This document shows positions 1 to 64,000 of a DNA stretch of 64,000 bases, one piece after another. The DNA lies in contig NZ_MQWA01000001.1 of the NCBI RefSeq assembly GCF_002954445.1, positions 1,988,733-2,052,732 of the forward strand. Direction: 5' to 3'. This DNA comes from Rubritalea profundi (GTDB taxonomy: Bacteria; Verrucomicrobiota; Verrucomicrobiia; Verrucomicrobiales; Akkermansiaceae). The notes under the pieces are model-generated. The model saw only the letters and a program-made list of their open reading frames with translations. It did not search any database and was not told the origin of the DNA. Position 1 is the stretch's first letter, and the number at the start of each line of letters is the position of its first letter. Position numbers and translations under genes: made by a program.

Positions 1-214
1 AATGGCGTGGAAGCAGGCTGTTGCAGATGGTGCCCGTGAAAGTGGCTGCACGGTCCATTATGTAGACGCGGGCATGGATACCGGGCCAATCATTAAGCAG
101 GCTAAGGTGGCTGTAATAGCTGGAGACACTGCCGAGACTCTACACGCACGTATTCAGCTGGAAGAGCATTCGCTGTACCCTGAAGTGATCGCAGCTATAG
201 CTGCCCAGCAGTAA
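1..214 (+). CDS. purN: Phosphoribosylglycinamide formyltransferase, C-terminal part (5' end lies outside the window)
   Basis: ORF 2..214. The translation ...GCTVHYVDAGMDTGPIIKQAKVAVIAGDTAETLHARIQLEEHSLYPEVI matches the conserved PurN C-terminus (H..V....D.GPII.Q..V.V...D....L..R....EH..YP). Confidence 0.75.
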   Translation, partial: MAWKQAVADGARESGCTVHYVDAGMDTGPIIKQAKVAVIAGDTAETLHARIQLEEHSLYPEVIAAIAAQQ

Positions 215-314
215 GCTGAGGCACTGACATTATTGTTTTAGCGCCTCGGTGTAACCTTGTGCGAGGTGAATAGGACTTCATCGTGTCGGCCTTATTGACT
301 AAGGACAGGGCGGA

Positions 315-776
315 TTACCGGCCCTTATTGAAGCGTGACATTTCACGCTGAGCTTCGCGCTTTTCGACTTGGTCTTTGAGTGCGTGACGCTTGTCGGTGT
401 GGGTCTTGCCCTTGGCGACTCCGATCTCTACTTTGACCTTGCGGTTATGCCAGTACATCCGGAGGCAGACGAGAGTACAGCCCTTTTGTGAGGTTTGTAG
501 GTCGAGCTTAAGAATCTCGGACTTGTGCACTAAAAGGCGACGTGGGCGGCGTGACTGATGCTGAAACCATGATCCTGCGGTTTCCCATGGTTGGATGTCA
601 CAGCCGTATAGAAAAAGCTGACCCTTTTCGACGCGAGCGAAGGAGTCAGCAATGTTGACTTTGCCAGCACGGATGGATTTCACCTCCGTGCCTTTGAGTT
701 CCATGCCAGCTTCGTAGGTCTCGAGAATGTGGTATTCGTGACGGGCTTTTCTGTTTTTAGAAATCTCGTCACTCAT
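315..776 (-). CDS. smpB: SsrA-binding protein SmpB
   Basis: 153 aa. Motifs KARHEYHILETYEAGMELKGTEVKSIRAGK and KGCTLVCLRMYWHNRKVKVEIGVAKGK align with E. coli SmpB over the full length. Confidence 0.9.
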   Translation of the reverse strand: MSDEISKNRKARHEYHILETYEAGMELKGTEVKSIRAGKVNIADSFARVEKGQLFLYGCDIQPWETAGSWFQHQSRRPRRLLVHKSEILKLDLQTSQKGCTLVCLRMYWHNRKVKVEIGVAKGKTHTDKRHALKDQVEKREAQREMSRFNKGR

Positions 777-812
777 AGGATTCTCAAATCGCTGGTTGGT
801 GAAGGAGCGAGG

Positions 813-1094
813 CTACTCTTTTAGATTTTCAAATGTGCCAGGAATGACTTTGAGCTTACCTTCGATGATTTCGGTAAGTGCAATGTCAGCAGCTCCCATG
901 CTTGGGAGTGTTTCAACGAGTGGAGCTCGGCCAGTGTTGAGTTGGCGTACGCGCTGAGAGACTACGTTGATGAGTACTTGTGGATCGCTGACGATCTCTG
1001 CTGCTTGTTCGACTAGGTCGCTTTTCATAGATGTTCCTGGAAATCGATTCACTGGCTTAGGTTGTTCAAACGGGATGATGTTTGAGTCGTCCAT
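813..1094 (-). CDS. rpoZ: DNA-directed RNA polymerase subunit omega
   Basis: 93 aa. The pattern VVSQRVRQLNTGRAPLV...ALTEIIEGKL is typical of RpoZ (Q..R..QL..G..PLV ... AL.EI.EGKL). Confidence 0.65.
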   Translation of the reverse strand: MDDSNIIPFEQPKPVNRFPGTSMKSDLVEQAAEIVSDPQVLINVVSQRVRQLNTGRAPLVETLPSMGAADIALTEIIEGKLKVIPGTFENLKE

Positions 1095-1467
1095 ATTCCA
1101 GTGTCGTGTTTTGATTTTTTAAGGTGGCAGTTGGTTGCCGAGCTTTACAAGGGATGGTTGAACCTCTTTTCTTTAAAAGAATCAAGCCCAATCTGCAACT
1201 TGTGGCGCATGATTGGGCTTGATTAGGAATGTTAGGCACAGAACCGGAAAATTCCCCCCGAAATACCGATTCTGGCCAGACGAACAACTTGCGTTGTGTC
1301 ATGCAAATACCCTGCACTGGATCCTAGTTTGCTGCAAGCTTTTTTTGTATGTATTCTCAGAAAAGGCATTCAGAGGTTTGGAATAGGACGCATAATCTTC
1401 CTAGATATAAAGGGATCAAGTGATACTGTGGGATGAACTAAAGGCCTACTGGAAGATTAGGTTGCCT

Positions 1468-2355
1468 TTACTCGCGCTTTAGAGCGTCAGAGAAGCTGGT
1501 GCGCTGGGCCTTTGGAAATGCCTGAAGGAATGCGCTGCTGTCGAGTCCATGGGCGAAAGGATACGGGCTGTCGCTGTAGTCGACTAGCTGCTTGCCATGG
1601 TGGGTGTTGATAGCGGAACAAATCTCGGCGATGCTTAGGGATTGAGCGGGTAAATTGTAGCGGGCGAAATGCTCGGGGCTTTCTAATAATGCGAGGGCGT
1701 GCTGCTGGCCAACGTCTCGGCTGTAGTGGAATCCAGTCCTTCCTCCAAAGGGGATCGTGAAATGCTTTCCCTCTTGAGCGGCCTTGATGGCTTGGGTAAT
1801 ACCCGCTGTGGAGCCGTCACTGCCACGTGTCGGACCATAGATGATTTGTGGACGTAAAATAGTGGCTGGTATCTGATAGTGCAGAGCATAGCACTCGATG
1901 AGTTGTTCTGCCGCTAGTTTGGTGGCTGTGTAGGGATTGAGCGGAATAGTAGTGGCCAGTTCATCTACAAAGCTCCCGTCATCAGGAACTTTGTAAACTG
2001 CGGCGGTACTAGTGAAAATGAGACGTTGAATTTTGCCATAGAGACGGATGGCTTCGAGTACATTGTTGGTCCCCGTGATATTGACTTCTACTGCACGCGC
2101 GGGGTTATTTTTACAATCCGTGGTGCGCAAGCCTGCGGCATGAAGGACGTGAGTGACTGCATGGTCGTTGAGTACCGCAAAAATCGATGGGAGATCGAGG
2201 ATGTCTGCCTGAACGTACTGTACTCCTTGGATCGGATTGACTGCAGTAGTGCCGCGCGAGAGGCAAATAATATGATCCACACCACGCGAAAGGAGCGCAT
2301 GTGTGGTCTCTATTCCGACGCAGCCTGAACCGCCAATGATGAGCACTGTTGCCAT
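1468..2355 (-). CDS. NAD-dependent epimerase/dehydratase family protein (extended SDR)
   Basis: 295 aa. N-terminal Rossmann motif VLIIGGSGCVGIE, and a YxxxK-type region (PYTATKLAAE) characteristic of SDR-type sugar-nucleotide epimerases. Confidence 0.75.
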   Translation of the reverse strand: MATVLIIGGSGCVGIETTHALLSRGVDHIICLSRGTTAVNPIQGVQYVQADILDLPSIFAVLNDHAVTHVLHAAGLRTTDCKNNPARAVEVNITGTNNVLEAIRLYGKIQRLIFTSTAAVYKVPDDGSFVDELATTIPLNPYTATKLAAEQLIECYALHYQIPATILRPQIIYGPTRGSDGSTAGITQAIKAAQEGKHFTIPFGGRTGFHYSRDVGQQHALALLESPEHFARYNLPAQSLSIAEICSAINTHHGKQLVDYSDSPYPFAHGLDSSAFLQAFPKAQRTSFSDALKRE

Positions 2356-2432
2356 GCTCCAGCAATAGCGAATACTGGGGGTTCTAGCAAGTTGGATATG
2401 CGTTGCGCTTATTTCCGGCAGTGAGCTGGGGG

Positions 2433-4757
2433 CTATTTTTTCTTGAGTTCAAAAGACTCAAAAAAGCGCTCAAAAGCATCTGGGAAGTGGCTCTTGAGGG
2501 CTACTTCATATTCCTCATGGCTGGTGAGTTCTATGTCTCCTTCTGGGCCGATGAAGCGGGTGAGCGTGAGTTTTGTGCCAGGTCGTCCATCAAAGTAGTG
2601 TGGCCAGGTGAAAAACGCTTTGTATCCTTCTCTGGTCAAGAGCATGGCCTCTTTGGTGATCCCTCCTTGGGCCGTGGTGGCGATGCTTGTTCGGGCTGGT
2701 GGTGAGCTGAGTAGTGAGACTCCTGCTGTGTCGAGTGGGGTGGAGTCATCACGGAGGTAATGCAACAGGCTCGGCATGAGGTCTAGGTGGCTCGCTTCGG
2801 CGACCTCAGGACCTCGACCAATCGATTTGGGCCACTTGATGAGCATCGGAACTTTGACTTGTTCGTCTTCGAGCGATGAGACGTGGAGCCAGCCGCCGTG
2901 GTCTTGAAATTCCTCACCGTGGTCGCCGGTGAAGATGATGATCGAGTCGTCATATTGCCCGACACTTTTGAGGTGCTCGCAGAAACCTTTAGCCAGTGAA
3001 TCAGCCCATGCGAGCGAGTTGAAGTATTGATTTTTGATCAACTCAGTTTCTTCACTTGATGGCGAAGAGGGGAAGAAGGCATGAGGGTAGTATTCCTTAA
3101 ATGGAGGATCGAAGTCCTCGTGCCATGAATACTTGTAGTGAGTCGAGTCAATCGTAGCGATGGTGAAATGGCCGCCAGCATCGCGAGTGCTGATGAGGTT
3201 CTGTAGGTCGTTGAAGACAATGACTTCGCGCTCAGGGTAACTGAGGTCAAAGCTGGGGTCGCCCTCCACGTTTTCACGTATCGTGCTGAAAGGGGAGTCG
3301 TTGAGCCCATGGAAGTGGCGGCGCATGTCGCGGAAGTCGAGGTTCTTGGCGGTGTGCACCTGCAGGTCGTAGCCCGATTTCTGGAGAATGTGGAAGATGG
3401 GGAGACCGGGCCAGTCTTGCTCTCTTGCGAGGTCACGGCTGTGTTCGCGAGCTGTCGAGGTCTGGCTGGTAAAGGTGCTGAACCACGATAGGTGGGTGCC
3501 ATTGGAGGCGGCCCAGGTGTGGCCGATTGGCTGGGCTTCGTTTTCTGCAAATTCGTAGAGAAATGGGGTCACGTCAGAGCGCAGTGCATCGTGGCGGAAT
3601 GACTCGATAAAGACCAAGTAAATATCTGGGCGTTGTTTCAGATCGAACTCTTGCTGCTGGTCTTGCCAATGGTGATCGCGAAAGGTCACTTGAAAATGTG
3701 CGAGTCCGTCGGGTGGACGTACTGGCGAGAGTTGGATGCCAAATTCCTTATATTCCTGCATCCAGCTCCGGCGAGGTTTCCAAGATTTTCCGATGGCTTG
3801 TTCAACGGATGCTCCTGTGAATCCTATAACGATGGCGACAAGCATCCAGATGGGGGCGGTGTGGAGTTTCCATTTCCTCGCAAGGCGAGATGTACCATAA
3901 GTCAGAATGCAGAAGACGAGTACAACGGCGAGTCCGATACCGGCAAAGGCGGGAGCTGTGAGGTGGATGCCTGCTCCTTGGAGTTCGGTTCCAAAATTCA
4001 TCAGGCCCTTGGTGCCGAGTTTGTTGAGGAATCCGAGAAATGTCTGGTTCCAGTAGCCGTGGAGAAGTCGGTCGAGCACGATGGCTATAGGGGCCATCGA
4101 GGCAATGACCCAAACCCATGGGCGAATCCAGCGTGGGCCAGTATCAATCGAGAGCCGAGTGGCAAAATAAAGCACGCCGATCAGGCTTAGTTGGGTGAAC
4201 ATTCGGTTGATGAAAAGACTGATCTTGTGCCAAAAACCAAGCTCTAGCATTCCCGAAATGAGCTCGTAGTTGTGCCACAGTAGCAGGGTGTAGAGAGCGA
4301 AGAAAAACGGACCATTCCACGGGTGTTTACGCATCAGCCATGCGGCAAGAATCTTTAACTCAGCACGAGTCGGAGTGGGGTGGTGGGAGAACTTTATAGC
4401 GCAGGTGATAATCGCCAGCGCTAAGACGAAACCAGCCGCTAGGTAAGCATAACCGGTAAGTAGGTCCAGTACTCCAAGCGTGAGTATAAGGCCAAGTCCG
4501 CAGAGGGTGGTAATCATCCACGTCTTCGCTTTGTGTTCTTTAAAGTCCCCTATGTTGAGCCAGCGTGACAGCCCCCCCCAGAGAGCTGCACCACTGGCAG
4601 CCAGTCCTAGAAAGATCAAAATGTGGCTACCTAAGTAGCTCTCGCCCAAGTAGGGGGAGATCTTATTGCTCCCAAATTCATGCTGACGCAAAAAGGGAAT
4701 CAATCCATAACATAGGCCGCAGAGCCAGAGGAGAGTGTGGAGTATTTTGTAGGGCAT
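2433..4757 (-). CDS. Sulfatase-family membrane protein (LTA synthase / phosphoglycerol- or phosphoethanolamine-transferase-like; OpgB/MdoB-like architecture)
   Basis: 774 aa. About 330 aa of polytopic membrane domain is followed by an alkaline-phosphatase/sulfatase-type domain (DIYLVFIESFR...IIFTGDHGEEF). Confidence 0.75.
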   Translation of the reverse strand: MPYKILHTLLWLCGLCYGLIPFLRQHEFGSNKISPYLGESYLGSHILIFLGLAASGAALWGGLSRWLNIGDFKEHKAKTWMITTLCGLGLILTLGVLDLLTGYAYLAAGFVLALAIITCAIKFSHHPTPTRAELKILAAWLMRKHPWNGPFFFALYTLLLWHNYELISGMLELGFWHKISLFINRMFTQLSLIGVLYFATRLSIDTGPRWIRPWVWVIASMAPIAIVLDRLLHGYWNQTFLGFLNKLGTKGLMNFGTELQGAGIHLTAPAFAGIGLAVVLVFCILTYGTSRLARKWKLHTAPIWMLVAIVIGFTGASVEQAIGKSWKPRRSWMQEYKEFGIQLSPVRPPDGLAHFQVTFRDHHWQDQQQEFDLKQRPDIYLVFIESFRHDALRSDVTPFLYEFAENEAQPIGHTWAASNGTHLSWFSTFTSQTSTAREHSRDLAREQDWPGLPIFHILQKSGYDLQVHTAKNLDFRDMRRHFHGLNDSPFSTIRENVEGDPSFDLSYPEREVIVFNDLQNLISTRDAGGHFTIATIDSTHYKYSWHEDFDPPFKEYYPHAFFPSSPSSEETELIKNQYFNSLAWADSLAKGFCEHLKSVGQYDDSIIIFTGDHGEEFQDHGGWLHVSSLEDEQVKVPMLIKWPKSIGRGPEVAEASHLDLMPSLLHYLRDDSTPLDTAGVSLLSSPPARTSIATTAQGGITKEAMLLTREGYKAFFTWPHYFDGRPGTKLTLTRFIGPEGDIELTSHEEYEVALKSHFPDAFERFFESFELKKK

Positions 4758-4900
4758 GAAATTGACTGCAAACTACTTGAGTGCATCTCTAGATGCTCCA
4801 GTATTGAGTATTTTCAAGACAATTTCTTAGCTATTAGACGGGCTCCTCTAGGTCTGTAAGTGAGGGGCGGCAGCGATGAGTAACCTAGAATTAGGCCGTA

Positions 4901-5611
4901 TTAGACCTCGCGCTTGAGCGCGGCAGTGAGCTTTCCGCCAATCGCTGATTGGAGGATGTGATCCCAGTCTTCTTCGTCGTCGACATCTCTGAGTTCGGGT
5001 AAATGGACGAGAGTGAGTCCCATCTTGGTGGCTGCTAGTTCGGTTTCTGATCGGGTGTTTTCCGAGCTCCAGTTGATGTTTTGAAAGAGCTGAGGGGACT
5101 TTTGCGCGGTAGCGAGGAGGTAGTAGCCACCGTCCTCGCTGGGGCCAATCAGGCAACTATCTTGCTTCACATGAGAAAAGCCCGTATTGATCCATCGCGC
5201 CCCACAGTGGATGCAATCTGAGCCAATGACGGCGACTTTCGTGTAGCCTTCATCAAAGGCCTGCGAGGCAGCTCTCTCCAACCGGTTGCCGAGGTGGCCA
5301 TCGCCCTGGGCTCTGAAATCGATAGTGAATGCGGGCGCATTTTTTTCCGGAGTGAACAAGAAGTTTTCAGCTTGTTTGGCCGTGTGACCTCTGAGTTGGG
5401 GGAGGATCCAGAAGCTGATTGCGTCACCGGCGTCATCGGGTGCGTAACAAAATCTCACGTGGGTGTCCTTGAGTCCTTCGAGTTGCTGCAAGAGCACCGC
5501 CACCAAAGCTCGATAGCGTCTTGCTGCTTCCTCGTGGCCCACGGAATGAGCTAAGCGTGTTTTCACCATTCCCGGTGTGGGTTCTTTAAGGAAAATGAGC
5601 AGGGCATTCAT
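4901..5611 (-). CDS. DUF2064/TIGR04282-family (MobA-like nucleotidyltransferase fold) protein
   Basis: 236 aa. The N-terminus ALLIFLKEPTPGMVKTRL is the signature start of the DUF2064 family. Confidence 0.6.
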   Translation of the reverse strand: MNALLIFLKEPTPGMVKTRLAHSVGHEEAARRYRALVAVLLQQLEGLKDTHVRFCYAPDDAGDAISFWILPQLRGHTAKQAENFLFTPEKNAPAFTIDFRAQGDGHLGNRLERAASQAFDEGYTKVAVIGSDCIHCGARWINTGFSHVKQDSCLIGPSEDGGYYLLATAQKSPQLFQNINWSSENTRSETELAATKMGLTLVHLPELRDVDDEEDWDHILQSAIGGKLTAALKREV

Positions 5612-5703
5612 AGCTTCAATGACATTTTGGGGTCGGTAAGCTTATTAATAAGAGGGAATGCTCTGACAGTCGAGTGAATCTAGTTGGGGGTATAGAGGGG
5701 ATT

Positions 5704-7068
5704 TTAGCTGAGAATGCCACTCACGACATTGGCTGGCTGTACTCCTGTAGGCTTATGGTTGAGGCCTTGGAAGCTAAATGTGAATCGGTTTTGGTCCATG
5801 CCGAGGCAGTTTAAAATGGTGGCATTCAAGTCGCGGATGTGGACTGGATTTTCAACGATGTTGTAGGAAAAGTCGTCAGTGAGTCCATAGCTGGTACCCG
5901 CTTTGATTCCGCCACCGGCAGCCCACATGCTGAAGCATCGGCCGTGGTGGTCTCTTCCTGTACCAAGCTTCCCTTGGCTGTAGACTGTGCGGCCAAATTC
6001 TCCACCCCAGACAACGAGGGTGTCATCCAGTAAGCCACGCTGCTCGAGGTCGGTGATGAGTGCGGCGGATGCTTGATCTGTGTCGCTGCATTGATTTGCT
6101 AAATGACTTTTTAGACTATTGTGCTGGTCCCAGCCGCGATGAAAAAGCTGGGTGAAGCGGACACCGCGCTCGGCCATTCTGCGGGCCATCAAGCAATTAT
6201 AGGCGTAGGTGCCAGGTTGGCGGGCATCTTCACCATATAATTCAAAAATTGAGTCCGGTTCATCGGAGAGGTCAGCGAGTTCTGGTGCGGACGTCTGCAT
6301 GCGGAAGGCCATTTCATATTGGCTGATCCGAGTGAGGATTTCAGGGTCAGCCATTTGCTCGTGGCGGATCTGGTTGAGCTGAGCCAGATCATCGAGCATG
6401 TTGCGTCTGTCATTGCGCGAGACTCCTGCTGGGTCATTAAGGAAAAGGACGGGGTCTTTGCCGCTGCGGAATTGCACACCTTGGTGGCTGGAGGGTAAGA
6501 ATCCGCTGCCCCATAGACGTGAAAAGATCGGCTGGCCCGGGTCTTTTCCTGTGCCTTGAGATAAAAGGACCACATAGGATGGCAGGTTTTCGTTCATGCT
6601 GCCAAGGCCGTAGGATATCCATGACCCCATACTGGGGAGTCCTGGGAACTGCGAGCCGGTATTGATAAATGTGATGCCCGGGTCGTGGTTGATTGCTTCT
6701 GTATGCATCGACCGGATGACGGCGATTTTATCGGCAATTTTCGAAGTGTGTGGTAGCAAGTCACTTATCCACTGGGCGCTTTCTCCATGTTGGCTGAATT
6801 TGGCAATACTTTTGCAGAGTGGGAGGCTTTTTTGTCCAGAGGTCATTCCGGTAAGCCGTTGGCCTTGGCGGACCGAGTCGGGAAGTTCTTTGCCGTGTTG
6901 ATCAACGAGCTTGGGTTTGTGGTCAAAGAGGTCGATATGGGATGGCCCGCCGGACTGAAACAGATAAATGACCCGCTTTGCCTTGGGGGCAAAATTGGGG
7001 GTGCCAATTGTCGGGGCGCTGGCAGCTGAAGCCAGCGAGTCAGAGGCCAATAGGCTTTTGGCAGCCAT
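5704..7068 (-). CDS. DUF1501 domain protein (sulfatase-like, PVC-type)
   Basis: 454 aa. Starts with a Tat-like N-terminus and carries [14 protein letters not shown] and GRDHHG motifs. Pairs with the downstream PSCyt/DUF1553 gene, as is typical for Planctomycetes/Verrucomicrobia. Confidence 0.85.
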
Positions 7069-7141
7069 TGCTCCAATACCTAGCCCAGTGAGTCCTAGGA
7101 AGCTCCGGCGCGAGATTGAATTGAGGTGGTCTTCAAGTGGT

Positions 7142-9679
7142 TCATGGGCGAGTGATCGATTCGTCTAAGTTCAGTAAAGTGGAGCCGAGGATTGCATAAG
7201 CAGCCAATTCGGGAGTTTGCTTTGTGGCTTTCACTGTACTTTGAATAAGTTGCTGAGCTGCACGCAGGTCGCTAGTGAAGCGGTGAATGTTTTCTAAGAT
7301 GGATTTTTCAAGGATCTGGGCTTCCTGAGGGGATGGATTCCTGCCCATGGTGAGGCGGAATCCGTAGTTGATTCTGCTGCTATGGTTGCTGCCACCTTGG
7401 TGCAGTATGCGATGCCCTAGAGCTAAGCCAGCCTTCACGAACTGAGGTTCATTCATCAGGACCAGCGCTTGCAGAGGAGTATTGGTGCTTCCTCTAACGA
7501 CCGAACATGTTTCACGGCTAGGAGCATCGAACAGCACCATGGATGGCGGTGGGGATGTTCGCTTCCAAAAGGTGTAGATGCTGCGGCGGTAGGCAGTGTC
7601 CTCTTGGCCATGGAGGAAAATTTGTGAGGTGAATGGGCTGGTGTAGCCATAGTGGCTCACCTCGCTCCACAGCTCGGGTTGTGGTGGGTGGACGCTGGGT
7701 CCACCTACGGCGCGATTGAGTAGCCCGCTGTGAGCCAGAGCTTGATCGCGGATGATTTCAGCGGGGATGCGTGGTCTTGGCGAACGTGCAAAGAAGAGGT
7801 TGCGTGGGTCTTTTTCTTGATGTTCAGCTGAGGACACGGCCGACTGGCGGTAGGTCTCCGAGTTGAGAATTGTTTTAAGAACGTGGCGGATATTCCAGCC
7901 GTTCTCGACAAAATCGACAGCTAGCCAATCGAGTAACTCCGGGTGGCTCGGCCAAGATCCTTGGTTTCCAAAGTCACCAGCAGTTTCTACGATACCGCGG
8001 CCAAAGAGCATTTGCCATGTGCGGTTAACTGCGACGCGTGCAGTAAGCGGGTTTTTAGGGTCGGTGATCCAGCGTGCAAGGTCCAGTCGTGTGGACGATT
8101 CTGAGCCGCCGATAGCGGGCAAGACGGCAGGAACCCCCGTTGAAACCTCTTCGCCAAGTTGGTCGTAGGCTCCTCGAATGAGGATGTGGGTTTTGCGCAA
8201 CGCTGGCTTGTGGTCCATCACCATGACGGTGGTCTGACCACGCTTGATGTCTCTATTGAGAACTTTGATTTCAACCCCCAGAGTTTTTAGGAAGATCTTC
8301 ATTTCGGTAGCCAGGGGGGAGCTTGAACTGATAAATCCATCATTGACGGTTTTCCAGTCTGCGGTGCTTCGTGTCTCTTGCTTGGCGGTTAGGGATTTAG
8401 CTAACGGTCCAGTGGCTTTTTTCTTTTGTTCTGCTTCCCAGAGCTCGCGAGCTTTGACGAGGTGTGCTGGAGGATAGCGTTTGAAGAGTTCGAGCTCGGC
8501 GACGCGAGATTTCAATCCATCGATTCCGCCATTTGCCAGCGGCGAGGTATAGGCCATCAATGGTGGAGTGTTGGCGTTGGTGGCTGCCTCTCCGGGTTCA
8601 GATGAGGCGTTAAAGAAGGCGTAGAAACTAAAGTATTCTTTTTGAGAAATTGGGTCGTATTTATGGTCGTGGCACTGGGCGCACTTCATGGTGAGTCCCA
8701 GGATCGCTGTGGCAACGGCATCCACTTTATCTAGGTTCTGGTTGACCCGGTATTCTTCGGCGATAGTGCCGCCCTCATGGGTGCTCATGTTGTTGCGAAG
8801 GAATCCGGTGGCGGCAATCTGGTCAGGGGTCGCATTGGGAATCAGGTCGCCAGCAATTTGCTCGGTGAGGAACTGATCGTAGGGTTGGTTTTTCTGGAAA
8901 GCATGGATTACCCAATCCCGCCACGCCCACATGTCGCGGTGGTCATCGATCGAGAACCCGTGGGTGTCGGCATAACGCGCGGCATCTAACCATGGCATCG
9001 CGAGACGTTCGGCGAAGTGTGGCGAGTCCATTAGCTGCCGGATCAAATTCCCCCAACGATCAGGTGCGGTATCAGAGAGGTAGCGGTTGATATCTTCAAC
9101 TGATGGCGGGAGCCCGGTGAGATCGAGATAGAGACGGCGCACTAAAATTTCCTCGGGAGCTTGCTTACTGGGCTTGAGTCCCTCGGTCTTCAAGCGCGCT
9201 CTGATAAAGCTATCGACAGGGTTTTGTGTGGCTGGTGATTGCGGGAGTGCGGCCTTGGTGGGCGGGACAAACGACCAGTGCGGCTCGTACTCGGCTCCCG
9301 ATTTAATCCATTTCTTTAGGGTTTGAATCTGCTCCTTTTTCAGGTTGACGAGATGAGCGTCTGCTGGAGGCATGATGAGGTCTGGATCGGTGGTGATTAG
9401 CCGCTTGATCAATTCACTTGCTTCAGGGTCACCTGGGACGATGGCTGGCGGTGAGTCCTTGCGCGTAGCTATGGCTGCTTCGCGGAGATCAAGCCGGAGC
9501 TCACCGCCGCGGTGTTCTGGGTCTTGGCCGTGACAGAAAAAGCAATTTTCAGAGAGGATCGGCCTGATGTCTCGATTGAACTTAACTTCCTCGGCAAAGC
9601 TATGGGAGCAGGTCGCCCAAAAATTTACCACCATGGCTAGTGTGATTGGGCTAAGGAAGGACTTCATGATGCAGTGCAT
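7142..9679 (-). CDS. PSCyt1/PSCyt2/PSD1 (DUF1549/DUF1553) protein
   Basis: 845 aa with a signal peptide. Contains the planctomycete cytochrome-like motif [19 protein letters not shown] and [11 protein letters not shown]. The conserved partner of DUF1501 proteins. Confidence 0.85.
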
Positions 9680-9773
9680 TAGGTAATAAATAGATGGCGT
9701 CTTTCAGTGCGTGTCAAATACTGTGTTTAGCTGTGTGGGCGCGTTTTGATCGCGAGGTTAAGCTTTATAATGG

Positions 9774-10046
9774 TCATTCAGATTTCGAGTCCTGCCGGGC
9801 GCTGTAAACCTCACGATGCAACTCGGATAAGTTGGAGCTATCTCCGTTCGCCGCAGCAACGGTTCTTTTGAGGGCTCCATCTGGATTTACTTTCAATACG
9901 CGCCCTATCCATCGACGAAAGTGCTGCTCGCGTCGTACGAAGAATGTAATGACGTGGATTTCGGATGCTCTTTCGGAATAGCTCGCCAGCTCGTTCCAAC
10001 CCGAAAACGTTTGAGGCTCGATCTCTCCATGGTATAGTTTATTCAT
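9774..10046 (-). CDS. Hypothetical protein (orphan, inside the low-GC islet)
   Basis: 90-aa ORF with no recognisable motif. Lies in an AT-richer segment between housekeeping genes. Confidence 0.3.
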   Translation of the reverse strand: MNKLYHGEIEPQTFSGWNELASYSERASEIHVITFFVRREQHFRRWIGRVLKVNPDGALKRTVAAANGDSSNLSELHREVYSARQDSKSE

Positions 10047-10482
10047 ATCAGTACGTCATGCTGCCACTGATAGCGGTGCGTTGACTGTGGGTTGGTGGTT
10101 AATAGTCATGAATCTGTGTCTAGGAATCCCTTCAGGGAGTTGTAGTGTGATGCGAATTGTCTGCATTCCAGTTGAAATTATTTACTTCGGGTCAACGTTG
10201 TTAGGCGTGTCTTTACAATCAGAATAGCCAAGTGGAATCCCCCCCCTTCTTTAGTAAATACGTAACGATTAAATAGGCCTTCTGGAATCTTCTATTTCAA
10301 CTGGGTGGACAACTACGCTGACACAGGGACAAAGGCAAACGTCACAGAAAAGGCACATTTAAAAGAAGTGTCTGATTGAGATGGCTATCTAAGCTTTCTC
10401 TTGAGTTGAGCTAACCCTTAGTTAGGAGAAGTTGATATTTTTCTATATCGTAGTGATGAGATTATGTTGACTAATTGTTTAT

Positions 10483-11145
10483 ATGAGTATTTACTTGTCA
10501 GTGCGAATCCCCCAACCCCCAACCCCCCCCCAACGCATGCAATATTTTTACGATTTATCCTTACTTGACGTCCGCGGAGAGATCTCCACAGCAATCACTG
10601 TGTTGTATTACGGAAATGAGATTGGAGCATTTTCTGGACCGGATATAAAGACGGTCGATTTGAGTAGGGTCTACGCTGTGGAGATTGATCTCACAGCATA
10701 CGCTAACAATGACAATGGCGTACATAGTTATTCTATTATGTTCTTTGAGAGAAAATGGGACGAAGAGGTCTGGAATCAGAAACTACTTCAGAAAAAGCAC
10801 AACTTAAGATCAGTCACGACCCGAGTGAGCCTTACGGCTGACATGACTGATAACCCTAAGCATGAACATCACATTTTTACTGCATCAAATAGGTATATCG
10901 ACTTTTCGGTATATCCAGAAATAGCCACTTCTCATGTTGTCCCTGTAGAGTATATTGAGCAATTCAATCAGCGATTTGTTGGCTATTTAATGCGGAGTGA
11001 GCGGGTATTTGATGATGTCCATGAAATGATTGGGAAGTACCAACTAGTTGACCTGGTCAGTCAGGATTATGAGCAAGTCAATGACTTGCACGAGAATGTC
11101 AAGGTGCATGCCTACGGAATGTTGAAAAAAAACGCAATAGCTTAA
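10483..11145 (+). CDS. Hypothetical protein (orphan). The start codon is uncertain and is more likely the M at about nt 10537 (MQYFYDL).
   Basis: 220-aa ORF in the low-GC islet with no recognisable family. A C9 homopolymer sits immediately 5' of the internal ATG. Confidence 0.45.
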   Translation: MSIYLSVRIPQPPTPPQRMQYFYDLSLLDVRGEISTAITVLYYGNEIGAFSGPDIKTVDLSRVYAVEIDLTAYANNDNGVHSYSIMFFERKWDEEVWNQKLLQKKHNLRSVTTRVSLTADMTDNPKHEHHIFTASNRYIDFSVYPEIATSHVVPVEYIEQFNQRFVGYLMRSERVFDDVHEMIGKYQLVDLVSQDYEQVNDLHENVKVHAYGMLKKNAIA

Positions 11146-11318
11146 GGATAAATACCTTAAGTGAGTTCTAGTTTTACCAAGCCCCTCGATCTGCTCCAGT
11201 AATGCCGCCACCATTGAGCGACTGATGGGTATGTTGTGGGTGATGATTTCCGTACAAATGATCCTAGGTGGGGCAGCTTCTTTATGGGGATGGACTACTA
11301 CAGATTAGGCATTGACTG

Positions 11319-11978
11319 GTGAGGACAAGTCTCGACATCGTGGGGAATCTGACGCATGAATGGTTCTCGGGAGTTAGTCCCGAACGCGCCATGTCAGACA
11401 GTCAGCAATACATTTACCCCGTTTTTGAGCAACAGAAAGCAGACCTTCTGCTTCACCTCCTAGAGAAAAATAGCGATTGGGAGCAGGTGCTGGTATTCCT
11501 CCGCACTCGGGAAAGTGTGCATGGACTTGCGAGTGAACTCAACAAGGAGGGAATTCATACAGAGTCGCTGCACGGCAAGCAAAAGCAAGAGGTGAAGGAT
11601 CGCTCACTTGCTAGTTTCAAAGATGGGAAGTGCAGAGTTCTCGTAGTGACGGATGCTGTCGCTAGAGCTATCGACTGGACTGGTACGCCTGTAGTGATCA
11701 ACTATGATTACCCAGAGCTTGAGGAAGACTATCTCACTAGGCTCGATACAGTTTCCGTAATGTATACTTTACTCACGCCTCAAAACAAGAACTCCCTAGA
11801 GCAACTAGAGGCTAAGTTAGAGACATCCATAGATGCGTTAGTCGCTGAGGGATTTGAGTACGACACTATTGAGCTGAAGGAACGTGTGAAGCGTAATAAG
11901 ACGCCGAAGAAGGGACCTCGCTCCAAGCCGCTTCAGCACAAAAAGAAGAAGTGGAAGCCGAAGAAGTACACGCGCTAA
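11319..11978 (+). CDS. DEAD-box helicase C-terminal-domain-only protein with a lysine-rich tail (probable truncated, inactive remnant)
   Basis: Residues 30-130 align with the DEAD-box helicase_C domain (VLVFLRTRESVHGLASELNKEGIHTESLHGKQKQEVKDRSLASFKDGKCRVLVVTDAVARAIDWTGTPVVINYDYP). The whole DEAD/Walker N-domain is absent. Motif VI (HRIGRTGRAG) is deleted and replaced by EDYLTRLD. The C-terminus is KKGPRSKPLQHKKKKWKPKKYTR. Confidence 0.5.
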   Translation: MRTSLDIVGNLTHEWFSGVSPERAMSDSQQYIYPVFEQQKADLLLHLLEKNSDWEQVLVFLRTRESVHGLASELNKEGIHTESLHGKQKQEVKDRSLASFKDGKCRVLVVTDAVARAIDWTGTPVVINYDYPELEEDYLTRLDTVSVMYTLLTPQNKNSLEQLEAKLETSIDALVAEGFEYDTIELKERVKRNKTPKKGPRSKPLQHKKKKWKPKKYTR

Positions 11979-12056
11979 GGTGTGCTATTTTTTTAGCACA
12001 TCAGTAGTTTTTTCTTGAGTTTGTTGTGCTGCTGTCGATGCTGTGAGTCGCAGATC

Positions 12057-13142
12057 ATGGAGAGTAAAAAGAAGGTAGTAATAGCATGCGGAGGGACAGG
12101 AGGGCATCTCTTTCCTGGAGTGGCAGTGGCGCAAGAAATGAAGCGCCGCGGGCACACCGTGCGGTTGCTTATTTCTGAGAAAAAAGTAGATGCTCAAGCA
12201 TCTGCAAAATACGGTGATCTAGAATTTGATACGGTTCCAGCAATTGCTAAACCAGCAACGCTCTCGCTCAAGATGCTTCCTTTTCTGTGGAAGTTGCTGA
12301 AGACGACGGCTAAGTGTAAGGGATTGCTGAGGAAGTTTGAAGCGGATGCTGTGATCGGCATGGGTGGGTTCACCTCACTACCACCCGTGATGGCTGGCAA
12401 AAAGTTAGGAGCGAAGACCTTTGTTCACGACTCCAATGCCTTGCCTGGTAAAGCAAACCGACTCACCGCAAAATGGTGTGATAAGGTGTTGTTAGGGGTA
12501 GAGGAAGCTCGCCCCTATTTTCCTGAATCTGCAATCGAGATCACAGGCACGCCTGTGCGTGAGGAATTATACAGCCTTCCTGCACGTGAAGCAGCCGCTG
12601 AGAAGCTTGGCCTGGATCCCACTTTAAAGACTGTGTTAGTGATGGGTGGTAGTCAGGGAGCTAAACAACTAAACAGCCTAGTAGTGCAAGCCTCAAAGGC
12701 GATGCCAGATATTCAGTTCATCCACATCACGGGTAATTTTGATCACGATCGAGTCAAAGCTGAGATGGGGGAGCATTGCCCGAACCACAAGCTTATCGCT
12801 TTTTGCGATGACATGCCGAGCATTTACGCTGTCACAGATTTGGCAATAATGCGATCTGGAGCTTCGAGCTTGAGCGAAATTTCCTACTTAGGTTTAGCCT
12901 CGATTTTGGTGCCGTATCCGTACGCCGCGGGTGACCACCAGACGAAAAATGCCGAAGTCTTTGCTGCCGCCAATGCGGCGGTGCTCAGGCAGGAGTCAGA
13001 CTTGGATGCCGGGATGTTAGTGGCAGATGTCACTCACATATTCGCGAAGTCAGAAAATTTAGAAAAAATGAGTGCTGCGTCAGCGGCACTTGGAGTGAAA
13101 GACGCGGCGACTCGTGTCTGTACTGTGATTGAGAGTTTGTAA
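12057..13142 (+). CDS. murG: Undecaprenyl-PP-MurNAc-pentapeptide GlcNAc transferase MurG
   Basis: The G-loop VVIACGGTGGHLFPGVAVAQEM and a C-terminal UDP-GlcNAc-binding region are present. The start was chosen at the internal ATG 12057 (MESKKKVV); the ORF track opens at 12015. Confidence 0.9.
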   Translation: MESKKKVVIACGGTGGHLFPGVAVAQEMKRRGHTVRLLISEKKVDAQASAKYGDLEFDTVPAIAKPATLSLKMLPFLWKLLKTTAKCKGLLRKFEADAVIGMGGFTSLPPVMAGKKLGAKTFVHDSNALPGKANRLTAKWCDKVLLGVEEARPYFPESAIEITGTPVREELYSLPAREAAAEKLGLDPTLKTVLVMGGSQGAKQLNSLVVQASKAMPDIQFIHITGNFDHDRVKAEMGEHCPNHKLIAFCDDMPSIYAVTDLAIMRSGASSLSEISYLGLASILVPYPYAAGDHQTKNAEVFAAANAAVLRQESDLDAGMLVADVTHIFAKSENLEKMSAASAALGVKDAATRVCTVIESL

Positions 13143-15439
13143 TGAAGGATTTTAGTGAGAGATTGATGCAGCCGGACGTTCCAATGCGCGTTCACCTTAT
13201 TGGTGTTGCGGGTTCAGGTATGAGCGGCCTAGCTTCTCTTCTGTTAGGCATGGGCCATAATGTGAGCGGCTGTGATCGCGTCACCAGCGCGGAGACCGAG
13301 CGTCTACAGCGCGCTGGATTAGCATTTTCGAGCCCGCACAATGCACACTCTGTCGCTGATGCTGATGTAGTGGTGTATTCCTCTGCGATTCGTGATGAGA
13401 ATGTGGCTTTGGCCGCAGCGCGCGAGTCCGGCATCCCGACGGTTCGCCGCGCCGAATGCCTCGCTGCCATTTTGGCGACCAAGGACGGAATCGTCATTTC
13501 AGGGACGCATGGAAAGACCACAACGTCTGCAATGAGTGCGCATGTGTTACGCCGTGGTGCGGTGCATCCATCTCATTATGTGGGAGCTGAAATCCCAGTT
13601 TTAGGAGCCAATGCGCACTGGGACGAACGAGGTGAGCTAATGGTAGCTGAAGGAGATGAGAGCGATGGTACGCTGGCGCTCTATCAGCCAAAGCACGCCG
13701 TGGTTCTCAATGTGGAAGAAGAGCACCTCGATTTCTATAGTGGGATTAATCACATCAAGCAGGTCTTCACTACCTTGTTAGACCGAACTTCAGGATGCGT
13801 GATTTATTGCGGTGAATGTCCCGTTGCTACAGAGCTCTGCGGATCCCGAGAAAATTCGATTTCCTATGGCTGGAGCGATGCCGACTACGTGGCAGAAAAC
13901 ATTAAAGAACAGGGAGGAACTATCGCATTTGATGTGATTCACCAAGGTGAAAATCTTGGACGTGTTGAGCTAGGTGTTCCTGGCCGGCACAATGCACTCA
14001 ATGCTCTAGCATCGATAGCTCTGGCTGCTGTCTGTGGGGTTTCATTTAACGACGCCTCACGGGCGCTGGCTACTTTTGCCGGTGCTCGCCGTAGATTTGA
14101 AACAAAGTATCTCAGCTCGCGCTTGAGAGTAATCGATGACTACGGTCACCACCCCACTGAACTCGCGGCGACATTGCAGACAGCTCGTTCGCTCAATCCC
14201 AAACGGATAGTTGTTCTATTTCAACCACACCGCTTCAGCCGCACTCAGAAGTTGGCGGATGATTTCGGTAGAGTCCTGCAGGCTGCCGATCGGGTCTTCG
14301 TGACTGACGTTTACCCGGCATCTGAATTACCGATTGATGGAGTCAGTGGTCAAACTATTGTCGACGCCATGAAGGCGCATGGAAATATACAGGCTGAGGT
14401 TGTGGGATCGGTCCAGCAAGCACACTACGCTGTGGGCAATGCTCTAAAAGAAGGGGATATGCTGATCACTCTAGGTGCCGGAAATGTGCACGAAGCTGGC
14501 ACCAAAATCTCGCGTGATCAGGTGGTCTTAGAGGACATTCTCGGCGAGTGTGGCGAAGGGAACGCTAAAGTCCATTTGTACGAGCTGATGCGTAAGCACA
14601 CCACGATGTTGGTCGGTGGTCCTGCCCAATTTTGGGTAGAACCTTTGACGCATAACTGTTTTGCGAGAGTTGTAAGGTATTGCCGTGAGCGTGGGATTCC
14701 AGTTCGAGTTCTCGGACGTGGATCTAACTTGTTAGTCCGTGATGGCGGTATCCGAGGCGTAGTCATTCATCCATCGAAAGGTGTCTTTGGTGAGGTTGTA
14801 GTCGAAGGTGATACTATTATTGCTGGAGCTGGTGTGCGTTTTAAAAAGCTCGCGAGTGTGGCTCAGAAGGCTGGTCTGACTGGCTTTGAGTGGATGGAAG
14901 GAATCCCAGGGAATGTCGGTGGCGGACTTCGCATGAATGCTGGAGCAATGGGGACTGAGACCTTTGATCAAGTAGTGGAGGTGACATTCCTCGACGAAGA
15001 TGGTGAGATTCGGACCCGTAACCGTGACGAGATCAAAGCATTTTATCGGAATGTGCCCGAGCTTCGTCGTAGCTTTGCCTTGAGTGCGCGCTTCATAGGC
15101 TCGGCCTCTAACCATGGAACCATCCAGCAAAAGATGGAAACCTCGATGGGGAAGCGTCGTAGTTCGCAGCCGCTTGCCGCCAGTGCTGGATGTATTTTCA
15201 AGAATCCTGAGCTGATGCCGGCTGGTATGTTAGTCGACACATTGGGCTTCAAGGACTCGAGCGTTGGCAAGGCGAGGGTCTCGCTCGAACATGGGAACTT
15301 TATTGTGAATGATGGAAAGGCATCCGCGCAGGATGTGCTCGGCCTGATTGACCAAATCCGCACAAAGGCGAAACAAGAGAAGAGCGTTGAGCTGGAGACA
15401 GAAGTGCAAATCATCGGTGAAGATACTTTCCTTTTTTAA
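13142..15439 (+). CDS. murC: Bifunctional UDP-N-acetylmuramate--L-alanine ligase (MurC) / UDP-N-acetylenolpyruvoylglucosamine reductase (MurB) fusion
   Basis: 765 aa. The N-terminal ~460 aa is MurC (HLIGVAGSGMSGLA, ISGTHGKTTTSAM, DDYGHHPTE). The C-terminal ~300 aa is MurB (FAD-binding LVGGPAQFWVEP..., GIPGNVGGGLRMNAGAMGTE, KNPE). The start overlaps the murG stop by 1 nt. Confidence 0.85.
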   Translation: MKDFSERLMQPDVPMRVHLIGVAGSGMSGLASLLLGMGHNVSGCDRVTSAETERLQRAGLAFSSPHNAHSVADADVVVYSSAIRDENVALAAARESGIPTVRRAECLAAILATKDGIVISGTHGKTTTSAMSAHVLRRGAVHPSHYVGAEIPVLGANAHWDERGELMVAEGDESDGTLALYQPKHAVVLNVEEEHLDFYSGINHIKQVFTTLLDRTSGCVIYCGECPVATELCGSRENSISYGWSDADYVAENIKEQGGTIAFDVIHQGENLGRVELGVPGRHNALNALASIALAAVCGVSFNDASRALATFAGARRRFETKYLSSRLRVIDDYGHHPTELAATLQTARSLNPKRIVVLFQPHRFSRTQKLADDFGRVLQAADRVFVTDVYPASELPIDGVSGQTIVDAMKAHGNIQAEVVGSVQQAHYAVGNALKEGDMLITLGAGNVHEAGTKISRDQVVLEDILGECGEGNAKVHLYELMRKHTTMLVGGPAQFWVEPLTHNCFARVVRYCRERGIPVRVLGRGSNLLVRDGGIRGVVIHPSKGVFGEVVVEGDTIIAGAGVRFKKLASVAQKAGLTGFEWMEGIPGNVGGGLRMNAGAMGTETFDQVVEVTFLDEDGEIRTRNRDEIKAFYRNVPELRRSFALSARFIGSASNHGTIQQKMETSMGKRRSSQPLAASAGCIFKNPELMPAGMLVDTLGFKDSSVGKARVSLEHGNFIVNDGKASAQDVLGLIDQIRTKAKQEKSVELETEVQIIGEDTFLF

Positions 15440-15450
15440 TATTTAGAACA

Positions 15451-16374
15451 ATGAACAAAGAGATCAAAATAGCAGTAGCCATGGGTGGTCCAGGCTCTGA
15501 ACGCGATGTTTCTATGGCAACAGGAAAGGCTGTGCTTCAAGCCTTGATTGACGAAGGCTGTGATGCGGTGGCTCTTGAAATCAGCACCCATGAAATCGTG
15601 GTGCCCTCGGGCGTGGGACTTGTTTTCAACACGATTCATGGAACCTTCGGTGAGGATGGAACATTGCAAAGCCAACTCGAAAAGCAAGGAGTTGCCTACA
15701 CGGGTGCCGGCTCTGCTTCTAGTTTGTTAGCTTTTGATAAGGTGGCGAGTAAGCATCGTTTCATTGAAAAGAACGTGCCAACGCCGACCTCCGAAACTGT
15801 CGATTGCAGTGCTGGTGTGCAAATGCCTAAAATGCCATTACCTTACGTAGTGAAACCCCCTCGTGAGGGATCCAGCGTTGGAGTACACATCGTTCAGAAG
15901 GAGGCGGATGCTCGCGCTGCGATCGAAGATGCGGCTAAGTATGGTGACGAGGTGCTGGTCGAACAATTTGTCGAGGGCAAGGAACTCACTGTGGGTGTGC
16001 TAGAGGATGAGGTTTTCCCTATTGTGCATATTGCTCCACGCAGTGGATTCTATGATATGTCTAACAAGTATCCGTGGATGACTGGTGAAGGTGGGACTGA
16101 TTATTATTGTCCCGCTGAGCTGGATGCTGAAACTACGCAAAAGGTAAAAGGTGCAGCTTTAGCGGCGCATCGCGCTTTGGGAGTTGAAGTCTACTCCCGA
16201 GTTGATGTACTATTGGACGCCGATGGGAATCCTTATGTGTTAGAAGCTAACACTATACCGGGAATGACTGCGAGTAGTCTGCTGCCAAAAGCAGCGAAAG
16301 AGGCTGGCTATTCGTTCGGTAAACTTTGTTTAAAGATCGCAGAAATTTCGCTGCAGACCCCAAGAAATGTTTAG
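15451..16374 (+). CDS. ddl: D-alanine--D-alanine ligase
   Basis: 307 aa. Contains IAVAMGGPGSERDVSMATG, an ATP-grasp region (YVVKPPREGSSVGVHIV) and the C-terminal YLLEANTIPGMT. Confidence 0.9.
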   Translation: MNKEIKIAVAMGGPGSERDVSMATGKAVLQALIDEGCDAVALEISTHEIVVPSGVGLVFNTIHGTFGEDGTLQSQLEKQGVAYTGAGSASSLLAFDKVASKHRFIEKNVPTPTSETVDCSAGVQMPKMPLPYVVKPPREGSSVGVHIVQKEADARAAIEDAAKYGDEVLVEQFVEGKELTVGVLEDEVFPIVHIAPRSGFYDMSNKYPWMTGEGGTDYYCPAELDAETTQKVKGAALAAHRALGVEVYSRVDVLLDADGNPYVLEANTIPGMTASSLLPKAAKEAGYSFGKLCLKIAEISLQTPRNV

Positions 16375-17293
16375 AAAGAAACAGACGAATACGCGCTACG
16401 TGCGCCAACGCTCTGACCGCATGCTTCACTTGCAGGTCAGCTCTCCGCGTATCGTTTTCTTTCAATCACGCAAGGCTGTTTGGGGTGTCTTTAAGATCGT
16501 TATTGTTCTAGCTGCGCTGGGTGCTGCGGGCATCTATGGAACTCGCTATGTGCAGAACCATTTTCTCACTAGCCCAGAGTTCGCCCTCCGCCACCTAGAA
16601 CTCAAGACGAATGGCTTTCTTAACGAAAGTGAAGTCGCCCAAATTGCGCAAATCGATCCAAATGGAACTATTTTTTCTTTTGATATTGATCTTGCCGAAG
16701 CTCGGCTGATTGCTCGGCCAGAAGTCGTGACTGCCGTTGTAGAGCGCCGCCTCCCCGACACCGTGAAAATAACGCTCACCGAGCGTGTGCCTGTCGCATG
16801 GATTGCCTGCCCGAAACTCGGTATGGCTGGGAGGAATCCGCTCTCTGGAATGTTGATGGATGCGGATGGTGTGATCTTTACCTGCCAAGGTAGTCTTTGG
16901 GATGTGGCACGGAATTTACCAGTCATTGATATTGGTGTGGCTGAAGCACACGAATTTCCACTAGGAGAAAAGATGACGAATAAGAATGCCGCCCGAGCAT
17001 TGTCTCTGATCACCCTTGTTGATGATGTGGTCAAAGGTGAGTGGACGGTGAAGCGAGTGGCAGTAGCAAATTTTTATAAGTTGGTCATCACTAGCAATGA
17101 CGGTGTAGAGGCGACTTTTGGAATGTATGAGCATCGGCGTCAGCTCAATGATCTCATCGCGGCGCGCAATCACGCCAAAGAAACTGGTAGGGAATTAGAG
17201 TGGATCAACCTCTTGCCCAAACATAATATTCCAGGAAATTTTAAAGAACCCTCAGCTCAGGCGAATGATGGGTTAACAAGTGTGAACGACTAA
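16367..17293 (+). CDS. ftsQ: Cell division protein FtsQ (POTRA domain)
   Basis: 308 aa. A single N-terminal TM helix (IVIVLAALGAAGIYG) followed by POTRA-like and FtsQ-type domains. Position between ddl and ftsA as in dcw clusters. Confidence 0.75.
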   Translation: MFRKKQTNTRYVRQRSDRMLHLQVSSPRIVFFQSRKAVWGVFKIVIVLAALGAAGIYGTRYVQNHFLTSPEFALRHLELKTNGFLNESEVAQIAQIDPNGTIFSFDIDLAEARLIARPEVVTAVVERRLPDTVKITLTERVPVAWIACPKLGMAGRNPLSGMLMDADGVIFTCQGSLWDVARNLPVIDIGVAEAHEFPLGEKMTNKNAARALSLITLVDDVVKGEWTVKRVAVANFYKLVITSNDGVEATFGMYEHRRQLNDLIAARNHAKETGRELEWINLLPKHNIPGNFKEPSAQANDGLTSVND

Positions 17294-17312
17294 TCGAGTG
17301 GTAGGTACCTAG

Positions 17313-18521
17313 ATGGCTAAATCAAAGATATACGTGGGCCTAGAGATAGGCACCAGCAAGACATGCATGGTGGTGGGGGAAGTGAAGGCTGATAGTTCAG
17401 TCAAGATTCTTGGGGTGGGTGAAACGAAGTCTGTTGGCGTCCGTAAGGGGGAAATTGCCGATATCGCGAACGTCCGCACCTGTGTGCGCGAAGCTTTGTT
17501 AGAAGCTGAAGATGTGTGCGATGTCGATATCCGCAGTGTCTTTCTGTCGGTCACCGGCTCTCACATTTCAGGTGTGAATAATCGCGGAACCTTCCGACTT
17601 CCTGATGATGATCAAGAAATCACTACTGAGCACGTCGAGGAGTCCAAGGAGATCGCCAGAGATATCGCAATCCCATCAGATAACGTCTACCTCCACAACA
17701 TAGTACGCCAATACTGGATCGACGGCAACGAGCAGGCGAGCAACCCAGTTGGCTTGTTAGGTCGCACGCTGGAAGCTGATTTCCATATTGTACACGGGGT
17801 CAAGACTAGGATTCAAAACAGCATCAAGTGTACCCGTGAAATTCCTCTCGATGTCGATGATATCGTTTTCGCTCCTATTGCCTCAGCACAGATAGCACTA
17901 AATCGTCAGGATAAAGAAGCGGGAGCTTTGGTGATCGATATTGGCGGCGGCACGACGGATTACGTGCTTTACTTGGATGGTGCAGTGGCGGCCTCTGGTT
18001 GTATCCCAGTGGGTGGTGATCATGTCACCAATGACATTCACTTGGTGACTCAGATGCCACTTTCCAAAGCTGAAAAGGTAAAATGCACCGAAGGCGACGC
18101 CTCTGGTGACCCCGCCCGCTCGGTAGGCACAGTCACTATCCCAGACGATAAAGGTTTCCCAGAATTAGAGATCAAGCGGCAGTTACTCAACGACATCATC
18201 CGTGGTCGGCTCGAAGAGACTCTGCAGTTGGTGAGGCAAAAACTTCCCGATGGTGCTCTAGAAAAAGTGGGAACTGGAGTGTTCCTTACTGGCGGATCTA
18301 GCTTGATGCGCGGTTTTGGTGAGCTCGCAAATGATGTTTTCCATCTGCCTATCTACCGCCCAGAGCAACCAGAAGTGAGTGGTATCCATGAGTACTTCCG
18401 CGATCCACAATATTCCACAGTGGTAGGACTCATACGCTACGCTCAACTGATGGACGAAGATAGCCCGAAGGAGAAATCAGGAGTTTTCGGTAAATTAGCC
18501 AAAGCCGTCTGGCCATTTTAG
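17313..18521 (+). CDS. ftsA: Cell division protein FtsA
   Basis: 402 aa. Actin-fold motifs YVGLEIGTSKTCMVVGE and LVIDIGGGTTDYVLY, plus a C-terminal amphipathic tail. Confidence 0.9.
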   Translation: MAKSKIYVGLEIGTSKTCMVVGEVKADSSVKILGVGETKSVGVRKGEIADIANVRTCVREALLEAEDVCDVDIRSVFLSVTGSHISGVNNRGTFRLPDDDQEITTEHVEESKEIARDIAIPSDNVYLHNIVRQYWIDGNEQASNPVGLLGRTLEADFHIVHGVKTRIQNSIKCTREIPLDVDDIVFAPIASAQIALNRQDKEAGALVIDIGGGTTDYVLYLDGAVAASGCIPVGGDHVTNDIHLVTQMPLSKAEKVKCTEGDASGDPARSVGTVTIPDDKGFPELEIKRQLLNDIIRGRLEETLQLVRQKLPDGALEKVGTGVFLTGGSSLMRGFGELANDVFHLPIYRPEQPEVSGIHEYFRDPQYSTVVGLIRYAQLMDEDSPKEKSGVFGKLAKAVWPF

Positions 18522-18789
18522 ATAGTTGTTTTTTGCAACCACACTATTACTTAGTGCTAAGCTCGATAGTGGCCACCACTGTTCGAGCCACTTTTTCCCA
18601 ACTAACATTGGAAACATCCGATACAGCAGAATTGCGCATCTGAGTGTTGCGCACATGATCTAGAGCTTCGATGGAGCGATCCAAGAAACACTGATGATCA
18701 CCAAAAGGGTAAGCGGTCAGTACGAGGCCCTCTCTAAACTCTTTCTCGCTGCACCGTTCTAGGCGTAGGTGTGATAAGTATGACACTTA

Positions 18790-19300
18790 CCACCCTTATC
18801 GATAAAAACACCTCACTCACTCCGATCAAAACTGACGATGCTGGGAGATTGCGGCTCAGCGCCGATCACAAAATAGCTTTGCTCGATTCCTCTCCGGATC
18901 TTGCGAGCTTTCTGCAGCCCGCTGATAGCTCACAGATGAGACCTAGCGACACCTAGGAGTTCACACTGCCTTCTCATGCTAATGTTAAAATTATCAGTTT
19001 CAGTCAACCCGATACGATCCCTCACAGGCCGAGTTGTTTGGGCTTTTTCGTAGGAAATCAATCTCGACATCCTGTTGTCCAACCTTAGCGTGGAGCTGCT
19101 CTCGCTGAGTTGCAAACGCGTCTTCAGTAGATTTCTTTTTGCCTGATTAAAACACGTTGGCAGCTCCTTCGAGCATCTTCTTTTTCCAGTGGGAGACTTG
19201 CACAGGGTGGACTTCAAATTCCTTCGCGATATCCTGAATCGTTTTGATTCCTTTGATGGCTTTTAGAGCGACCCGAGTCTTAAATTCGGGATCCACCTCA
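18790..19300 (-). mobile_element. Degraded IS3-family transposase remnant (OrfA-like HTH fragment, frameshifted, truncated before the OrfB catalytic core)
   Basis: Minus-strand translation gives ...EVDPEFKTRVALKAIKGIKTIQDIAKEFEVHPVQVSHWKKKMLEGAANVF*. It continues in another frame as ...EDAFATQREQLHAKVGQQDVEIDFLRKS... (IS3/IS911 OrfA HTH plus leucine-zipper pattern). The start of OrfB, ...RRQCELLGVARSHL, follows. There is no Met start, several frame breaks and no DDE core. Confidence 0.55.
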
Positions 19301-19744
19301 GAGGTTCTCAACCATCTGAGTATGCAGCTTCACTGCCTCATTTGTTTAATGCTACTCCTGAGCATTTTTTGATGCTGCAAGTTTATCGTGAATCCCTTGA
19401 GCAACCTCCTCGATATTCTCATTCGGTTTCTTTTGTAACTTTATGTGTATAGGCCTGAAAGTTGGGTTTCAGGCTCGCTGGAAGTGGTGCTTTTGGGCTT
19501 TTAAGCTGAAAACATTGGACTGAGGTGGATATGAGTTACAAGGGTAGAGTTAGCCAAATATTGAGAGCTAATTCTTTCTGAGAAGGAGAGTGTAAGTGAT
19601 CTACACTCTGTTACTTAAGTTATATTTCTGGTGATAATTTTTCTAAAATGTATAATTAAGTGAGTTTGGCGTTGCAATTAAGCGAATTATGGAGATTGTC
19701 CGACCTCCCTCCAACTCAAATCACTTTCTCAAAATCAATATCTT

Positions 19745-21580
19745 ATGACGACTGACAAGATCCGAAATATTGCAATCATTGCACACGTTGACCACGGCAA
19801 GACTACGCTAGTGGATAAATTACTTGAAGCTGGCGGCGCCTACGCCGAACACCAGCAGGTCACTGAACGTGCTATGGATTCCATGGATCTTGAAAAAGAA
19901 AAAGGAATCACCATCAAGTCTAAGAACACTTCCATTCACTGGAACGACCACACAATCAACATCATCGATACTCCAGGACACGCCGATTTCGGTGGTGAAG
20001 TAGAGCGCGTGATGAAAATGGTAGACGGAGTTTTCCTCGTGGTTGATGCCTATGAAGGCCCACAGGCTCAGACTCGTTTCGTTCTTAAGAAGGCCCTCGC
20101 TGAAGGCCTTTCGCCAATCGTTGTTGTCAACAAAGTTGACCGCGACTTCGCTCGTCCATCAGAAGTACGCGACATGGTTCTCGAGCTTTTCCTCGACCTC
20201 GAAGCAACTGAAGAGCAGTTCGAAGCTCCTTTCTTCTATGGTTCCGCTAAAAACGGTTTCTTCGTGGGCAACCTCGAAGAAGACGAGCACAAGGACATGA
20301 CTCCATTGCTCCAAGGCATCATCGACAGCGTTCCTGCTCCAATAGCAAATGCTGAAGAGCCATTCCGCATGCTCGTTTCCAACATCGACTGGGACAACTA
20401 CGTTGGCCGTGTTGCTCTCGGTAAAGTGAATTCAGGTACAGCTAAAAAAGGTGACAATATCTGGCTCCTCCGCAAGGACGGCACTAAGCAGCGTAGCAAG
20501 ATCACCCGCGTATTCGAATACGGTGCAAATGCATCTGAAGAATCTGCAGTCGCTTCCGCTGGTAACATCGTTGGTATTTCTGGATTCGAAGACATCGACA
20601 TCGGTGAGACACTTGCTCTCACAGAAAATACTGAGCCACTTCCATTCATCGACATCGATCCACCGACAATCACGATGCAGTTCAGCATCAACAACGGACC
20701 ATTCAACGGCCGTGACGGCAAGCACGTCACATCCCGCGCTATCCGTGAGCGTCTTGACCGTGAGATCAAAACAAACATCTCTATCGAAGTTTCAGACGCT
20801 GAACACGCAGGTGTGTTCAACGTAGCCGCTCGTGGTGCAATGCAGATCGCAGTTCTCGTAGAGACAATGCGCCGTGAAGGTTTCGAACTTCTCGTTTCCC
20901 GCCCTAGTGTTATCACTAAGCGCGTCGACGATAAGCTGATGGAGCCATTCGAGACACTCTACGTAGAATGTCCAGACGATGCACTCGGTGGCGTGATGAA
21001 GTCACTCGCAACTCGTAAGGGTCGCGTCGAGAACATGGGTACGAATGCTCACGGAGCAACACTCGAAGCAACGATCTCCACTCGTGGAATCATCGGTTTC
21101 GAATTCGAACTTCTCAACCTTTCAAGCGGTCACGGCATCATGTCCCACCTCTTCAAGGAGTACGCACCACACTGTGGTGAGATCGTCACTCGTAAGACTG
21201 GAGCGCTCATCTCTATGGCGACAGGTACAGCGATGAACTACTCACTGATTCCAATCACTGAGCGTGGCAAGCTCTTCATCGAAGCTGGTGAAGAAGTCTA
21301 CGAAGGTCAGATCATCGGTGAGAACCCACGCCTCGTGGATCTCTCAGTCAACCCTGTTAAGGAAAAGGCACTCACTAACCACCGTTCGGCTGGTAAGGAC
21401 AACACAGTGACTCTTCCACCACCACTCGCAATGGGTCTCGAGCGTGCTATCGAATACATCAATGCTGACGAACTCGTAGAAGCGACTCCGAACTTCCTCC
21501 GTATCCGTAAGCGCGTACTCTGCCCGAACGAGCGTAAGCGCTCTGAGCGTCAGTCAAAGAGCGTTGAGGCTAACGTGTAA
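19745..21580 (+). CDS. typA: Translational GTPase TypA/BipA
   Basis: 611 aa. G-domain motifs [19 protein letters not shown] and [14 protein letters not shown], and an EF-G-like domain layout with the BipA C-terminal domain. Confidence 0.9.
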
Positions 21581-21612
21581 ACGACTTTAGATTTCAAATC
21601 TAAGAATTTCAA

Positions 21613-21650
21613 AAGGCGGTTCCTATTGGGAATCGCCTTTTTTGTTGTTT
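21613..21650 (+). terminator. Rho-independent terminator of typA
   Basis: aaggcggttcc-tattgg-gaatcgcctt hairpin (11-bp stem, one G.U) followed by ttttttgttgtttt. Confidence 0.6.
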
Positions 21651-21822
21651 TGTGTGGGATTGGAACGCCTCTACAAAGCTTTTTTCGTGTTGCCAATTTC
21701 CTAGTGCGTTGCACTGGGCTACGGTAGGGCACCCCTTTGGGGCTGAGAAAAGGATAGCTAGGGCCTATAAAATATAGGAGTAGTGAGATCTGTAACGATC
21801 TCTATAATGCCATCGTCATAGT

Positions 21823-22440
21823 TTACCCTTCCTGCCTTGCCATGAGGATGTACTCATCATTATCAGTGGCATTTTGGAAGAAGGTGCAGAGGCCATCATG
21901 AATTTGCCAGAGTGGGGCGCTGATGAGTTCCTGCTGGGTCCATTCTTTATGGGGACGGACTGCGTCTGCGTTGAGAGATTCTAGCTGGGCCTTTCCTTGG
22001 AGGACTTCCACTGGCAGAGAGGTGAGCGAGTCGTTGATTGCGTCAATCTGCGACGGGAAGAGCACGCGGATGGGGCCGTGGTCGTTGTGAATGCTGGTCG
22101 CTCTGCCGGCTTTGGAAAGCTGGGCTAGTGGTGAATGATCTTCAGAGCTTTGTTGGACAATGTGTTCGAGAAGGTCGATTTGATCTTCGATCGAGTAAAC
22201 TTGTCCTTGGCCATTCCAGCGGCCTTCTAAAGTTTGAAACAGAACTTCCGGATTGGCTGCTGCAGCATTGCCAGCAAGTTGTTGAACGAGCTGTCCGTCA
22301 AACCCCAGGTCGTTGACGAGACTGAGTACGAGTTCTTCATCATCGATGAGTGCGTCTAAGTCATCGGTTGCAACGCGAGTGAAGGTGGTGATCATGAATG
22401 GGAAAGGATTAAGAATGTAGAGTGGAGAAGCAAGTACCAA
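21823..22440 (-). CDS. Hypothetical protein (acidic, no recognisable domain)
   Basis: 205-aa ORF, divergent from the 22485 gene. Start possibly at the internal M (MITTFTRV). Confidence 0.4.
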   Translation of the reverse strand: MVLASPLYILNPFPFMITTFTRVATDDLDALIDDEELVLSLVNDLGFDGQLVQQLAGNAAAANPEVLFQTLEGRWNGQGQVYSIEDQIDLLEHIVQQSSEDHSPLAQLSKAGRATSIHNDHGPIRVLFPSQIDAINDSLTSLPVEVLQGKAQLESLNADAVRPHKEWTQQELISAPLWQIHDGLCTFFQNATDNDEYILMARQEG

Positions 22441-22484
22441 TCGTGCTTGCTAGTCGCTAAAACTATGGTCATTTTGATCTAGCA

Positions 22485-23516
22485 ATGATTTCACGTAGAA
22501 AGCAGCAATACCCTGTAGGCAATTCCTTGCACCAATATCTTTACCACTTTGGGCGTCATTCCAATATCCCTCAGGTTTATGATGATCTTTTACGTTTTGT
22601 TGGCGCGATGCCATACGAAGATCCCACTGGTCATGAGACGCTTTGGCTCACTGTGATGTATCCTCCAGAGGAACAAAAGAAGCTGAGTGAAGATCTTATA
22701 AGCATTTACACTGCTTTGAAAATTGGTAGTGACACTCCTCTGCACGAGCACCTCACGGTTGACCGCATCGACTTCGGAGAGTTTGGTAATTCACGTCCTT
22801 TTAGGATCAAAATTACGAACCAGTTCAACGATAACTCAGACTACTTTTACGTGAAAATTGCTGATTCTTCAAGGATTTTTGGCCTAGAACTGGAGCACAT
22901 CCTCTCGCCCAATAGGATAAACTATTTGGTGAATGGGAATACGCTGATTGAGGATCACATCGCTGGAGTTCCCGGAGATGCTTTCCTCCGCGATTACCTC
23001 GATAATCCGGAACTTAACAAGGTGCGTATCGCGAAGGAATTTACCAAGTTCAACGAACGGTGTTTCATTCGTCTGTTAGGTGATATGCGCTCGGTCAACT
23101 ATGTTGTGGATATCACTCCTGATTTCGAGGAAGTGCAGTACAGGGTGAGGCCGATTGATTTCGATCAGCAGTCCTACGAGGGACAAGGGCGTATCTACCT
23201 TTCCTATAATTTCCGATCTAACCGTAAGATTACGAAATTGAGTTTTGATTCGCTCAACCGGCAAACGATCAGCCAGTACGCGGAGGAAGAGCGCTCGCAG
23301 ATGGCTCGCCGTGCGGCTTCTGAGCGCCGCCGGCTCTCGGCCATTTTGAAGATCATGAAGCGTTCTGAGATTTGCCCAGATGTACATGTTGATACACTAG
23401 GGCGGGAGTTAGACATCATGCATAAAATAGACAAATTTAAACATATAACGACGATGGGGGAGATGACTGCAGAGCACATCTGTCACGTGTTGAATATGCC
23501 CGACCTCAAATACTAA
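22485..23516 (+). CDS. Hypothetical protein
   Basis: 343-aa ORF with coding-like composition and no motif I can assign. Confidence 0.5.
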   Translation: MISRRKQQYPVGNSLHQYLYHFGRHSNIPQVYDDLLRFVGAMPYEDPTGHETLWLTVMYPPEEQKKLSEDLISIYTALKIGSDTPLHEHLTVDRIDFGEFGNSRPFRIKITNQFNDNSDYFYVKIADSSRIFGLELEHILSPNRINYLVNGNTLIEDHIAGVPGDAFLRDYLDNPELNKVRIAKEFTKFNERCFIRLLGDMRSVNYVVDITPDFEEVQYRVRPIDFDQQSYEGQGRIYLSYNFRSNRKITKLSFDSLNRQTISQYAEEERSQMARRAASERRRLSAILKIMKRSEICPDVHVDTLGRELDIMHKIDKFKHITTMGEMTAEHICHVLNMPDLKY

Positions 23517-23527
23517 ACTTTAAAACG

Positions 23528-24103
23528 ATGATTATTATACTCAATAAGCCATACGGCGTACTTAGTCAGTTCAACCAAAACCCCGATTACCCAGATCAAA
23601 AGACTCTCGCAGATCTTGACCTGCCGCCTCAGACGATGCCGGTGGGTCGACTGGATATGGATTCAGAGGGACTTCTCCTTCTTTCCGATGAAAAGGGTTT
23701 TGAGGAAAGCTTCATTCACCCGAAGCATGGACACAGACGAACCTATCTCGTGCAGGTCGATGGAACCCCGAAGCATTCGGTGATCGAAATGCTTAGATCT
23801 GGAGGGATTGAAATCCGTGGTCATCGTACTAAAAAATGCCGAGCTAGCCTACTCAAAGAGGTTCCTAATGTATTAGATCGAGTGCCGCCAGTAGGCGCGG
23901 CTCAGGCCGAGCGTTCGGCATGGTTGAGCATGGAGCTTACTGAAGGAAAAAATCGGCAAGTGAGGCGAATGACAGCAAAAGTGGGTTTCCCAACTTTACG
24001 CTTGATTAGGCAGAAAATTGGTAATTTCGAGGCAGCAGATCTTAAGCTAGGTGAGTGGCGAGTGATTAGTGAATCCGAGCGAGCTCAATTGTTTGAGTCC
24101 TAA
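23528..24103 (+). CDS. rluE: rRNA pseudouridine synthase, RsuA/RluE-type (no S4 domain)
   Basis: 191 aa. Contains IILNKPYGVLSQF and the catalytic VGRLDMDSEGLLLLSDEKGF...RRTYLVQVDG region. Confidence 0.7.
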   Translation: MIIILNKPYGVLSQFNQNPDYPDQKTLADLDLPPQTMPVGRLDMDSEGLLLLSDEKGFEESFIHPKHGHRRTYLVQVDGTPKHSVIEMLRSGGIEIRGHRTKKCRASLLKEVPNVLDRVPPVGAAQAERSAWLSMELTEGKNRQVRRMTAKVGFPTLRLIRQKIGNFEAADLKLGEWRVISESERAQLFES

Positions 24104-24223
24104 TCGGTAGGCTGGGCCAAGGCGTGTCGCGATTGAGCTTAATTGTATTTGTCGAGCCTTGGTGCTTGCTACTGTGTCTAGATACGTGTTAGACCATTAG
24201 CTCTACTTTCGGAAAATACATCT

Positions 24224-24817
24224 ATGGTAAAACCAATAATACTCGGAACTGTCGGCGTTGGAATGGCATTTCTTGTGAACTACGTCTACGAGTCTTCGTC
24301 TGACGATGACATTTTCTTCCGTCTATCCGTCACTGTTCTCGCGGGGCTCTATGCAGGCTTGTTGTTCCTTATTTTTGTGCTCCCAGCTATCTCTGATGGG
24401 ATAGCTCGGTTGATGTTTAGTGATCCGGGTGGAGTGGCTGAGAACGATGATCCTATGCGTGAGGCTAGGGCCTTACAAGCTCAAGGCGACTATGTGGGCG
24501 CAGTCGAGTCCTTGCGTCAGGTGGTGACTGAGGATTCCCACAACCGCTTGGCGTGGGCTGAAATGGCTAAAATTCAGATAGTTCAGTTAGATGACGCCGA
24601 AGGGGCATTGGCTATGTTAGTGGAGGCCTTAGATGGACGGGAATGGGAAGTGGATGATGCGGCCTTTTTCATGTTTCGTATTTCTGAGGTGCAATTGGAG
24701 AATATGGACAACCGGGATGCCGCAGTGCAGATTCTTCAACAAGTGTGTACAACTTTCCCAGAGACGCGTCATTCTGCCAACGCCACTCATCAATTGAGAG
24801 AGCTGGGAGTGCTCTAG
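24224..24817 (+). CDS. Membrane protein with a TPR-like helical repeat region
   Basis: 197 aa. Two predicted TM helices, then an A/L-rich helical region (ARALQAQGDYVGAVESLRQVV...). Confidence 0.45.
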   Translation: MVKPIILGTVGVGMAFLVNYVYESSSDDDIFFRLSVTVLAGLYAGLLFLIFVLPAISDGIARLMFSDPGGVAENDDPMREARALQAQGDYVGAVESLRQVVTEDSHNRLAWAEMAKIQIVQLDDAEGALAMLVEALDGREWEVDDAAFFMFRISEVQLENMDNRDAAVQILQQVCTTFPETRHSANATHQLRELGVL

Positions 24818-24818
24818 G

Positions 24819-26999
24819 ATGAAGGGCCCTCGTTGGCTTGAAAACCAGTTAGCCAGATGTCCACTGGCCGCTCCCGCCATAGCAGTCATCGCTGCAGTGC
24901 TTTATGCTGACCAACCTTCATGGTGGTCGGCATTCTTATTTTTAGGAGCCGTGTCTCTGGGGCTGTGGAGCCGCAGAGGAATTTTTCTACTGTGTATTTT
25001 GTTAGGATGTGTCGCTGGATTTCACCATTCAATTCAGCTGAGTAAACAGGAGGCAATGGCCCAAGAGTATGGTAGCTGGTGGAGTGGGGATGTGTGGTTG
25101 GCTTCAGAAGTGAAACGAGGGAAAGCCCTAGGCCTGTCAGTTGGAGAGCCCAGGGTGAAATTACAGATCTGGTTGCCAGAGTATGAGGCCGATTGGAAAA
25201 TGGGACAGCGCTTGAGATTGAGCGGTCGTCTTGTCGAGCCTGCCATTCCGCTGAACCCTCACGTCTTTGATGAAAGCCAATGGCTTCACCGGAAAGGGGT
25301 GGCTGGAGTGCTGATCACGCGTGAATGTGAAGTATTAGGCGAAACTTCTTCACGTTTCATGGTGCAAAGATCAGCTCATTCGGTACGCGAATGGCTGAGC
25401 CAAAGACTGACACTGGGACTGGATCCAGAGGGTGATGAAGCCAAGATTATCCGAGCTATGACTTTGGGTGAACGCCCAGAAAAGAGTGCAGAATTACTTG
25501 CGGATTTTCGCCATAGTGGGGCGATTCATGTGTTTGCTGTAAGTGGTCTCCATGTGATGATGGTCGGCAGCATGGTTGCGGTTTTACTCAAAGCTTTTGG
25601 CTGTGGTAGACGAGTGTGGGTGCCTTGCGTGATTGCTGGGATGTTTTTCTATGCTTTGGTTACCGGAATGCGACCACCTGCCATGCGTGCTGCAGTGATG
25701 GGCGCTGTATTGTTGAGTGCCTGGCTGGTGCAGCGGAGAATTGTATTGGCTAACAGCGTGGCTGCTGGGGCTATCGTGGCATTGCTTTGGGATGGACACA
25801 TGCTTTTCCAGCCGGGATTCCAGTTATCCTTCGGAGTGTTGGTGGCGATCGCATTGCTTGGGGGAGTCGTGACGAAATGCTTCCATTGGTTTAGCTACGT
25901 AGATCCCTTTTTACCTCGCAGTCTGTACTCGCGCTGGCAGGAGTGGAGCTTGCGAATGAGAAGAAAGGTTCAGGGCGCCTTGGTGGTGGCGAGTTGTGCG
26001 TGGTGCGGTTCCTCTCCTTTGACGTGGATGTATTTCCGCTTGCTGGCTCCCATTTCCATATTTGTAAGTCTGCCATTGGTCTTACTGCTCTACTTAATCC
26101 TGATCAGCTCGGGAGCCTCATTAGTGCTGGGAACTATATGGTTGCCGCTAGGAGTGGGAGTGAACCAGTGGAATGGCCAGTTAGCTCACAGCTCGAAGTC
26201 TATTGTTAGCCGCGCGGCTGTTATCCCAGGTGGGCATGTGGTTGCCCGACCATGGCAAAAGGGAGAGCGAGTCGTGATCTATGCTCTTCCAGATGGGGCC
26301 GCAGCTGTTTATTTCGGGATTGGTGGAGGGGTGATGTTAGATGTGGGAAGCGCTAGAGAGTTTCGGCGCGAGGTTTTTCCTAGTTTGAGTAAAAATGGAG
26401 CCAGAATGGATAGCCTGATTTTAAGCCATGCCGATAGCCAACATTGTGGTGGTGTGGAACAATTCTTAGAGCTTATCCAGCTGAAGCAATGCGTCATTCC
26501 TGAGCGCAGCGCAATGAGTATGAGTTTCAAAAATGCCGTTGGACTTCTTGAGGTAGCAGACGTGAGCGTGCATGTAATCCAGACTGGGGATCGCTTGCCC
26601 TTGGGGGATGAAAGTTGGATAGAAGTGGTTTATGCTGCAGAACGCTCAGAGGGGCTAGCTGATGATCGCTGTTTGGTTTTACGTCTCCATTGGCGAGGCT
26701 CGCGCATTTTATTCACTGCTGATTCTGGCTATAAATTCGAGCACTGGGTGTTAGAGAATAATACGGACGTGGCTGCTGATATTCTGATGCTGGGTAAGCA
26801 CGAGAGAGATGAGCAGCTGGGCAGAGATTTCTTGCAGAAAGTGGGGGCGAAAATAGTAGTGAGTAGCGACGGTCGAGCTGCGTTTGATGGAGCAGCCAAT
26901 TATACACTACTCCAGCAAGGTGCTTTGATTTTAGAGTGGTCAAATGGTCAGATGCGTTTATTTTCTCAACTCCAAGGTGAGTTGAGGTCAATAGATTGA
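24819..26999 (+). CDS. comEC: DNA internalization-related competence protein ComEC/Rec2 (DUF4131 + competence + metallo-beta-lactamase domains)
   Basis: 726 aa. The polytopic core with GAIHVFAVSGLHVMMVG is typical of ComEC. C-terminal MBL-like segment: HADSQHCGG. Confidence 0.85.
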   Translation: MKGPRWLENQLARCPLAAPAIAVIAAVLYADQPSWWSAFLFLGAVSLGLWSRRGIFLLCILLGCVAGFHHSIQLSKQEAMAQEYGSWWSGDVWLASEVKRGKALGLSVGEPRVKLQIWLPEYEADWKMGQRLRLSGRLVEPAIPLNPHVFDESQWLHRKGVAGVLITRECEVLGETSSRFMVQRSAHSVREWLSQRLTLGLDPEGDEAKIIRAMTLGERPEKSAELLADFRHSGAIHVFAVSGLHVMMVGSMVAVLLKAFGCGRRVWVPCVIAGMFFYALVTGMRPPAMRAAVMGAVLLSAWLVQRRIVLANSVAAGAIVALLWDGHMLFQPGFQLSFGVLVAIALLGGVVTKCFHWFSYVDPFLPRSLYSRWQEWSLRMRRKVQGALVVASCAWCGSSPLTWMYFRLLAPISIFVSLPLVLLLYLILISSGASLVLGTIWLPLGVGVNQWNGQLAHSSKSIVSRAAVIPGGHVVARPWQKGERVVIYALPDGAAAVYFGIGGGVMLDVGSAREFRREVFPSLSKNGARMDSLILSHADSQHCGGVEQFLELIQLKQCVIPERSAMSMSFKNAVGLLEVADVSVHVIQTGDRLPLGDESWIEVVYAAERSEGLADDRCLVLRLHWRGSRILFTADSGYKFEHWVLENNTDVAADILMLGKHERDEQLGRDFLQKVGAKIVVSSDGRAAFDGAANYTLLQQGALILEWSNGQMRLFSQLQGELRSID

Positions 27000-27155
27000 T
27001 AGACTACGATCAACCGACAGATTTTGCATTGGACATTGCGTGATGAAATGCGAGTTTCACCGCCGTAACCCAACCCACTAGTCGTTATTTTTACAAAGAA
27101 TTTTAGTCTACTCCTAGCCTTACGCTACCTCAACCCGCTGCGGACACACGTATCC

Positions 27156-28748
27156 GTGATCACATTGATCTCATTGGTTGGAGTGGCACTAGGGGTGATG
27201 GTTTTGTTGGTCGTGATGTCAGTGATGTCTGGCTTTGAGAATATGGTGAAAGAGCGAGTATTAGGAGAGGCTCCACATATCACTGTGATGCGGAGTCAGC
27301 GATGGGATATGCCCAATCAGGATGGTGATGTTGTTTCAGCGGAAGAACAATGGCGCACTTTAGAGGCTAAGATTGAGCAATTACCCAGTGTGGTGAGCGC
27401 TTACCCGTTGGTGCGTGATTTTGTGATCGTAGACATTTATGGGAGTGTGATTCCAGTGATCATGCGGGGGCTCGACACTGAAGATCCTGAGACCATGGCG
27501 GATCTTAAAAAATTAGAGGAAGATGGGGATGTCTCTATCGGAATGGAATTTGTTGCTGACCGAGACTCTCTAGGTGGAACCAGTGAAGTGGCGGTTATTT
27601 CTTCTATTTTCGCAGAAGAACACGGAATTTCAGTCGGTGATGTTTTGGAGGTGATTTCAAATCGAAATATCAAACAGCTCAAACCCCTGCTGGAGAGAAA
27701 GGGAACGCCTTCGGTTTACGATCAGGACCCAGAGCTTTTCACTGAGATTCGTGAGTGGCTAAAGCCTCGCTGGACTACCGTGGATGGAAAAGAGAAAGTT
27801 CTCTACCAAGACGTGATCGAATTTCGAGATTTCCTCACACAATTAGGAAACAAGAATCTCCGACAAGGCGAACGAGATATTTTTGAAGGAATCAATGAAA
27901 TGACGAAGTCTGAGGATTTTGATGATGACTATAATTATTACCCAACGGGTCGGTTAGTGGAGCTAAATGGAGCTTTTGATGAACTGAAGACGATTGATAT
28001 TGATAGTCTCGACCAGGAAGAAGAGCTGCAGCTGAATGAGCTGGCTTTGCCTAAAGAAATCAGAGTCGCAGGGGTTTACAGGACCGATCGATTTGCACCT
28101 GGCCCACCCTTACTCGTGCCGCTGCATCTCGCGCAAGAACTCGCTGGGGTAGGAACCACAGGAGGAGTAAATGGCGTAGCCCTTCGCCTAAAAGATCCTT
28201 ATCTAGCAGCTTCTGTGCTGGAAGAAGAGTTAGAAGGTGTGGTTCCAGATGGATGGGTTCCTGTCACTTGGATGGAGGAATATAAGCAACAATTTGGGAT
28301 GATAAGCATGCAGAGTTTTATGATGACTTTAGCTTTGTCCTTCATCACTTTGATTGCAGTTTTTTCTATTGGAGCGGTGATGTTCACTGTGACACTGCAG
28401 AAAAAGCGTGAGATTGGTGTAATGAAGGCTCTAGGAGCAACTCCATTTCAAGTGACAAATGTTTTTGCCCTTCAAGGAGTCATCGTGGGGCTCGTGGGTT
28501 CGGTCACGGGAGTGGGCATGAGTCTATTGGTTCTGACTAATTTATCGGTACTCCAAGATATTATGAGGAAATTCGGTTTTGATCCCTTCTCTAAAGCGTT
28601 TTACGGTGGAGATCTACCGTACGAGATCCATTCGAATGAGATGATTTATGTGAGCATTGGCGCCTTTGTGCTGTGCTCGCTCGCGGCCTATGCTCCCGCC
28701 TGGATGGCTTCTCGTGCAGATGCTGCCCGCTCACTTAGAAGTTTCTAA
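27156..28748 (+). CDS. LolC/LolE-like FtsX-family ABC transporter permease (MacB-type periplasmic domain)
   Basis: 530 aa. A TM helix precedes a large periplasmic domain, followed by FtsX C-terminal helices (GVMKALGATPFQV). The conserved N-terminal LolC/E motif (LLLALRYLNPLRTH) is encoded in-frame upstream of the GTG at 27156 but lacks a canonical start codon. Confidence 0.8.
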   Translation: MITLISLVGVALGVMVLLVVMSVMSGFENMVKERVLGEAPHITVMRSQRWDMPNQDGDVVSAEEQWRTLEAKIEQLPSVVSAYPLVRDFVIVDIYGSVIPVIMRGLDTEDPETMADLKKLEEDGDVSIGMEFVADRDSLGGTSEVAVISSIFAEEHGISVGDVLEVISNRNIKQLKPLLERKGTPSVYDQDPELFTEIREWLKPRWTTVDGKEKVLYQDVIEFRDFLTQLGNKNLRQGERDIFEGINEMTKSEDFDDDYNYYPTGRLVELNGAFDELKTIDIDSLDQEEELQLNELALPKEIRVAGVYRTDRFAPGPPLLVPLHLAQELAGVGTTGGVNGVALRLKDPYLAASVLEEELEGVVPDGWVPVTWMEEYKQQFGMISMQSFMMTLALSFITLIAVFSIGAVMFTVTLQKKREIGVMKALGATPFQVTNVFALQGVIVGLVGSVTGVGMSLLVLTNLSVLQDIMRKFGFDPFSKAFYGGDLPYEIHSNEMIYVSIGAFVLCSLAAYAPAWMASRADAARSLRSF

Positions 28749-28760
28749 CTGAAATATGAA

Positions 28761-29594
28761 ATGAAAGTTTGGTTGTTAATAAATGAGGAGAAATCAGGAC
28801 CTTTCGAGACCTTTGATATCCGTGATCGTATCGACTCTGGTGAGCTCACTCAAGAGACGCTGTGCTGGTACCAAGGGGCTGCATCTTGGGGCCCACTGGG
28901 AGATGTAGCTCAGTTTGAGACCATGTTTGACCTCGCAGAAGAGGTTTCAGAGTTAATCACTCCTCCGCCGATTCCGGAGTCAGTAAAAAATCAAACTGAG
29001 AAGATAAAGAAAGCGATAGCCGAGGAGCTAAGTAAGGCGCCGCCACTCTACGCGGCCCGTCGTTTTTTTGCTAGAATGCATGATTTCCTGCTCTACATGG
29101 TTCTTATATTTGCCGTGTTTCAAGAGAAAGTTATTGAAATGGCGCAAGGCGATTCTGTGTTGCCGCTGCTTGCTTTAGGTTTTGCCTATGTTTTATTAGA
29201 TGCCATCATGATTCATCTGTGGAAGGCTTCACCTGGAAAGTTTTTGCTAGGGCTGCGAACGACCGATGCCCTTGGCCATGCTATTCCTTTAAAGTTTTCC
29301 GTGCTGCGCTCACTGCGAGTGTGGATACTAGGCCTAGGTATGGGGATTGTCGAAATTTGGCCAATCTCCCTGGGTATATCGTGGTTCTTGTCGCGGAGAT
29401 TCGGGTACTTCCTGTGGGATACTCCTAAGCGCTACCGAGTGGTGGTACGACCATTTTCAGGAATTCATGTGCTAGCCTACGTGGCGAGTATTTTCGCTAT
29501 GTCATTCTTACTCAATGTGAGTCTACCTGAAGAAATGATAGACGAGATGAAGAAGGATAATTGGGCGCAAGATTTTCTAGATAATTTGAAATAA
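28761..29594 (+). CDS. DUF4339 (GYF-like) + RDD-family membrane protein
   Basis: 277 aa. The N-terminus (EKSGPFETFDIRDRIDSGELTQETLCWYQGAASWGPLGDV) fits DUF4339. The C-terminal half has the RDD-like hydrophobic pattern (ARRFFARMHDFLLYMVLIF...). Confidence 0.5.
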   Translation: MKVWLLINEEKSGPFETFDIRDRIDSGELTQETLCWYQGAASWGPLGDVAQFETMFDLAEEVSELITPPPIPESVKNQTEKIKKAIAEELSKAPPLYAARRFFARMHDFLLYMVLIFAVFQEKVIEMAQGDSVLPLLALGFAYVLLDAIMIHLWKASPGKFLLGLRTTDALGHAIPLKFSVLRSLRVWILGLGMGIVEIWPISLGISWFLSRRFGYFLWDTPKRYRVVVRPFSGIHVLAYVASIFAMSFLLNVSLPEEMIDEMKKDNWAQDFLDNLK

Positions 29595-29646
29595 GCGATC
29601 CTATACTTGCAGTTACTCTGGATACTTCTTACATCTAAATTCAGCT

Positions 29647-30213
29647 ATGCGCGATATTGTTTACTTCGACCTCGAGACCCAAAAGAGCTTTTCTGCCGTA
29701 GGCGGTGCCAAAAATAAAGCAAAGATGGGGGTTTCAGTGGCCGTGACGTATTCGACTAAGTCCGAGCAATACTGCGTCTACGGTGAAGATCAAATGGATG
29801 CTCTCGTAGATCAATTGGTCCGTGCTGATCTGGTCGTTGGCTGGAATCATATCCAGTTCGACTATCCCGTCCTCCAAGGCTACACAATTTATGATCTAGC
29901 GGCGCAGACGGTGAACCTCGACATGATGCAATATCTGGAAGCTGAAGATAAGTTAGGCTTCAGGTTGAAGTTAGACTCAGCAGCTAAAGTGAGCCTAGGA
30001 ATGGGCAAGACAGCAGACGGTTTAGACGCCCTCAAGTGGTGGAATGCCTACAAGAAGACTGGCGACGAATCCTACATGATGAAGATTGCCGAGTACTGTT
30101 GCTTTGACGTCAAAGTTACCAAGTGCGTTCACGAATACGGAATCGAGCACGGCGCAGTGCGCTACGAAGATAAGGGGGGGAACCCTGCAGAGGTTGCCGT
30201 CGACTGGAAGTAA
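29647..30213 (+). CDS. RNase H-like superfamily DEDDy-type 3'-5' exonuclease-like protein
   Basis: 188 aa. Exo I-like VYFDLETQ, Exo II-like VGWNHIQFDYPVL, Exo III-like YCCFDVKVT (Y-x3-D). Confidence 0.5.
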   Translation: MRDIVYFDLETQKSFSAVGGAKNKAKMGVSVAVTYSTKSEQYCVYGEDQMDALVDQLVRADLVVGWNHIQFDYPVLQGYTIYDLAAQTVNLDMMQYLEAEDKLGFRLKLDSAAKVSLGMGKTADGLDALKWWNAYKKTGDESYMMKIAEYCCFDVKVTKCVHEYGIEHGAVRYEDKGGNPAEVAVDWK

Positions 30214-30263
30214 GCCGCTGAAATCTTTCCTTCCTCACGGGGGAAAAATATCTAATCTTTGTA

Positions 30264-30935
30264 ATGGCGGAATCTGCTAGAATTTCATCTAGTGTTTTCG
30301 TCGTGAAAGAACTCTTCGAACTCTCATTAAATCCCTGGGTATTACCATTTACAATACTGTTAGCTTTATGCTGCCTCTATTGGTTGTTGGCCTTGTTGGG
30401 CACTGTGGACATGGACTTCATTGAATTTGATTTCGACTCAGATACGGATTTTGATGGAGATGTTGGAAATTCAGGCGGTCTACTTACAAGCTTCCTGAAA
30501 CTGGTAAATGCTACCGATGTGCCATTCATGTTGGTGTTAAGTGTCGTGTCGTTGTGTAAGTGGCTCATCAACATCGCAGCCATACTGTACTGGAACTCTG
30601 ATGGGCTCGTATGGCTGGGGTTGGCAACATGGGTCATCGGCTTTTTTGTGAGCTGCCTTATAGCAGCAGTTCTCACAAAGCCGCTGGTGCCAGTGTTTAA
30701 GGCATTTCGTGCAGGAGAAGATGATGAAGAACCCATCCTAGGGCAATCCGCTACCGTTGTAACATCCCATCTAACTGAAAAATTTGGGCAAGTGCGTGTG
30801 TTACGCGAAAAAGGGGCAACGGCATTGGTCAATAGTAGATTGGCCAGTGGCCAGCCCGTACTCAAAAAAGGTGACATCGTCACGATTATCAGCAGAGACG
30901 AGAAAGATGGCGTCTACATTTGCACACAAATTTAA
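30264..30935 (+). CDS. NfeD/YqiJ-like membrane protein with C-terminal OB-fold beta-barrel
   Basis: 223 aa. Several TM helices, an acidic loop (DFDSDTDFDGD), then a soluble beta-rich tail (GQSATVVTSHLTEKFGQVRVLREKGATALVNSRL...GDIVTIISRDEKDGVYIC). Sits immediately upstream of the flotillin gene, as in yqiJ-yqiK pairs. Confidence 0.6.
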   Translation: MAESARISSSVFVVKELFELSLNPWVLPFTILLALCCLYWLLALLGTVDMDFIEFDFDSDTDFDGDVGNSGGLLTSFLKLVNATDVPFMLVLSVVSLCKWLINIAAILYWNSDGLVWLGLATWVIGFFVSCLIAAVLTKPLVPVFKAFRAGEDDEEPILGQSATVVTSHLTEKFGQVRVLREKGATALVNSRLASGQPVLKKGDIVTIISRDEKDGVYICTQI

Positions 30936-30958
30936 AACAAAAATAAGAACATACTATA

Positions 30959-33043
30959 ATGATAGATACACTGACAAATATAGGGACAATGCATTACTTG
31001 GCATTCGATTTCAGCACTCTACTTGGTGGGGGAGCCATATTCATAGTAGTCCTCGCCGTAGTCGTTTTATGGGTGTTTGCTAACTGTTTCCGTAAAATAG
31101 AAAAAGGCACAGCATTGATTCGTACAGGAATTGGAGAGACTAAAGTAACCTTCACAGGGATGATGGTTTTTCCCGTTGTCCACCGCGCGGAACACATGGA
31201 TATCTCATTGAAGCGCATTGAGATCGACCGGACAGGGAAGAATGGATTGATCTGTAAGGACAACATGCGTGCAGACATCAAGGTTGCGTTCTTCGTTCGT
31301 GTGAACAACGTGAAGGAGGAGGTCATCCGTGTGGCTGAGGCCATCGGCTGTGACCGAGCTTCTTCTGAAACTGAAATTCGTGTGCTTTTTGATGCGAAGT
31401 TTTCCGAAGCACTCAAGACTGTGGGTAAACAGTTTGATTTCATTCAGCTCTACGAAGAGCGTGACACATTCCGTGAAGAAATTCTTAAATGCATCGGTAC
31501 TGATCTCAACGGGTTCGTGCTCGATGATGCTGCGATCGATTACCTAGAGCAAACTCCGATTGAGTCGCTCGACCCTGATAACATTCTTGATGCTGAAGGT
31601 ATTAAGAAAATTACTGAGCTTACAGCAAATCAAGCAAAGCTCTCTAACAATATCCAACGCGATAAAGAAAAAGTCATTAAGCAGCAGGACGTGGAAGCGA
31701 GAGAAGCTATCCTCGAGCTTGAACGTCAACTCGCTGAGACTGAAGCTAAACAGCAACGCGAAGTGCAAGTTGCACAATTCCGTGAGCAAGCAGCATCAGA
31801 TCAGGTGCGTGAAGAAGAGAATCAGAAAGCCGAGCGTGCTCGCATTTCTTCAGAAGAAGAAATTCAAGTCGCTGAAGAGAACAAGCAACGTCAGGTGCTC
31901 GTAGCATTGCGCAATAAAGAGCGTACTGATGCTGTCGAAATTGAGCGTGTCATACGTGAACGTGACCTCGAGATTATCGAGCGCGAGCGTGTCACTGAAC
32001 TCAAATCGATCGAGAAAGAGAAGTTTGTAGAGATCGAGAAGAAGAACATCCAAGAGGTCATCAAAGACCGCGTGGCTCTAGAGAAGACAGTGGTTATCGA
32101 GCAAGAGAAGATCAAGGATACAGAAGCCTTTGCTGGAGCAGACCGTCACAAGCAAGTGACTGTTACTAACGCTGAAGCAGATGCAGCGGATCGACTCATC
32201 CGTGAAGTGAAGGAAGCGGAAGCTCGTAAAGAGGCTGCCATTCTCAAGGCCGACGAAGAAGCCTATGAAGTTCAGAAGTCTGCTGAAGCTAGCAAGCTAG
32301 CGAGTGAGATGAAAGCTGAAGAGCGCATTATCACAGCTGAAGCGGCACTCACAGCATCTGAGAAAGAGGCAAGTGCTAAGAAGATGCTCGCTGAGGCTGT
32401 GACCAAGGAAACTTCTGCTGAAGGCCTCGGCCAGGTAGAGGTGAAGCTTGCAGATGCAGAAGCTCTCAAGCAGCAAGGTGCGGCACAGGCTGAAGTAGAC
32501 GCTCTCAGCTTCGCCGCAGAAGCGAAGGGTATCGAGCAGAAAGCTGCTGCGATGAAGCTCTTTGAAGAAGCTGGTCAGGACCACGAAGAGTTCAAGCTCG
32601 AGCTTGATAAGCAGAAGATCATCGAACTTGCCGAGATCGATGTCCAACGCCAGGTAGCAGAGCAGCAAGCTGTGGTTATCGGTGAAGCTCTCAAGCAGGC
32701 TAAGATCGACATCGTCGGTGGTGATTCAGCATTCTTTGACCAGATCACCAGTGCGGTGACGAAGGGCAAAGTCGCTGACCGCATCGTCAATAACTCTAAG
32801 GTTATTACAGACGTGAAGGAGACATTCTTCAATGGTGACCCAGAATACTTCAAGAGTCAGATCAGTAGCTGGATTGAGCAATTCGGTATCGAAACTGAAG
32901 ACGTCAAGAACCTAACCGTCAGTGCATTGTTAGGGAAGATGATCCCACAAGCCGACGGTGAAACCCGCGGAAAGCTAGTCGGGCTCCTAGGAGCAGCAGA
33001 ACGCTTCGGCCTCACCAACTCACCAGCCTCAAAATTCCTCTAA
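30959..33043 (+). CDS. Flotillin-like SPFH/Band-7 domain protein (YqiK-like) with a long E/A/K-rich coiled coil
   Basis: 694 aa. N-terminal TM helix, SPFH domain (TFTGMMVFPVVHRAEHMDISLKRIEI...), then about 350 aa of heptad-like EA-rich repeats. Confidence 0.8.
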   Translation: MIDTLTNIGTMHYLAFDFSTLLGGGAIFIVVLAVVVLWVFANCFRKIEKGTALIRTGIGETKVTFTGMMVFPVVHRAEHMDISLKRIEIDRTGKNGLICKDNMRADIKVAFFVRVNNVKEEVIRVAEAIGCDRASSETEIRVLFDAKFSEALKTVGKQFDFIQLYEERDTFREEILKCIGTDLNGFVLDDAAIDYLEQTPIESLDPDNILDAEGIKKITELTANQAKLSNNIQRDKEKVIKQQDVEAREAILELERQLAETEAKQQREVQVAQFREQAASDQVREEENQKAERARISSEEEIQVAEENKQRQVLVALRNKERTDAVEIERVIRERDLEIIERERVTELKSIEKEKFVEIEKKNIQEVIKDRVALEKTVVIEQEKIKDTEAFAGADRHKQVTVTNAEADAADRLIREVKEAEARKEAAILKADEEAYEVQKSAEASKLASEMKAEERIITAEAALTASEKEASAKKMLAEAVTKETSAEGLGQVEVKLADAEALKQQGAAQAEVDALSFAAEAKGIEQKAAAMKLFEEAGQDHEEFKLELDKQKIIELAEIDVQRQVAEQQAVVIGEALKQAKIDIVGGDSAFFDQITSAVTKGKVADRIVNNSKVITDVKETFFNGDPEYFKSQISSWIEQFGIETEDVKNLTVSALLGKMIPQADGETRGKLVGLLGAAERFGLTNSPASKFL

Positions 33044-33097
33044 GTAGAGGAAATAGGAGAACCACAGACTACACGGAAAACACAGAAAGCCTGCTAA

Positions 33098-33472
33098 ATG
33101 GAATTTTTATATAAAGATGAAAGTTACGCAGTCCTAAGTGCAGTTTTCGAAGTGTATAAAGACAAGGGCTGTGGTTTTCTTGAGGCTGTATATCAAGAGT
33201 GTTTGGAGATCGAGCTGAGGGATCAAAAAATCCCTGCGGTTTCCAAACCTAAACTTGAATTAGAGTATAAAGGGCACCGCCTTCGCAAAATGTATGAGCC
33301 GGATCTGATCTGCTACGGCAAAATTATATTGGAGCTAAAGGCATGTAAATCGATTGACTCCGCCCACATCGCCCAACTTCACAATTATCTTAAAGCTACG
33401 GGTATGAGAGTGGGTTACGTGATTAACTTTGGGAGTTATCCCAAAGCGTCTTTCCAAAGAGTAATCGTATAA
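33098..33472 (+). CDS. GxxExxY family protein (PD-(D/E)xK nuclease-like fold)
   Basis: 124 aa. Contains the family pattern ...VLSAVFEVYKDKGCGFLEAVYQECLEIEL...YEPDLICYGKIILELKA. Confidence 0.7.
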   Translation: MEFLYKDESYAVLSAVFEVYKDKGCGFLEAVYQECLEIELRDQKIPAVSKPKLELEYKGHRLRKMYEPDLICYGKIILELKACKSIDSAHIAQLHNYLKATGMRVGYVINFGSYPKASFQRVIV

Positions 33473-33488
33473 ATTTCAAAAGCTTTCC

Positions 33489-36400
33489 GTGGATTCTGTG
33501 TGGTCTGTGGTTAAAAAAAAGATGTCAGAAGATAATAAACAGTTAGAAGGTGGAGCTTACGAAGTGATTCGGGCTCGCTTGGAGAAGCAGTCGGTCGAAC
33601 TTCGTTCACGCTTGGATGCGTTGAACGTGGAGCGGAAGGAAATCTTTGGTGCCGTCGAGTCGTCCCTTGTGTCGACCGAGCGTGTCACCACTGAGCACAA
33701 CTGCGTGCCGCGAGATCTCATAGCGATCGGTAAAAATCGCTTCCTATTCGGATACAATATCCAATTTGGACTGAAGCAGACTACAGATCTCGCAGATGTC
33801 TTTGCTGTCTATCAATACGACCCATCTGATCATAGTTTTACTAAACTATCTATCGATGAGGTAATCGACGATAGCGAGTTTGCGACTGATTTCGCCTACC
33901 TTTACAAGTACTACAAGCAAACGATCTTTGCGAAGTTCATGCACATCGGACCGAATGTGTATATCGCATTACGCGTCGGCAAGGACATCACAGACGTAAA
34001 GACCTTCAAGTTTGTCATCAATGGTGACGGCTCGCTGAAGTATATGGGCAACCGTTTTGATTACGAATACGTTTTCCCTGATCAACATGGCTTTAGCTGG
34101 GTGCGGGTAAATCGCGACATGCACCGCGGTGGTGAGCATCCGCATATTTCTATCGAAGATAAAGTTTTCGTGGAAACTGTGGGAGGTGACCTAACAGTTA
34201 AAATCGAAGATAATACAGCGGATGGCAAAGGTATCTATGCGGAGGAGGTAGTCGACCAGGACCAAACCCTCGATGACGCGGAGATTTCCTATGCGATTGT
34301 TGGGCCGCTTATCATTCTTAAAATTCTTCCTTACCGTGAGAAGAACTACCGTTACCTCGTTTTCAATGAGAAGAACCAATCGGTTGACAGGATCGATGCG
34401 ATTGGTGAGTCCTGTGTGTTGCTGCCAGAAGACCATGGCATCATCTTTGCCAATGGTTACTACCTGCTCAGTGGCGAACTCAAGACATTCGATCATGGAC
34501 TTGAGCATATGCGTTTCGAGCGCAAGATTTCCTCAGCCAATGGTGAGGACACACTCTTTGCGTTCTACAATCGTACCAGCGGTGACTACGCCTTACTCAA
34601 CTACAACTTAATCGAGCAAACCGTAGAAACTCCAGTGGTCTGTAATGGCTACTCGGTCTTCGACAATGGTGAGCTGATCTATTTTAAGACCGAGGACGAG
34701 GCGCAGAAGCACCACACCCTCCAAGTCTGGCAAACTCCCATTCTCTCTGCAGATGCCGTCGCATCGCAAGAGTTGGATAAAGGAAGTTATCTCTATAAAA
34801 TTGGTAATGCCGAGCTGGTTTCCGCAATGGCGGAGAGTAAAGAACTTCTGACGCTGTTAGATAAAGAAGATAACTATGCCGGTCTCTATATCGACCTAGT
34901 GAAGCAAGCGACAGTCTTGCTGGATAGTTATTTCTGGATCTCTAATGAGGCGACCAAGAATCTCGCCGAACCACTTGAAGGAATCCAACAAGCGGCGAAT
35001 AGTGCGATTGAAGAATTTGAGAAAGTTCAACGTCTGAGGAAGAATTCGGCGGAACGAATCAAGGATGTCGCTGCGCGCTGCGAGCGTCTATTACGCGATG
35101 CCGAGCACAGTCCACCAGACGACATTGTCGGTTTTGTGAAGCAACTTGCTGGCCTACGCACCATCCGTGGTGAAGTCATTGGGCTGCGCGAAATGCGCTA
35201 CATGGATCTCGCTCGGGTAGAGGAACTAGAGCAGGGGATTATTGCAGCCACTGAGATTGTCTCAGGAAAGACGGTGAGCTTCCTACTTCTCCCCGAGGCG
35301 CTCGATCCCTACAGAGCGCGTGTTGGTGAGCAACGCAAAATTCTAGCATCCCTCACAAAGGTGACTGAGGCCGATGACCTAGGTGAAGAAATTTCTGATG
35401 CGGGCAAAGAGCTAGAGATGTTGATCGATGTGGTGTCCAACCTCAAGATCGAGGATTCCACTCAGACCACTGCTATCATCGAAAGTATCTCGGCTATCTA
35501 TTCCACGCTCAATGGAGTCAAAGCTGAGCTTAAAAATAAGCGTAAAGAGCTCTCGCGCTCCGAGGGTGTTGCCCAGTTTGGGGCGCAGATGAATCTTCTT
35601 AGCCAGGCAGTGGTCAACTACCTTGACCTTTGCGATACCGCTGAAAAGACCGACGGTTACCTCACCAAGGTGATGGTGCAGATCGAAGAGCTTGAAGGAC
35701 GTTTCGCCGAGTTCGATGAATATGTAGAGGAACTCACGACCAAACGTGAAGAAGTCTACAATGCTTTTGATGGACGCAAGCAACAGCTGCTAGAAGTTAA
35801 GAGTAAACGCGCTAACAGGTTGATAAAGTCGGCTGAGCGCATCCTCAGCGGAATTTCGAACAGAGCTTCTGGGTTTAAAGAAATCAACGAGATCAATGGC
35901 TACTTCGCTGGCGATCTGATGATCGAGAAGGTTCGTGATATCATCGACGAGCTCATCGATCTCGGAGATAGTGTTAAAGGCGATGACATTCAGACTCGTC
36001 TTAAGACAGTCCGTGAAGATGCAGTCCGAGCTCTCAAGGATCGCAATGAACTCTACGTCGATGGTAAAGATGTCATCCAGTTCGGTAAAAATAAATTCAA
36101 CGTAAACACTCAGGAACTAGAGCTGACGGTGTTGCCACAGGATGGGGTGATGAATTTCCACCTCAGTGGTACGGATTTCTTTGAGGAAATTTGCGATCCA
36201 GAATTTCTCGCGACAAAAGATGTCTGGAACCAAGAAGTCATTTCTGAAAACAAAGCAGTCTACCGAGCTGAATACTTAGTGAAGCAACTTCTCGATTCAG
36301 ATCGAGGGCGAGAGCTGGCTAAGCAACCAGAGAGCTGGGTCGCCGACTTGTTACTGCAAACCGTGCAAGAATTCATGCAGCCTCGCTATGCGGAGAGCTA

Positions 36401-38639
36401 TACCAAAGGTGTGCATGATAACGATGCAGCTAGGCTGTTAGCTGCTATTTTACCGATCCACACCGGGATTGGTCTGCTGCGCTTCGATGCGCGCGATCGA
36501 GCACTAGCGATGCTTTTCTGGATTGCTTGGGAAGGTGAGAACAAGGAATTGCTCGCGGGTAAAATCCGGGCTCACGCCAAGCGCAGAGAAATATTTGGGA
36601 TCAATCAGGATGAACAACACGCCTTGGTCAACGAACTCGTCGGCCAGTTAAATACTTGGTCTGGGGTGACTCTAGTTGCTGAGGCTAGAGCTGAAGACGC
36701 AGCTGCTTACCTGTTTGAAGAACTTTCAAATGGTGAGGCCTTTGTTGTCTCTCCCGAAGCTGCGGAGCTAGTGAAGAAATTCAAGCACAGCCTCACCGTT
36801 AAGCACGCAGAGAAGTCCTATGAGGAAACTTTACTAGCTGATGCTGTGGCTAATTACCAAATCAACCAGGACTGGTTAGCTGGCTTCCTGTCGAATAGTC
36901 AGGAGCAGGATGACGCAGGAACTGTCGTTGCTAAATCAGTAGTAGCAGAGGCTGCAGCTCATCTCACTCGGGGAGGCTTTGACCAGCGCGATGTGAAAAA
37001 CGTGCGCGTCTCAGCTGAGGTTTCTGGAATGATTGGTGACCACAAGGTCATTTCTAACGGAGCCTACCAGCTGGATTACAATCAATTCTCCGAGCGCTTA
37101 TCATTGTTCGAGCGAGAGGTCGCCCCCACCTTTGCTTCGTATCAAAAACTCAAGCAAGAGCTAGTGGAGGAAAAGCGTCAGACGATGCGTCTCGATGAGT
37201 TCAAGCCGAAGGTGATGAGCTCGTTTGTTCGCAACAAACTTCTCAATAACGTATTCCTTCCATTGGTCGGAGACAATCTGGCCAAGCAAATAGGAACAGC
37301 CGGCAAGGACACCCGTACCGACCGCATGGGCTTGCTCTTGCTTATCTCACCTCCAGGTTATGGTAAAACAACCCTGATGGAGTACGTGGCGAACAGACTG
37401 GGGCTGACCTTCATGAAGATCAATGGTCCAGCATTGGGCCACAATGTGGTCTCGCTCGATCCATCTGAAGCTCCTAACGCCACCGCTGCAGAAGAAGTGA
37501 AGAAGCTCAACTTGGCTTTGGAGATGGGAGACAATGTCATGATTTACCTCGATGACATCCAGCACACACATTCTGAGTTTTTGCAAAAATTCATCTCACT
37601 CTGTGATGGTCAACGTAAGATCGAAGGAGTCTACAAGGGCGTTGCTAGAACCTACGACCTTCGTGGTAAGAAAGTCGCTGTCGTGATGGCGGGTAACCCA
37701 TACACCGAGACTGGTGGTAAGTTCCAGATCCCTGACATGTTAGCGAACCGTGCCGACACCTATAACCTAGGTGACATCATCGGCGGTCATGCCGAAGACT
37801 TCAAAGGTTCCTACATCGAGAACTCGCTCACTTCTAACACCATCTTGAGTAAGCTCTCTAGTAGAAGCCAGAAGGACGTCTACGCCGTCATGCAGATTGC
37901 CCGTACTGACAGCCAAGAAGGTGTCGACTTCGAGGGCAACTACACACCAGAGGAGATCGGTGAGATGGTGCGCGTGACCAAGCACCTCTATAGGGTACGA
38001 GATTCTATTCTCCGTGTGAATCTCGAGTACATACGCTCGGCTGCGCAGGAAGACGCCTATCGTACTGAGCCAGCATTCAAGCTCCAAGGGTCCTACCGAA
38101 ACATGAACCGCATCGCCGAAAAGGTATTGCCGCTGATGACTGAGAAGGAGGTCGAGGGGCTAGTGGTCGATCACTACGAGAACGAATCTCAGACACTCAC
38201 TAAGGGAGCAGAATCTAACATCCTAAAGTTCCGTGAAATGGAGAATCTCCTCACTGAGGAGGAGACCGAAAGATGGGATGATATAAAGAAAGGCTTTTCT
38301 AAGAACCTCTTGTTAGGAGCTGCTGGTGGTGACAACGATCCGGTCGCCAGAATCGTAGCTCAGCTCACTCAGTTCAACGATGGACTCGACTCTATCAAGG
38401 ACGGCATTGTCCAAGCCTCGACCCACTACGCCGAGCCACAAAGCCTTGGAGAAACTACGATTAGCCATCTAGAAAAAATCATCGCCGGCCTCCGTGCTGT
38501 GCCAGTCGAGGTCGACATCAAAATCGTCCCCGTCGAAGACGTCGATGGAGATGGCCAAAACGATGGTAAGATCTCGGGCATCGAAAAGAGCAAGAAATCT
38601 CCAATAGATATCCAGCCTGAAGTCCGGCAAGGCGAGTGA
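33489..38639 (+). CDS. Giant (1716 aa) uncharacterised protein with a single C-terminal RarA/clamp-loader-like AAA+ ATPase module
   Basis: Uninterrupted 5.15-kb ORF. Walker A is LLLISPPGYGKTTLMEY (nt ~37340-37390). Walker B/sensor is VMIYLDDIQHTHSEF (nt ~37540-37585), followed by AVVMAGNPYTE (compare RarA TTENPYF). The upstream ~1280 aa has no assignable domain, with beta-rich N-terminal ~450 aa followed by a long helical, coiled-coil-like middle. Confidence 0.7.
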   Translation: MDSVWSVVKKKMSEDNKQLEGGAYEVIRARLEKQSVELRSRLDALNVERKEIFGAVESSLVSTERVTTEHNCVPRDLIAIGKNRFLFGYNIQFGLKQTTDLADVFAVYQYDPSDHSFTKLSIDEVIDDSEFATDFAYLYKYYKQTIFAKFMHIGPNVYIALRVGKDITDVKTFKFVINGDGSLKYMGNRFDYEYVFPDQHGFSWVRVNRDMHRGGEHPHISIEDKVFVETVGGDLTVKIEDNTADGKGIYAEEVVDQDQTLDDAEISYAIVGPLIILKILPYREKNYRYLVFNEKNQSVDRIDAIGESCVLLPEDHGIIFANGYYLLSGELKTFDHGLEHMRFERKISSANGEDTLFAFYNRTSGDYALLNYNLIEQTVETPVVCNGYSVFDNGELIYFKTEDEAQKHHTLQVWQTPILSADAVASQELDKGSYLYKIGNAELVSAMAESKELLTLLDKEDNYAGLYIDLVKQATVLLDSYFWISNEATKNLAEPLEGIQQAANSAIEEFEKVQRLRKNSAERIKDVAARCERLLRDAEHSPPDDIVGFVKQLAGLRTIRGEVIGLREMRYMDLARVEELEQGIIAATEIVSGKTVSFLLLPEALDPYRARVGEQRKILASLTKVTEADDLGEEISDAGKELEMLIDVVSNLKIEDSTQTTAIIESISAIYSTLNGVKAELKNKRKELSRSEGVAQFGAQMNLLSQAVVNYLDLCDTAEKTDGYLTKVMVQIEELEGRFAEFDEYVEELTTKREEVYNAFDGRKQQLLEVKSKRANRLIKSAERILSGISNRASGFKEINEINGYFAGDLMIEKVRDIIDELIDLGDSVKGDDIQTRLKTVREDAVRALKDRNELYVDGKDVIQFGKNKFNVNTQELELTVLPQDGVMNFHLSGTDFFEEICDPEFLATKDVWNQEVISENKAVYRAEYLVKQLLDSDRGRELAKQPESWVADLLLQTVQEFMQPRYAESYTKGVHDNDAARLLAAILPIHTGIGLLRFDARDRALAMLFWIAWEGENKELLAGKIRAHAKRREIFGINQDEQHALVNELVGQLNTWSGVTLVAEARAEDAAAYLFEELSNGEAFVVSPEAAELVKKFKHSLTVKHAEKSYEETLLADAVANYQINQDWLAGFLSNSQEQDDAGTVVAKSVVAEAAAHLTRGGFDQRDVKNVRVSAEVSGMIGDHKVISNGAYQLDYNQFSERLSLFEREVAPTFASYQKLKQELVEEKRQTMRLDEFKPKVMSSFVRNKLLNNVFLPLVGDNLAKQIGTAGKDTRTDRMGLLLLISPPGYGKTTLMEYVANRLGLTFMKINGPALGHNVVSLDPSEAPNATAAEEVKKLNLALEMGDNVMIYLDDIQHTHSEFLQKFISLCDGQRKIEGVYKGVARTYDLRGKKVAVVMAGNPYTETGGKFQIPDMLANRADTYNLGDIIGGHAEDFKGSYIENSLTSNTILSKLSSRSQKDVYAVMQIARTDSQEGVDFEGNYTPEEIGEMVRVTKHLYRVRDSILRVNLEYIRSAAQEDAYRTEPAFKLQGSYRNMNRIAEKVLPLMTEKEVEGLVVDHYENESQTLTKGAESNILKFREMENLLTEEETERWDDIKKGFSKNLLLGAAGGDNDPVARIVAQLTQFNDGLDSIKDGIVQASTHYAEPQSLGETTISHLEKIIAGLRAVPVEVDIKIVPVEDVDGDGQNDGKISGIEKSKKSPIDIQPEVRQGE

Positions 38640-38805
38640 TCTACGTCAGCATGCTGATGAACTGCACCATACCAGCTAGACGTGCGATTCTTTATCGAGT
38701 CATTTTTGCACGTTACAGGGTGGGATTAGACATTTACGGGGTGACGCGGTCACCACTCAAATCAATACTCGGGCGATATCTCCATGTAGTCAGATTTATA
38801 CTCGT

Positions 38806-39225
38806 CCCTCACACTACACGACAAAAATTTAAGTACTGGATTCTACAATCAATGTGATCGCTCAGTGTGATCGCTCAGTGTGACAAAACCTTGGAGTGCT
38901 GAGGCTTGACGCAGCTCTGGTGAGGCTGTGGCTTGACACATGGGTAGGAGGTTTTCGGCTTTCCGTGTTCAGTGTTCCGACCGATAGGGTGAAGCCTGTT
39001 GCTGATTGTGTGGTCTGAGAGTTAGGGGAGTGGTTATATTCTGGGTGGTCCTGCCACCGCGCGCGTCAAGCCGCCCCAGCCACAGAGCTGTGTCAAGCCC
39101 CAGCACTCCAAGGGAGAAAGTGTTATTGACTCTGGTATGATGAACTTTGATGCATCAGATACCCATTTTGATAATTTTGAGAAATTCTGGTAATTCTGTA
39201 TGAAAAATTGTCGTGTAGTGTGAGC
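38806..39225. repeat. About 420-bp element with nested inverted repeats (MITE-like or structured ncRNA) in the 670-bp intergenic gap
   Basis: Outer 17-bp perfect inverted repeat: ctcacactacacgacaa (38807-38823) against ttgtcgtgtagtgtgag (39209-39225). Inner imperfect ~50-bp inverted repeat: ccttggagtgctgaggcttgacgcagctctggtgaggctgtggcttgacac (38889-38939) against gcgtcaagccgccccagccacagagctgtgtcaagccccagcactccaagg (39063-39113). There is also a 13-bp tandem duplication gtgatcgctcagt x2 (38863-38888). Confidence 0.45.
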
Positions 39226-39311
39226 GTCGACACGAAATCCCCCATTAAGTTTTACGATGGGCAGCAGCCCGCCCCAGTTACCCGTACGTTCGTTTGTTAG
39301 GGCTAAATAAC

Positions 39312-39674
39312 TTACCGACGAAATCCGTATTCTAATACAAAGAACTGCGGATTTAACTCAGCCAATGGACTACGAAGTTTCGCAAGTTCTTCTTCGGGGC
39401 CATGAACTTCTAGTCTGGTAAGTTCAGAAATATTTAATGCTTCTCCTAATAAGGAACCAACATTCTCTAGATGAGATAATACTCCTTCTGCATCCTGATA
39501 TCCCTCACGGCAATGCGCCAAATCCCCAGAAAAGCTGAACCCATAAAATAAGCACTTAGATTCTTCATTAGTAGCCTCAACAAACATTTCACAAAGTTCT
39601 TTGAATTCACCTAATTTACCTTCTGTTACTTTAAAGTAGGGCACTAGGGTGCAGCATTTGTCTGTTGTAGCCAT
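39312..39674 (-). CDS. ABM (antibiotic-biosynthesis-monooxygenase-like) ferredoxin-fold domain protein
   Basis: 120 aa. The pattern EGKLGEFKELCEMFVEATNEESKCLFYGFSFSGDLAHCREGYQDAEGVLSHL matches the ABM-domain consensus (E.G.L.Y.F......RE.Y.D.EA...H). The local sequence is AT-rich. Confidence 0.5.
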   Translation of the reverse strand: MATTDKCCTLVPYFKVTEGKLGEFKELCEMFVEATNEESKCLFYGFSFSGDLAHCREGYQDAEGVLSHLENVGSLLGEALNISELTRLEVHGPEEELAKLRSPLAELNPQFFVLEYGFRR

Positions 39675-39869
39675 GAAATATTCCTTTGGCTTGATGATTT
39701 TAATAAATGCCTAACGTTTTAGCGCAGCAATTAGCTACCGTTAGTCTAACTTGCTAGGCCTGAAATTTAGCTAATATAATGAAACTGTAAAACTAAAAAT
39801 CGACGTGATAGTCGTCCCGTTTTTCTACGTTCTCGTCAGCAAAGGCGTGAAGCCCATAAAAAATTAGCA

Positions 39870-40499
39870 TCAATAACTGATCTTTACCCGAGTCCCAATA
39901 TCGACCATATTGAAAAGTGTCGGCACGAACTCTTTCGGCATTCGGATACAGCCGTGTGAAGCGGGCTCTCCAGGCTGCGGGATATATCCGATGTGCATCC
40001 CAATCCCCCAATCGGTCAGGCGCATCCAGTAGGGCATCGGTGCTGGCATATAACGCTCACCCGGACCCACAGAGTCGCCGGGTGACGCATCGCTATTCAC
40101 GATATCGCCAAACTCGTTCTCTATCCAGCCATAGCGATTCGAATACTTATCCACTATCTTCTCGGAGATGTGATAGGTGCCCGCTGGCGTCCCACGGCCC
40201 TCGATTCCTGTAGCCACGTAGGCCCAGCCAATCTCTCGATTGCCCCGCATCACCTTGACGTTTTGATCTCCGAGATTGATCGAGAGAGAAATAGCACCCG
40301 GTCCTTGGCCGTCGTACCATTGGGACATGACACGCGTGGCCTTCGCCGGAATCTTCTGAGTGCTTGGCACACATGAAACAAGTCCCACAGAGATTACAGC
40401 ACTGGTTAGAGCCAAAGATTTAGGCAAATGCAAATTAATCAGGATGACAGAGATTTCCCACACAAATCCCACCCTAATACAAATTCCCGTTTCTATCAA
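39870..40499 (-). CDS. L,D-transpeptidase (YkuD family), probable lipoprotein
   Basis: Catalytic motif SHGCIRMPKEFVPTLFNMVDIGTRVKI at the C-terminus. The N-terminus has a lipobox-like LVSC. The precise start is uncertain. Confidence 0.8.
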   Translation of the reverse strand: MIETGICIRVGFVWEISVILINLHLPKSLALTSAVISVGLVSCVPSTQKIPAKATRVMSQWYDGQGPGAISLSINLGDQNVKVMRGNREIGWAYVATGIEGRGTPAGTYHISEKIVDKYSNRYGWIENEFGDIVNSDASPGDSVGPGERYMPAPMPYWMRLTDWGIGMHIGYIPQPGEPASHGCIRMPKEFVPTLFNMVDIGTRVKISY

Positions 40500-40544
40500 C
40501 CTAAGTTATCGATGTGCTGAAAACACGGGTGGAACTGATCGGAG

Positions 40545-41291
40545 TCAGAGCCATTCTGGACAGGGACACTCTCCATGGAATGGTTCGCCGGAAGTAGGAT
40601 GCTCGAAATACAGCTCACTAGCGTGTAAGAGCAAACGGTCTGACAGCTGTTCACTATGCTCGTTTTTATATAGATCACAGCCAAGAATGGGGTGGCCCAT
40701 TTCCAGGCTGTGAATGCGTAATTGGTGTGTGCGCCCGGTATGAGGAGTAAATTGCACCAAGCTCCGACGCGGTTGATCTAGACGCTGTAAAACTGTGTAT
40801 TCACTGATGGCCGATTTGCCTGTGGTGGGGCAAATTTTCACCCGAGGGAAAAGGTTTTTATCTTTCGCTATGGCCGCGGTAACCTGGCCCTGGTCGTCGG
40901 CAACCCAGCCGTCTAGCAAGGCTACATAAAGCTTTTGAATCTTGCGTGCTTGAAACTGTTTATTGAGATGTTGCGCCGAATCTGGATGCAGCCCCACCAC
41001 CATAATGCCCGATGTTCCCAAATCTAATCGATGCGGTAATTTTGCCTGTGGGAATGCAGGGCTCAGCCCCTCTTGGCCGTGAACTAATCGGTAGTGGACG
41101 GAATCCCAGTTGAGAGGGTTTTTACCCGACAAGCTGAGTAGACCACTGGGTTTGTTGATCAACAAGATGTCGTCATCTTGATACAGAATCTTCACAAAAC
41201 CGTCACACGTAGGCGCGACAAAGTTATCGACGATGGTGTGAGTCGGAGAGCTGGCACAAGACGTTGAAGATCCCTCTCTACTTATAGGCAT
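40545..41291 (-). CDS. RluA-family pseudouridine synthase
   Basis: 248 aa. Contains ILYQDDDILLINKPSGLL and the catalytic HRLDLGTSGIMVVGL, with no S4 domain. Confidence 0.85.
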   Translation of the reverse strand: MPISREGSSTSCASSPTHTIVDNFVAPTCDGFVKILYQDDDILLINKPSGLLSLSGKNPLNWDSVHYRLVHGQEGLSPAFPQAKLPHRLDLGTSGIMVVGLHPDSAQHLNKQFQARKIQKLYVALLDGWVADDQGQVTAAIAKDKNLFPRVKICPTTGKSAISEYTVLQRLDQPRRSLVQFTPHTGRTHQLRIHSLEMGHPILGCDLYKNEHSEQLSDRLLLHASELYFEHPTSGEPFHGECPCPEWL

Positions 41292-41415
41292 AAGGTAAAG
41301 TACACCAACCGCCGACTTCTTTGCATGTATTTTTTTGGGTTGTAGGTTTTAGTAACCGTGTCAGCTCGACTCTTCTGGGCTTGGCATTTGTTGGAGAGTT
41401 CTTTAGTACTTTTCC

Positions 41416-42228
41416 ATGGGTAAAATTTATTTGGTCCTTTTTGTTATGGCGGTGTTAGGCTGTGCCTTTCTGGTGATTCGAAACTTGGAGAAGAAACGGC
41501 AGCAGCGCCGGGCTGATTTACACAAAATGCGCTTGAACCCTGAGCAGAGAGAGGAGCTGGGAAACGATTTTGTGCTCTACACTCGGCTACCCGAGAACTT
41601 ACGTGACGATCTCGAAGGCTTGATGCACGTGTTCATCGAGGAAAAAATATTTGAGCCCTGTGGTGGGTTGGAGGAGGTGACTCCACACATGCAGCGGGTG
41701 ATTGCCGCTCAGGCTTGTATCCTGCTGCTGCGTTCGCCCCACCATTACTATTCCAAGCTCAGAAGCATTTTACTCTACCCAGAAGCCTACCGAGCTCCAG
41801 GTCAGCACGGTGCTGAGGATGTGCGTCTTGGCGAAAGCTGGGGCACTGGCTCTGTGGTGCTGTCATGGGGCAGTGTGGTCGCTGGTGGCAGAAATGCCGA
41901 CGACGGACACGATGTGACAATTCACGAATTCTCGCATCAGTTAGATCAGGCTGACGGCGCTGGTGATGGCGTGCCAATCCTTAAATCGAATGGCGCCTAC
42001 CACGCCTGGGCTGCCGCCTTCAAGCCAGCCTTTGACCTCTTCCAAAAGCGCGTGGAATCGGGCAAAAGGACTGTGCTCGATGACTACGGTGCAGAAAATC
42101 CAGCCGAGTTCTTTGCGGTGGCGACTGAGACATTTTACGAAAAGCCTGAGCAACTGAAAAAAAGATACCCAGAACTCTACGCACAGTTAGTCAGCTACTA
42201 TGGCGTCGACCCAGAGACCTGGACTTAA
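41416..42228 (+). CDS. mtfA: MtfA-like zinc metallopeptidase (family M90) with N-terminal hydrophobic anchor
   Basis: 270 aa. HEXXH motif VTIHEFSHQLD and a C-terminal NPAEFFAVATETFYEKP, typical of MtfA. The N-terminus LVLFVMAVLGCAFLVI is hydrophobic. Confidence 0.7.
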   Translation: MGKIYLVLFVMAVLGCAFLVIRNLEKKRQQRRADLHKMRLNPEQREELGNDFVLYTRLPENLRDDLEGLMHVFIEEKIFEPCGGLEEVTPHMQRVIAAQACILLLRSPHHYYSKLRSILLYPEAYRAPGQHGAEDVRLGESWGTGSVVLSWGSVVAGGRNADDGHDVTIHEFSHQLDQADGAGDGVPILKSNGAYHAWAAAFKPAFDLFQKRVESGKRTVLDDYGAENPAEFFAVATETFYEKPEQLKKRYPELYAQLVSYYGVDPETWT

Positions 42229-42394
42229 CGCACGGGCTAATGCCGGGAGCGCCAAGCCCCAGCTTGGCAGCAACTAGCATTTGGCTCCAGTGGGACACTG
42301 AGTCAGGTTTTTTTTGACAGAGTTTACAAAATTTACAGAATTTGTGGGGACTCGCTGGTGCAAAGAGGCTGGAAGCACTTTTCTACGTAGCGTG

Positions 42395-42535
42395 AGCCGT
42401 CTCGGCTCGACTAGCTGTATGATAAAGTCACCAGACTTTGTAACTAGACTTTCGACCTTCAGACCTTCGACACTTTCTAGTGTCAAACGTCCCAAAGTCG
42501 AAAGTCCGGACACAACGCGTGGTCGCGATAGCAGA
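42395..42535. repeat. Intergenic palindromic repeat unit, copy A (convergent gap between mtfA and the DEAD-box helicase gene)
   Basis: Contains aaagtcaccagactttg and the long imperfect hairpin gactttcgaccttcagaccttcgacac / gtgtcaaacgtcccaaagtcgaaagtc. The blocks are about 80% identical to the reverse complement of copy B at 51940-52060, in permuted order. Confidence 0.4.
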
Positions 42536-42541
42536 GGGAAT

Positions 42542-43687
42542 CTAACAACCGTGCAGGTTGATGCCGTCGCTGTGCTGCATCGGGACTGTCTTGCCGGTCT
42601 TTTTCTGGATGACGCGGAAGTGGGGGAGTTCGTCCATGGTGATGAGGGTGATGGCATCGCCGGGGGAACCTGCGCGGCCGGTTCTGCCGATGCGGTGGAT
42701 GTAGTCTTTTGGTGAGCGTGGGAGCTCGTAGTTGATGACGCAGGGGAGAGCCTCGATGTCGATACCACGCGCTATTAGGTCAGTGGCTACGAGGACTCGG
42801 AAGCTGGCTTCTTTGAATTGGCGGAGGACTTCGCGGCGTGCTCCTTGACTCAATTGTGAATGAATAGGGGCAGCGTCGATCTTATTTTTCCTGAGCTTGT
42901 TGACGATGGAGTCGACAGATTTAGCTGAGGATGCAAAGACGAGGATCTGTTGGCGTTTCTTCTGTCTAATGAGGTAGCGGAGCAAGGGCCCCTTGCGTTC
43001 CTCTTTGACGAAATAGCCGAGCTCGTTGATGATGTCCTCTACTTCTTCCGGATCAGGTTCGATTTTTACGATGACGGGGTCGCTCAGAAGCACTTGCTGG
43101 ATGGCAGTGAGATCTGGACTGAGGGTTGCTGAGAAGAGTAGATTTTGTCGTGTGGCGGGGAGCAAGGATAAGATCTTGTCGACTTCTTCTTTGAAACCGA
43201 GGTTGAGCATTTTATCTGCCTCATCGAGCACGAGGGTGGAGATGGAACTGAGCTTGATCGCATTTTTATCTATCAGATCGATCAAGCGTCCAGGGGTGGC
43301 AACGAGGATGTCGATCTTGCCTAGCGATTGCATCTGGGTATTGATCGAGCTGCCACCATAGATAGCAAGCGAGCTGATGCGCTGAGGGAGTTCCGCAGAA
43401 AAATCGCGGATGACGCCGAGCACCTGATCGGCGAGCTCGCGTGTAGGCACTAGAATGAGTGCTGCTGGCTCGCGATGCTTGGCGCTGCTTTGCTTGAGAA
43501 GGTTCTGCAGAATGGGTAGCACGAAGCTGGCCGTCTTTCCTGAGCCAGTTTTCGCAATTCCCATGACATCCTTTCTGTCAAGAATAGCTGGGATGGCTGC
43601 TTGCTGGATGGGAGTTGGGGTGTCGTGGCCTTGGGATTCAAGGGCCGAAAGAAAGATGTCGCTAAGACCTGTGGATGAAAAAGACAT
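42542..43687 (-). CDS. DEAD-box ATP-dependent RNA helicase
   Basis: 381 aa. Q-motif; Walker A AKTGSGKTASF; DEAD in LVLDEADKML; SAT; motif VI HRIGRTGRAG. Confidence 0.9.
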   Translation of the reverse strand: MSFSSTGLSDIFLSALESQGHDTPTPIQQAAIPAILDRKDVMGIAKTGSGKTASFVLPILQNLLKQSSAKHREPAALILVPTRELADQVLGVIRDFSAELPQRISSLAIYGGSSINTQMQSLGKIDILVATPGRLIDLIDKNAIKLSSISTLVLDEADKMLNLGFKEEVDKILSLLPATRQNLLFSATLSPDLTAIQQVLLSDPVIVKIEPDPEEVEDIINELGYFVKEERKGPLLRYLIRQKKRQQILVFASSAKSVDSIVNKLRKNKIDAAPIHSQLSQGARREVLRQFKEASFRVLVATDLIARGIDIEALPCVINYELPRSPKDYIHRIGRTGRAGSPGDAITLITMDELPHFRVIQKKTGKTVPMQHSDGINLHGC

Positions 43688-43935
43688 GAGAACTACTGGA
43701 ATGTAATATTGAGGGGGGGAAGTTGCTGAGTTGTGATGAAAAACCGCTATAATAGCAAGGCCTATGCGAAGCGTGGTATAGGGGTATGAGTTCTTACTCG
43801 TGTTTTTCAGCCTGTTAGTGTAAAGCTGACTTCAATGTGTGCGTTTGTGATAAGTGAAGACGATGTCAAATCTATTGTTAGACTCTTAGGTGAGACGGCT
43901 GCTGTGGAGGGTGATCACACGGAAAAAAGCGCTTT

Positions 43936-44616
43936 TTGATAGATGGGCTGTGCACTTTGATTGAAGTGGATGCTTGGGTGTGGGCATTGGGGTGCCAGAT
44001 AAAGCCTGGAGGTGTGCAAACTTATGTGGGGTTCATGCATGGAGGCCTTGATCCGGATCGGTTTTCAAAATTATTACTAGCCTTGGAGCATCCAGGGTCG
44101 GGGGAGTTTGCGGAGAAATTTTACGAAAAGGTGAATTCCTCGAAGCAGCACGTAACCATGCTTCGTGATGAGATTGATGTTCTCAACAAGGCTGAGCAGA
44201 TCGAAGCTGGCCAGTATTGGAGAGACGCTGACATTGGCTCGCTGATTTTAAGCTCAAAGCCATTGGATCAAGATTCTATGAGCTCCATTGGGCTTTACCG
44301 TCGAGTTAACGATACACCATTTAGTAATCGAGATAAAAAGATCGCTCACATTATTCTAAGTGAGGTGCCTTGGCTTCATATGCTGGGGTGGCCTGAGAAT
44401 AGAGGAGTGAAGGTGCCAAAGCTTTACCCACGGCAACGCATTGTTTTAAATTTATTGTTAGATGGAATGGTTCGGAAACAAATAGCGGATCAAATGTCGA
44501 TCACAGAGAATACGGTCTCAGGGTACACCAAAGATATTTACCGTCATTTCGAGGTGAATTCCCATGTCGAGTTGATGAGCAAATTCCTCCACGGTAATCT
44601 CGGTGATCGGGACTAA
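43936..44616 (+). CDS. LuxR-family transcriptional regulator (C-terminal HTH), N-terminal domain unassigned
   Basis: 226 aa. The C-terminus LYPRQRIVLNLLLDGMVRKQIADQMSITENTVSGYTKDIYRHFEV is a GerE/LuxR-type HTH. Confidence 0.7.
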   Translation: MIDGLCTLIEVDAWVWALGCQIKPGGVQTYVGFMHGGLDPDRFSKLLLALEHPGSGEFAEKFYEKVNSSKQHVTMLRDEIDVLNKAEQIEAGQYWRDADIGSLILSSKPLDQDSMSSIGLYRRVNDTPFSNRDKKIAHIILSEVPWLHMLGWPENRGVKVPKLYPRQRIVLNLLLDGMVRKQIADQMSITENTVSGYTKDIYRHFEVNSHVELMSKFLHGNLGDRD

Positions 44617-44617
44617 A

Positions 44618-44644
44618 AAAGGCGACCGGGCAGGTCGCCTTTAG
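44618..44644. terminator. Bidirectional rho-independent terminator between the luxR-type gene and the sufT-like gene
   Basis: Perfect hairpin aaaggcgacc-gggca-ggtcgccttt, flanked by A-run and T-run. Confidence 0.6.
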
Positions 44645-44665
44645 AAAATTGATTGAGAAGTGAGC

Positions 44666-45214
44666 TTAGATCATGCCGAGCTTCATCTTACCTTCCTCAG
44701 TGATCATGTCTTGGTTCCAGACTGGATCCCAAACGAGGTCGACTTGCGCGTCTTCGATACCGTCGAGTGACATGACGCGAGCTTGGGCGTCAGCCGCGAT
44801 GACTGGTCCCATGCCGCAACCTGGAGCGGTGAGTGTCATTTTAACATTCACTTCAGTCTTGCCGTTGTCTTTCTCAGTAAGCACACAATCATAAACGAGA
44901 CCGAGGTTGACGATGTCGACTGGGATTTCTGGATCGTAGACTTCTTTGAGCTGTCCCCAGACTTGGTCTTCGAGAGGTGCGTCCTTGAGGGCGTTGGCGT
45001 ATTCCTTTTTCTCTTGGATTTCAGCTTCATCGATACCGAGGGCATCTGAGTCCATTGCTGAAATACGAGCGAGTCCAGCTTGGGTCGCTACAGTGTAGCT
45101 GCCACCAAGTGTTTGAGTGACAACTACTGGAGTGCCTATTGGCAGTGTAACGGCGTCACCGCTAGGGATCTGGACTGCTTCGACTTCGCGTTCGAGAATG
45201 ATCTCTTGGTTCAT
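44666..45214 (-). CDS. sufT: SufT-like Fe-S cluster assembly protein (DUF59/MIP18 domain with N-terminal extension)
   Basis: 182 aa. The C-terminal half has VYDPEIPVDIVNLGLVYD...VNVKMTLTAPGCGMGPVI (DUF59 signature). Confidence 0.7.
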   Translation of the reverse strand: MNQEIILEREVEAVQIPSGDAVTLPIGTPVVVTQTLGGSYTVATQAGLARISAMDSDALGIDEAEIQEKKEYANALKDAPLEDQVWGQLKEVYDPEIPVDIVNLGLVYDCVLTEKDNGKTEVNVKMTLTAPGCGMGPVIAADAQARVMSLDGIEDAQVDLVWDPVWNQDMITEEGKMKLGMI

Positions 45215-45368
45215 AGGCTGACTGTTGGGTGGGAAGGTGGAAGTTTCAAGTGAAAATCCGATATTTGGTGAGAGTTTTTACCGCGAAAAATACGAAAATT
45301 TCGAAATGGCTGGTAAGGTGAAACAGTTATTACCACGAATGGCTCGAATTTTCACGAATTGAAAGGCC

Positions 45369-45389
45369 TGGACGTTTCTCGGAAACGTC
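45369..45389. promoter_or_regulatory. Perfect hairpin / palindrome in the divergent promoter region (possible operator)
   Basis: ggacgtttc-tcg-gaaacgtcc (9-bp perfect stem) in the 364-bp divergent intergenic region between the sufT-like and UDPGP genes. Nearby smaller palindromes include cgaattttcacgaattg. Confidence 0.3.
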
Positions 45390-45578
45390 CGGCGAGCTGG
45401 ACTGCCCCACGCCCTAAAAACTCCGACTGTCTGAAAAAGCTGCCAGCGTATAAATCTGGCCTCTAAAATCTTAGTTTTTCGATACTTATCCCCGATTTTT
45501 ATTGGGTATTTCGAGGTTGATCAAATTGGTGTGGTTGAGGGGCCATGGGAGTTTTGAGAGGGCTGAGAAATTTCAGGC

Positions 45579-47012
45579 GTGACTTGCTGGAGCGAATACG
45601 CGATGGAAGGACTACAGATGAGTTCATTTACCCCTTTTAGAGAAAAGATGGAGCAGGCTGGTGTCAGTGAGGCTGCTATCCTTAGTTTTGAGCGTAATTA
45701 CGCAATCTTGTGTGAAGGTAATTCTACCGATATTTCGGAAGAGAGCATTGATCCTGTGATAAAACTTCCTGAACTCGATGAGTTTTCCAATGATGGCGAA
45801 GAGTTCGATCCTGCATTGTTGGCTCAAACTGTAGTCATCAAGCTTAATGGTGGACTAGGGACTAGTATGGGGCTGCAAAAGGCTAAAAGCCTCCTTGAAG
45901 TGAAGGATGGTTCCACTTTCCTCGATGTTATCGTTGATCAAGTCTCCTACCTCCGCGACAGCACTGGAGCTCAGGTGAAGTTTCTTTTGATGAACAGCTT
46001 TAGTACTTCGGAAGATACGCTGGAGCACCTCGCTCAGTATGCTGACCGTGGCTTAGCCGCGAAAGAAGAGGTAGAGCTTCACCAAAATCAAATTCCTAAG
46101 ATTGACGCGGACTCGATGGGACCTGTGGAGTTTTCCGAGAACCCAAGCCTAGAATGGTGTCCGCCTGGCCATGGTGACCTCTATCCTGCAATAGCAGGTT
46201 CTGGCTGGTTAGATAAACTTTTAGCCGACGGTGTGAAGTACGCTTTCGTTTCTAACTCAGATAATTTAGGAGCAGTGCTCCACCCGGGAATTCTTCGTTA
46301 CTTCGCAGAAAGCACTAAGCCATTTTTGATGGAAGCCACGCGCCGAACTGAGGTCGATAAAAAGGGCGGGCATCTAGCAATTCGTAAAGCTGACCAACAG
46401 CTACTATTACGAGAGGTGGCACAAACTGCGGATTCTGATTTAATTGAATTTCAAAACATTGAGAAGCACCAGTACTTCAACACTAACAGCCTATGGGTAA
46501 ATCTCGAAGCTCTGAAGTCCGAGCTGGATGCTCAAGGAGGAGTTTTGCCTCTTCCGGTGATTATCAACAAGAAAACGGTCGATCCTCGTAATAAGAAGTC
46601 TAAGTCTGTTTACCAGTTAGAGACAGCGATGGGAGCTGCGATCGAGTGCTTCAAGAGGGCTGATGCGATTTGTGTGCCTCGTTCTCGCTTTGCCCCAGTT
46701 AAGACGACTGCAGATTTATTCACGCTTCGTTCTGATGCCTATGAAACTACCGAAGATGGTCGTATAGTCCTAGTTAAAGAGCGCGACGGTAAGCCGCCAG
46801 TGGTGAGCCTGAGCGATGAATATAAGTTGGTCGATAGCCTCGAAGGACTAGGTATTCCATCTTTAAAAGGGGCTACAAAGTTGAGCCTTAGTGGACCCGT
46901 GCGCTTTGCTGATATGGTAGAAATCCGCGGTACAGTTAGCATTAGCAATGAGAAACCCGGAACGTCTTGGATTGCTAATGGACTTTATCGAGACGAGGAT
47001 GTTGTCCTCTAA
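45579..47012 (+). CDS. UTP--glucose-1-phosphate uridylyltransferase, eukaryotic-type UDPGP family
   Basis: 477 aa. UDPGP family signature VIKLNGGLGTSMG, plus ...NSDNLGAV... and a C-terminal left-handed beta-helix region. The start may be one of the downstream Met codons. Confidence 0.75.
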   Translation: MTCWSEYAMEGLQMSSFTPFREKMEQAGVSEAAILSFERNYAILCEGNSTDISEESIDPVIKLPELDEFSNDGEEFDPALLAQTVVIKLNGGLGTSMGLQKAKSLLEVKDGSTFLDVIVDQVSYLRDSTGAQVKFLLMNSFSTSEDTLEHLAQYADRGLAAKEEVELHQNQIPKIDADSMGPVEFSENPSLEWCPPGHGDLYPAIAGSGWLDKLLADGVKYAFVSNSDNLGAVLHPGILRYFAESTKPFLMEATRRTEVDKKGGHLAIRKADQQLLLREVAQTADSDLIEFQNIEKHQYFNTNSLWVNLEALKSELDAQGGVLPLPVIINKKTVDPRNKKSKSVYQLETAMGAAIECFKRADAICVPRSRFAPVKTTADLFTLRSDAYETTEDGRIVLVKERDGKPPVVSLSDEYKLVDSLEGLGIPSLKGATKLSLSGPVRFADMVEIRGTVSISNEKPGTSWIANGLYRDEDVVL

Positions 47013-47042
47013 TTAAAATTATTAATCCATTTCATACATGTA

Positions 47043-47079
47043 AAAGGGCTGGCTCAATCTAGAGCTAGCCCTTTTTTCT
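47043..47079 (+). terminator. Rho-independent terminator of the UDPGP gene
   Basis: gggctggctc-aatctaga-gagctagccc (10-bp stem, one mismatch) followed by tttttt. Confidence 0.6.
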
Positions 47080-47194
47080 TATGAGCTGTCCGCGTGTTTT
47101 TTTTGTTAGAATATGTGAGATTGTGAATAAATTGTTACTCTATCAGGTTTTCTGCGCTTGCTTTCATTAAAAAATAACTGCAAAAATCTAAGCA

Positions 47195-47812
47195 ATGGAA
47201 CAGTTAGACTCTCTCAATATCCCCAAGTCAGGCTACAAGGCCGTAATTTTCGACCTCGATGGCACATTAGTAGATTCTATGTCTGCGCATTTCCAAGCGT
47301 GGTGTGAAGCTCTCGCAGTCAATGGAGCACCCAAGGATGTCTTCCCTGAAGATGTATTTTACTCAATGGGCGGTCGTCCCACCAAAGATATCGTGGCAGT
47401 GATCAATGGTGAGTTTAACCTCGATCTAGATCCTGATGCGGTGTCCTACTCTAAGCGTAAATCATTCCTTAATCAGCTCGACCTCGTCGAAGTGAATGAA
47501 GATGTGGTAAGCTTCGCGAAATCACTCCGAGGTAAGATGCCCTTAGGTATTGCCTCAGGTGGAAGCCGTAAGGTGGTAGAGGCAACGCTCAAGGCTGTTG
47601 GTCTCTGTGAGTTGTTTGACGAAGTGGTGACTTCTGATGAAGTAGCGTGTGGTAAGCCCGCTCCTGATGTATTTCTGAACTGCGCTGAGCGTTTAAATGT
47701 GGCGGCAGAAGATTGTCTAGTGTTAGAGGATGCCGCACCTGGCATCATGGCGGCTCAGCTTGCTGGTATGCAGGTTGTCACTGTGCCAGCAGCAATGCAC
47801 ATTGTGAAGTAA
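47195..47812 (+). CDS. HAD-superfamily hydrolase (beta-phosphoglucomutase-like subfamily IA)
   Basis: 205 aa. Motif I KAVIFDLDGTLVDS and motif III/IV ...LEDAAPGIMAA.... Confidence 0.8.
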   Translation: MEQLDSLNIPKSGYKAVIFDLDGTLVDSMSAHFQAWCEALAVNGAPKDVFPEDVFYSMGGRPTKDIVAVINGEFNLDLDPDAVSYSKRKSFLNQLDLVEVNEDVVSFAKSLRGKMPLGIASGGSRKVVEATLKAVGLCELFDEVVTSDEVACGKPAPDVFLNCAERLNVAAEDCLVLEDAAPGIMAAQLAGMQVVTVPAAMHIVK

Positions 47813-47874
47813 GCTTAGCTTGCTCGATATATTCTGAAAATGCTCGAAGCTGTTATAGCTTCGGGCATTTTTAT

Positions 47875-48666
47875 TTATGAGAAACCGAGAGGAAAGATGA
47901 TGTTGAGAACCATTGTTAGGAAGAAATTGAAGATAAGGATAGCGAGTGAGGAAAGTACCATCGCATTGGTAGTGCCTCGGCCTACACCGACAGCTCCATT
48001 GCTAGCCTTGAGTCCTTGGTGGCAAGAGATGAGGACGATGAGCATGCCAAAGACAAAGCCCTTGATGATGGCGATGCTAATATCAGAAAGATCCGTGTGC
48101 TGGCTCATGTGATTGAGCCAATAGGCTGAGGAGACGTGGAAGATTTGGGTGCCGACGACCCATGCAGAGATGATTCCAAAAAAAGCGGACTCAGCAATCA
48201 AGAGGGGGACGGAGATCGCCATCGCACAAAAGCGAGGGGTCACTAGGTAGTCGACAGGGTGGACATCCATCGAGCGTAACGCATCGATTTGCTCGGTTAC
48301 TTTCATCGTGCCAATCTCCGCAGACATCGCGGCTCCGACCCGGCCAGCGAGCATGAGGCCAGTGATGGTGGGGCCCAGCTCACGGAGCATTCCGACACTA
48401 ACGAGAGCGCCGCCCATCGTTTCCATATTCATCTGAGATAGCTGGAACAAGGCCTGCGCAGCTAGGACTGAACCGGTAAAGGCTCCAGTGACGATAACGA
48501 CGGGCTGCGAGCGATAGCCAATCTCGGCGATTTGCTTTACAAATTGATGATAGCAAAACTTCCCTTTAAACAATGAGATAGCCACCTCGCGGGTTAGTTT
48601 GCTGAGCTCGCCCAAGTAATTGAAAAAGCTGAGTACGGGGGTTCCTATGATGCGAAGAGCGAGCAC
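47875..48666 (-). CDS. mlaE: MlaE-family ABC transporter permease
   Basis: 263 aa. The conserved MlaE core LRELGPTITGLMLAGRVGAAMSAEIGTMKVTEQIDALRSM is present. Confidence 0.85.
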   Translation of the reverse strand: MLALRIIGTPVLSFFNYLGELSKLTREVAISLFKGKFCYHQFVKQIAEIGYRSQPVVIVTGAFTGSVLAAQALFQLSQMNMETMGGALVSVGMLRELGPTITGLMLAGRVGAAMSAEIGTMKVTEQIDALRSMDVHPVDYLVTPRFCAMAISVPLLIAESAFFGIISAWVVGTQIFHVSSAYWLNHMSQHTDLSDISIAIIKGFVFGMLIVLISCHQGLKASNGAVGVGRGTTNAMVLSSLAILIFNFFLTMVLNIIFPLGFS

Positions 48667-48827
48667 AGATTTTTTTTAGAGGAAAAAGGTGAGAGGAGAA
48701 AGGAAAAAGAGGTCTTCGACTCCTGCCGGTGCTAGAAATTTAAGAGCTTAGAGCCGTTTCAGCTCCGATTCAATGGAGGCGTTTCGCTCCCCTTGGAGTT
48801 GAAAAAATAGTAGGGGGTTAAAGAATG

Positions 48828-49169
48828 TTATTTATCTGATGCGCCTTTGAGCGAACGCATCATTTCGTTTCGCTGTTGTTCCTGTTTTTTGAGCTGTGAC
48901 TGGAGGTTGTCGGTGACGTTGTTAGCTGGGATTTTTGTAGCAGCAGGGGTGAGAGGTGTGGAAATCTCATTTTCGGCGGGCTTCGCTGCTTCTTCTTGTG
49001 CGCTACGGAGCGCGCCCAGTGCGGTTGTGAGCTCTTCGACCTGGGGCTTCGGGTTTGCTTTGCTGACATTATCTGTGAGCATTTTTGTGATAAAAAGATA
49101 ACCGCAGATAACGACTACCGAAGAGATCAAGATGAAGGGGAGAAGTGAGCTGTTTTCTGACGAGGACAT
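48828..49169 (-). CDS. Small membrane-anchored hypothetical protein
   Basis: 113 aa. N-terminal TM helix (LLPFILISSVVVICGYLFI) and a charged, Q/E-rich tail. Confidence 0.4.
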   Translation of the reverse strand: MSSSENSSLLPFILISSVVVICGYLFITKMLTDNVSKANPKPQVEELTTALGALRSAQEEAAKPAENEISTPLTPAATKIPANNVTDNLQSQLKKQEQQRNEMMRSLKGASDK

Positions 49170-49273
49170 AGTTCATTCTTTCATAGAAAACAGGAGGAAG
49201 CAATACGCGGGAAACTTCCACGATCGGTTTTTGACTTTGTGGGGGAAGTAGTGCAAGTTCCCCGCCCGTTGCA

Positions 49274-50695
49274 ATGGCGGACACAGTTATGGGAAAGACA
49301 CTCTATAAAAAGACATGGGACGCGCACAGCGTTGGAATCTTGGAAGATGGGCGCACGCAGTTGTTTATCGGTTCACACTTGATTCACGAAGTTACCTCAC
49401 CGCAGGCCTTCGGTATGATCCGTGATCTGGGACTAGCAGTGAAATTCCCGCAGCGCACATTTGCGACCGTTGACCACATCGTGCCAACGACGAACCAAGT
49501 TCAGCCATTCGAAGACAATCTCGCTGAGGCGATGATCAATGAGTTGAAGAAGAATGTGGAAGAGTACGGCATCAAGTATTTTTCACTCAATACAGGCATG
49601 CAGGGTATCGTCCACATGGTGGGACCTGAGCAGGGGATCACCCAGCCGGGAACGACGATTGTTTGTGGTGACTCACACACTGCGACTCACGGGGCATTCG
49701 GAGCAATTGCTTTTGGTATCGGAACCACTCAGGTGCGTGACGTGCTAGCGACCCAGACTCTCGCAATGGACGCGCTCAAGGTGCGCCGCATCAACGTGAC
49801 AGGAAATCTCAAGCCAGGGGTGTACGCGAAAGATGTGATCCTTCACATCATCCGTCACCTTGGAGCAAAAGGCGGCATTGGTTTCGCCTACGAATACGGC
49901 GGCGATGTGTTCGATCGCATGACGATGGAAGAGCGCATGACTGTTTGTAACATGTCCATCGAAGGTGGTGCGCGTTGTGGATATGTGAATCCAGATCAGG
50001 CAACATATGACTACCTCAAAGGCCGTCCATACGCTCCGAAAGATACAGATTGGGATGCTGCTGTAGCGCTCTGGGATAGCTTTGCTTCCGATGCAGATGC
50101 TGAGTACGACGATCTAGTCGACTTCGCCGCTGAGGACATCGAGCCAACGGTGACTTGGGGGATTTCTCCAGACCACGGAGTGGGTATTTCCGAGCTCATC
50201 CCAGATCCAGCCAAGGCTAAGACTCCTGAGGAAAAGGTAAGTATTGAAGAAGCTCTCGAGTACATGAAGCTGCCAGCAGGCACACCAGTAAGTGAGATTC
50301 CAATTGATGTTGCATTTCTCGGCTCATGTACTAATGGCCGACTTTCCGACTTCCGCGAAGCCGCAAAAATTCTCAAAGGCCACAAGGTTGCTGACGGCGT
50401 GAAAGCGATCGCAGTTCCTGGTTCTCAGATCACTGCCCACCAATGTGAGCAAGAAGGGATCGATCAGGTTTTCCGCGATGCTGGGTTCGAGTGGCGCCAA
50501 GCTGGTTGTTCCATGTGTCTTGCTATGAATTCAGACAAATTGGTCGGCGACCAAATCTGTGCGAGTTCCTCAAACCGTAACTACAAAGGCCGTCAGGGGT
50601 CACCAACTGGCCGCACGATCCTCATGAGCCCGGCCATGGTGGTAGCAGCTGCGATCAATGGCAAAGTTAGCGACGTGCGCGAGCTTAGTTGCTAG
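49274..50695 (+). CDS. leuC: 3-isopropylmalate dehydratase large subunit
   Basis: 473 aa, collinear with E. coli LeuC ([55 protein letters not shown]). No leuD follows it. Confidence 0.9.
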
Positions 50696-50879
50696 TTGAC
50701 AGAAACCTCAGATCTAATTCTGAGTGTCAATACATTACAAAAGATTCAGCTTTGACAATAGCTGAATATTTTTTGCTTTGAGGAAGACAAAAAGGGTATA
50801 GTGTGTCCGGTTATCTAGAAGATTGATTACTTTGATTCATGTGAATCTCTATACAATCCACAACAAACAAATACTCCTT

Positions 50880-51866
50880 ATGAACTTTACATACATAATA
50901 GTTGGCGCAGCGGTAGCTGTTAGCTTCGGTGCTGGTTGGATGTTAAGTAATTCTTCCGACGGGCAGCCTCCAACAGTGGAAGCTAAAGCTAGTGAAAACC
51001 CAAAACAGGCTCGACCAAGTAATCTAGGCGGAGCCAGCGCATCAGCAGCCATTTCGGCGGCGAACAGCCCACGGAAGTCCGTGTCTGAGTCGGCTGAGAA
51101 ATCTGAGGAAGCAACTCCCAAGGATGCAGAACGTGGAAAACGACGTGCTGATTTTCGTAAAAAAATGGGCAGCCGTATGATCGATAGGCAGAAAGAGAAA
51201 TTTGAGACCAAGATCGCAAACCTTGTGGAGAAACTAGGCCTAACGCCACAGCAAGAGGAGCAACTCAGAGCGCATTATGCAAAAAAGACAGAGGCATATA
51301 AAGAGCTGATGGCTGGAGGTTTTGAAAACATGCGAAGCTTGGAGGGGATGGAGAAGGTGGCTGCTGTCATGGGGGATGATGACCTCGGAGCTGCTATGGA
51401 AGATATTTTGAGCGATGAGCAACTGGGGGATTATATGGCCCTTAAATCGAGTGAGCGTAAGAATGGTATCGAGACCAAGGCAATGAAATCAATGGCGAGT
51501 ATACAAGGGATTGTGAATCTAGATGATACGCAAAAAGATGCAGTCTACGATATCCTCTATGCCGAGGCCGAGGTGGGCGCTGATAAAAAGTCGCCGATGT
51601 CTTCTATGATGTCTCACTTTGGTGGAGGTATGATGATGTATATCGATACCTCCGTAATTGAGAAGCGTATGATCATTGAGGCTGATGAATCGCTCGATGC
51701 CGATCAAAAAAAGCTAAAGGTCGAAGAAATGCAGAAAGCTAGCCTGGATGCTAAAGTCAGCCGCTTCGATGGGATTCTGACTGAACCTCAGCAAAAACAA
51801 TACCATCAGAGCCTTGAGAGCCAGAGCAAATGGATGCGTGGCTGGGGAGGCAAAAGAGGTCGTTAA
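50880..51866 (+). CDS. Periplasmic LTXXQ-motif (Spy/CpxP-like) repeat protein
   Basis: Signal/TM start MNFTYIIVGAAVAV, then repeated LTPQQEEQL, LSDEQLGDY, LDDTQKDAV, LDADQKKL and LTEPQQKQY motifs. The ORF track opens at a TTG at 50823. Confidence 0.6.
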   Translation: MNFTYIIVGAAVAVSFGAGWMLSNSSDGQPPTVEAKASENPKQARPSNLGGASASAAISAANSPRKSVSESAEKSEEATPKDAERGKRRADFRKKMGSRMIDRQKEKFETKIANLVEKLGLTPQQEEQLRAHYAKKTEAYKELMAGGFENMRSLEGMEKVAAVMGDDDLGAAMEDILSDEQLGDYMALKSSERKNGIETKAMKSMASIQGIVNLDDTQKDAVYDILYAEAEVGADKKSPMSSMMSHFGGGMMMYIDTSVIEKRMIIEADESLDADQKKLKVEEMQKASLDAKVSRFDGILTEPQQKQYHQSLESQSKWMRGWGGKRGR

Positions 51867-51939
51867 GAGTGGCGTTGGGTTTCAGTTTGTTGAGTCTTTT
51901 GGCTAGGAAGCAGAACTGGAAGAGGCGAGTTTTTTGCTA

Positions 51940-52060
51940 GTTGGAACGTGTCGAAAGTCGGAAGGTCAAAGGTCCGGTTAGCAAAGTCTGGTGACTTTGG
52001 TGCCTTCTTATCGCGTCCACGTGATCTCACATCGACTTTCAGACCTTTGACAGCCTGAGG
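51940..52060. repeat. Intergenic palindromic repeat unit, copy B
   Basis: gtgtcgaaagtcggaaggtcaaaggtccgg...gcaaagtctggtgactttg...cgactttcagacctttgacagcc. Its reverse complement matches the blocks of copy A (42395-42535) in permuted order. Confidence 0.4.
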
Positions 52061-52126
52061 GGTGGAAGGCAGTATAGCTCTGGCCTGAAAAAGGCCTTGA
52101 GAACATGAGGAGTGCTCGTACATTGA

Positions 52127-53182
52127 GTGAGACTCATGCAGCTGATCAGAAATTTTACAGAATTGTTTATGGAATCCGCACCTTGGCTGATGCTGGGGTT
52201 GTTTATAGCGGGGATGATGCGATCCTATTTGCCAAGTGACCTTCTGGCTAGGCATTTGGGAAAGCCCGGGTTTACGAGTGTAGTGAAGGCCGCTTTGATT
52301 GGAGCGCCATTGCCTCTGTGTTCCTGCGGAGTTATTCCTGCAGCAGTCGGGCTTCGCCGCAGTGGAGCATCTAAAGCTGCGACGACTTCTTTTTTGATAT
52401 CTACACCAGAAACGGGTGTAGATTCGATTTCTGTTTCCTATGCGATGCTCGGTCCCTTCATGGCGATAGTCCGGCCAATAGCTGCGATTGTGAGTGCTAT
52501 TGCAGCAGGTTTGTTAGTGGGCCGCGACGAGGAAAGTAAGCCAGTCAAGAAGAAAGCATGTTGCTGTAAAAAGGAAGAGCCTGAGGAGGAAGTTTCTTGC
52601 TGTAGTAAAGAGCCTACTCCAAGTGCTGGAGCGGTGCTGGGCAAGTTAAAGAGCGGATTACGTTTCACTTGTGTTGATTTAGTAAAGGATATCACACTTT
52701 GGTTGATGATTGGTCTGGTGTTCGCGGCTTTGGTAAAAACCTATGTCCCCAATGAATTTCTAGCTCAATGGGGTGATGGATTTTTGGCCTTCGTGGTGAT
52801 GGCGGCGATTGGAGTGCCGATGTATATCTGTGCCACTGCGTCCACGCCGATTGCTGCGGGTTTACTTTTCTCCGGGGTCTCACCTGGGGCGGTGTTAGTC
52901 TTTATGTTAGTCGGTCCAGCCACGAACTTGGCAACCATGGGGTTGGTGAAAGTGGAGCTGGGGACACGCGCATTGTTTGCCTATCTCGGCGGGGTGATTG
53001 GTGTTGGATTCGCTTTTGGGTATTTGACGAATTTCATGGCTGAACGGCTGCAGATAGATTTTGCAGCGCAAGTCGAGCACGTGCATGCGATGGGCAATAC
53101 TCCCGTGAATTATGTGCTGAGCGTCTTGTTAGCAGGACTCATGACTTATAGCGTCGTGGCTAGATTTAAGAAAAAATCCTAA
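52127..53182 (+). CDS. COG0701/DUF318-type permease (two-repeat, CSCG-motif; putative metal/metalloid transporter) with a Cys-rich cytoplasmic loop
   Basis: 351 aa. Contains LPLCSCGVIPAAVGL, a central KKKACCCKKEEPEEEVSCCSKEP cluster, and a second repeat with ICATASTPIAAGL. Confidence 0.65.
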   Translation: MRLMQLIRNFTELFMESAPWLMLGLFIAGMMRSYLPSDLLARHLGKPGFTSVVKAALIGAPLPLCSCGVIPAAVGLRRSGASKAATTSFLISTPETGVDSISVSYAMLGPFMAIVRPIAAIVSAIAAGLLVGRDEESKPVKKKACCCKKEEPEEEVSCCSKEPTPSAGAVLGKLKSGLRFTCVDLVKDITLWLMIGLVFAALVKTYVPNEFLAQWGDGFLAFVVMAAIGVPMYICATASTPIAAGLLFSGVSPGAVLVFMLVGPATNLATMGLVKVELGTRALFAYLGGVIGVGFAFGYLTNFMAERLQIDFAAQVEHVHAMGNTPVNYVLSVLLAGLMTYSVVARFKKKS

Positions 53183-53184
53183 GC

Positions 53185-54351
53185 TTACCAATACATGCGG
53201 AGCCCTAAATTCAGGCCCCAGCCGTCATAGGCTCCACCATCGTTGGTCAGGTCTCTCATCTGTGTGTAGGTGACGCCAGACTGACACTTTAGTTTGTGGT
53301 TATAGATGTACCAGTTGAGACCCGCGTAGCCTTCATGGTAGGAGTCACCACGGCCGCTTTCGATTATATTTTCGTAGCGGTTCAATCGCAGGCCATTGGC
53401 ATCTGCGCTTGTCATGTGGGTGTATCGTGTGACGAGTTGGAGCTTATCGTTGAGGTTGTAAAATGGCATGATGGATACTCCCCAAACATCGCTCTGGTCA
53501 TCGTAACCTTGGCCAGCTGAAACCTCGGAGCGAAGCCCCCATAAGTCATTTTCGTAGCGGTGGTTGAGCGAGACGACTTGCTCGAAGGAGCGTGTGCCAT
53601 TGTTCTGGTGTGGCTCGTTGTACACGTAGTCGAGAGTTAGGATGGACTCCTCTCCGCCAGTTTGATCTGTGAGGTCGTAATAGGTGCTTAAAATGCCAAA
53701 ATTCCCAGCGTCAAATTCCGTGAGTTCTTTAGGTACTGCAGATGAAAAGGCTCCGGCGAAGTAGCTCCATTTATTGTGTTTCACCGATGCGCTGATGCCT
53801 GTGAAGTATTCCTTGCTGAACCATAGGTTGTTGGCTAAATTGCTTCGCTCAAGCGTGAGGAGCTTCTTAGAAGATGTCTTGCCGTCGAGAGTGAACCCAG
53901 CGGATTGTTTGCCCAACTTTAAGTTCCACTGTTTGTTCGGTGACCAGCCGAGATAGGCATCGGTGAGTCCCTTGTAGCTCTCCGAGTCGAAGTCGAAATC
54001 CACATTTTCGGCATCAAGGTCAGCTTCCACATGGAGAGTGAAATCTTGGAACCATTGAGATTTGAAGCCTATTCGTAGGCGACGGGCGTCAAAGTCACTG
54101 TAGTCGCCCTGATTGGATTCAAGGTGGGAGTAATCAGCGTGGAAACGGCCGGAGATAGCAAATTTCTGTAGAATAGGATTTCCCTCATTCCCATAGAGAG
54201 TGGCGAGTGACCAAATTTCTTCGAAGGTATCCACTTCTTGAGATATTGTATCTGAGGACAATTCTCCGGCAGTTGCGGAGCCTTGAGTCATTGTCAGTGC
54301 TAGTATAAAGGTGGATGCCAGTCTTTGAACTTGTGATGGTGAAGTCTTCAT
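53185..54351 (-). CDS. Putative outer-membrane beta-barrel porin (phosphate-selective OprO/P-like)
   Basis: 388 aa. Signal peptide, alternating amphipathic beta-strand pattern rich in Y/G/D/N, and a C-terminal ...GLNLGLRMYW aromatic terminus. Confidence 0.5.
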   Translation of the reverse strand: MKTSPSQVQRLASTFILALTMTQGSATAGELSSDTISQEVDTFEEIWSLATLYGNEGNPILQKFAISGRFHADYSHLESNQGDYSDFDARRLRIGFKSQWFQDFTLHVEADLDAENVDFDFDSESYKGLTDAYLGWSPNKQWNLKLGKQSAGFTLDGKTSSKKLLTLERSNLANNLWFSKEYFTGISASVKHNKWSYFAGAFSSAVPKELTEFDAGNFGILSTYYDLTDQTGGEESILTLDYVYNEPHQNNGTRSFEQVVSLNHRYENDLWGLRSEVSAGQGYDDQSDVWGVSIMPFYNLNDKLQLVTRYTHMTSADANGLRLNRYENIIESGRGDSYHEGYAGLNWYIYNHKLKCQSGVTYTQMRDLTNDGGAYDGWGLNLGLRMYW

Positions 54352-54599
54352 AATCGATTTACAGTCTCGTTCTTACAGTGTGATGCCTTTGCGTGAATCA
54401 TTCTCGTGGGGCAAACGAGGAGTGCAATTCAGAAAGGCTAAAAATGAATGATTTCAAGTTTTCAACCAAATGGGATGGCATTTTTGTGGAGGGAATCAGA
54501 GTCTATACCTAGGTCTGATGAACCATCGTTGGCCTAACCAATTAATGTGACACTGTTTATGTTCACAATTTTTTAGAGACGTGCTAGATTTCCTACGAG

Positions 54600-57311
54600 A
54601 TGATCACTATCACTGAACGCGAAAATAATACCCCCGAACGCATACGGTTGGCTGAGGAAGCTTCACTTGAGAAGAACTGGAAACGTTGGGGTCCGTATTT
54701 GGCTGAGCGCCAATGGGGGACAGTGCGTGAAGATTATTCAGAATCTGGCGATGCGTGGAATTATTTCACCCACGATCAAGCGAGAAGCCGGGCGTATCGT
54801 TGGGGTGAGGATGGTCTGTTGGGCTGGTGTGACAGGAAATCTAGGATCAATTTTGCGCCCGTTCTCTGGAATGGTAAGGACCCGATTCTTAAAGAGCGCC
54901 TTTTCGGCGTGAGTGGAACTCAGGGAAACCACGGTGAAGATGTGAAGGAATGTTATTATTATCTAAATAGCACGCCAACGCATTCTTTCACACGAGCTCT
55001 CTACAAGTATCCTATGGCGGAATACCCCTATGCCGATTTAGTGCAAACTAATGAGCATAGAGGGCCAGATGAGGCCGAGTACGGCATTGAGGACACGGGT
55101 GTCTTTGTCAATGGAATGTACTGGGATGTAGAAACTACCGTGGCGAAGGCATCTCCTAGCGACCTTTGTTGGAGACTCAGGGTGACTAACAATAGTTCTG
55201 ATGAGCAGACTATTCACCTGTTGCCTAGTATCTGGATGCGCAATAGCTGGGGCTGGGGCGATGACCATTTCGAATCAGAATGGGATAAGCCGAGTATAAA
55301 GCTAGATGGAGATAGGTTGGTGTTAGAGCATTGTGATATGGGTAAGTTTCATTTCTATGTCGACGAGGTAGAAGAATCTCCGATTGAATGGTTATTTACA
55401 GAAAATGACTCGAATCTTAAGTCGCTATTCGAGCAGGAGAATAAGTCAAAGTACCTCAAAGATGCATTTCACGAATACCTCATCAATGTGAGGAAGGAAG
55501 CGGTGAATCCTGCGATGACTGGAACCAAAGCTGCAGCTTGGGTGAAGGTGAGTGTGGCTGCAGGTGAGACCTTTGAGTTACGTTGTAGATTGATTGCGGA
55601 GGAGAATGATACAGGTCAGCGCTTTGAAGATTTTGATGAGGTGGTGGGATTGCGCGAGGCTGAGGAGTCAGATTTTTATGAATGCATGATGCCACAAGGG
55701 CTTTCCGAAGAGGAGACCCGGGTTGCGATTCAAGGCTATGCTGGCCTGCTGTGGTCTAAGCAATTTTACTATTATATCGTTAAGTATTGGTTGCAGGGGG
55801 ACAACGGTGAATTGAATGCTACAGTTGCTAGACAGGAAGGGCGAAATAAGGATTGGAGACACATGTTTGCGCGTGACGTTCTCTCGATGCCCGATAAGTG
55901 GGAATACCCGTGGTTCGCCTCTTGGGATAGTGCTTTCCACATGGTTGCTTTTGCCCGTCTCGACCCCGATTTTGCGAAGAAGCAACTCTTGCTCTTTTTA
56001 CGTGAGTGGTATCTGCACCCGAATGGCCAGATTCCGGCTTACGAATGGAATTTTTCTGATGTCAATCCACCAGTCCATGCTTGGGCAGTTTGGCAGGTAT
56101 ACCAGAGTCTTGAAAGTAATGGGATTGAGGATCTAGAGTGGCTAGAGAAAGCTGTTCAAAAACTAAGCTTAAACTTCACTTGGTGGGTCAACCGCAAGGA
56201 CGTGAATGGCAACCATTTGTTCTCAGGTGGCTTTCTTGGGCTCGATAATATTGGAGTGTTTGATCGTTCTCAAGAGCTCGGAGATGGCGCCCATATCCTA
56301 CAAGCAGACGCGACAGCATGGATGGGTGGGTTCTGCTCCCAGATGTTAGAAATGTGCCTGAAGTTGGCCGAGACGCGTCCAGCCTATGAGGATATGGCAT
56401 CAAAGTACTTTGAGCACTTTGTGCGTATAGCTAGGGCGATGAACGAAGAATCCGGACGAGGGCTTTGGTGTGAAGACGATGGATTCTACTATGACCATTT
56501 GGTTCTGAAGAATGGCGAAAAAATCCCAATGAAGGTCCGTTCCATGGTTGGCTTACTGACTATGATGGGGGTGGCCGAAATCGACATGAAGAAGGTCGAT
56601 AAAATGCCTGGCTTCAAAAAGCGACTCGATTGGTTTATCGAAAACCGGCCAGATCTAGCTGAGTACACAACCTACTGTGATAAACGGCGCGAAGATAAGG
56701 AGTCACGGCTGCTTATGCTACCGCTGCGAGATCGATTTGATAAAATGTTAGTCCGTATGTTAGATGAAGATGAATTCCTCTCAGAGTACGGGCTGCGCTC
56801 ACTTTCAAAAGATCATAAAGAAAATCCATACAGTATCGTCTGGAAAGGTGAGAAACACGAAGTGAGCTACGTGCCAGGGGAGTCGACTGGCTATATGTTT
56901 GGTGGCAACTCTAACTGGCGTGGGCCAATATGGTTTCCAGTGAACTACATTATCATTGCGTCGCTAAGGAAGTATCAGCACTTCTACGGTGACAACTTCA
57001 CAGTAGAATTCCCAACAGGATCAGGTGTTCAGCTAAGCTTAGGCGATGTGGCGGACAGGATCAACGATCGACTAGTGAGTATGTTCTTACCGAGTGAGGG
57101 GGGCTGCCGCCCAGCTTTGGCTAAACTAGACCATTATTGCAAGGGTCAAGAGTGGGATGAGCTGGTGCTCTTTTATGAGTATTTCAATGGCGATACAGGG
57201 CAGGGACTAGGAGCGAGCCATCAGACTGGCTGGACAGCACTGGTGGTAACCTTGTTGCGTGATCGAGCCAGAAAGCAATTGGCTGAGGCTAATCAAGAAG
57301 AAACAATATAG
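54600..57311 (+). CDS. Glycoside hydrolase, (alpha/alpha)6-barrel GH63-like (mannosylglycerate / glucosylglycerate hydrolase-like)
   Basis: 903 aa. N-terminal KNWKRWGPYLAERQWGTVREDYS...DAWNYF and a central six-hairpin region (GGFLGLDNIGVFDRS, WRGPIWFPVNY) resemble GH63/MGH-type enzymes. The family assignment is tentative. Confidence 0.55.
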   Translation: MITITERENNTPERIRLAEEASLEKNWKRWGPYLAERQWGTVREDYSESGDAWNYFTHDQARSRAYRWGEDGLLGWCDRKSRINFAPVLWNGKDPILKERLFGVSGTQGNHGEDVKECYYYLNSTPTHSFTRALYKYPMAEYPYADLVQTNEHRGPDEAEYGIEDTGVFVNGMYWDVETTVAKASPSDLCWRLRVTNNSSDEQTIHLLPSIWMRNSWGWGDDHFESEWDKPSIKLDGDRLVLEHCDMGKFHFYVDEVEESPIEWLFTENDSNLKSLFEQENKSKYLKDAFHEYLINVRKEAVNPAMTGTKAAAWVKVSVAAGETFELRCRLIAEENDTGQRFEDFDEVVGLREAEESDFYECMMPQGLSEEETRVAIQGYAGLLWSKQFYYYIVKYWLQGDNGELNATVARQEGRNKDWRHMFARDVLSMPDKWEYPWFASWDSAFHMVAFARLDPDFAKKQLLLFLREWYLHPNGQIPAYEWNFSDVNPPVHAWAVWQVYQSLESNGIEDLEWLEKAVQKLSLNFTWWVNRKDVNGNHLFSGGFLGLDNIGVFDRSQELGDGAHILQADATAWMGGFCSQMLEMCLKLAETRPAYEDMASKYFEHFVRIARAMNEESGRGLWCEDDGFYYDHLVLKNGEKIPMKVRSMVGLLTMMGVAEIDMKKVDKMPGFKKRLDWFIENRPDLAEYTTYCDKRREDKESRLLMLPLRDRFDKMLVRMLDEDEFLSEYGLRSLSKDHKENPYSIVWKGEKHEVSYVPGESTGYMFGGNSNWRGPIWFPVNYIIIASLRKYQHFYGDNFTVEFPTGSGVQLSLGDVADRINDRLVSMFLPSEGGCRPALAKLDHYCKGQEWDELVLFYEYFNGDTGQGLGASHQTGWTALVVTLLRDRARKQLAEANQEETI

Positions 57312-57344
57312 GGCTCAAATTCGGCGTTGACTTTGCTGAAGCTG

Positions 57345-57707
57345 TTACGGCTTTATCAGCATTTTGGCTCCGAACACGAGGAGGGTGATACCGAAAATGC
57401 GGGTGAGCGTGCTCGACTGGAGACTCTGCATGAGGTCAGATCCAAACCAAGAAGCTGCTGCTGCTCCGACAGCCGCGCAGAGTACGATCCGCCAATCAAC
57501 GAGGCCGGCACGGGAGTTGTTAGTAGTGGCGACTAATGCTGTGATGATAATGATAGCGAGTGATGTGGCTACCGCTTGTTTGTGCTCCAGACCCAAGAGC
57601 TGAGTGAATGCTGGCACCATGACGATGCCTCCACCAATGCCGCATAGTGCACCAAGAAGTCCAGCGGCGGCTCCAACAGAGAGGCTAATAAGGAGGGTTT
57701 TTATCAT
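57345..57707 (-). CDS. Half-size TSUP (TauE/SafE, DUF81) family membrane protein
   Basis: 120 aa with 4 predicted TM helices. GIGGGIVMVPAF is the signature motif of TauE/SafE repeats. Only one repeat unit is present. Confidence 0.6.
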   Translation of the reverse strand: MIKTLLISLSVGAAAGLLGALCGIGGGIVMVPAFTQLLGLEHKQAVATSLAIIIITALVATTNNSRAGLVDWRIVLCAAVGAAAASWFGSDLMQSLQSSTLTRIFGITLLVFGAKMLIKP

Positions 57708-58823
57708 TTATCTGCGTCTTTGCTGTGCTGTGCTCATGAGTTCTACGACTAAGCGGTGGAGTACCATGCGGTGGTCTAGGCCTGAGCTGACGAGTGAGTG
57801 GTCGGCTTGGAGGCAGGACTCCATGGATTTTTTCAAGGCTGGATATGGAAATGCTTGCGCGTCTTTTGCTGCGAGAAAGAGTGGGTAGGCATTGACCCCT
57901 CCGGCCTTTTTCTGAGGGAGCCAGGCTCGGTCCATTTCTGGAAGGCGGTTGAGTGCGTCTGAGAATGCATTGTAGTTATGCATTGGGAGTTTCATGTTCT
58001 CCCCGGCTGCTCGTGCCATGAAAAGATTGCGGATCGTAGGGATCAAAGATGCTCGGAGGATAGCGATAGCTGACTCACCTCGGTCTAGTTGTTGGTCGAT
58101 CAGCTCAAGCGCTCTTACACCATCTCGGCGTTGAACTGCACGTCCAACCTCGAAGACGAGTCCAGCCCGAGAGAGCGGGACCATCTGGCGGATATCGTCG
58201 AGCTCTACCGTGCGACGGTCTTTACCTAGAAAGAGGTCGAGCTTGTTGATCTCAACTTTGATCTGGCGAGTGTCTTCACCAGCGAGCATGACAAAAAGTT
58301 CCATCGCTTCGCTGGTGAAGTTGAGGTCGAGCTCTCTAGCACGTTTTTGCACCATGACCCCAACTTGTTCCTGCCAGCCATCTTTTGAGGTGTCTAGCTT
58401 GTTGTGCTCTTGGAGTGTGGCGTTATTTTTTACCCACTTATAAAAACTCCTGCGCTTGTCGATTCCTGTGGCAGAAAGGATGAAGGTGCAGTCGTCACCT
58501 ATGCCTGCGCTGAGAGTGTCTTTGATGGCTTCCACTCCTAGCTTAGCGCGTTCGGCCTCGCTGGTTCTATCGGAGCCCATGAAGGTTGCCCGCTTGAGCC
58601 AAACAACTTTACCTCCACCAAAAAATGGCAGGGTTTGGAGCGCTTGAATAGTTTCGTGTGAGATGTCGTGTGCGTGTTCAGCATTGTCAGCATTGCCGTC
58701 AATGATGTCATTGGCGAAGTCATCGCCTACGGCAGGCTTGAGCTTGTTGAAGAGTTTGAGTGCGGCTTCTGCACAGGCGCCGTCGTCTGTGCCGTAGATG
58801 ACGTAAATATTGTTAGCGGGCAT
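57708..58823 (-). CDS. holA: DNA polymerase III subunit delta
   Basis: 371 aa. N-terminus ...IYVIYGTDDGACAEAALKL... and the clamp-loader delta fold pattern. Size and context fit. Confidence 0.75.
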   Translation of the reverse strand: MPANNIYVIYGTDDGACAEAALKLFNKLKPAVGDDFANDIIDGNADNAEHAHDISHETIQALQTLPFFGGGKVVWLKRATFMGSDRTSEAERAKLGVEAIKDTLSAGIGDDCTFILSATGIDKRRSFYKWVKNNATLQEHNKLDTSKDGWQEQVGVMVQKRARELDLNFTSEAMELFVMLAGEDTRQIKVEINKLDLFLGKDRRTVELDDIRQMVPLSRAGLVFEVGRAVQRRDGVRALELIDQQLDRGESAIAILRASLIPTIRNLFMARAAGENMKLPMHNYNAFSDALNRLPEMDRAWLPQKKAGGVNAYPLFLAAKDAQAFPYPALKKSMESCLQADHSLVSSGLDHRMVLHRLVVELMSTAQQRRR

Positions 58824-58825
58824 TA

Positions 58826-59305
58826 TTAGTCGAGGATGTACTCCAGCAAGATGGACTGGAGGCTAGTATAAAAATGGTAGCGAACGATTGCGGCCTTGAG
58901 GGCTGGGTCTTCAAACTCTAGGTTGTCTTGCTCTTCAGCAAGGTCATCGAATCTACTTATCTCAAAGCGTTCTTCTAGTGATAGCCTCGCCTGGTTGATA
59001 GCACCGAACCAAGAGTTAGCGTCTTCAGCCTTGATGAAAAGAGAACCAGTGAGGTCCAGAGCTTTATCTGCAGTACTGATTGAGCGGGAGACGTGAATGA
59101 TCTGGCTACTGAACTGATCCGCTAGTTCTGGGGTGATGAGTTCCGCCCAGTCTTCATCGGCAGCCATGTAGAGAGCTAACTTGTCAGCAAGGGGTTCATC
59201 AGGCATCTGACTTGCGTCAGTGCAGATCATTTCTAAGATCAACCAGTCGGTGGCGTTTTCAGCATCGATCCGCAAGCTGCGGTCAAGTGTGGGTGCAACT
59301 CTCAT
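58826..59305 (-). CDS. Hypothetical acidic protein
   Basis: 159-aa ORF with a 3-nt gap to holA and a 4-nt overlap with clpS, so it is operon-embedded. No signal peptide, so it is not LptE. Confidence 0.4.
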   Translation of the reverse strand: MRVAPTLDRSLRIDAENATDWLILEMICTDASQMPDEPLADKLALYMAADEDWAELITPELADQFSSQIIHVSRSISTADKALDLTGSLFIKAEDANSWFGAINQARLSLEERFEISRFDDLAEEQDNLEFEDPALKAAIVRYHFYTSLQSILLEYILD

Positions 59306-59613
59306 TGGGATTTTTGGATGGTGGCTTTGAGTTGGTGACAGTGCAGTTGTTGCACGTAGAGCTCTGCTTGTTCTTTTTCGCCAGTCCAGACAATGGATTT
59401 ACCCGCATTGTGGACTTCTAACATGAGCTTCTCGGCTTGTGTCTTATTGTAACCAAAAATTCGCTTCAAGATGAGGGTGACGTAGGCCATGAGGTTCACG
59501 GGGTCGTCAAAAATAACAACCGACCAAGGCGTGGTGGTCTGAGTGGTTGTTTTTGTCTGAAAGTCGGTGCTGGGTGATTCCAATCGCATTTGTTGGACAT
59601 GATGCATAGCCAA
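59302..59613 (-). CDS. clpS: ATP-dependent Clp protease adaptor ClpS
   Basis: 103 aa. Core WSVVIFDDPVNLMAYVTLILKRIFGYNKTQAEKLMLEVHNAGKSIV matches ClpS. Confidence 0.8.
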   Translation of the reverse strand: MAMHHVQQMRLESPSTDFQTKTTTQTTTPWSVVIFDDPVNLMAYVTLILKRIFGYNKTQAEKLMLEVHNAGKSIVWTGEKEQAELYVQQLHCHQLKATIQKSQ

Positions 59614-59699
59614 ATGGTTTGCATCAACTAGGAAGTTGAGAGAAATAAAAAGCCACTACTGCGCGGGGCGGTAGTGGCTGTTGAAATCAAGAGTGAGTT

Positions 59700-60638
59700 T
59701 TACTTTGATTGCTCCAGCATGCGGATGATTGGAGCTTCAGCGCGCTGTCGAACTTCTTCGGGCATTTCAACTGAAGGGCTGAGGTCGCGGAGGCAGTTGC
59801 GAAGTTTCTCCAGCGTGTTCATTTTCATGAAATGGCAGTCGTTACATGCGCACTTGTCGGTAGGGCCTGCGATGAGGTTTTTATCAGGAGCCTCCTTCTG
59901 TAGGCGGTGAAGCATTCCTGACTCAGTGACTACGATGATGTCTTTGACTGGGGCATTCTGACAGTAGGATATCATCTTTTCTGTAGAACAAACCTCGTCA
60001 GCTAGCATGCGGACAGCGGTAGTACACTCTGGGTGCGCTACGACGAGTGCGTTCGGGTACTCAGCTTTGATCTTATTGATAGAATTCTGAGTGAACTCGA
60101 CGTGGACATAGCAGGAGCCCTGCCATAGATCCATCTTGCGGCCGGTTTGCTCCATCACCCATGCGCCGAGGTTGGCGTCGGGGACAAATAAAATGGGGCG
60201 CTCAGCAGGAGCCTTGTTGACGATGTTGATGGCATTGCCGGAGGTGACAATGACGTCGGAAAGAGCTTTGACTCCGCCTGAGCAGTTGATGTAGGCGATG
60301 ACGTAGTAGTTCTTCTCCTTGTTCGTCTCTAGAAAAGCGGCGAGGTCTTCAGCTGGGCAGGATTCCTCGAGTGAGCACCCAGCATCGCTGTCAGGTAGGA
60401 TGACAATTTTGTTCGGGTTGAGGATCTTGGCTGTCTCGGCCATGAAGTGGACACCGCAAAATGCAATGACTTCACAGTCCGTGGCTTGAGCCTGGTAAGC
60501 GAGCCCGAGTGAGTCGCCGACGTAGTCTGCGATATCTTGGATTTCTCCCACTTGGTAATTGTGAGCTAGGATGACGGCATTGCGCTCTTTTTTGAGGCGC
60601 AGGATCTCTTCTGTGAGGTCGATAGCGGTAGTAGCCAT
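59700..60638 (-). CDS. nadA: Quinolinate synthase
   Basis: 312 aa. Contains ILAHNYQ, FCGVHFMAET and the CxxC...C Fe-S ligands, with NadA type-II length. Confidence 0.9.
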   Translation of the reverse strand: MATTAIDLTEEILRLKKERNAVILAHNYQVGEIQDIADYVGDSLGLAYQAQATDCEVIAFCGVHFMAETAKILNPNKIVILPDSDAGCSLEESCPAEDLAAFLETNKEKNYYVIAYINCSGGVKALSDVIVTSGNAINIVNKAPAERPILFVPDANLGAWVMEQTGRKMDLWQGSCYVHVEFTQNSINKIKAEYPNALVVAHPECTTAVRMLADEVCSTEKMISYCQNAPVKDIIVVTESGMLHRLQKEAPDKNLIAGPTDKCACNDCHFMKMNTLEKLRNCLRDLSPSVEMPEEVRQRAEAPIIRMLEQSK

Positions 60639-60821
60639 AAGATAGTGTGTAGAAAGGGAAAACGGACAGCCCTTTGGAAAGGGTGTCCGTTTGAAATATT
60701 TAGATGTCTAGATCTAGTTGATTGTGTGGCCTAGAGTCTGTTGAATCAGTATTCTCGGCGGCTTTAGACACCGGATTCTTAGCAGTGGTCTGCTCAGAAT
60801 TTAGGATGCTGTGGCCGAGTT

Positions 60822-61409
60822 CTACTTTTTTACTGGAGTAGATGCAGCGGGCTTCACATATGGAGTCGCTCCGGCAGCAGGGGCGCCAACAGTGGACTTG
60901 CCGACAAAGATAGCACCAGCTTCGATAGAGAGTGTTGCAGCCTTGATGTCACCAACAAGCTCAGCATTTGCTTTTAGCTCAACGCGATCAGCTACAGTGA
61001 TGTTACCGTGAACTTTGCCGTAGATGACTACTGAACGTGTGCGAATCTCAGCGCGAACACGTGCATTTTCTCCGACTGTGAGGGATCCGTCAGAATCAAT
61101 CTCCCCTTCGATCTTGCCGTCTACAACGAGGTCGTTGGTGAAGCGAACTTGACCTTTGATTTCGACATCAGAGCTGAGCATGTTGCGACCACTGCCAGCA
61201 GCAATCTGCGATGTGTTGGACTTCTGAGCGCGTTTTTCCGCAACCGGCTTTTGATTCGCCTGTGAGCGAGTTGGTGATGCGCTGGATGATGCGCTGGATG
61301 ATGCGCTAGCGGATGCAGCAGGGGGTGCGCTTTTAGAGCTAGGAGTTGGAGCACCTTGAGATGGTGTACCTTCGTTTTGGTTGCTGATATATTTTTTGAA
61401 TACAGACAC
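60822..61409 (-). CDS. Bactofilin (DUF583) with S/A/P-rich N-terminal low-complexity region
   Basis: 195 aa. Core IKGQVRFTNDLVVDGKIEGEIDSDGSLTVGENARVRAEIRTRSVVIYGKVHGNITVADRVELKANAELVGDIKAATLSIEAGAIFVG is a beta-helical bactofilin repeat. The DNA has a tandem repeat gcgctggatgat x2.5 at 61281-61310, encoding SSASSSAS. Confidence 0.75.
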   Translation of the reverse strand: MSVFKKYISNQNEGTPSQGAPTPSSKSAPPAASASASSSASSSASPTRSQANQKPVAEKRAQKSNTSQIAAGSGRNMLSSDVEIKGQVRFTNDLVVDGKIEGEIDSDGSLTVGENARVRAEIRTRSVVIYGKVHGNITVADRVELKANAELVGDIKAATLSIEAGAIFVGKSTVGAPAAGATPYVKPAASTPVKK

Positions 61410-61494
61410 GGCTGGTATTTAATTTTTGATGGTTATAAATGGCTTCTTCGGTCACCCGAAGAGGATTGAGGAATAATTGGGGCTACACTATATA

Positions 61495-62307
61495 CTACTC
61501 AGGGACTTGTGAATTTGTTTCGTCTTTTTCTTCGGTAGCAGAAGTTTCTTTAGCTGGCGCTTCTGGGAGAGTGCTTTCGGGGGCGTTCGCAGGGGTGGTA
61601 ACAGCAGGAGTCGTCGGTGCAACTGGAGCAATTTTCTTTTCTACTTCTAGTGGTGCCACAGCACCGATGAAGCGGAGTCGATTGCTCGCCATTGTTTTAT
61701 AGGAGGAAAACTTTGTGATGCTGTCGATGTCAGAGGAGTCGTCAGAGATGAGGTTAGTTACAGCTGTGTAGAATTCCCTAGCGCGTTCGTTGTCGCCATT
61801 TTTCTGGGCAATGTCGCCGAGTGCGATTTGAGCAACAGGTGTGATGTGCTCGGCATTTTCTATGTCGAGTACGGCTGAGAGCTGAGCTTCGGCTTCAGTT
61901 AGTTTTCCTTCATTCAGAAATCGTAGGCCTAAGCTAGTTGTGGCTGTTGGGATGGCTGCGTGATCAGGGTAGGTGGAAACAAAGTTGCGAAGGGCATTGA
62001 TAGCATCTTCAGCTGACTCGGTGCCTTTAATATCTGCAATGAGCAAGGCTGCGGCACCAGCGGATGCAGTATTGCCGTGGGCTGAAACCACAGCTTGTAG
62101 TTGGGGTTCATCATCCGCCGAAGCGAGGTCTTCACCAGCTTGAGCGCTGAGCATTGAGCTGTAGCCAGTGTAACCCACATAGGCTAATACGCCTAAAAAG
62201 ATGGCGATGGCTGCGATGATAATGAGTTTCATGTTTTCATCGAGGAAAACTTCAAACTTGGATGGGCCGTGATCGATCTCGGCAATAGGTGTTGGTATGT
62301 CGTCCAT
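61495..62307 (-). CDS. Membrane-anchored TPR-like repeat protein (YfgM-like topology)
   Basis: 270 aa. One TM helix (LIIIAAIAIFLGVLAYVGY), a helical repeat region and a Pro/Thr/Ala-rich C-terminal tail. Confidence 0.5.
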   Translation of the reverse strand: MDDIPTPIAEIDHGPSKFEVFLDENMKLIIIAAIAIFLGVLAYVGYTGYSSMLSAQAGEDLASADDEPQLQAVVSAHGNTASAGAAALLIADIKGTESAEDAINALRNFVSTYPDHAAIPTATTSLGLRFLNEGKLTEAEAQLSAVLDIENAEHITPVAQIALGDIAQKNGDNERAREFYTAVTNLISDDSSDIDSITKFSSYKTMASNRLRFIGAVAPLEVEKKIAPVAPTTPAVTTPANAPESTLPEAPAKETSATEEKDETNSQVPE

Positions 62308-62486
62308 TTGTTATGGGTGGTGGTAAGGATCTGAGGGCAGTCTTGCAAGGAAGAAAGCAGGATCTGACAAGGAAAATGATGAGAGGACTCGTAGATTCTC
62401 AATGATTGGGGGGGAATTGAGTTGAAATGACAGTGGTATGGGATAGATCGTGTTCCGTAACCACGTCCTTCAGATCGAATTTACTT

Positions 62487-63125
62487 ATGAAATCTAAACT
62501 AAAATCGGCCCAATTTTACGGCATTGTCGATCTAGGCTATGTGACTGCAGAAAGAGCGACTTCAGTGGCCCAATCTTTACTCGATGGAGGCGCTGGAATT
62601 ATCCAGCTGAGGGCGAAGGGCTGTGGGCTAGATGAAATTCGAAATTTAGCGAAATTGTTGCAGCCGATCTGCCGAAAAAAAGGAGTGCCCTTTATCGTGA
62701 ACGATTATCCAGAAATAGCGCTCGAAGTCGGTGCTGATGGTGTTCATATCGGCCAAGACGATGGAAGTCTGGCTGATGTGCGTGATATTGTGGGTGAGGA
62801 GATGATTGTAGGCCGGTCGACTCACTCCGTGGAGCAGGCGAAGGAAGCATTGTTAGAGGGTTTTGATTATATTGGCTTTGGGCCGATCTTTCCAACTCCG
62901 ACAAAGGTGGGACGTGCTGGAATTGGGATGCAGAATGTGGGGCTAGTGCAGTCGACTGTTGGTCAAGAGATTCCAGTTTTTTGCATAGGCGGCATACGTC
63001 GTGATAATTTAGCGCAAGTACAGAGAGCTGGAGCTCAGCGTGTGGTTGTTGTTTCAGATGTGCTCAGGGCTGAGAATGTGGTGGAGGCGGCACGCGAAAT
63101 AGTGACCCAGCTTTTAAAGCAGTAA
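62487..63125 (+). CDS. thiE: Thiamine-phosphate synthase
   Basis: Contains FYGIVDLGYV, IQLRAKG, FIVNDYPEIALEVGADGVHIGQDD and VFCIGGI. The start was chosen at the internal ATG (MKSKLK); the ORF track opens at 62427. Confidence 0.85.
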   Translation: MKSKLKSAQFYGIVDLGYVTAERATSVAQSLLDGGAGIIQLRAKGCGLDEIRNLAKLLQPICRKKGVPFIVNDYPEIALEVGADGVHIGQDDGSLADVRDIVGEEMIVGRSTHSVEQAKEALLEGFDYIGFGPIFPTPTKVGRAGIGMQNVGLVQSTVGQEIPVFCIGGIRRDNLAQVQRAGAQRVVVVSDVLRAENVVEAAREIVTQLLKQ

Positions 63126-63130
63126 AAATT

Positions 63131-64000
63131 TATGAAAAAGAAATCAGTAATCGTCGGTGGAACTATCGCCATCGACAATGTAAAAACTCCCTCAGCTGAG
63201 GCGAGTAATCTATTAGGTGGCTCGGCCTCCTATGCGTCCCTAGCGACAAGTTTTTATCACGATTCCGTGAATTTGGTTGGTATCATCGGCCATGACTATC
63301 CGCAGGAGCATTTGGATATGTTGTCCTCACATGGTGTGAACCTCACTGGTGTGGAGCGTTCGGAGAGTGCTTCCTTCACATGGTCTGGAGAGTACATGGA
63401 AAATATGAATGATCGCGAGACCCATGCGGTTGCTCTGAATGTTCTTGAGGGATGGGAAGTCAAAGTCCCGCAAGAGATTTCCGATAGCCAGCTAATTGTG
63501 TTGGCTAATATGTCGCCAGAGAATCAACTTCAGATGTTAGCTGGTTGTACAAGTGACGCGCGCTATGTGATCGCTGATACGATGGATTTATGGATGGCTA
63601 TCGCCAACGAAAAATTGCACGAGGTTCTTCAGAAGATAGACCTTCTCGTTCTTAATGAGTCAGAGGCTCGTGAATTAGCTAAGACATCGAACCTAGTGTT
63701 AGCTGGTGAGCGTTTGCTAGAAAAAGGGCCGGCTCATGTGATTATCAAATTGGGTGAATTCGGCGCGATGCTATTCGCCAAGGACGGAGATGTTTTCCGT
63801 TGCCCAGCATGGCCGCTGAAAGAGGTGACAGATCCTACGGGTGCTGGAGATTCGTTCCTTGGTGGAATGGCCGGCTACTTAGCAAGTCTCGACACCCTAG
63901 GTTTCAGTTTCGAGCATTTACGCCAGGCAATGGTGCGTGGCACTGTGGCGGCTAGTTTCACCTGTGAGGCGTTTTCCACTCAGAAGCTTCAGTCTATGAC
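63131..64000 (+). CDS. PfkB-family carbohydrate/nucleoside kinase (3' end lies outside the window)
   Basis: ATG at 63131 with an open frame to the window end. Contains VIVGGTIAID, IIKLGEFGAM and the catalytic DPTGAGDSFLGG anion-hole motif. Confidence 0.7.

What the first reader, a model, noticed from the sequence alone, without database searches (positions are those of the whole stretch)
18540..19340. Degraded IS3-family transposase remnant occupies the position where ftsZ is expected; the dcw cluster is truncated at both ends
The order murG - murC/murB - ddl - ftsQ - ftsA is conserved. Immediately after ftsA, where dcw clusters normally carry ftsZ, there are frameshifted fragments of an IS3-type OrfA (HTH plus leucine-zipper: ...KTRVALKAIKGIKTIQDIAKEFEVHPVQVSHWKKK..., ...REQLHAKVGQQDVEIDFL...) and the first residues of OrfB (...CELLGVARSHL). 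Next comes an AT-rich region and then typA. Upstream of murG, where ftsW/murD/mraY are expected, there is a low-GC islet instead. This suggests past IS-mediated rearrangement of the division/cell-wall cluster. If ftsZ is absent genome-wide, that would be notable for a lineage that keeps ftsQ and ftsA.
Basis: partly seen in the sequence, partly recalled or inferred. Interest (0 to 1): 0.5.

Follow-up and report, generated by a model that had tools for sequence, protein, structure and literature searches.

The report
Decayed IS3 remnant downstream of ftsA
The gap between ftsA and typA in Rubritalea profundi holds a dead insertion-sequence fragment and the stump of a sugar-transferase gene, but ftsZ left this spot long before they arrived, so this is ordinary genome debris.

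Summary
The window is Rubritalea profundi, with exact protein matches. Its gene order is murG, murC-murB, ddl, ftsQ, ftsA, a 1.2-kb spacer, then typA. On the minus strand the spacer holds 427 bp of an IS3-family transposase gene (18867-19293). That covers OrfA and the first ~55 codons of OrfB, with two stop codons, one frameshift and no catalytic domain. The spacer also holds the last 61 codons of a GT4 glycosyltransferase (18553-18735), a gene that is intact in a close strain.

The causal reading is not supported. All seven other Rubritalea loci show ftsA followed by typA without ftsZ and without the IS; R. tangerina has only 148 bp there. Every locus lacking ftsZ after ftsA falls in one clade (Rubritalea plus Oceaniferula). 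The sister clade has ftsW-murG…ftsA-ftsZ-typA. Two genomes of the ftsZ-unlinked clade carry ftsZ elsewhere.

The IS therefore damaged an accessory gene in a variable spacer, long after ftsZ had left. I estimate about 90% that it lies elsewhere in the genome. Interest is low.

The parts
12015..13142 (+). murG, the first gene of the local dcw block
   Evidence: Pfam Glyco_transf_28 and Glyco_tran_28_C, E = 3.5e-32 and 1.5e-37.
13142..15439 (+). murC-murB fusion gene
   Evidence: Mur_ligase, Mur_ligase_M and Mur_ligase_C plus FAD_binding_4 and MurB_C in one 765-aa ORF. Exact match to an R. profundi protein.
15451..16374 (+). ddl
   Evidence: Dala_Dala_lig_N and Dala_Dala_lig_C.
16367..17293 (+). 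ftsQ
   Evidence: POTRA_1, E = 1.1e-13. Identical to PQJ28595.1, FtsQ/DivIB of R. profundi.
17313..18521 (+). ftsA
   Evidence: FtsA and SHS2_FTSA domains. Identical to PQJ28596.1, FtsA of R. profundi.
18553..18735 (-). Stump of a GT4 glycosyltransferase gene: the last 61 of 384 codons. It lies inside ORF 18547-18786, which GenBank annotates as hypothetical protein BSZ32_08835.
   Evidence: tblastn with the intact L003 gene aligns residues 324-384, 70% identity, E = 6e-23. The L003 gene carries Glycos_transf_1 and Glyco_transf_4 domains. Annotation.
18736..18866 (.). Unassigned junction DNA between the two remnants
   Evidence: No match to GT4, IS3 or any family in any frame.
18867..19025 (-). 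IS3 OrfB remnant: codons 1 to about 55, with a stop codon at 18930-18932. The catalytic DDE domain is absent.
   Evidence: 36% identity to OrfB residues 1-55 of the intact element in L114, E = 2e-7. The NF033516 match ends at profile position 124 of 369.
19025..19293 (-). IS3 OrfA remnant (HTH plus coiled-coil region). It has an in-frame stop at 19147-19149 and a one-base loss in the slippery run (A5G at 19043-19048), which puts its last 9 codons in another frame.
   Evidence: 65% identity to L114 OrfA residues 9-91, E = 1.6e-35, and the tail TKKPKQLGL in a shifted frame. L114 has A6G where the window has A5G, and 27 of the next 28 nt are identical. Pfam HTH_Tnp_1.
19294..19589 (.). AT-rich unassigned spacer. 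It could contain the lost left end of the IS.
   Evidence: No inverted repeats. No Rfam, tRNA or terminator hit. No similarity to the other Rubritalea spacers.
19590..19744 (+). Conserved typA upstream element (promoter or leader). Its core is GTTGCAATTAAGCGAATTATGGAGATTGTCC.
   Evidence: Present upstream of typA in all 8 Rubritalea loci. A related block lies between ftsZ and typA in most Roseibacillus-clade loci aligned and in L078.
19745..21580 (+). typA/bipA
   Evidence: GTP_EFTU and BipA_C domains. Identical to PQJ28598.1 of R. profundi.
11319..11978 (+). RhlE-like DEAD-box helicase fragment, C-terminal half only, directly upstream of murG
   Evidence: Matches NCBIfam RhlE profile positions about 209-413 only, and Pfam Helicase_C only. 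Shared with L004.
10483..11145 (+). Orphan ORF in the low-GC stretch upstream of the dcw block
   Evidence: No hit in Pfam, NCBIfam or PADLOC. Relatives lie upstream of murG in L007 and L075 (56-58% over nearly the full length) and in L008 (70% over a 60-residue segment).

Best explanation
The 1.2-kb spacer between ftsA and typA of Rubritalea profundi is non-functional debris in a variable intergenic site.

In Rubritalea, ftsA is followed directly by the typA promoter or leader element. ftsZ had already gone from this position in the common ancestor of the Rubritalea plus Oceaniferula clade. The sister clade still has ftsA-ftsZ-typA.

Different Rubritalea lineages later picked up different accessory genes in this spacer. 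One is a GT4 glycosyltransferase that converges on ftsA. Another is a nucleoside deoxyribosyltransferase-like gene.

In the R. profundi lineage an IS3-family element inserted on the typA side of the GT4 gene. One deletion of about 1.8 kb then removed the 3' two-thirds of the IS, including all of its DDE transposase domain, and the 5' five-sixths of the GT4 gene. The leftover has since gained two stop codons and a one-base loss in the slippery A-run.

Shown: the identity of both remnants, their decay, their absence from the other Rubritalea species, and the clade-wide absence of ftsZ after ftsA. Inferred: the order of events, a single deletion, and that ftsZ of R. profundi lies elsewhere in the genome.
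For: IS3 identity and truncation
- NF033516 matches profile positions 1-124 of 369, E about 1e-13.
- 65% identity to OrfA and 36% to OrfB residues 1-55 of an intact element. Nothing matches OrfB residues 56-347.
- The slippery site is degenerate and the downstream 27 of 28 nt are conserved.
- No terminal repeats and no second copy in the window.

GT4 stump
- Residues 324-384 of a 384-aa gene that is intact in L003, whose FtsA is 98% identical.

Not an assembly artefact
- Two metagenome assemblies carry the same spacer at 98.7% identity, and the flanking proteins are identical to those of the isolate genome.

The loss of ftsZ came earlier and is independent
- ftsA followed by typA, without ftsZ, occurs in L004-L008 and L075. 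Spacers run from 148 bp to about 1 kb and none contains IS3.
- Relaxed tblastn finds no FtsZ remnant in any Rubritalea locus.
- All loci lacking ftsZ after ftsA are monophyletic in neighbour-joining trees built from MurCB, Ddl and FtsA.
- The sister clade has ftsA-ftsZ-typA. In L027 and L078, ftsZ and typA are 126 and 137 bp apart.
- The typA upstream element is shared between the two clades.

ftsZ lies elsewhere in relatives
- O. spumae NT6N_14770 is on the same chromosome as ftsA, about 1.7 Mb away.
- MAG JALZUH01 has ftsA on contig 192 and ftsZ on contig 51.

FtsA is still constrained
- The FtsA to MurCB divergence ratio is 0.65 in Rubritalea. It is 0.53-0.87 in clades where ftsZ is still linked to ftsA.
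Against: - I did not find ftsZ of any Rubritalea species. No Rubritalea-named FtsZ, and no FtsZ on a contig of 4,159,517, 4,443,501 or 3,613,989 bp, appears among about 290 FtsZ proteins listed. None appears among the 150 cluster representatives either; ten of these were checked for names. The lists stop at about 75-77% identity, so a somewhat more diverged FtsZ would be missed.
- A published survey found only a 'fragment' of FtsZ, and no FtsW, in R. marina (PMC5147048).
- Both places where relatives keep ftsZ are inside this window and are empty: after ftsA, and about 5 kb upstream of the TPR-ComEC-FtsX block.
- The single-deletion scenario is an inference. The 131 bp between the two remnants is unexplained.
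Confidence: 0.85

Rival explanations
1. One reading: the IS3 element inserted at this site and caused the loss or displacement of ftsZ, and by extension the truncation of the dcw cluster, in this genome.
For: The remnant lies between ftsA and typA, exactly where ftsZ lies in Roseibacillus and L078. IS elements are known to cause adjacent deletions (general knowledge). A second broken IS3 remnant lies 2 kb downstream of ftsA in L029.
Against: Seven other Rubritalea loci lack ftsZ at the same junction and have no IS3 sequence. R. tangerina has 148 bp there. The absence is shared by a whole clade. The DNA fused to the IS remnant is a GT4 gene stump, not ftsZ. The remnant is confined to the R. profundi lineage, L001 and L002.
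Confidence: 0.03
2. ftsZ was deleted outright in the ancestor of Rubritalea, and the genus divides without a canonical FtsZ while keeping FtsQ and FtsA. The IS and GT4 debris is still later and unrelated.
For: ftsZ is cleanly absent between the ftsA stop and the conserved typA upstream element. Both syntenic positions for ftsZ are empty in this window. No Rubritalea FtsZ appears in three homologue searches, although the database holds the R. profundi, R. tangerina and R. spongiae proteomes. R. marina was scored as 'fragment only' for FtsZ and as lacking FtsW.
Against: The hit lists are cut at about 75-77% identity. Verrucomicrobial FtsZ diverges fast, at 64-79% identity between clades, so a Rubritalea FtsZ could simply fall below the cut. 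FtsA shows undiminished constraint. The sister Oceaniferula group relocated ftsZ rather than losing it. A FtsZ fragment does exist in R. marina according to PMC5147048. From general knowledge, the known FtsZ-less lineages (Chlamydiae, most Planctomycetes) also lack FtsA.
Confidence: 0.09
3. The surviving 54-codon HTH ORF of OrfA (19147-19311) has been domesticated as a small DNA-binding regulator, and is not inert debris.
For: The ORF is open from a TTG start and keeps the HTH_Tnp_1 region. The stretch 19130-19744 differs at only one position between the window and L002.
Against: The low divergence continues about 950 nt into typA. It fits the patchy recombination mosaic seen along the whole 4.7-kb comparison. 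The ORF exists only in this lineage. It lacks the normal start of OrfA, and no promoter-like site was found.
Confidence: 0.03

Closest known systems
IS3-family insertion sequences (OrfA/OrfB with a programmed -1 frameshift). The closest annotated hits are ISGlo6-like and ISRj2-like elements. The closest intact relative found is an unnamed element in metagenome contig L114.
   Same: An OrfA with an N-terminal HTH and a coiled-coil region. OrfB starts in the -1 frame relative to the OrfA tail. The A-run slippery site and the conserved sequence after it lie at the OrfA/OrfB overlap. The remnant matches NF033516.
   Different: Only about 427 bp of an expected 1.3 kb remain. There is no DDE/rve domain and no terminal inverted repeats. 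It carries two stop codons and an A6G to A5G change. It cannot transpose. Identity to the best intact relative is only 65% in OrfA, so the parent element is not a catalogued IS.
Split dcw clusters of Verrucomicrobiota, for example Verrucomicrobium spinosum (PMC12283558; Pilhofer-type surveys)
   Same: A murC-murB fusion and a murG-murCB-ddl-ftsQ-ftsA block separated from the mraY/murD/murE part.
   Different: In V. spinosum, and in the Luteolibacter, Prosthecobacter and Roseibacillus loci, ftsZ still follows ftsA. In the Rubritalea plus Oceaniferula clade it does not.
FtsZ-less PVC lineages (Chlamydiota and Planctomycetota)
   Same: A dcw block with no ftsZ next to it, in a member of the PVC group.
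   Different: From the literature, those lineages also lack FtsA (PMC5147048, PMC12283558). Here ftsQ and ftsA are intact and constrained, and close relatives keep ftsZ elsewhere. Absence of ftsZ from the Rubritalea genome has not been shown.

Membership tests
IS3 family insertion sequence | OrfA with a helix-turn-helix and a leucine-zipper or coiled-coil region, homologous to IS3 OrfA | tested here: met
   NF033516 profile positions 1 to about 90. HTH_Tnp_1, E = 6e-5. 65% identity to OrfA of an intact element.
IS3 family insertion sequence | OrfB with a DDE (rve) catalytic domain | tested here: not met
   Only OrfB residues 1-55 remain. No match to profile positions 125-369 in any frame of 18522-18930. 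This is a remnant of a member, not a functional member.
IS3 family insertion sequence | Programmed -1 frameshift site (A AAA AAG) in the OrfA/OrfB overlap | tested here: inconclusive
   The homologous position has A5G in place of A6G. The OrfA tail and the OrfB start keep the -1 relation, and 27 of the 28 nt downstream are identical to the intact element. The site is recognisable but mutated.
IS3 family insertion sequence | Terminal inverted repeats and 3-4 bp target duplications | tested here: not met
   No inverted repeats in 18400-19800. The right end has been deleted. The left end was not identified.
Canonical dcw cluster (mraZ … ftsW-murG-murC-murB-ddl-ftsQ-ftsA-ftsZ) | ftsZ immediately downstream of ftsA | tested here: not met
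   typA follows ftsA. There is no FtsZ similarity in the window. The same holds in all Rubritalea loci.
Canonical dcw cluster (mraZ … ftsW-murG-murC-murB-ddl-ftsQ-ftsA-ftsZ) | ftsW, murD and mraY upstream of murG | tested here: not met
   No FtsW, MurD or LysM-protein match in the window. The linkage is present only in the Roseibacillus clade and L078.
FtsZ-less bacteria | No FtsZ or tubulin-family gene anywhere in the genome | not testable with these tools
FtsZ is absent from 74 kb of this scaffold. The other roughly 4.1 Mb was not examined.

The most novel reading that the evidence does not exclude
Rubritalea, including R. profundi, has lost canonical FtsZ and possibly FtsW altogether, yet keeps well-conserved FtsQ and FtsA and a complete peptidoglycan pathway. 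It would be the first FtsZ-less lineage within Verrucomicrobiota, and an FtsA-containing one. My evidence does not exclude this. ftsZ is cleanly missing from both syntenic positions. No Rubritalea FtsZ surfaced in any search. The only published survey reports just a 'fragment' for R. marina.
Probability: 0.09. Interest if true: 0.8.

Novelty: new member of a known kind. Interest (0 to 1): 0.2.

Why it matters
The remnant itself matters little. It is one more dead IS copy, and it shows that the hypothetical protein BSZ32_08835 in the public R. profundi annotation is a glycosyltransferase stump.

The comparative by-product is of modest interest. In one clade of Akkermansiaceae (Rubritalea, Oceaniferula and relatives) the otherwise very stable ftsA-ftsZ linkage is broken. 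In the Oceaniferula group ftsZ sits in a new, conserved neighbourhood: a hydrolase, a protein of about 910 aa, a 215-aa protein, ftsZ, then a protein of about 250 aa. These neighbours could be candidate division partners.

If one genome-wide search showed that Rubritalea lacks FtsZ, that would bear on how FtsZ-independent division arose in the PVC group. I rate that as unlikely.

Tried and rejected
- Hidden or diverged ftsZ in the window. tblastn with E. coli FtsZ and six verrucomicrobial FtsZ proteins found nothing. Pfam found no tubulin/FtsZ domain in any of the long ORFs scanned. A profile-profile comparison of the highly conserved orphan orf343 (22485-23516) with FtsZ gave probability 0.2%.
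- ftsZ pseudogene remnants in the Rubritalea spacers: none at E <= 1.
- Locating the Rubritalea FtsZ.
  - Three homologue searches, with FtsZ from L011, O. spumae and P0168, listed no Rubritalea entry.
  - Eight contig look-ups of candidate FtsZ proteins all led to other lineages.
  - Tetranucleotide similarity hinted that L084 might be Rubritalea-like. The FtsA/Ddl tree placed its relatives at the base of the Oceaniferula group instead.
  - A profile search of the cluster representatives, followed by a name look-up for ten of them, gave no Rubritalea name.
  - The next 10 kb of the scaffold, beyond the window's start, holds no ftsZ.
- Functional constraint on the spacer. This was rejected: the low divergence from L002 is part of a recombination mosaic.
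- RNA genes, tRNAs, terminators or promoters in the spacer: none found.
- A recent duplicate as the origin of the RhlE fragment. The intact helicase at 42542-43687 is only 36% identical to it.
- Literature. No paper in the library discusses Rubritalea ftsZ beyond the '?' in PMC5147048.

Full report
WHAT IS THERE

The window comes from Rubritalea profundi. FtsQ, FtsA, TypA, the MurC-MurB fusion, the orphan ORF at 10483, the helicase fragment and the 79-codon ORF in the spacer are all residue-for-residue identical to GenBank proteins PQJ28591-PQJ28600 (locus tags BSZ32_088xx) or RefSeq proteins of R. profundi. Those proteins lie on a 4,159,517-bp contig. The same region also occurs on a 184.6-kb metagenome scaffold and on a second contig from another sample.

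- murG, 12015-13142
- murC-murB fusion, 13142-15439
- ddl, 15451-16374
- ftsQ, 16367-17293
- ftsA, 17313-18521
- a 1,223-bp spacer
- typA/bipA, 19745-21580

THE SPACER

On the minus strand, the quoted peptides match the NCBIfam IS3-family transposase model (NF033516) over profile positions 1-124 of 369, with E about 1e-13. They also match Pfam HTH_Tnp_1. They match transposase genes on 1,815 plasmid records at 40-45% identity, and the annotated ones are labelled as IS3 family, including the ISGlo6 and ISRj2 types.

A metagenome scan recovered an intact relative, L114. It has a 98-aa OrfA and a 347-aa OrfB with the DDE residues. Aligned to this element:
- OrfA residues 9-91 correspond to window 19293-19045 (65% identity, E = 1.6e-35). 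There is an in-frame TAA at 19147-19149.
- The last nine OrfA codons (TKKPKQLGL, 19051-19025) are in a different frame.
- OrfB residues 1-55 correspond to 19025-18867 (36% identity) and contain a stop codon.
- OrfB residues 56-347, which include the whole catalytic domain, have no counterpart.

At the OrfA/OrfB overlap, the intact element has the classical A AAA AAG slippery heptamer. The window has one A fewer (19043-19048), which accounts for the frame change. Of the next 28 nt, 27 are identical between the two. No inverted repeats remain. No second copy is present in the window.

Window 18553-18735 on the minus strand encodes residues 324-384 of a 384-aa GT4 glycosyltransferase (70% identity, E = 6e-23). 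This gene is intact, and convergent with ftsA, in strain L003, whose FtsA is 98% identical. GenBank annotates the stump as hypothetical protein BSZ32_08835.

The last 155 bp or so before typA form a block conserved in every Rubritalea locus. A related block stands between ftsZ and typA in most of the Roseibacillus-clade loci aligned and in L078. This is most likely the typA promoter or leader.

IS THE IS RESPONSIBLE FOR THE MISSING ftsZ? NO.

I fetched 80 Verrucomicrobiales loci around FtsA homologues and mapped the neighbouring genes.

Lineages that keep ftsZ after ftsA. Luteolibacter, Prosthecobacter, Haloferula and Roseibacillus have murG-murCB-ddl-ftsQ-ftsA-ftsZ. Roseibacillus and L078 have the fuller order murD-LysM-ftsW-murG…ftsA-ftsZ-typA. 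In L027 and L078, ftsZ and typA are only 126 and 137 bp apart.

Rubritalea. Every Rubritalea locus has ftsQ-ftsA-typA with no ftsZ. These are R. tangerina L005, R. spongiae L075 and MAG contigs L004, L006, L007 and L008. The spacers range from 148 bp to about 1 kb, and none contains IS3 sequence. L007 and L075 carry a nucleoside-deoxyribosyltransferase-like gene there instead. Relaxed tblastn finds no ftsZ relic in any of them.

Phylogeny. In neighbour-joining trees built from MurCB, Ddl and FtsA, all loci lacking ftsZ after ftsA form one clade. It contains Rubritalea proper, a broader 'Rubritalea-like' group, L010 and the Oceaniferula group. Its sister is the Roseibacillus plus L078 clade. 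The one other locus without a ftsZ hit, L074, lies among the Luteolibacter-group loci, but its contig ends about 40 bp after ftsA, so it says nothing either way.

The uncoupling of ftsZ from ftsA is therefore old. The IS remnant occurs only in the R. profundi lineage (L001, L002) and is young. What it disrupted, together with a deletion, was the accessory GT4 gene.

The '5-prime truncation' is also not specific to this genome. ftsW-murG linkage exists only in Roseibacillus and L078 among all the lineages sampled.

The low-GC stretch upstream of murG holds an orphan ORF with relatives upstream of murG in three other Rubritalea loci: 56-58% identity over nearly its full length in L007 and L075, and 70% over a 60-residue segment in L008. 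It also holds a C-terminal-only RhlE fragment, shared with L004. This junction varies among Rubritalea species.

WHERE IS ftsZ?

In the ftsZ-unlinked clade, ftsZ is demonstrably elsewhere in two genomes:
- Oceaniferula spumae. NT6N_14770 lies about 1.7 Mb from ftsA on the same chromosome.
- MAG JALZUH01. ftsA is on contig 192 (L028) and ftsZ on contig 51 (L111).

Across the Oceaniferula group, ftsZ sits in a conserved new context: a hydrolase, a protein of about 910 aa, a 215-aa protein, ftsZ, then a protein of about 250 aa. This is often placed divergently next to a TPR-ComEC-FtsX block. Two further stand-alone contexts exist in lineages whose ftsA locus was not seen.

In the R. profundi window the TPR-ComEC-FtsX block lies at 24224-28748. 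It is preceded by a pseudouridine synthase gene, orf343, a DUF1877 gene, typA and ftsA. So both places where relatives keep ftsZ are inside this window, and both are empty.

I could not find any Rubritalea FtsZ.
- Three homologue searches listed about 290 FtsZ proteins. None is named Rubritalea, and none lies on a contig with the length of the R. profundi, R. tangerina or R. spongiae chromosome. The database does hold those proteomes.
- An exhaustive profile search of cluster representatives, followed by a name look-up for ten of them, did not help.
- The lists stop at about 75-77% identity. FtsZ identity between clades in this family is only 64-79%. The negative result is therefore weak.

Rivas-Marin et al. 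2016 (PMC5147048) scored R. marina FtsZ as '?'. They found only a fragment and attributed this to incomplete data. Their table shows no FtsZ, FtsW or MurE for that species. Later literature states that Verrucomicrobiota retain ftsZ (PMC12283558).

FtsA in Rubritalea is as constrained relative to MurCB (ratio 0.65) as it is in clades with linked ftsZ (0.53-0.87). This argues for a working FtsZ partner.

My estimate is about 90% that ftsZ is encoded elsewhere in R. profundi, and about 9% that the genus lacks it.

MECHANISM AND VERDICT

The feature is inert. A variable intergenic site acquired a GT4 gene. An IS3-family element landed next to it or in it. A deletion of about 1.8 kb then fused the 5' third of the IS to the 3' sixth of the GT4 gene. 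Point mutations followed. The order of events and the single deletion are inferred.

Comparison with the second assembly shows a patchy recombination mosaic and no sign of constraint on the spacer. There is no RNA family, tRNA, terminator or promoter signal in it.

The identification as IS3 is supported. The proposed causal link to the truncated dcw cluster is not supported. The feature is a new but ordinary member of a known kind. The only route to high interest is the small chance that Rubritalea truly lacks FtsZ, and one genome-wide search would settle that.

Noticed in passing
L083 5342-12584; L084 5284-12468; L092 5436-12500; L100 5384-12423; L111: In the Oceaniferula group, the relocated ftsZ always sits in the same new neighbourhood: an alpha/beta-hydrolase, a domain-less protein of about 910 aa, a 215-aa protein with a weak Zn_peptidase_2 hit, ftsZ, then a protein of 240-310 aa. 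The order holds although the neighbours are only 39-61% identical between lineages. These neighbours could be division-related.
   Followed up: partly
window 22485-23516 (+): orf343 has no Pfam, NCBIfam or PDB sequence match, yet it is 86-96% identical across Rubritalea species, with a nearly invariant core at residues 93-232. That makes it about as conserved as TypA. It is not FtsZ-like (hhalign probability 0.2%).
   Followed up: partly
window 19640-19700, and the equivalent upstream of typA in L004-L008, L075, L027, L031, L058, L078: A conserved non-coding block (GTTGCAATTRAGYGRATTATRGRGATTGT in Rubritalea) lies 45-105 nt upstream of typA. A related core (GCG-TTGCAWTT…GGAG.T.TCC) is present in most Roseibacillus-clade loci aligned and in L078. 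It is probably the typA promoter or leader. There is no Rfam match.
   Followed up: partly
window 11319-11978 (+): An RhlE-like DEAD-box helicase with only its C-terminal half, directly upstream of murG. RefSeq annotates it as 'helicase-related protein'. The fragment is shared with L004, so it is an older truncation.
   Followed up: partly
window 30264-38639 (+): A possible operon: a 223-aa and a 694-aa protein without Pfam domains, a PD-(D/E)XK_3 nuclease (124 aa) and a 1,716-aa DUF3686/DUF7902/AAA ATPase. PADLOC gives no match to a known defence system beyond weak, sub-domain AAA/nuclease-type hits (E about 1e-3 to 4e-5).
   Followed up: partly
L029 13245-13640: Another broken IS3-family remnant (OrfA residues 1-56 fused to OrfB residues 110-187) lies about 2 kb downstream of ftsA in a different lineage, Rubritalea sp. 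chromosome OZ253479.1. The region after ftsA seems prone to insertions across the clade.
   Followed up: no
L021 11295-12650; L030 11294-12640: In two lineages near L078, ddl-ftsQ-ftsA is followed on the same strand by an ORF of about 450 aa. The L021 ORF has no Pfam hit, and no FtsZ similarity was detected in either locus with E. coli FtsZ. murG and murCB are not upstream.
   Followed up: no
window 17300-21990 compared with L002: Differences between the two R. profundi-type assemblies are strongly clustered: 10-11 per 200 nt next to stretches with 0-2. Divergence then jumps after 21500, where the DUF1877 gene is only 83% identical at the protein level. This is a recombination mosaic.
   Followed up: yes
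window 60822-61409 (-): A bactofilin gene (Pfam Bactofilin, E = 4e-28) with a Ser/Ala/Pro-rich N-terminus. It is the only cytoskeletal family other than FtsA seen in the window.
   Followed up: no
L003 and L004 (record titles): Two Rubritalea contigs, with FtsA 97-98% identical to R. profundi, are deposited in MAGs labelled Crocinitomicaceae and Thermodesulfobacteriota. This is probably a binning error.
   Followed up: no

Follow-up and report, generated by a model that had tools for sequence, protein, structure and literature searches.

A giant AAA+ protein encoded beside a YqiJ/YqiK-type gene pair in Rubritalea profundi and its linkage to flotillin genes across bacteria

The locus described here raises the question of whether a very large ATPase gene that follows an NfeD-flotillin gene pair in Rubritalea profundi (Verrucomicrobiota) belongs with that pair, and what such a combination could do. 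In the 64-kb window, by which we mean the whole stretch of DNA that was analysed, four ORFs lie at positions 30264-38639 of the + strand. The co-directional layout reported in an earlier note made from the sequence was confirmed, with gaps of 23, 54 and 16 nt, apart from the start of the last gene. This is most likely the ATG at 33522 (MSEDNKQ...) rather than the GTG at 33489, given the NCBI start of a 100%-identical R. profundi protein (1705 aa) and the consensus start of its homologues, and with that start the spacer between the GxxExxY gene and the giant gene becomes 49 nt, not 16. The features are as follows.

30264..30935, + strand: YqiJ/YuaF-type NfeD-like membrane protein, 223 aa
30959..33043, + strand: YqiK-like flotillin, 694 aa
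33098..33472, + strand: GxxExxY / PDDEXK_3 protein, 124 aa, in the spacer between the flotillin and giant genes
33489..38639, + strand: giant soluble AAA+ protein, 1716 aa if translated from GTG 33489, but probably 1705 aa with ATG 33522 as its start
33597..34934, + strand: residues 37-482 of the giant protein, matched by DUF3686 (Pfam E 4e-181)
34956..36908, + strand: roughly residues 490-1140 of the giant protein, its helical middle part (AF2 model and alignment of 17 homologues)
37206..38288, + strand: roughly residues 1240-1600 of the giant protein, the AAA+ module with its lid (motifs, AF2 model and Foldseek)

The genes upstream of the locus, which had been read as comEC, lolE-like, DUF4339-RDD and exonuclease-like genes, were likewise recovered by their domains (ComEC, FtsX/MacB_PCD, GYF_2+RDD and RNase_H_2).

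The NfeD-flotillin pair

By its sequence, the first ORF encodes a three-TM NfeD-like protein of the YqiJ/YuaF type, in line with the YqiJ/NfeD-like label of the earlier note. It carries three hydrophobic segments (26-44, 84-108 and 118-136), a D-rich acidic loop (45-70) and a C-terminal soluble domain of about 85 aa, and its family profile matches E. coli YqiJ over nearly the full length (hhalign 95.6%, E 1e-8). The Pfam YqiJ_N model scored below its cutoff (18.2 vs 23 bits). The best PDB profile match is the YuaF soluble domain 2k14, with a weak E of 0.17, and the OB fold claimed for the C-terminal domain is only weakly suggested.

The second ORF had been called an SPFH/flotillin protein, and this identification was upheld by the alignment of its family to E. 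coli YqiK (hhalign 99.9%, E 7e-35, residues 27-405 vs 16-385, 365 aligned columns with 31% identity), despite the fact that a Pfam search returned no match to it even at E <= 10. Band_7 (PF01145) misses the protein, and none of 120 homologues has a precomputed Pfam match; NCBI and JGI use the names flotillin family or YqiK. We read the missing match as a gap in the sensitivity of the model and not as an argument against homology with flotillins. The protein comprises an N-terminal membrane anchor (21-39), which is its single hydrophobic segment, the SPFH domain, a long coiled coil and a conserved C-terminal domain, and the positive-inside rule places most of it on the cytoplasmic side.

An NfeD-like three-TM gene immediately 5′ of a flotillin gene is also the arrangement of yqiJ-yqiK in E. 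coli and yuaF-yuaG (floT) in B. subtilis, to which the Rubritalea pair is homologous by profile comparison and which belong to the SPFH2 group of Hinderhofer et al. 2009 (PMC2636767). Those pairs, however, have no giant ATPase gene, and the Rubritalea flotillin exceeds YqiK (553 aa) in length by about 140 aa and is too divergent for the Pfam Band_7 model.

Conservation of the linkage and the accessory GxxExxY gene

In order to evaluate the linkage, we compared 80 related loci; 61 loci from other genomes had enough upstream DNA, and 58 could be assessed for the YqiJ-like gene. The flotillin gene was directly upstream of the giant gene and co-directional with it in 59 of the 61 loci (about 97%), which decisively upholds the coupling of the pair to the giant ATPase, and in 51 of the 58 the YqiJ-like gene in turn immediately preceded the flotillin gene. 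The same order was found in all six further loci (Pseudomonas pQBR103, Vibrio, Proteus, Halomonas, Streptomyces and Deinococcus), while no other conserved neighbour of the giant gene was seen in the 80 loci. Pairwise identities of the flotillins and of the giant proteins are correlated (r = 0.71, 49 loci), and within the Verrucomicrobiales the module lies in conserved local synteny at 60-87% identity. Judging from these neighbourhoods, the three genes are inherited as a unit, with a fixed order and a common strand, in no fewer than ten bacterial phyla.

The fourth gene behaves differently. Its family assignment is strong, as had been stated (PF13366, E 2.5e-39, 134.7 bits vs a cutoff of 22; TIGR04256, E 1.8e-37, 128.3 bits vs a cutoff of 35), and its motifs are intact (G26..E29..Y32, P68-D69 and E79-x-K81), but its membership of the system did not stand. 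The gene is present in 5 of the 80 loci and absent from 75, the spacer between the flotillin and giant genes being occupied elsewhere by IS200-like transposases, a 23S-rRNA-IVS protein, SHOCT or other genes, and homologues 60-66% identical to it are found in unrelated phyla, within type I R-M operons or in other contexts. Therefore the GxxExxY gene is a lineage-specific accessory insert, a hitchhiker outside the core module.

The earlier note had presented the arrangement as undescribed, which does not hold, since Ravi et al. 2024 (mSystems, PMC11237479) recorded operons in which a YqiJ/YuaF gene is followed by genes for a Band-7+coiled-coil+flotillin protein and a beta-propeller+coiled-coil+AAA-ATPase, that is, the same three proteins in the same order as in Rubritalea. 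These operons are sometimes extended by CesT/Tir and PspA genes, as in Dokdonia donghaensis (CesT/Tir-PspA-YqiJ/YuaF-flotillin-ATPase; Table S3, row ANH61663.1), and also occur in "abbreviated" forms without PspA. With the giant protein of the window as probe, we found seven Bacteroidota loci with the order CesT_Tir_1, PspA and then the trio, together with a divergent HTH-S24 repressor, and the families are thus identical to those of the recorded operon. No PspA or CesT homologue was found by phmmer in the 64-kb window, so the Rubritalea locus corresponds to the "abbreviated" variant, from which it differs by the extra GxxExxY gene between the flotillin and ATPase genes. The locus adds no new kind of system, its operon class being already on record; the operon was listed in that study without linkage statistics or experiment.

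An anti-phage or conflict system, in which the flotillin/NfeD pair would sense the disturbance of the membrane caused by infection and the giant ATPase, together with the nuclease-fold protein, would carry out abortive infection or attack nucleic acids, could be argued from the patchy distribution of the module, which includes megaplasmids (pQBR103 and plasmids of Streptomyces and Deinococcus), from the small mobile or selfish genes that accumulate within the operon, from the GxxExxY homologues in type I R-M operons and from one giant homologue without a flotillin that adjoins a Uma2 endonuclease-like gene. We nevertheless consider it unlikely. PADLOC-DB v2 gave nothing for the flotillin and the YqiJ-like protein and matched the giant protein just at the P-loop level (E about 1e-3), the match of the GxxExxY protein being a partial one to PDC-M36A (E 3.7e-5), and no homologue was found among 2.9 million viral contigs. 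The neighbours in the 80 loci vary and do not include defence genes, the trio has no conserved association with an effector domain (nuclease, protease, TIR or pore), GxxExxY being missing from most loci, and the synteny within the Verrucomicrobiales resembles that of a housekeeping operon.

Architecture of the giant AAA+ protein

The giant protein lies outside every characterised family. It has no hydrophobic segment, as expected of a soluble protein, and is collinear over its full length with 17 diverse homologues; Pfam detects DUF3686, DUF7902 and AAA in it. Structure models were of moderate quality (pLDDT 66-68) and predict a coiled coil for residues 18-62, a beta-rich stretch of about 20 strands with low pLDDT between residues 74 and 385, and helices at 490-850. 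In the helical middle region, long helices (including DUF7902, 603-687) are accompanied by a small beta element (878-900) and by a helical domain that bears the invariant motif K-G-V-H-D-x-D-A (973-981). For the beta-rich region, Foldseek returned weak matches to beta-propellers (clathrin N-terminal domain, DCAF1 WD40 and IFT-A), so that the DUF3686 region is an N-terminal coiled coil followed by a beta-rich domain that is probably, albeit with low confidence, a beta-propeller. The coiled coil/propeller/AAA+ architecture given by Ravi et al. can be traced in the model, with the AAA+ fold confirmed and the propeller of low confidence.

The succession of a propeller and some 650 helical residues, with a flotillin as genetic partner, also brings to mind a protocoatomer-type coat acting on flotillin patches in vesiculation, with the AAA+ module recycling the coat, and for the 1-1200 model Foldseek indeed ranked the clathrin N-terminal propeller and IFT-A subunits (8fgw_A, E 1.8e-4) as the best matches. 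The TM-scores of these matches are nonetheless very low (0.06-0.09, query-normalised), the pLDDT of the propeller region is 30-60 as compared with about 80 in the helical middle, the helical part resembles long coiled-coil hairpins and not a solenoid, and the family is common in bacteria without known endomembranes (Vibrio, Proteus and Streptomyces), all of which makes a coat very improbable.

The AAA+ module has a Walker A motif SPPGYGKTT (K1293), a Walker B motif DDIQH (D1355-D1356), a beta-hairpin (1376-1391) ahead of the sensor-1 residue N1403, R1421 and a QGSYRNM motif (R1537); PPGYGKTT, YLDDIQH, AGN, LANR and QGSYRNM are invariant among 14-17 diverse homologues of the giant protein. It thereby displays what is expected of an AAA+ ATPase, namely Walker A, Walker B (with DD, not DE), sensor 1, an arginine finger, and an alpha/beta core with a helical lid. 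No obvious aromatic pore-loop motif was read from the sequence between Walker A and Walker B, which together with the Walker B DD makes classical polypeptide threading uncertain. At the sequence level the module matches classical AAA proteins (p97 and Rix7) in their N-terminal half, and Foldseek placed its model closest to RuvB, with further matches to NorQ/CbbQ, MCM, spastin and ClpA (E about 1e-5 to 1e-6, probability 1.00). The module is not specifically of the RarA type assigned by the earlier note, as the NCBIfam RarA/MgsA model (NF009883) scored 15.9 bits vs a cutoff of 668 over just 37 residues, and the top folds are RuvB, MoxR-type and MCM, not RarA or RFC. The best structural matches, RuvB and the MoxR-type proteins (NorQ/CbbQ), have in common with the module the beta-hairpin between Walker B and sensor 1, but RuvB models are marginal on the giant protein (20-23 bits vs cutoffs of about 280-300), its gene has neither the VWA partner of MoxR-type proteins nor a RuvA/RuvC context, and its size and architecture are entirely different.

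The databases call the protein an "ATPase involved in DNA repair" (Pfam, DUF3686) or a "DNA repair ATPase" (NCBI, on thousands of entries), and the literature searched contained no paper mentioning DUF3686 and none linking "DNA repair ATPase" with flotillin. A nucleic-acid machine that moves on or remodels DNA at the membrane, helped by GxxExxY and the RNase_H_2-like exonuclease, would fit these names, the top fold match to RuvB, the weak RuvB_N matches, the GxxExxY and RNase_H_2 genes that adjoin the trio in Rubritalea and Haloferula, and the comEC gene upstream. We regard it as quite improbable, since the RuvB match is no better than those to NorQ/CbbQ, MCM, spastin or ClpA and points to a generic AAA+ fold, searches of the giant protein revealed neither a DNA-binding nor a nuclease domain, the adjacencies are confined to close relatives (GxxExxY in 5/80 loci and RNase_H_2 in 2/80), and the sole conserved partners are membrane proteins. 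The database name probably stems from coiled-coil or P-loop similarity.

A proposed role at the membrane

The candidate roles named in the earlier note included a nucleic-acid-processing or defence machine, for which there was no meaningful PADLOC match, viral homologue or conserved nuclease or DNA-binding partner, and a stress machine, which is the part favoured by the gene neighbourhoods. In pQBR103 a PspA/IM30-DUF2491-DUF350-DUF1190 cluster is directly upstream of the trio, in Vibrio PLDc_2 and TelA genes are directly downstream, in Proteus LemA adjoins it and in Streptomyces TerD is nearby, and these recurrent neighbours (PspA, TelA, TerD, LemA and PLD) point to membrane-stress remodelling. 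We think it reasonably likely that the trio is a widespread membrane module for membrane maintenance or the envelope-stress response, in which the giant ATPase works on the flotillin scaffold. In this view the flotillin would oligomerise into a scaffold at the inner membrane, on its cytoplasmic face, and the YqiJ-like protein would be the membrane partner of the flotillin. The giant protein would dock on the scaffold through its coiled-coil/propeller/helical part and oligomerise through its AAA+ module, and ATP hydrolysis could then drive the assembly, disassembly or reshaping of the scaffold or of its clients. That the giant protein physically contacts the flotillin is something we infer from gene linkage only. 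PspA/IM30-type proteins, whose genes adjoin the module in some lineages and lie elsewhere in the genome in others, would probably act together with it.

The pairing of an SPFH scaffold with an AAA+ machine has precedents in HflK/C-FtsH and in prohibitin with the m-AAA protease, where an SPFH cage surrounds the AAA+ machine. These offer a mechanistic analogy for the trio, with the difference that FtsH, from the classical AAA clade, is a protease anchored in the membrane, whereas the giant protein is soluble, lacks a protease domain and begins with some 1,240 aa of unrelated sequence. Homology is limited to the AAA+ fold. A similar chaperone/membrane-dynamics proposal was made by Ravi et al. 2024 (PMC11237479). 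More speculatively, and by analogy with Vps4 and ESCRT-III, the DUF3686 protein might be a dedicated ATP-driven remodeller that assembles or disassembles flotillin scaffolds.

The comparison also corrects two misleading labels, as the name "DNA repair ATPase" is unsupported and the Pfam Band_7 model is blind to a whole flotillin subfamily. With its linkage in about 97% of loci, no stronger genomic lead to a mechanistic partner of bacterial flotillins exists than the giant AAA+ protein. If the remodeller proposal is true, this protein would be the first AAA+ machine without protease function that is dedicated to an SPFH protein, and the flotillin microdomains of such bacteria would be actively turned over upon membrane stress.

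Gene content and conservation of the trio

The four co-directional open reading frames that an earlier note had read from the sequence alone are all present in the window, with the spacings claimed there (intergenic gaps of 23, 54 and 16 nt):

30264-30935, co-directional with the other three: YqiJ-like gene, 223 aa
30959-33043, co-directional with the other three: flotillin gene, 694 aa
33098-33472, co-directional with the other three: GxxExxY gene, 124 aa
33489-38639, co-directional with the other three: giant AAA+ gene

The giant ORF is 100% identical to the R. profundi 'DNA repair ATPase' (annotated at 1705 aa), and because both the annotated protein and the homologue consensus begin with MSEDNKQ, the real start of the gene is probably the ATG at 33522, which would make the last gap 49 nt. 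The upstream genes are also as first read, namely ComEC, an FtsX/MacB_PCD permease, a GYF_2+RDD protein and an RNase_H_2-superfamily protein. Scanning for promoters and terminators yielded no signal beyond shuffle expectation, and Rfam had no match between 28 and 40 kb along the window.

The conserved AAA+-region alignment was scanned against one genome per species (GTDB) and yielded more than 584 relatives, the best 80 of which were fetched with 10-kb flanks and their six-frame ORFs searched with the window proteins. These 80 loci come from Verrucomicrobiota, Planctomycetota, Bacteroidota, Desulfobacterota, Myxococcota, Hydrogenedentes and one Moduliflexus MAG. The flotillin gene is found immediately upstream of the giant gene on the same strand in 59 of the 61 loci whose upstream sequence extends for 2.5 kb or more, the spacer being 150 nt or less in 37 of the 59, and a YqiJ-like gene stands just before the flotillin gene in 51/58 loci; for the remaining seven, a family HMM search was also negative. 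Clustering of all neighbouring ORFs in the 80 loci gave no other conserved neighbour. The pairwise identities of the flotillin and the giant protein co-vary (r = 0.71, 49 loci). A tblastn search of plasmid records recovered the family in Pseudomonas fluorescens pQBR103, Streptomyces, Deinococcus, Vibrio, Proteus, Halomonas, Hymenobacter and Nonomuraea, with the same three-gene order in all six loci examined. Given this linkage in both sets, it does not hold that giant-protein homologues are never next to SPFH/NfeD genes; the coupling of the flotillin/NfeD pair to the giant ATPase is therefore real, and so is the conserved membrane-associated system.

Three giant homologues (loci L025, L073 and L081) have neither a flotillin nor a YqiJ-like gene in the fetched DNA, including about 6 kb upstream. 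The one in L073 adjoins Uma2 endonuclease-like and TonB_C genes, the one in L081 a divergent 1517-aa DEAD-box helicase gene, and L025 carries an additional giant-like fragment at the contig edge.

Features of the three proteins

The 694-aa protein has no Pfam match even at E <= 10, and a precomputed Pfam domain is absent from all 120 of its homologues (P0121-P0240). Its family profile nevertheless aligns with E. coli YqiK (probability 99.9%, E 7e-35) across 365 columns that span the SPFH domain and the coiled coil; the protein is a divergent, elongated YqiK-type flotillin. A positively charged stretch follows the single N-terminal hydrophobic anchor, putting most of the flotillin on the cytoplasmic side. 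The Pfam Band_7/SPFH models miss this entire subfamily (window 30959-33043 and the 120 homologues) despite the unambiguous YqiK match, and SPFH surveys based on domain models will overlook it.

Three hydrophobic segments are present in the 223-aa protein, and a profile built from 14 positional orthologues aligns nearly end to end with E. coli YqiJ (95.6%, E 1e-8); the top PDB match is the YuaF soluble domain, weakly. Following the first TM segment, a loop (residues 45-70, 30396-30473) carries an acidic D-x-D-x-D repeat that might bind cations. Among the 14 aligned homologues (alignment A6) the loop varies from 0 to more than 40 residues, being longest in some Planctomycetota, Bacteroidota and Myxococcota.

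The giant protein is soluble, without any hydrophobic segment, and its Pfam matches are DUF3686 (residues 37-482, E 4e-181), DUF7902 (603-687) and one AAA module. The AF2 model of residues 1-1200 (pLDDT 67.7) has four parts:

Part 1: N-terminal coiled coil
Part 2: beta-rich region of about 300 residues, low confidence
Part 3: long helices, about 360 residues
Part 4: helical domain with an invariant K-G-V-H-D-x-D-A motif

Foldseek gave only weak matches for this N-terminal model, all of them beta-propellers or propeller-plus-helical proteins; these could be taken to suggest a coat-like machine, but they are very weak and that reading finds little support. A PspA-like region inside the giant protein is rejected: it has none, hhalign giving the helical part a probability of 0.3% for PspA or ESCRT-III homology. 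One giant homologue is named 'phage shock protein A' by JGI. An HD-phosphohydrolase reading of the K-G-V-H-D-x-D-A motif was rejected, as a second conserved His is missing upstream and Pfam has no match.

The model of residues 1150-1716 (pLDDT 66, core about 80) shows an AAA+ fold in which a beta-hairpin lies between Walker B and sensor 1. By fold it is closest to RuvB, MoxR-type NorQ/CbbQ, MCM, spastin and ClpA, with similar E-values, and sequence searches match classical AAA proteins in their N-terminal half. The RarA-type label proposed earlier is not borne out, the RarA model scoring 15.9 bits against a cutoff of 668. A role in DNA repair could be read from the database name and from the RuvB-like fold match, but the latter is generic, and we see little support for such a role. 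Walker A, Walker B (DD), the sensor-1 Asn, R1421 and R1537 are invariant in homologues down to about 28% identity, which argues for an active ATPase. The typical aromatic pore loop is missing and this, together with the DD Walker B, makes a classical polypeptide-threading motor uncertain.

Insertions and lineage-specific neighbours

The 124-aa protein clearly belongs to the GxxExxY/PDDEXK_3 family, its GxxExxY, PD and ExK motifs being intact, and the earlier note had counted this nuclease-fold protein as part of the system. A homologue is present in the flotillin-giant spacer in only 5/80 loci (Rubritalea, Haloferula, two other verrucomicrobial MAGs and one Phycisphaera), and elsewhere the slot is filled by other genes: an IS200-like Y1 transposase (two loci), a 23S-rRNA-intervening-sequence (IVS) four-helix protein, DMP19+DUF3997, a SHOCT protein, a lipoprotein and unknown ORFs. 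The family is huge. Members from Zetaproteobacteria, Methylomonas, Leptospiraceae and Pirellulales are 60-66% identical to that of the window, a similarity well above that of the flanking operon proteins across phyla. Of the three close homologues examined, two lie within type I R-M operons, with hsdM/RhuM/Fic genes on one side and hsdR on the other, and the third adjoins a sulfatase gene. We reject the GxxExxY gene as a system component; it is a passenger in the spacer.

A single intergenic slot has been entered repeatedly, in different phyla, by small and mostly selfish-looking genes of different families, just as close GxxExxY homologues are placed between the genes of type I R-M operons (loci L086-L089). 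The spacers concerned are:

Window 33044-33488
L012 5744-6193; L026 5662-6186; L060 5757-6236
L017 5904-6308; L022 4934-6020; L037 4937-6103

Also lineage-specific is the RNase_H_2 (PF13482) gene, which directly precedes the trio in two Rubritalea species but in Haloferula comes directly after the giant gene (window 29647-30213; L001 15223-15789; L002 2546-3115), and which is absent from all other loci of the 80-locus set. It has stayed attached to the module across a rearrangement within Verrucomicrobiaceae.

The 670-nt stretch 3′ of the giant gene (38640-39311) is without ORFs and contains nested inverted repeats:

38793-38824 / 39208-39239: outer pair, 32 nt, 81% complementary
38889-38937 / 39065-39113: inner pair, enclosed by the outer, 49 nt, 82% complementary

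Within the window the arm sequence occurs nowhere else, and it has no Rfam match; the repeats may represent either a remnant of a MITE-like element or some structured element.

Relation to a described operon class and possible function

Ravi et al. (2024, mSystems, PMC11237479) described an operon linking CesT/Tir-PspA with three partners, one being a 3-TM protein prototyped by YqiJ/YuaF, and noted that abbreviated operons (flotillin, YqiJ/YuaF protein, sometimes ATPase) are widely distributed; their Table S3 gives the Dokdonia order as YqiJ-YuaF, Band-7+coiled-coil+flotillin, beta-propeller+coiled-coil+AAA-ATPase. With the window giant protein as probe, we recovered the full form (a divergent HTH-S24 repressor, then CesT_Tir_1, PspA and the trio) in seven Bacteroidota loci, and the families are therefore those of Ravi et al. 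Within the library searched we found no other paper mentioning the giant ATPase, no experimental study, and nothing on DUF3686, on 'DNA repair ATPase' with flotillin, or on pQBR103 with SPFH. The system is thus not undescribed, the class having already been recorded computationally, so that the conserved membrane-associated system of the earlier interpretation stands while its nuclease component and its novelty do not. The window locus is a new verrucomicrobial member, abbreviated and invaded by a GxxExxY gene, of an operon class known from computation alone.

A defence role, also put forward earlier, has little support, with neither a PADLOC match nor a viral homologue found. Genes of the envelope-stress type recur beside the trio, though not universally: Bacteroidota have PspA/IM30, pQBR103 a PspA-DUF2491-DUF350-DUF1190 cluster, Proteus LemA, Streptomyces TerD, and Vibrio, directly downstream of the trio, a PLD-like hydrolase gene and TelA. 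In Vibrio campbellii (L092, 11849-13627) the single-HKD PLD-like gene, which may encode either a lipid hydrolase or a Nuc-like nuclease, begins 1 nt past the giant stop and is followed by telA, in agreement with the PLD hydrolase reported for some proteobacterial operons (PMC11237479).

The best-supported reading is that the trio would be a membrane-microdomain module. HflK/C-FtsH offers an analogue for an SPFH scaffold with an AAA+ machine, Vps4 acts on ESCRT-III and PspF binds PspA, and it is by analogy that the trio resembles these systems. We infer both an interaction and a substrate: the AAA+ protein would act on the flotillin scaffold, or on clients of that scaffold, and remodel it or them during membrane maintenance or stress.

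Follow-up and report, generated by a model that had tools for sequence, protein, structure and literature searches.

A 415-bp non-coding element of Rubritalea profundi, very probably a MITE with the ends of an IS4-family insertion sequence

What occupies the long non-coding gap between two convergent genes of Rubritalea profundi? Within the 64,000-nt stretch of DNA analyzed here (the window), an initial annotation had singled out a nested inverted-repeat structure of about 420 bp (38806-39225) in this gap and had offered two readings of it, a MITE or a highly structured ncRNA of about 400 nt. We favor the first of these, and put at roughly 0.93 the probability that this is a non-coding MITE carrying the ends of an IS4-family insertion sequence (IS) that is common in marine and aquatic Verrucomicrobiota. 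Shorter than about 600 bp and non-coding, it has the traits by which MITEs are recognized: terminal repeats, dispersed copies, target-site duplications at other copies, and termini that it shares with an IS.

The complete element runs from 38809 to 39223 (415 bp), borders that we set where homology among seven aligned copies starts and stops; this is a minor correction of the extent first proposed. An nhmmer profile of the MITE matches 38810-39223 (E=3e-146) as the sole copy in the window, and neither BLASTN nor nhmmer nor a scan with the terminal repeat, allowing up to 3 mismatches, found a second one there; that scan gave only 2 matches in the 64 kb, with 0.16 expected by chance. The 17-bp perfect inverted repeat noted before is present (38808-38824 / 39208-39224, by repeat finder). 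Judged from the alignments, the element's own terminus is 16 bp of this, TCACACTACACGACAA on the plus strand at 38809-38824 and its complement on the minus strand at 39208-39223 (reading TTGTCGTGTAGTGTGA on the plus strand), because the copies align from TCACACTACACGACAA to its reverse complement and no farther; the 17th pair is a chance match in the flank.

The interior is elaborate. Its inner inverted repeat, previously described as imperfect and of about 50 bp, has arms of 49 nt that are 82% complementary (repeat finder), the left at 38889-38937 on the plus strand and the right at 39065-39113 on the minus strand. Each arm is associated with two GGCTTGACRC boxes, 27 nt apart and symmetric, at 38903-38912 and 38930-38939 on the left and, on the minus strand, at 39063-39072 and 39090-39099 on the right. 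All 4 boxes found in the window lie within the MITE, against 0.31 expected. Between the arms is a G/T-rich core of 127 nt (38938-39064, plus strand), earlier estimated at 120 bp and indeed skewed (GC skew +0.31, AT skew -0.37), with no similarity to the partner IS discussed below and no match in Rfam. The 13-bp tandem duplication reported inside the left end also stands (gtgatcgctcagt twice, 38854-38879, plus strand); every other copy has a single unit, and the duplication is therefore a slippage event private to the window copy. We considered whether the 49-nt repeat might be a second, nested MITE and found no support for the idea: the repeat is integral in both subfamilies, no duplication flanks it, and the GGCTTGACRC box never occurred outside the MITE family at the 136 loci examined.

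On its left, the MITE begins 169 nt past the stop of a gene for a 1716-aa DUF3686/DUF7902/AAA protein, which ends at 38639. On its right, it lies 88 nt past the stop of a gene for a 120-aa protein with no Pfam match, which ends at 39312. As had been anticipated, nothing protein-coding is apparent in between. ORFs inside the MITE reach only 20-45 aa, are broken between copies by 1-nt indels, and have no Pfam match. The 73-aa ORF at 38636-38857 (plus strand) is likewise judged spurious, as it was at the outset; it has no Pfam match, and it reaches from the giant gene's stop, which it overlaps, 49 nt into the left terminus of the MITE. Core ORFs have been annotated as "proteins" of 91-93 aa in two metagenomes (P0001 and P0002), a coding interpretation that we set aside given the 1-nt indels between copies and the lack of Pfam domains. 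We also discarded a link between the MITE and the genes next to it, since its copies adjoin unrelated genes at different loci.

The surroundings call for a few observations of their own. An apparent plus-strand operon at 30264-38639 lies upstream of the MITE and comprises a 223-aa ORF with a weak YqiJ_N match, a 694-aa ORF with no Pfam match, a gene for a 124-aa PDDEXK_3 nuclease, and the 1716-aa DUF3686 + DUF7902 + AAA ATPase gene; PADLOC returned nothing meaningful for this giant-gene cluster. Proteins of the window are 57-66% identical to those of genes in Verrucomicrobiota MAGs (Akkermansiaceae, Rubritalea, and "Verrucomicrobiota bacterium") and on a metagenome contig, L016; with the marine origin of the contigs that carry the element, this points to a marine member of the Verrucomicrobiales as host. 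GC skew is positive in nearly all 1-kb bins, and its cumulative value reaches 7.7. Because this holds whatever the orientation of the genes, the plus strand is probably the leading strand across 1-64000, with no origin or terminus inside.

Is the element repeated elsewhere? Contigs encoding the neighboring 120-aa protein supplied the first relatives, from marine metagenomes (Tara and others), and the spurious core ORF, used as a protein query, retrieved two ENA metagenome "proteins" that led to L011/L012 and L013, with three or four copies. The multicopy status that a MITE calls for is thereby established: at least six further loci, on marine metagenome contigs and in one MAG, carry the same element at 400-415 bp, and the copies are 81-97.5% identical over ungapped columns. 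Contig L001 holds, besides a first copy, a diverged one (L001_E2, L001:9840-10151), inverted and 3 kb away. L011 has a copy at 745-1148, with L012 representing the same locus from a different sample. Contig L013 holds two or three, among them L013a (L013:7971-8257, truncated) and L013b (L013:14205-14561). From MAG JBLHPP01 come the copy at L112:5062-6112 and another whose two sides lie on separate contigs, L129 and L092. Contig L002 is identical to the window.

The copies fall into two subfamilies, a long one (window, L011, L112, and L092) and a shorter one that lacks about 39 nt on the right (L013b and L001_E2). Every copy is intergenic; the flanking genes are convergent at the window copy, L001_E2, and L013a and co-directional at L011 and L013b. 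Outside the ENA and Logan assemblies the family is seldom met: a 22-nt core pattern had no exact match among the genomes of GTDB or the metagenomes of JGI. Viral contigs gave no match either, whether scanned for the terminus or for a pattern from the interior. All contigs with the 120-aa gene carry the MITE, and no empty site was recovered.

JBLHPP01, represented by contigs L092, L112, L122, and L129, was the only GTDB genome with the exact MITE family. It is labeled Crocinitomicaceae (Bacteroidota), while all other evidence points to a verrucomicrobial host; these contigs could be mis-binned or the MAG mislabeled. Its two copies bear on a further point. In the first, an insert of about 640 bp (L112:5383-6026), a decayed IS110-family element, sits at a box in the left inner arm of the MITE (GGCTT|CTTGAC). 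Fragments of this insert match DEDD_Tnp_IS110 (E=0.005) and Transposase_20 (E=0.0012), both under the Pfam cut-offs. In the second (L129:1-152), the MITE stops after GGCTT, and the adjoining DNA has stretches of 11 nt and 35 nt in common with the L112 insert. L013a, for its part, is cut off exactly at a box (edge at L013:8258). The GGCTTGACRC box may be a preferred target of IS110 elements.

A MITE needs a transposase from elsewhere, and a candidate source can be named. A search with the pattern TCACACTACACGACAAWWWTT matched 53 metagenome stretches and 69 GTDB genome stretches, and some 30 stretches proved to be complete elements of 1140-1212 bp with the MITE's terminal repeats at both ends. 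Matches in genomes were overwhelmingly to Verrucomicrobiota, including Rubritalea spongiae, Roseibacillus ishigakijimensis, and MAGs labeled Haloferula, Luteolibacter, Akkermansiaceae, and Verrucomicrobiales; a few fell outside, in a Crocinitomicaceae-labeled MAG, a Thermodesulfobacteriota MAG, and Salinibacter/Salinivenus. The terminal-repeat scan and nhmmer found no full-length IS in the 64-kb window. One partner copy, at L035:1625-4625, is split by a nested element of about 1.8 kb, which leaves 3001 bp between its termini; by eye only, the nested element is IS66-like, with an ORF of about 119 aa and a larger, frameshifted one.

The IS on contig L051 (L051:61-1203; the ORF was read in the stretch 56-1248) encodes a 380-aa DDE transposase in a single ORF without a frameshift. 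This protein matches Pfam DDE_Tnp_1 (E=1e-19) and NCBIfam transpos_IS4_2 (NF033591; 186 bits, cut-off 152), and it contains YRQRWGIETLFSHLK, that is, Y-(2)-R-(3)-E-(6)-K, the motif by which De Palmenaer et al. (PMC2266710) characterize the IS4 family. Perfect 7-bp duplications flank each of the 12 full-length copies that we checked in assemblies of isolates or of other MAGs, 7 of which come from the megabase-scale contigs of one MAG. Duplications in the IS4 family range from about 7 to 13 bp, compared with 4-6 bp in IS701, ISH3, and IS1634 (PMC2266710). The partner is thus an IS4-family IS with the size of the IS10 subgroup, yet with duplications of 7 bp where that subgroup has 9 bp. The lengths given in Table 1 of the same study are 9 bp (IS10) and 7-8 bp (ISPepr1); the partner's 7 bp falls within the range of the ISPepr1 subgroup.

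Among proteins annotated on plasmids, the best relative of the L051 transposase is that of ISAba1, at 35% identity. The partner resembles ISAba1 and the IS10 subgroup in its size of about 1.14-1.19 kb (size range from PMC2266710), its single frame-intact DDE transposase, its YREK motif, and its NCBIfam IS4_2 assignment, and it shares with ISAba1 a TACACGA(C/T)AAA block in the terminal repeat. In CP040054 the ends of ISAba1 read ctctgTACACGAtAAA and TTTGTCGTGTAcagag and are flanked by a 9-bp duplication, whereas the partner has 7 bp; they start with CT, those of the partner with TC. Hosts differ as well, being Proteobacteria for ISAba1 and the IS10 subgroup and mainly Verrucomicrobiota for the partner. 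ISAba1 also encodes a transposase, and the window element none.

How closely is the MITE itself related to this IS? By BLASTN over all loci, the two have their terminal 21-25 nt in common and nothing further inside. At the left, the MITE matches the transposase-upstream end of the IS exactly over 25 nt (to 38833, in the comparison with L051), which covers the 16-bp repeat and 9 subterminal bases; at the right, the match extends over 16-17 nt. An internal-deletion derivative would have an interior homologous to the IS beyond the termini, and we found no such homology in the MITE. Since 16-25 nt at the ends are all that is shared, descent from the partner IS by deletion is unsupported. The MITE has the build of a small mobile insertion cassette and not of a simple internal-deletion derivative, because everything between its ends (the 49-nt repeat, the four GGCTTGAC boxes, and the 127-nt core) is unrelated to the IS.

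The MITE is not alone in using these ends. At least four other short elements have the same or nearly the same 16-bp termini. Elements of 152 bp (L030, L039, and L126) and of 270-306 bp (L108, L113, and L124) are flanked by 7-bp duplications, and their interiors, like those of the 336-422-bp elements (L070, L094, and L116), are unrelated both to the IS and to the window MITE. A 413-bp element on L075 is a genuine internal-deletion derivative of the IS, in which remnants of the transposase gene are kept. Because the same ends bound short elements with unrelated interiors, several MITE families of Verrucomicrobiota that are unrelated to one another appear to be served by one IS4-type transposase with 7-bp duplications. 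That some of the short same-end elements lie in the Thermodesulfobacteriota-labeled MAG suggests a single transposase lineage that has crossed phyla and serves many MITE families.

Such classical bacterial MITEs as Correia/NEMIS of Neisseria, ERIC/IRU of enterobacteria, Nezha, and Chunjie are short elements without coding capacity, present between genes in multiple copies, with terminal repeats, target duplications, and long hairpins, and they act as recombination substrates. The window MITE has all of these general traits in common with them; it differs in its termini and in its parent family, and we know of no sequence similarity between it and any of the four. At 415 bp and with an internal 49-nt repeat, it stands at the large, complex end of bacterial MITEs. 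Another useful comparison is with MIC231 of the Bacillus cereus group, in which the repeats of IS231, also of the IS4 family, surround DNA unrelated to transposition. MIC231 cassettes are larger, at 0.7-3 kb, and carry passenger genes, in contrast to the 415 non-coding bp here. Their mobilization in trans by the cognate transposase has been demonstrated experimentally (reviewed in PMC6199540), and there too a single transposase type serves several cassettes.

Duplications of the target at other copies, a check proposed from the start, were found as a MITE would have them. Perfect 7-bp duplications flank the copies at L011 (TCCTTGA), L112 (TTTCTTC), and L129/L092 (AGTGGTA). The window copy has no clean one: the left heptamer, TCGTCCC (38802-38808), and the right, GCGTCGA (39224-39230), agree at 4 of 7 positions in register, and these are consecutive (CGTC). 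Given its perfect ends and no clean duplication, the copy is one of three things: old, recombined with another copy, or the product of a contig joined across the repeat. Many partner IS copies in short-read metagenome contigs also lack a duplication, which we attribute to chimeric joins across the repeat.

Contig L001 is informative in this respect. From window position 45667 to exactly 38808, where the left repeat has its outer edge, it is 99.3% identical to the window; beyond that point all similarity is lost, and DUF6288 genes adjoin the MITE in place of the giant-gene cluster. In the first copy on L001, two copies are joined as an exact hybrid, and the genes on one of its sides differ. Over the flank and the left 175 nt or so of the element this copy matches the L013b locus at 100% identity, from there on it matches the window at 100%, and the switch of parents falls within a shared stretch of only about 12 nt. 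Such a stretch is too short for a simple k-mer collapse, and so we infer a real recombination event; in that population the two copies probably recombined, the giant-gene side being replaced by the DUF6288 genes. More generally, from comparing contigs, copies appear to recombine, or assemblies to mis-join at them.

The same concern applies to the window. Two MITE copies might have been collapsed and joined in assembly, in which case the feature would be partly an artefact and its flanks not truly adjacent. We regard this as unlikely, yet as a possibility to be taken seriously. The window copy stands apart in lacking a duplication, when 12 of 12 IS copies in assemblies of isolates or other MAGs and 3 of 3 other intact MITE copies have one, and the missing duplications at short-read IS copies indicate that chimeric joins are common. 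Many short-read contigs stop inside the MITE (L003, L005-L009, and L138; L001 joins elsewhere), and the giant-gene flank is joined to the 120-aa-gene flank in one assembly only (the window, L002, and L137 being the same). The element is real in any case, however, and both of its junctions are independently confirmed, the left in Logan contig L138 and the right in many contigs (L001-L009). The CGTC agreement fits a decayed duplication, and the brevity of the switch in L001 argues for true recombination between copies rather than collapse.

The second of the original readings made the element, or its interior, a large structured ncRNA gene, with the pairing as RNA architecture and the copies as paralogous RNA genes. 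The predicted folds are certainly very stable (-178.5 kcal/mol on the plus strand; z = -7.9 there and -8.6 on the minus strand against shuffles), the interior is well conserved among copies, one A-U to C-G change in the inner stem of L013b is compensated, and a weak sigma-70-like site lies at 39147-39175. Strong folding on either strand follows from the nested inverted repeats, however, as it would from any DNA palindrome, and in the long stems neither strand has an excess of G-U mismatches, each kind occurring once in the window copy. Rfam, proposed earlier as a check for a known RNA family, gave nothing at the gathering score for the whole window and only noise (E 2.5-6.5) in 38500-39500 when hits were accepted to E<=10. 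For five full-length copies, RNAalifold predicted nested hairpins with an unfavorable covariation term (+7.2 kcal/mol) and 2 of 107 pairs compensated, values that 5-7 copies leave underpowered. A core conserved above the rest would have hinted at an RNA; in the seven-copy alignment, conservation is fairly even along the element, the left third is as conserved as the core, and the core itself holds the most variable stretches. With transposon ends, 7-bp duplications, and large stem indels among its copies as well, the ncRNA reading finds no support here, and we consider it the most improbable of those weighed.

Very improbable too, if a shade less so, is that a host feature has been exapted here, either a bidirectional terminator or insulator between convergent genes or a protein-binding cassette made of the four boxes. 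One can point to the convergent genes around the window copy, L001_E2, and L013a, and to boxes that are symmetric, evenly spaced at 27 nt, and exclusive to this element. Yet L011 and L013b have co-directional genes on either side, several copies (L001_E2, L112, L129, and L013a) have boxes that are missing or broken, and no intrinsic-terminator-like site was found in the element. A third idea reconciles function with mobility: the interior may be a selected module that has spread through verrucomicrobial genomes on IS4 ends, either a structured RNA or a palindromic cassette recognized by a protein or recombinase, its four boxes being bound by a factor of the host or of a mobile element and serving in addition as an IS110 landing pad. 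Two independent copies do have an IS110-family element at a box or beside it; even so, we hold this idea to be very improbable.

We therefore return to the MITE. We imagine that the 380-aa DDE transposase encoded by the IS, with its YREK motif, would bind both ends of the MITE in trans, then excise and insert it by the cut-and-paste chemistry established for IS4-family enzymes (Tn5, Tn10, and IS231). Mobilization in trans and this chemistry are what we infer from the shared ends. Staggered cuts of 7 bp in the target, once repaired, would leave the 7-bp direct repeats. The inner repeat, boxes, and core would ride along as passenger DNA, the window copy would be harmless between its convergent genes, and the dispersed copies could serve as portable homology.

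What is new here is another MITE of a well-known type, not a new RNA or a new system. For this organism, the finding has practical consequences. A transposon remnant explains the 670-bp gap after the DUF3686/AAA gene, and neither a riboregulator nor a small gene should be sought there. A dispersed repeat of about 400 bp breaks short-read contigs or joins them differently, and whether the giant gene truly adjoins the 120-aa gene should be confirmed before an operon or island boundary is drawn from it. For the phylum Verrucomicrobiota, which is poorly studied, the element adds modestly to the mobile elements catalogued so far.
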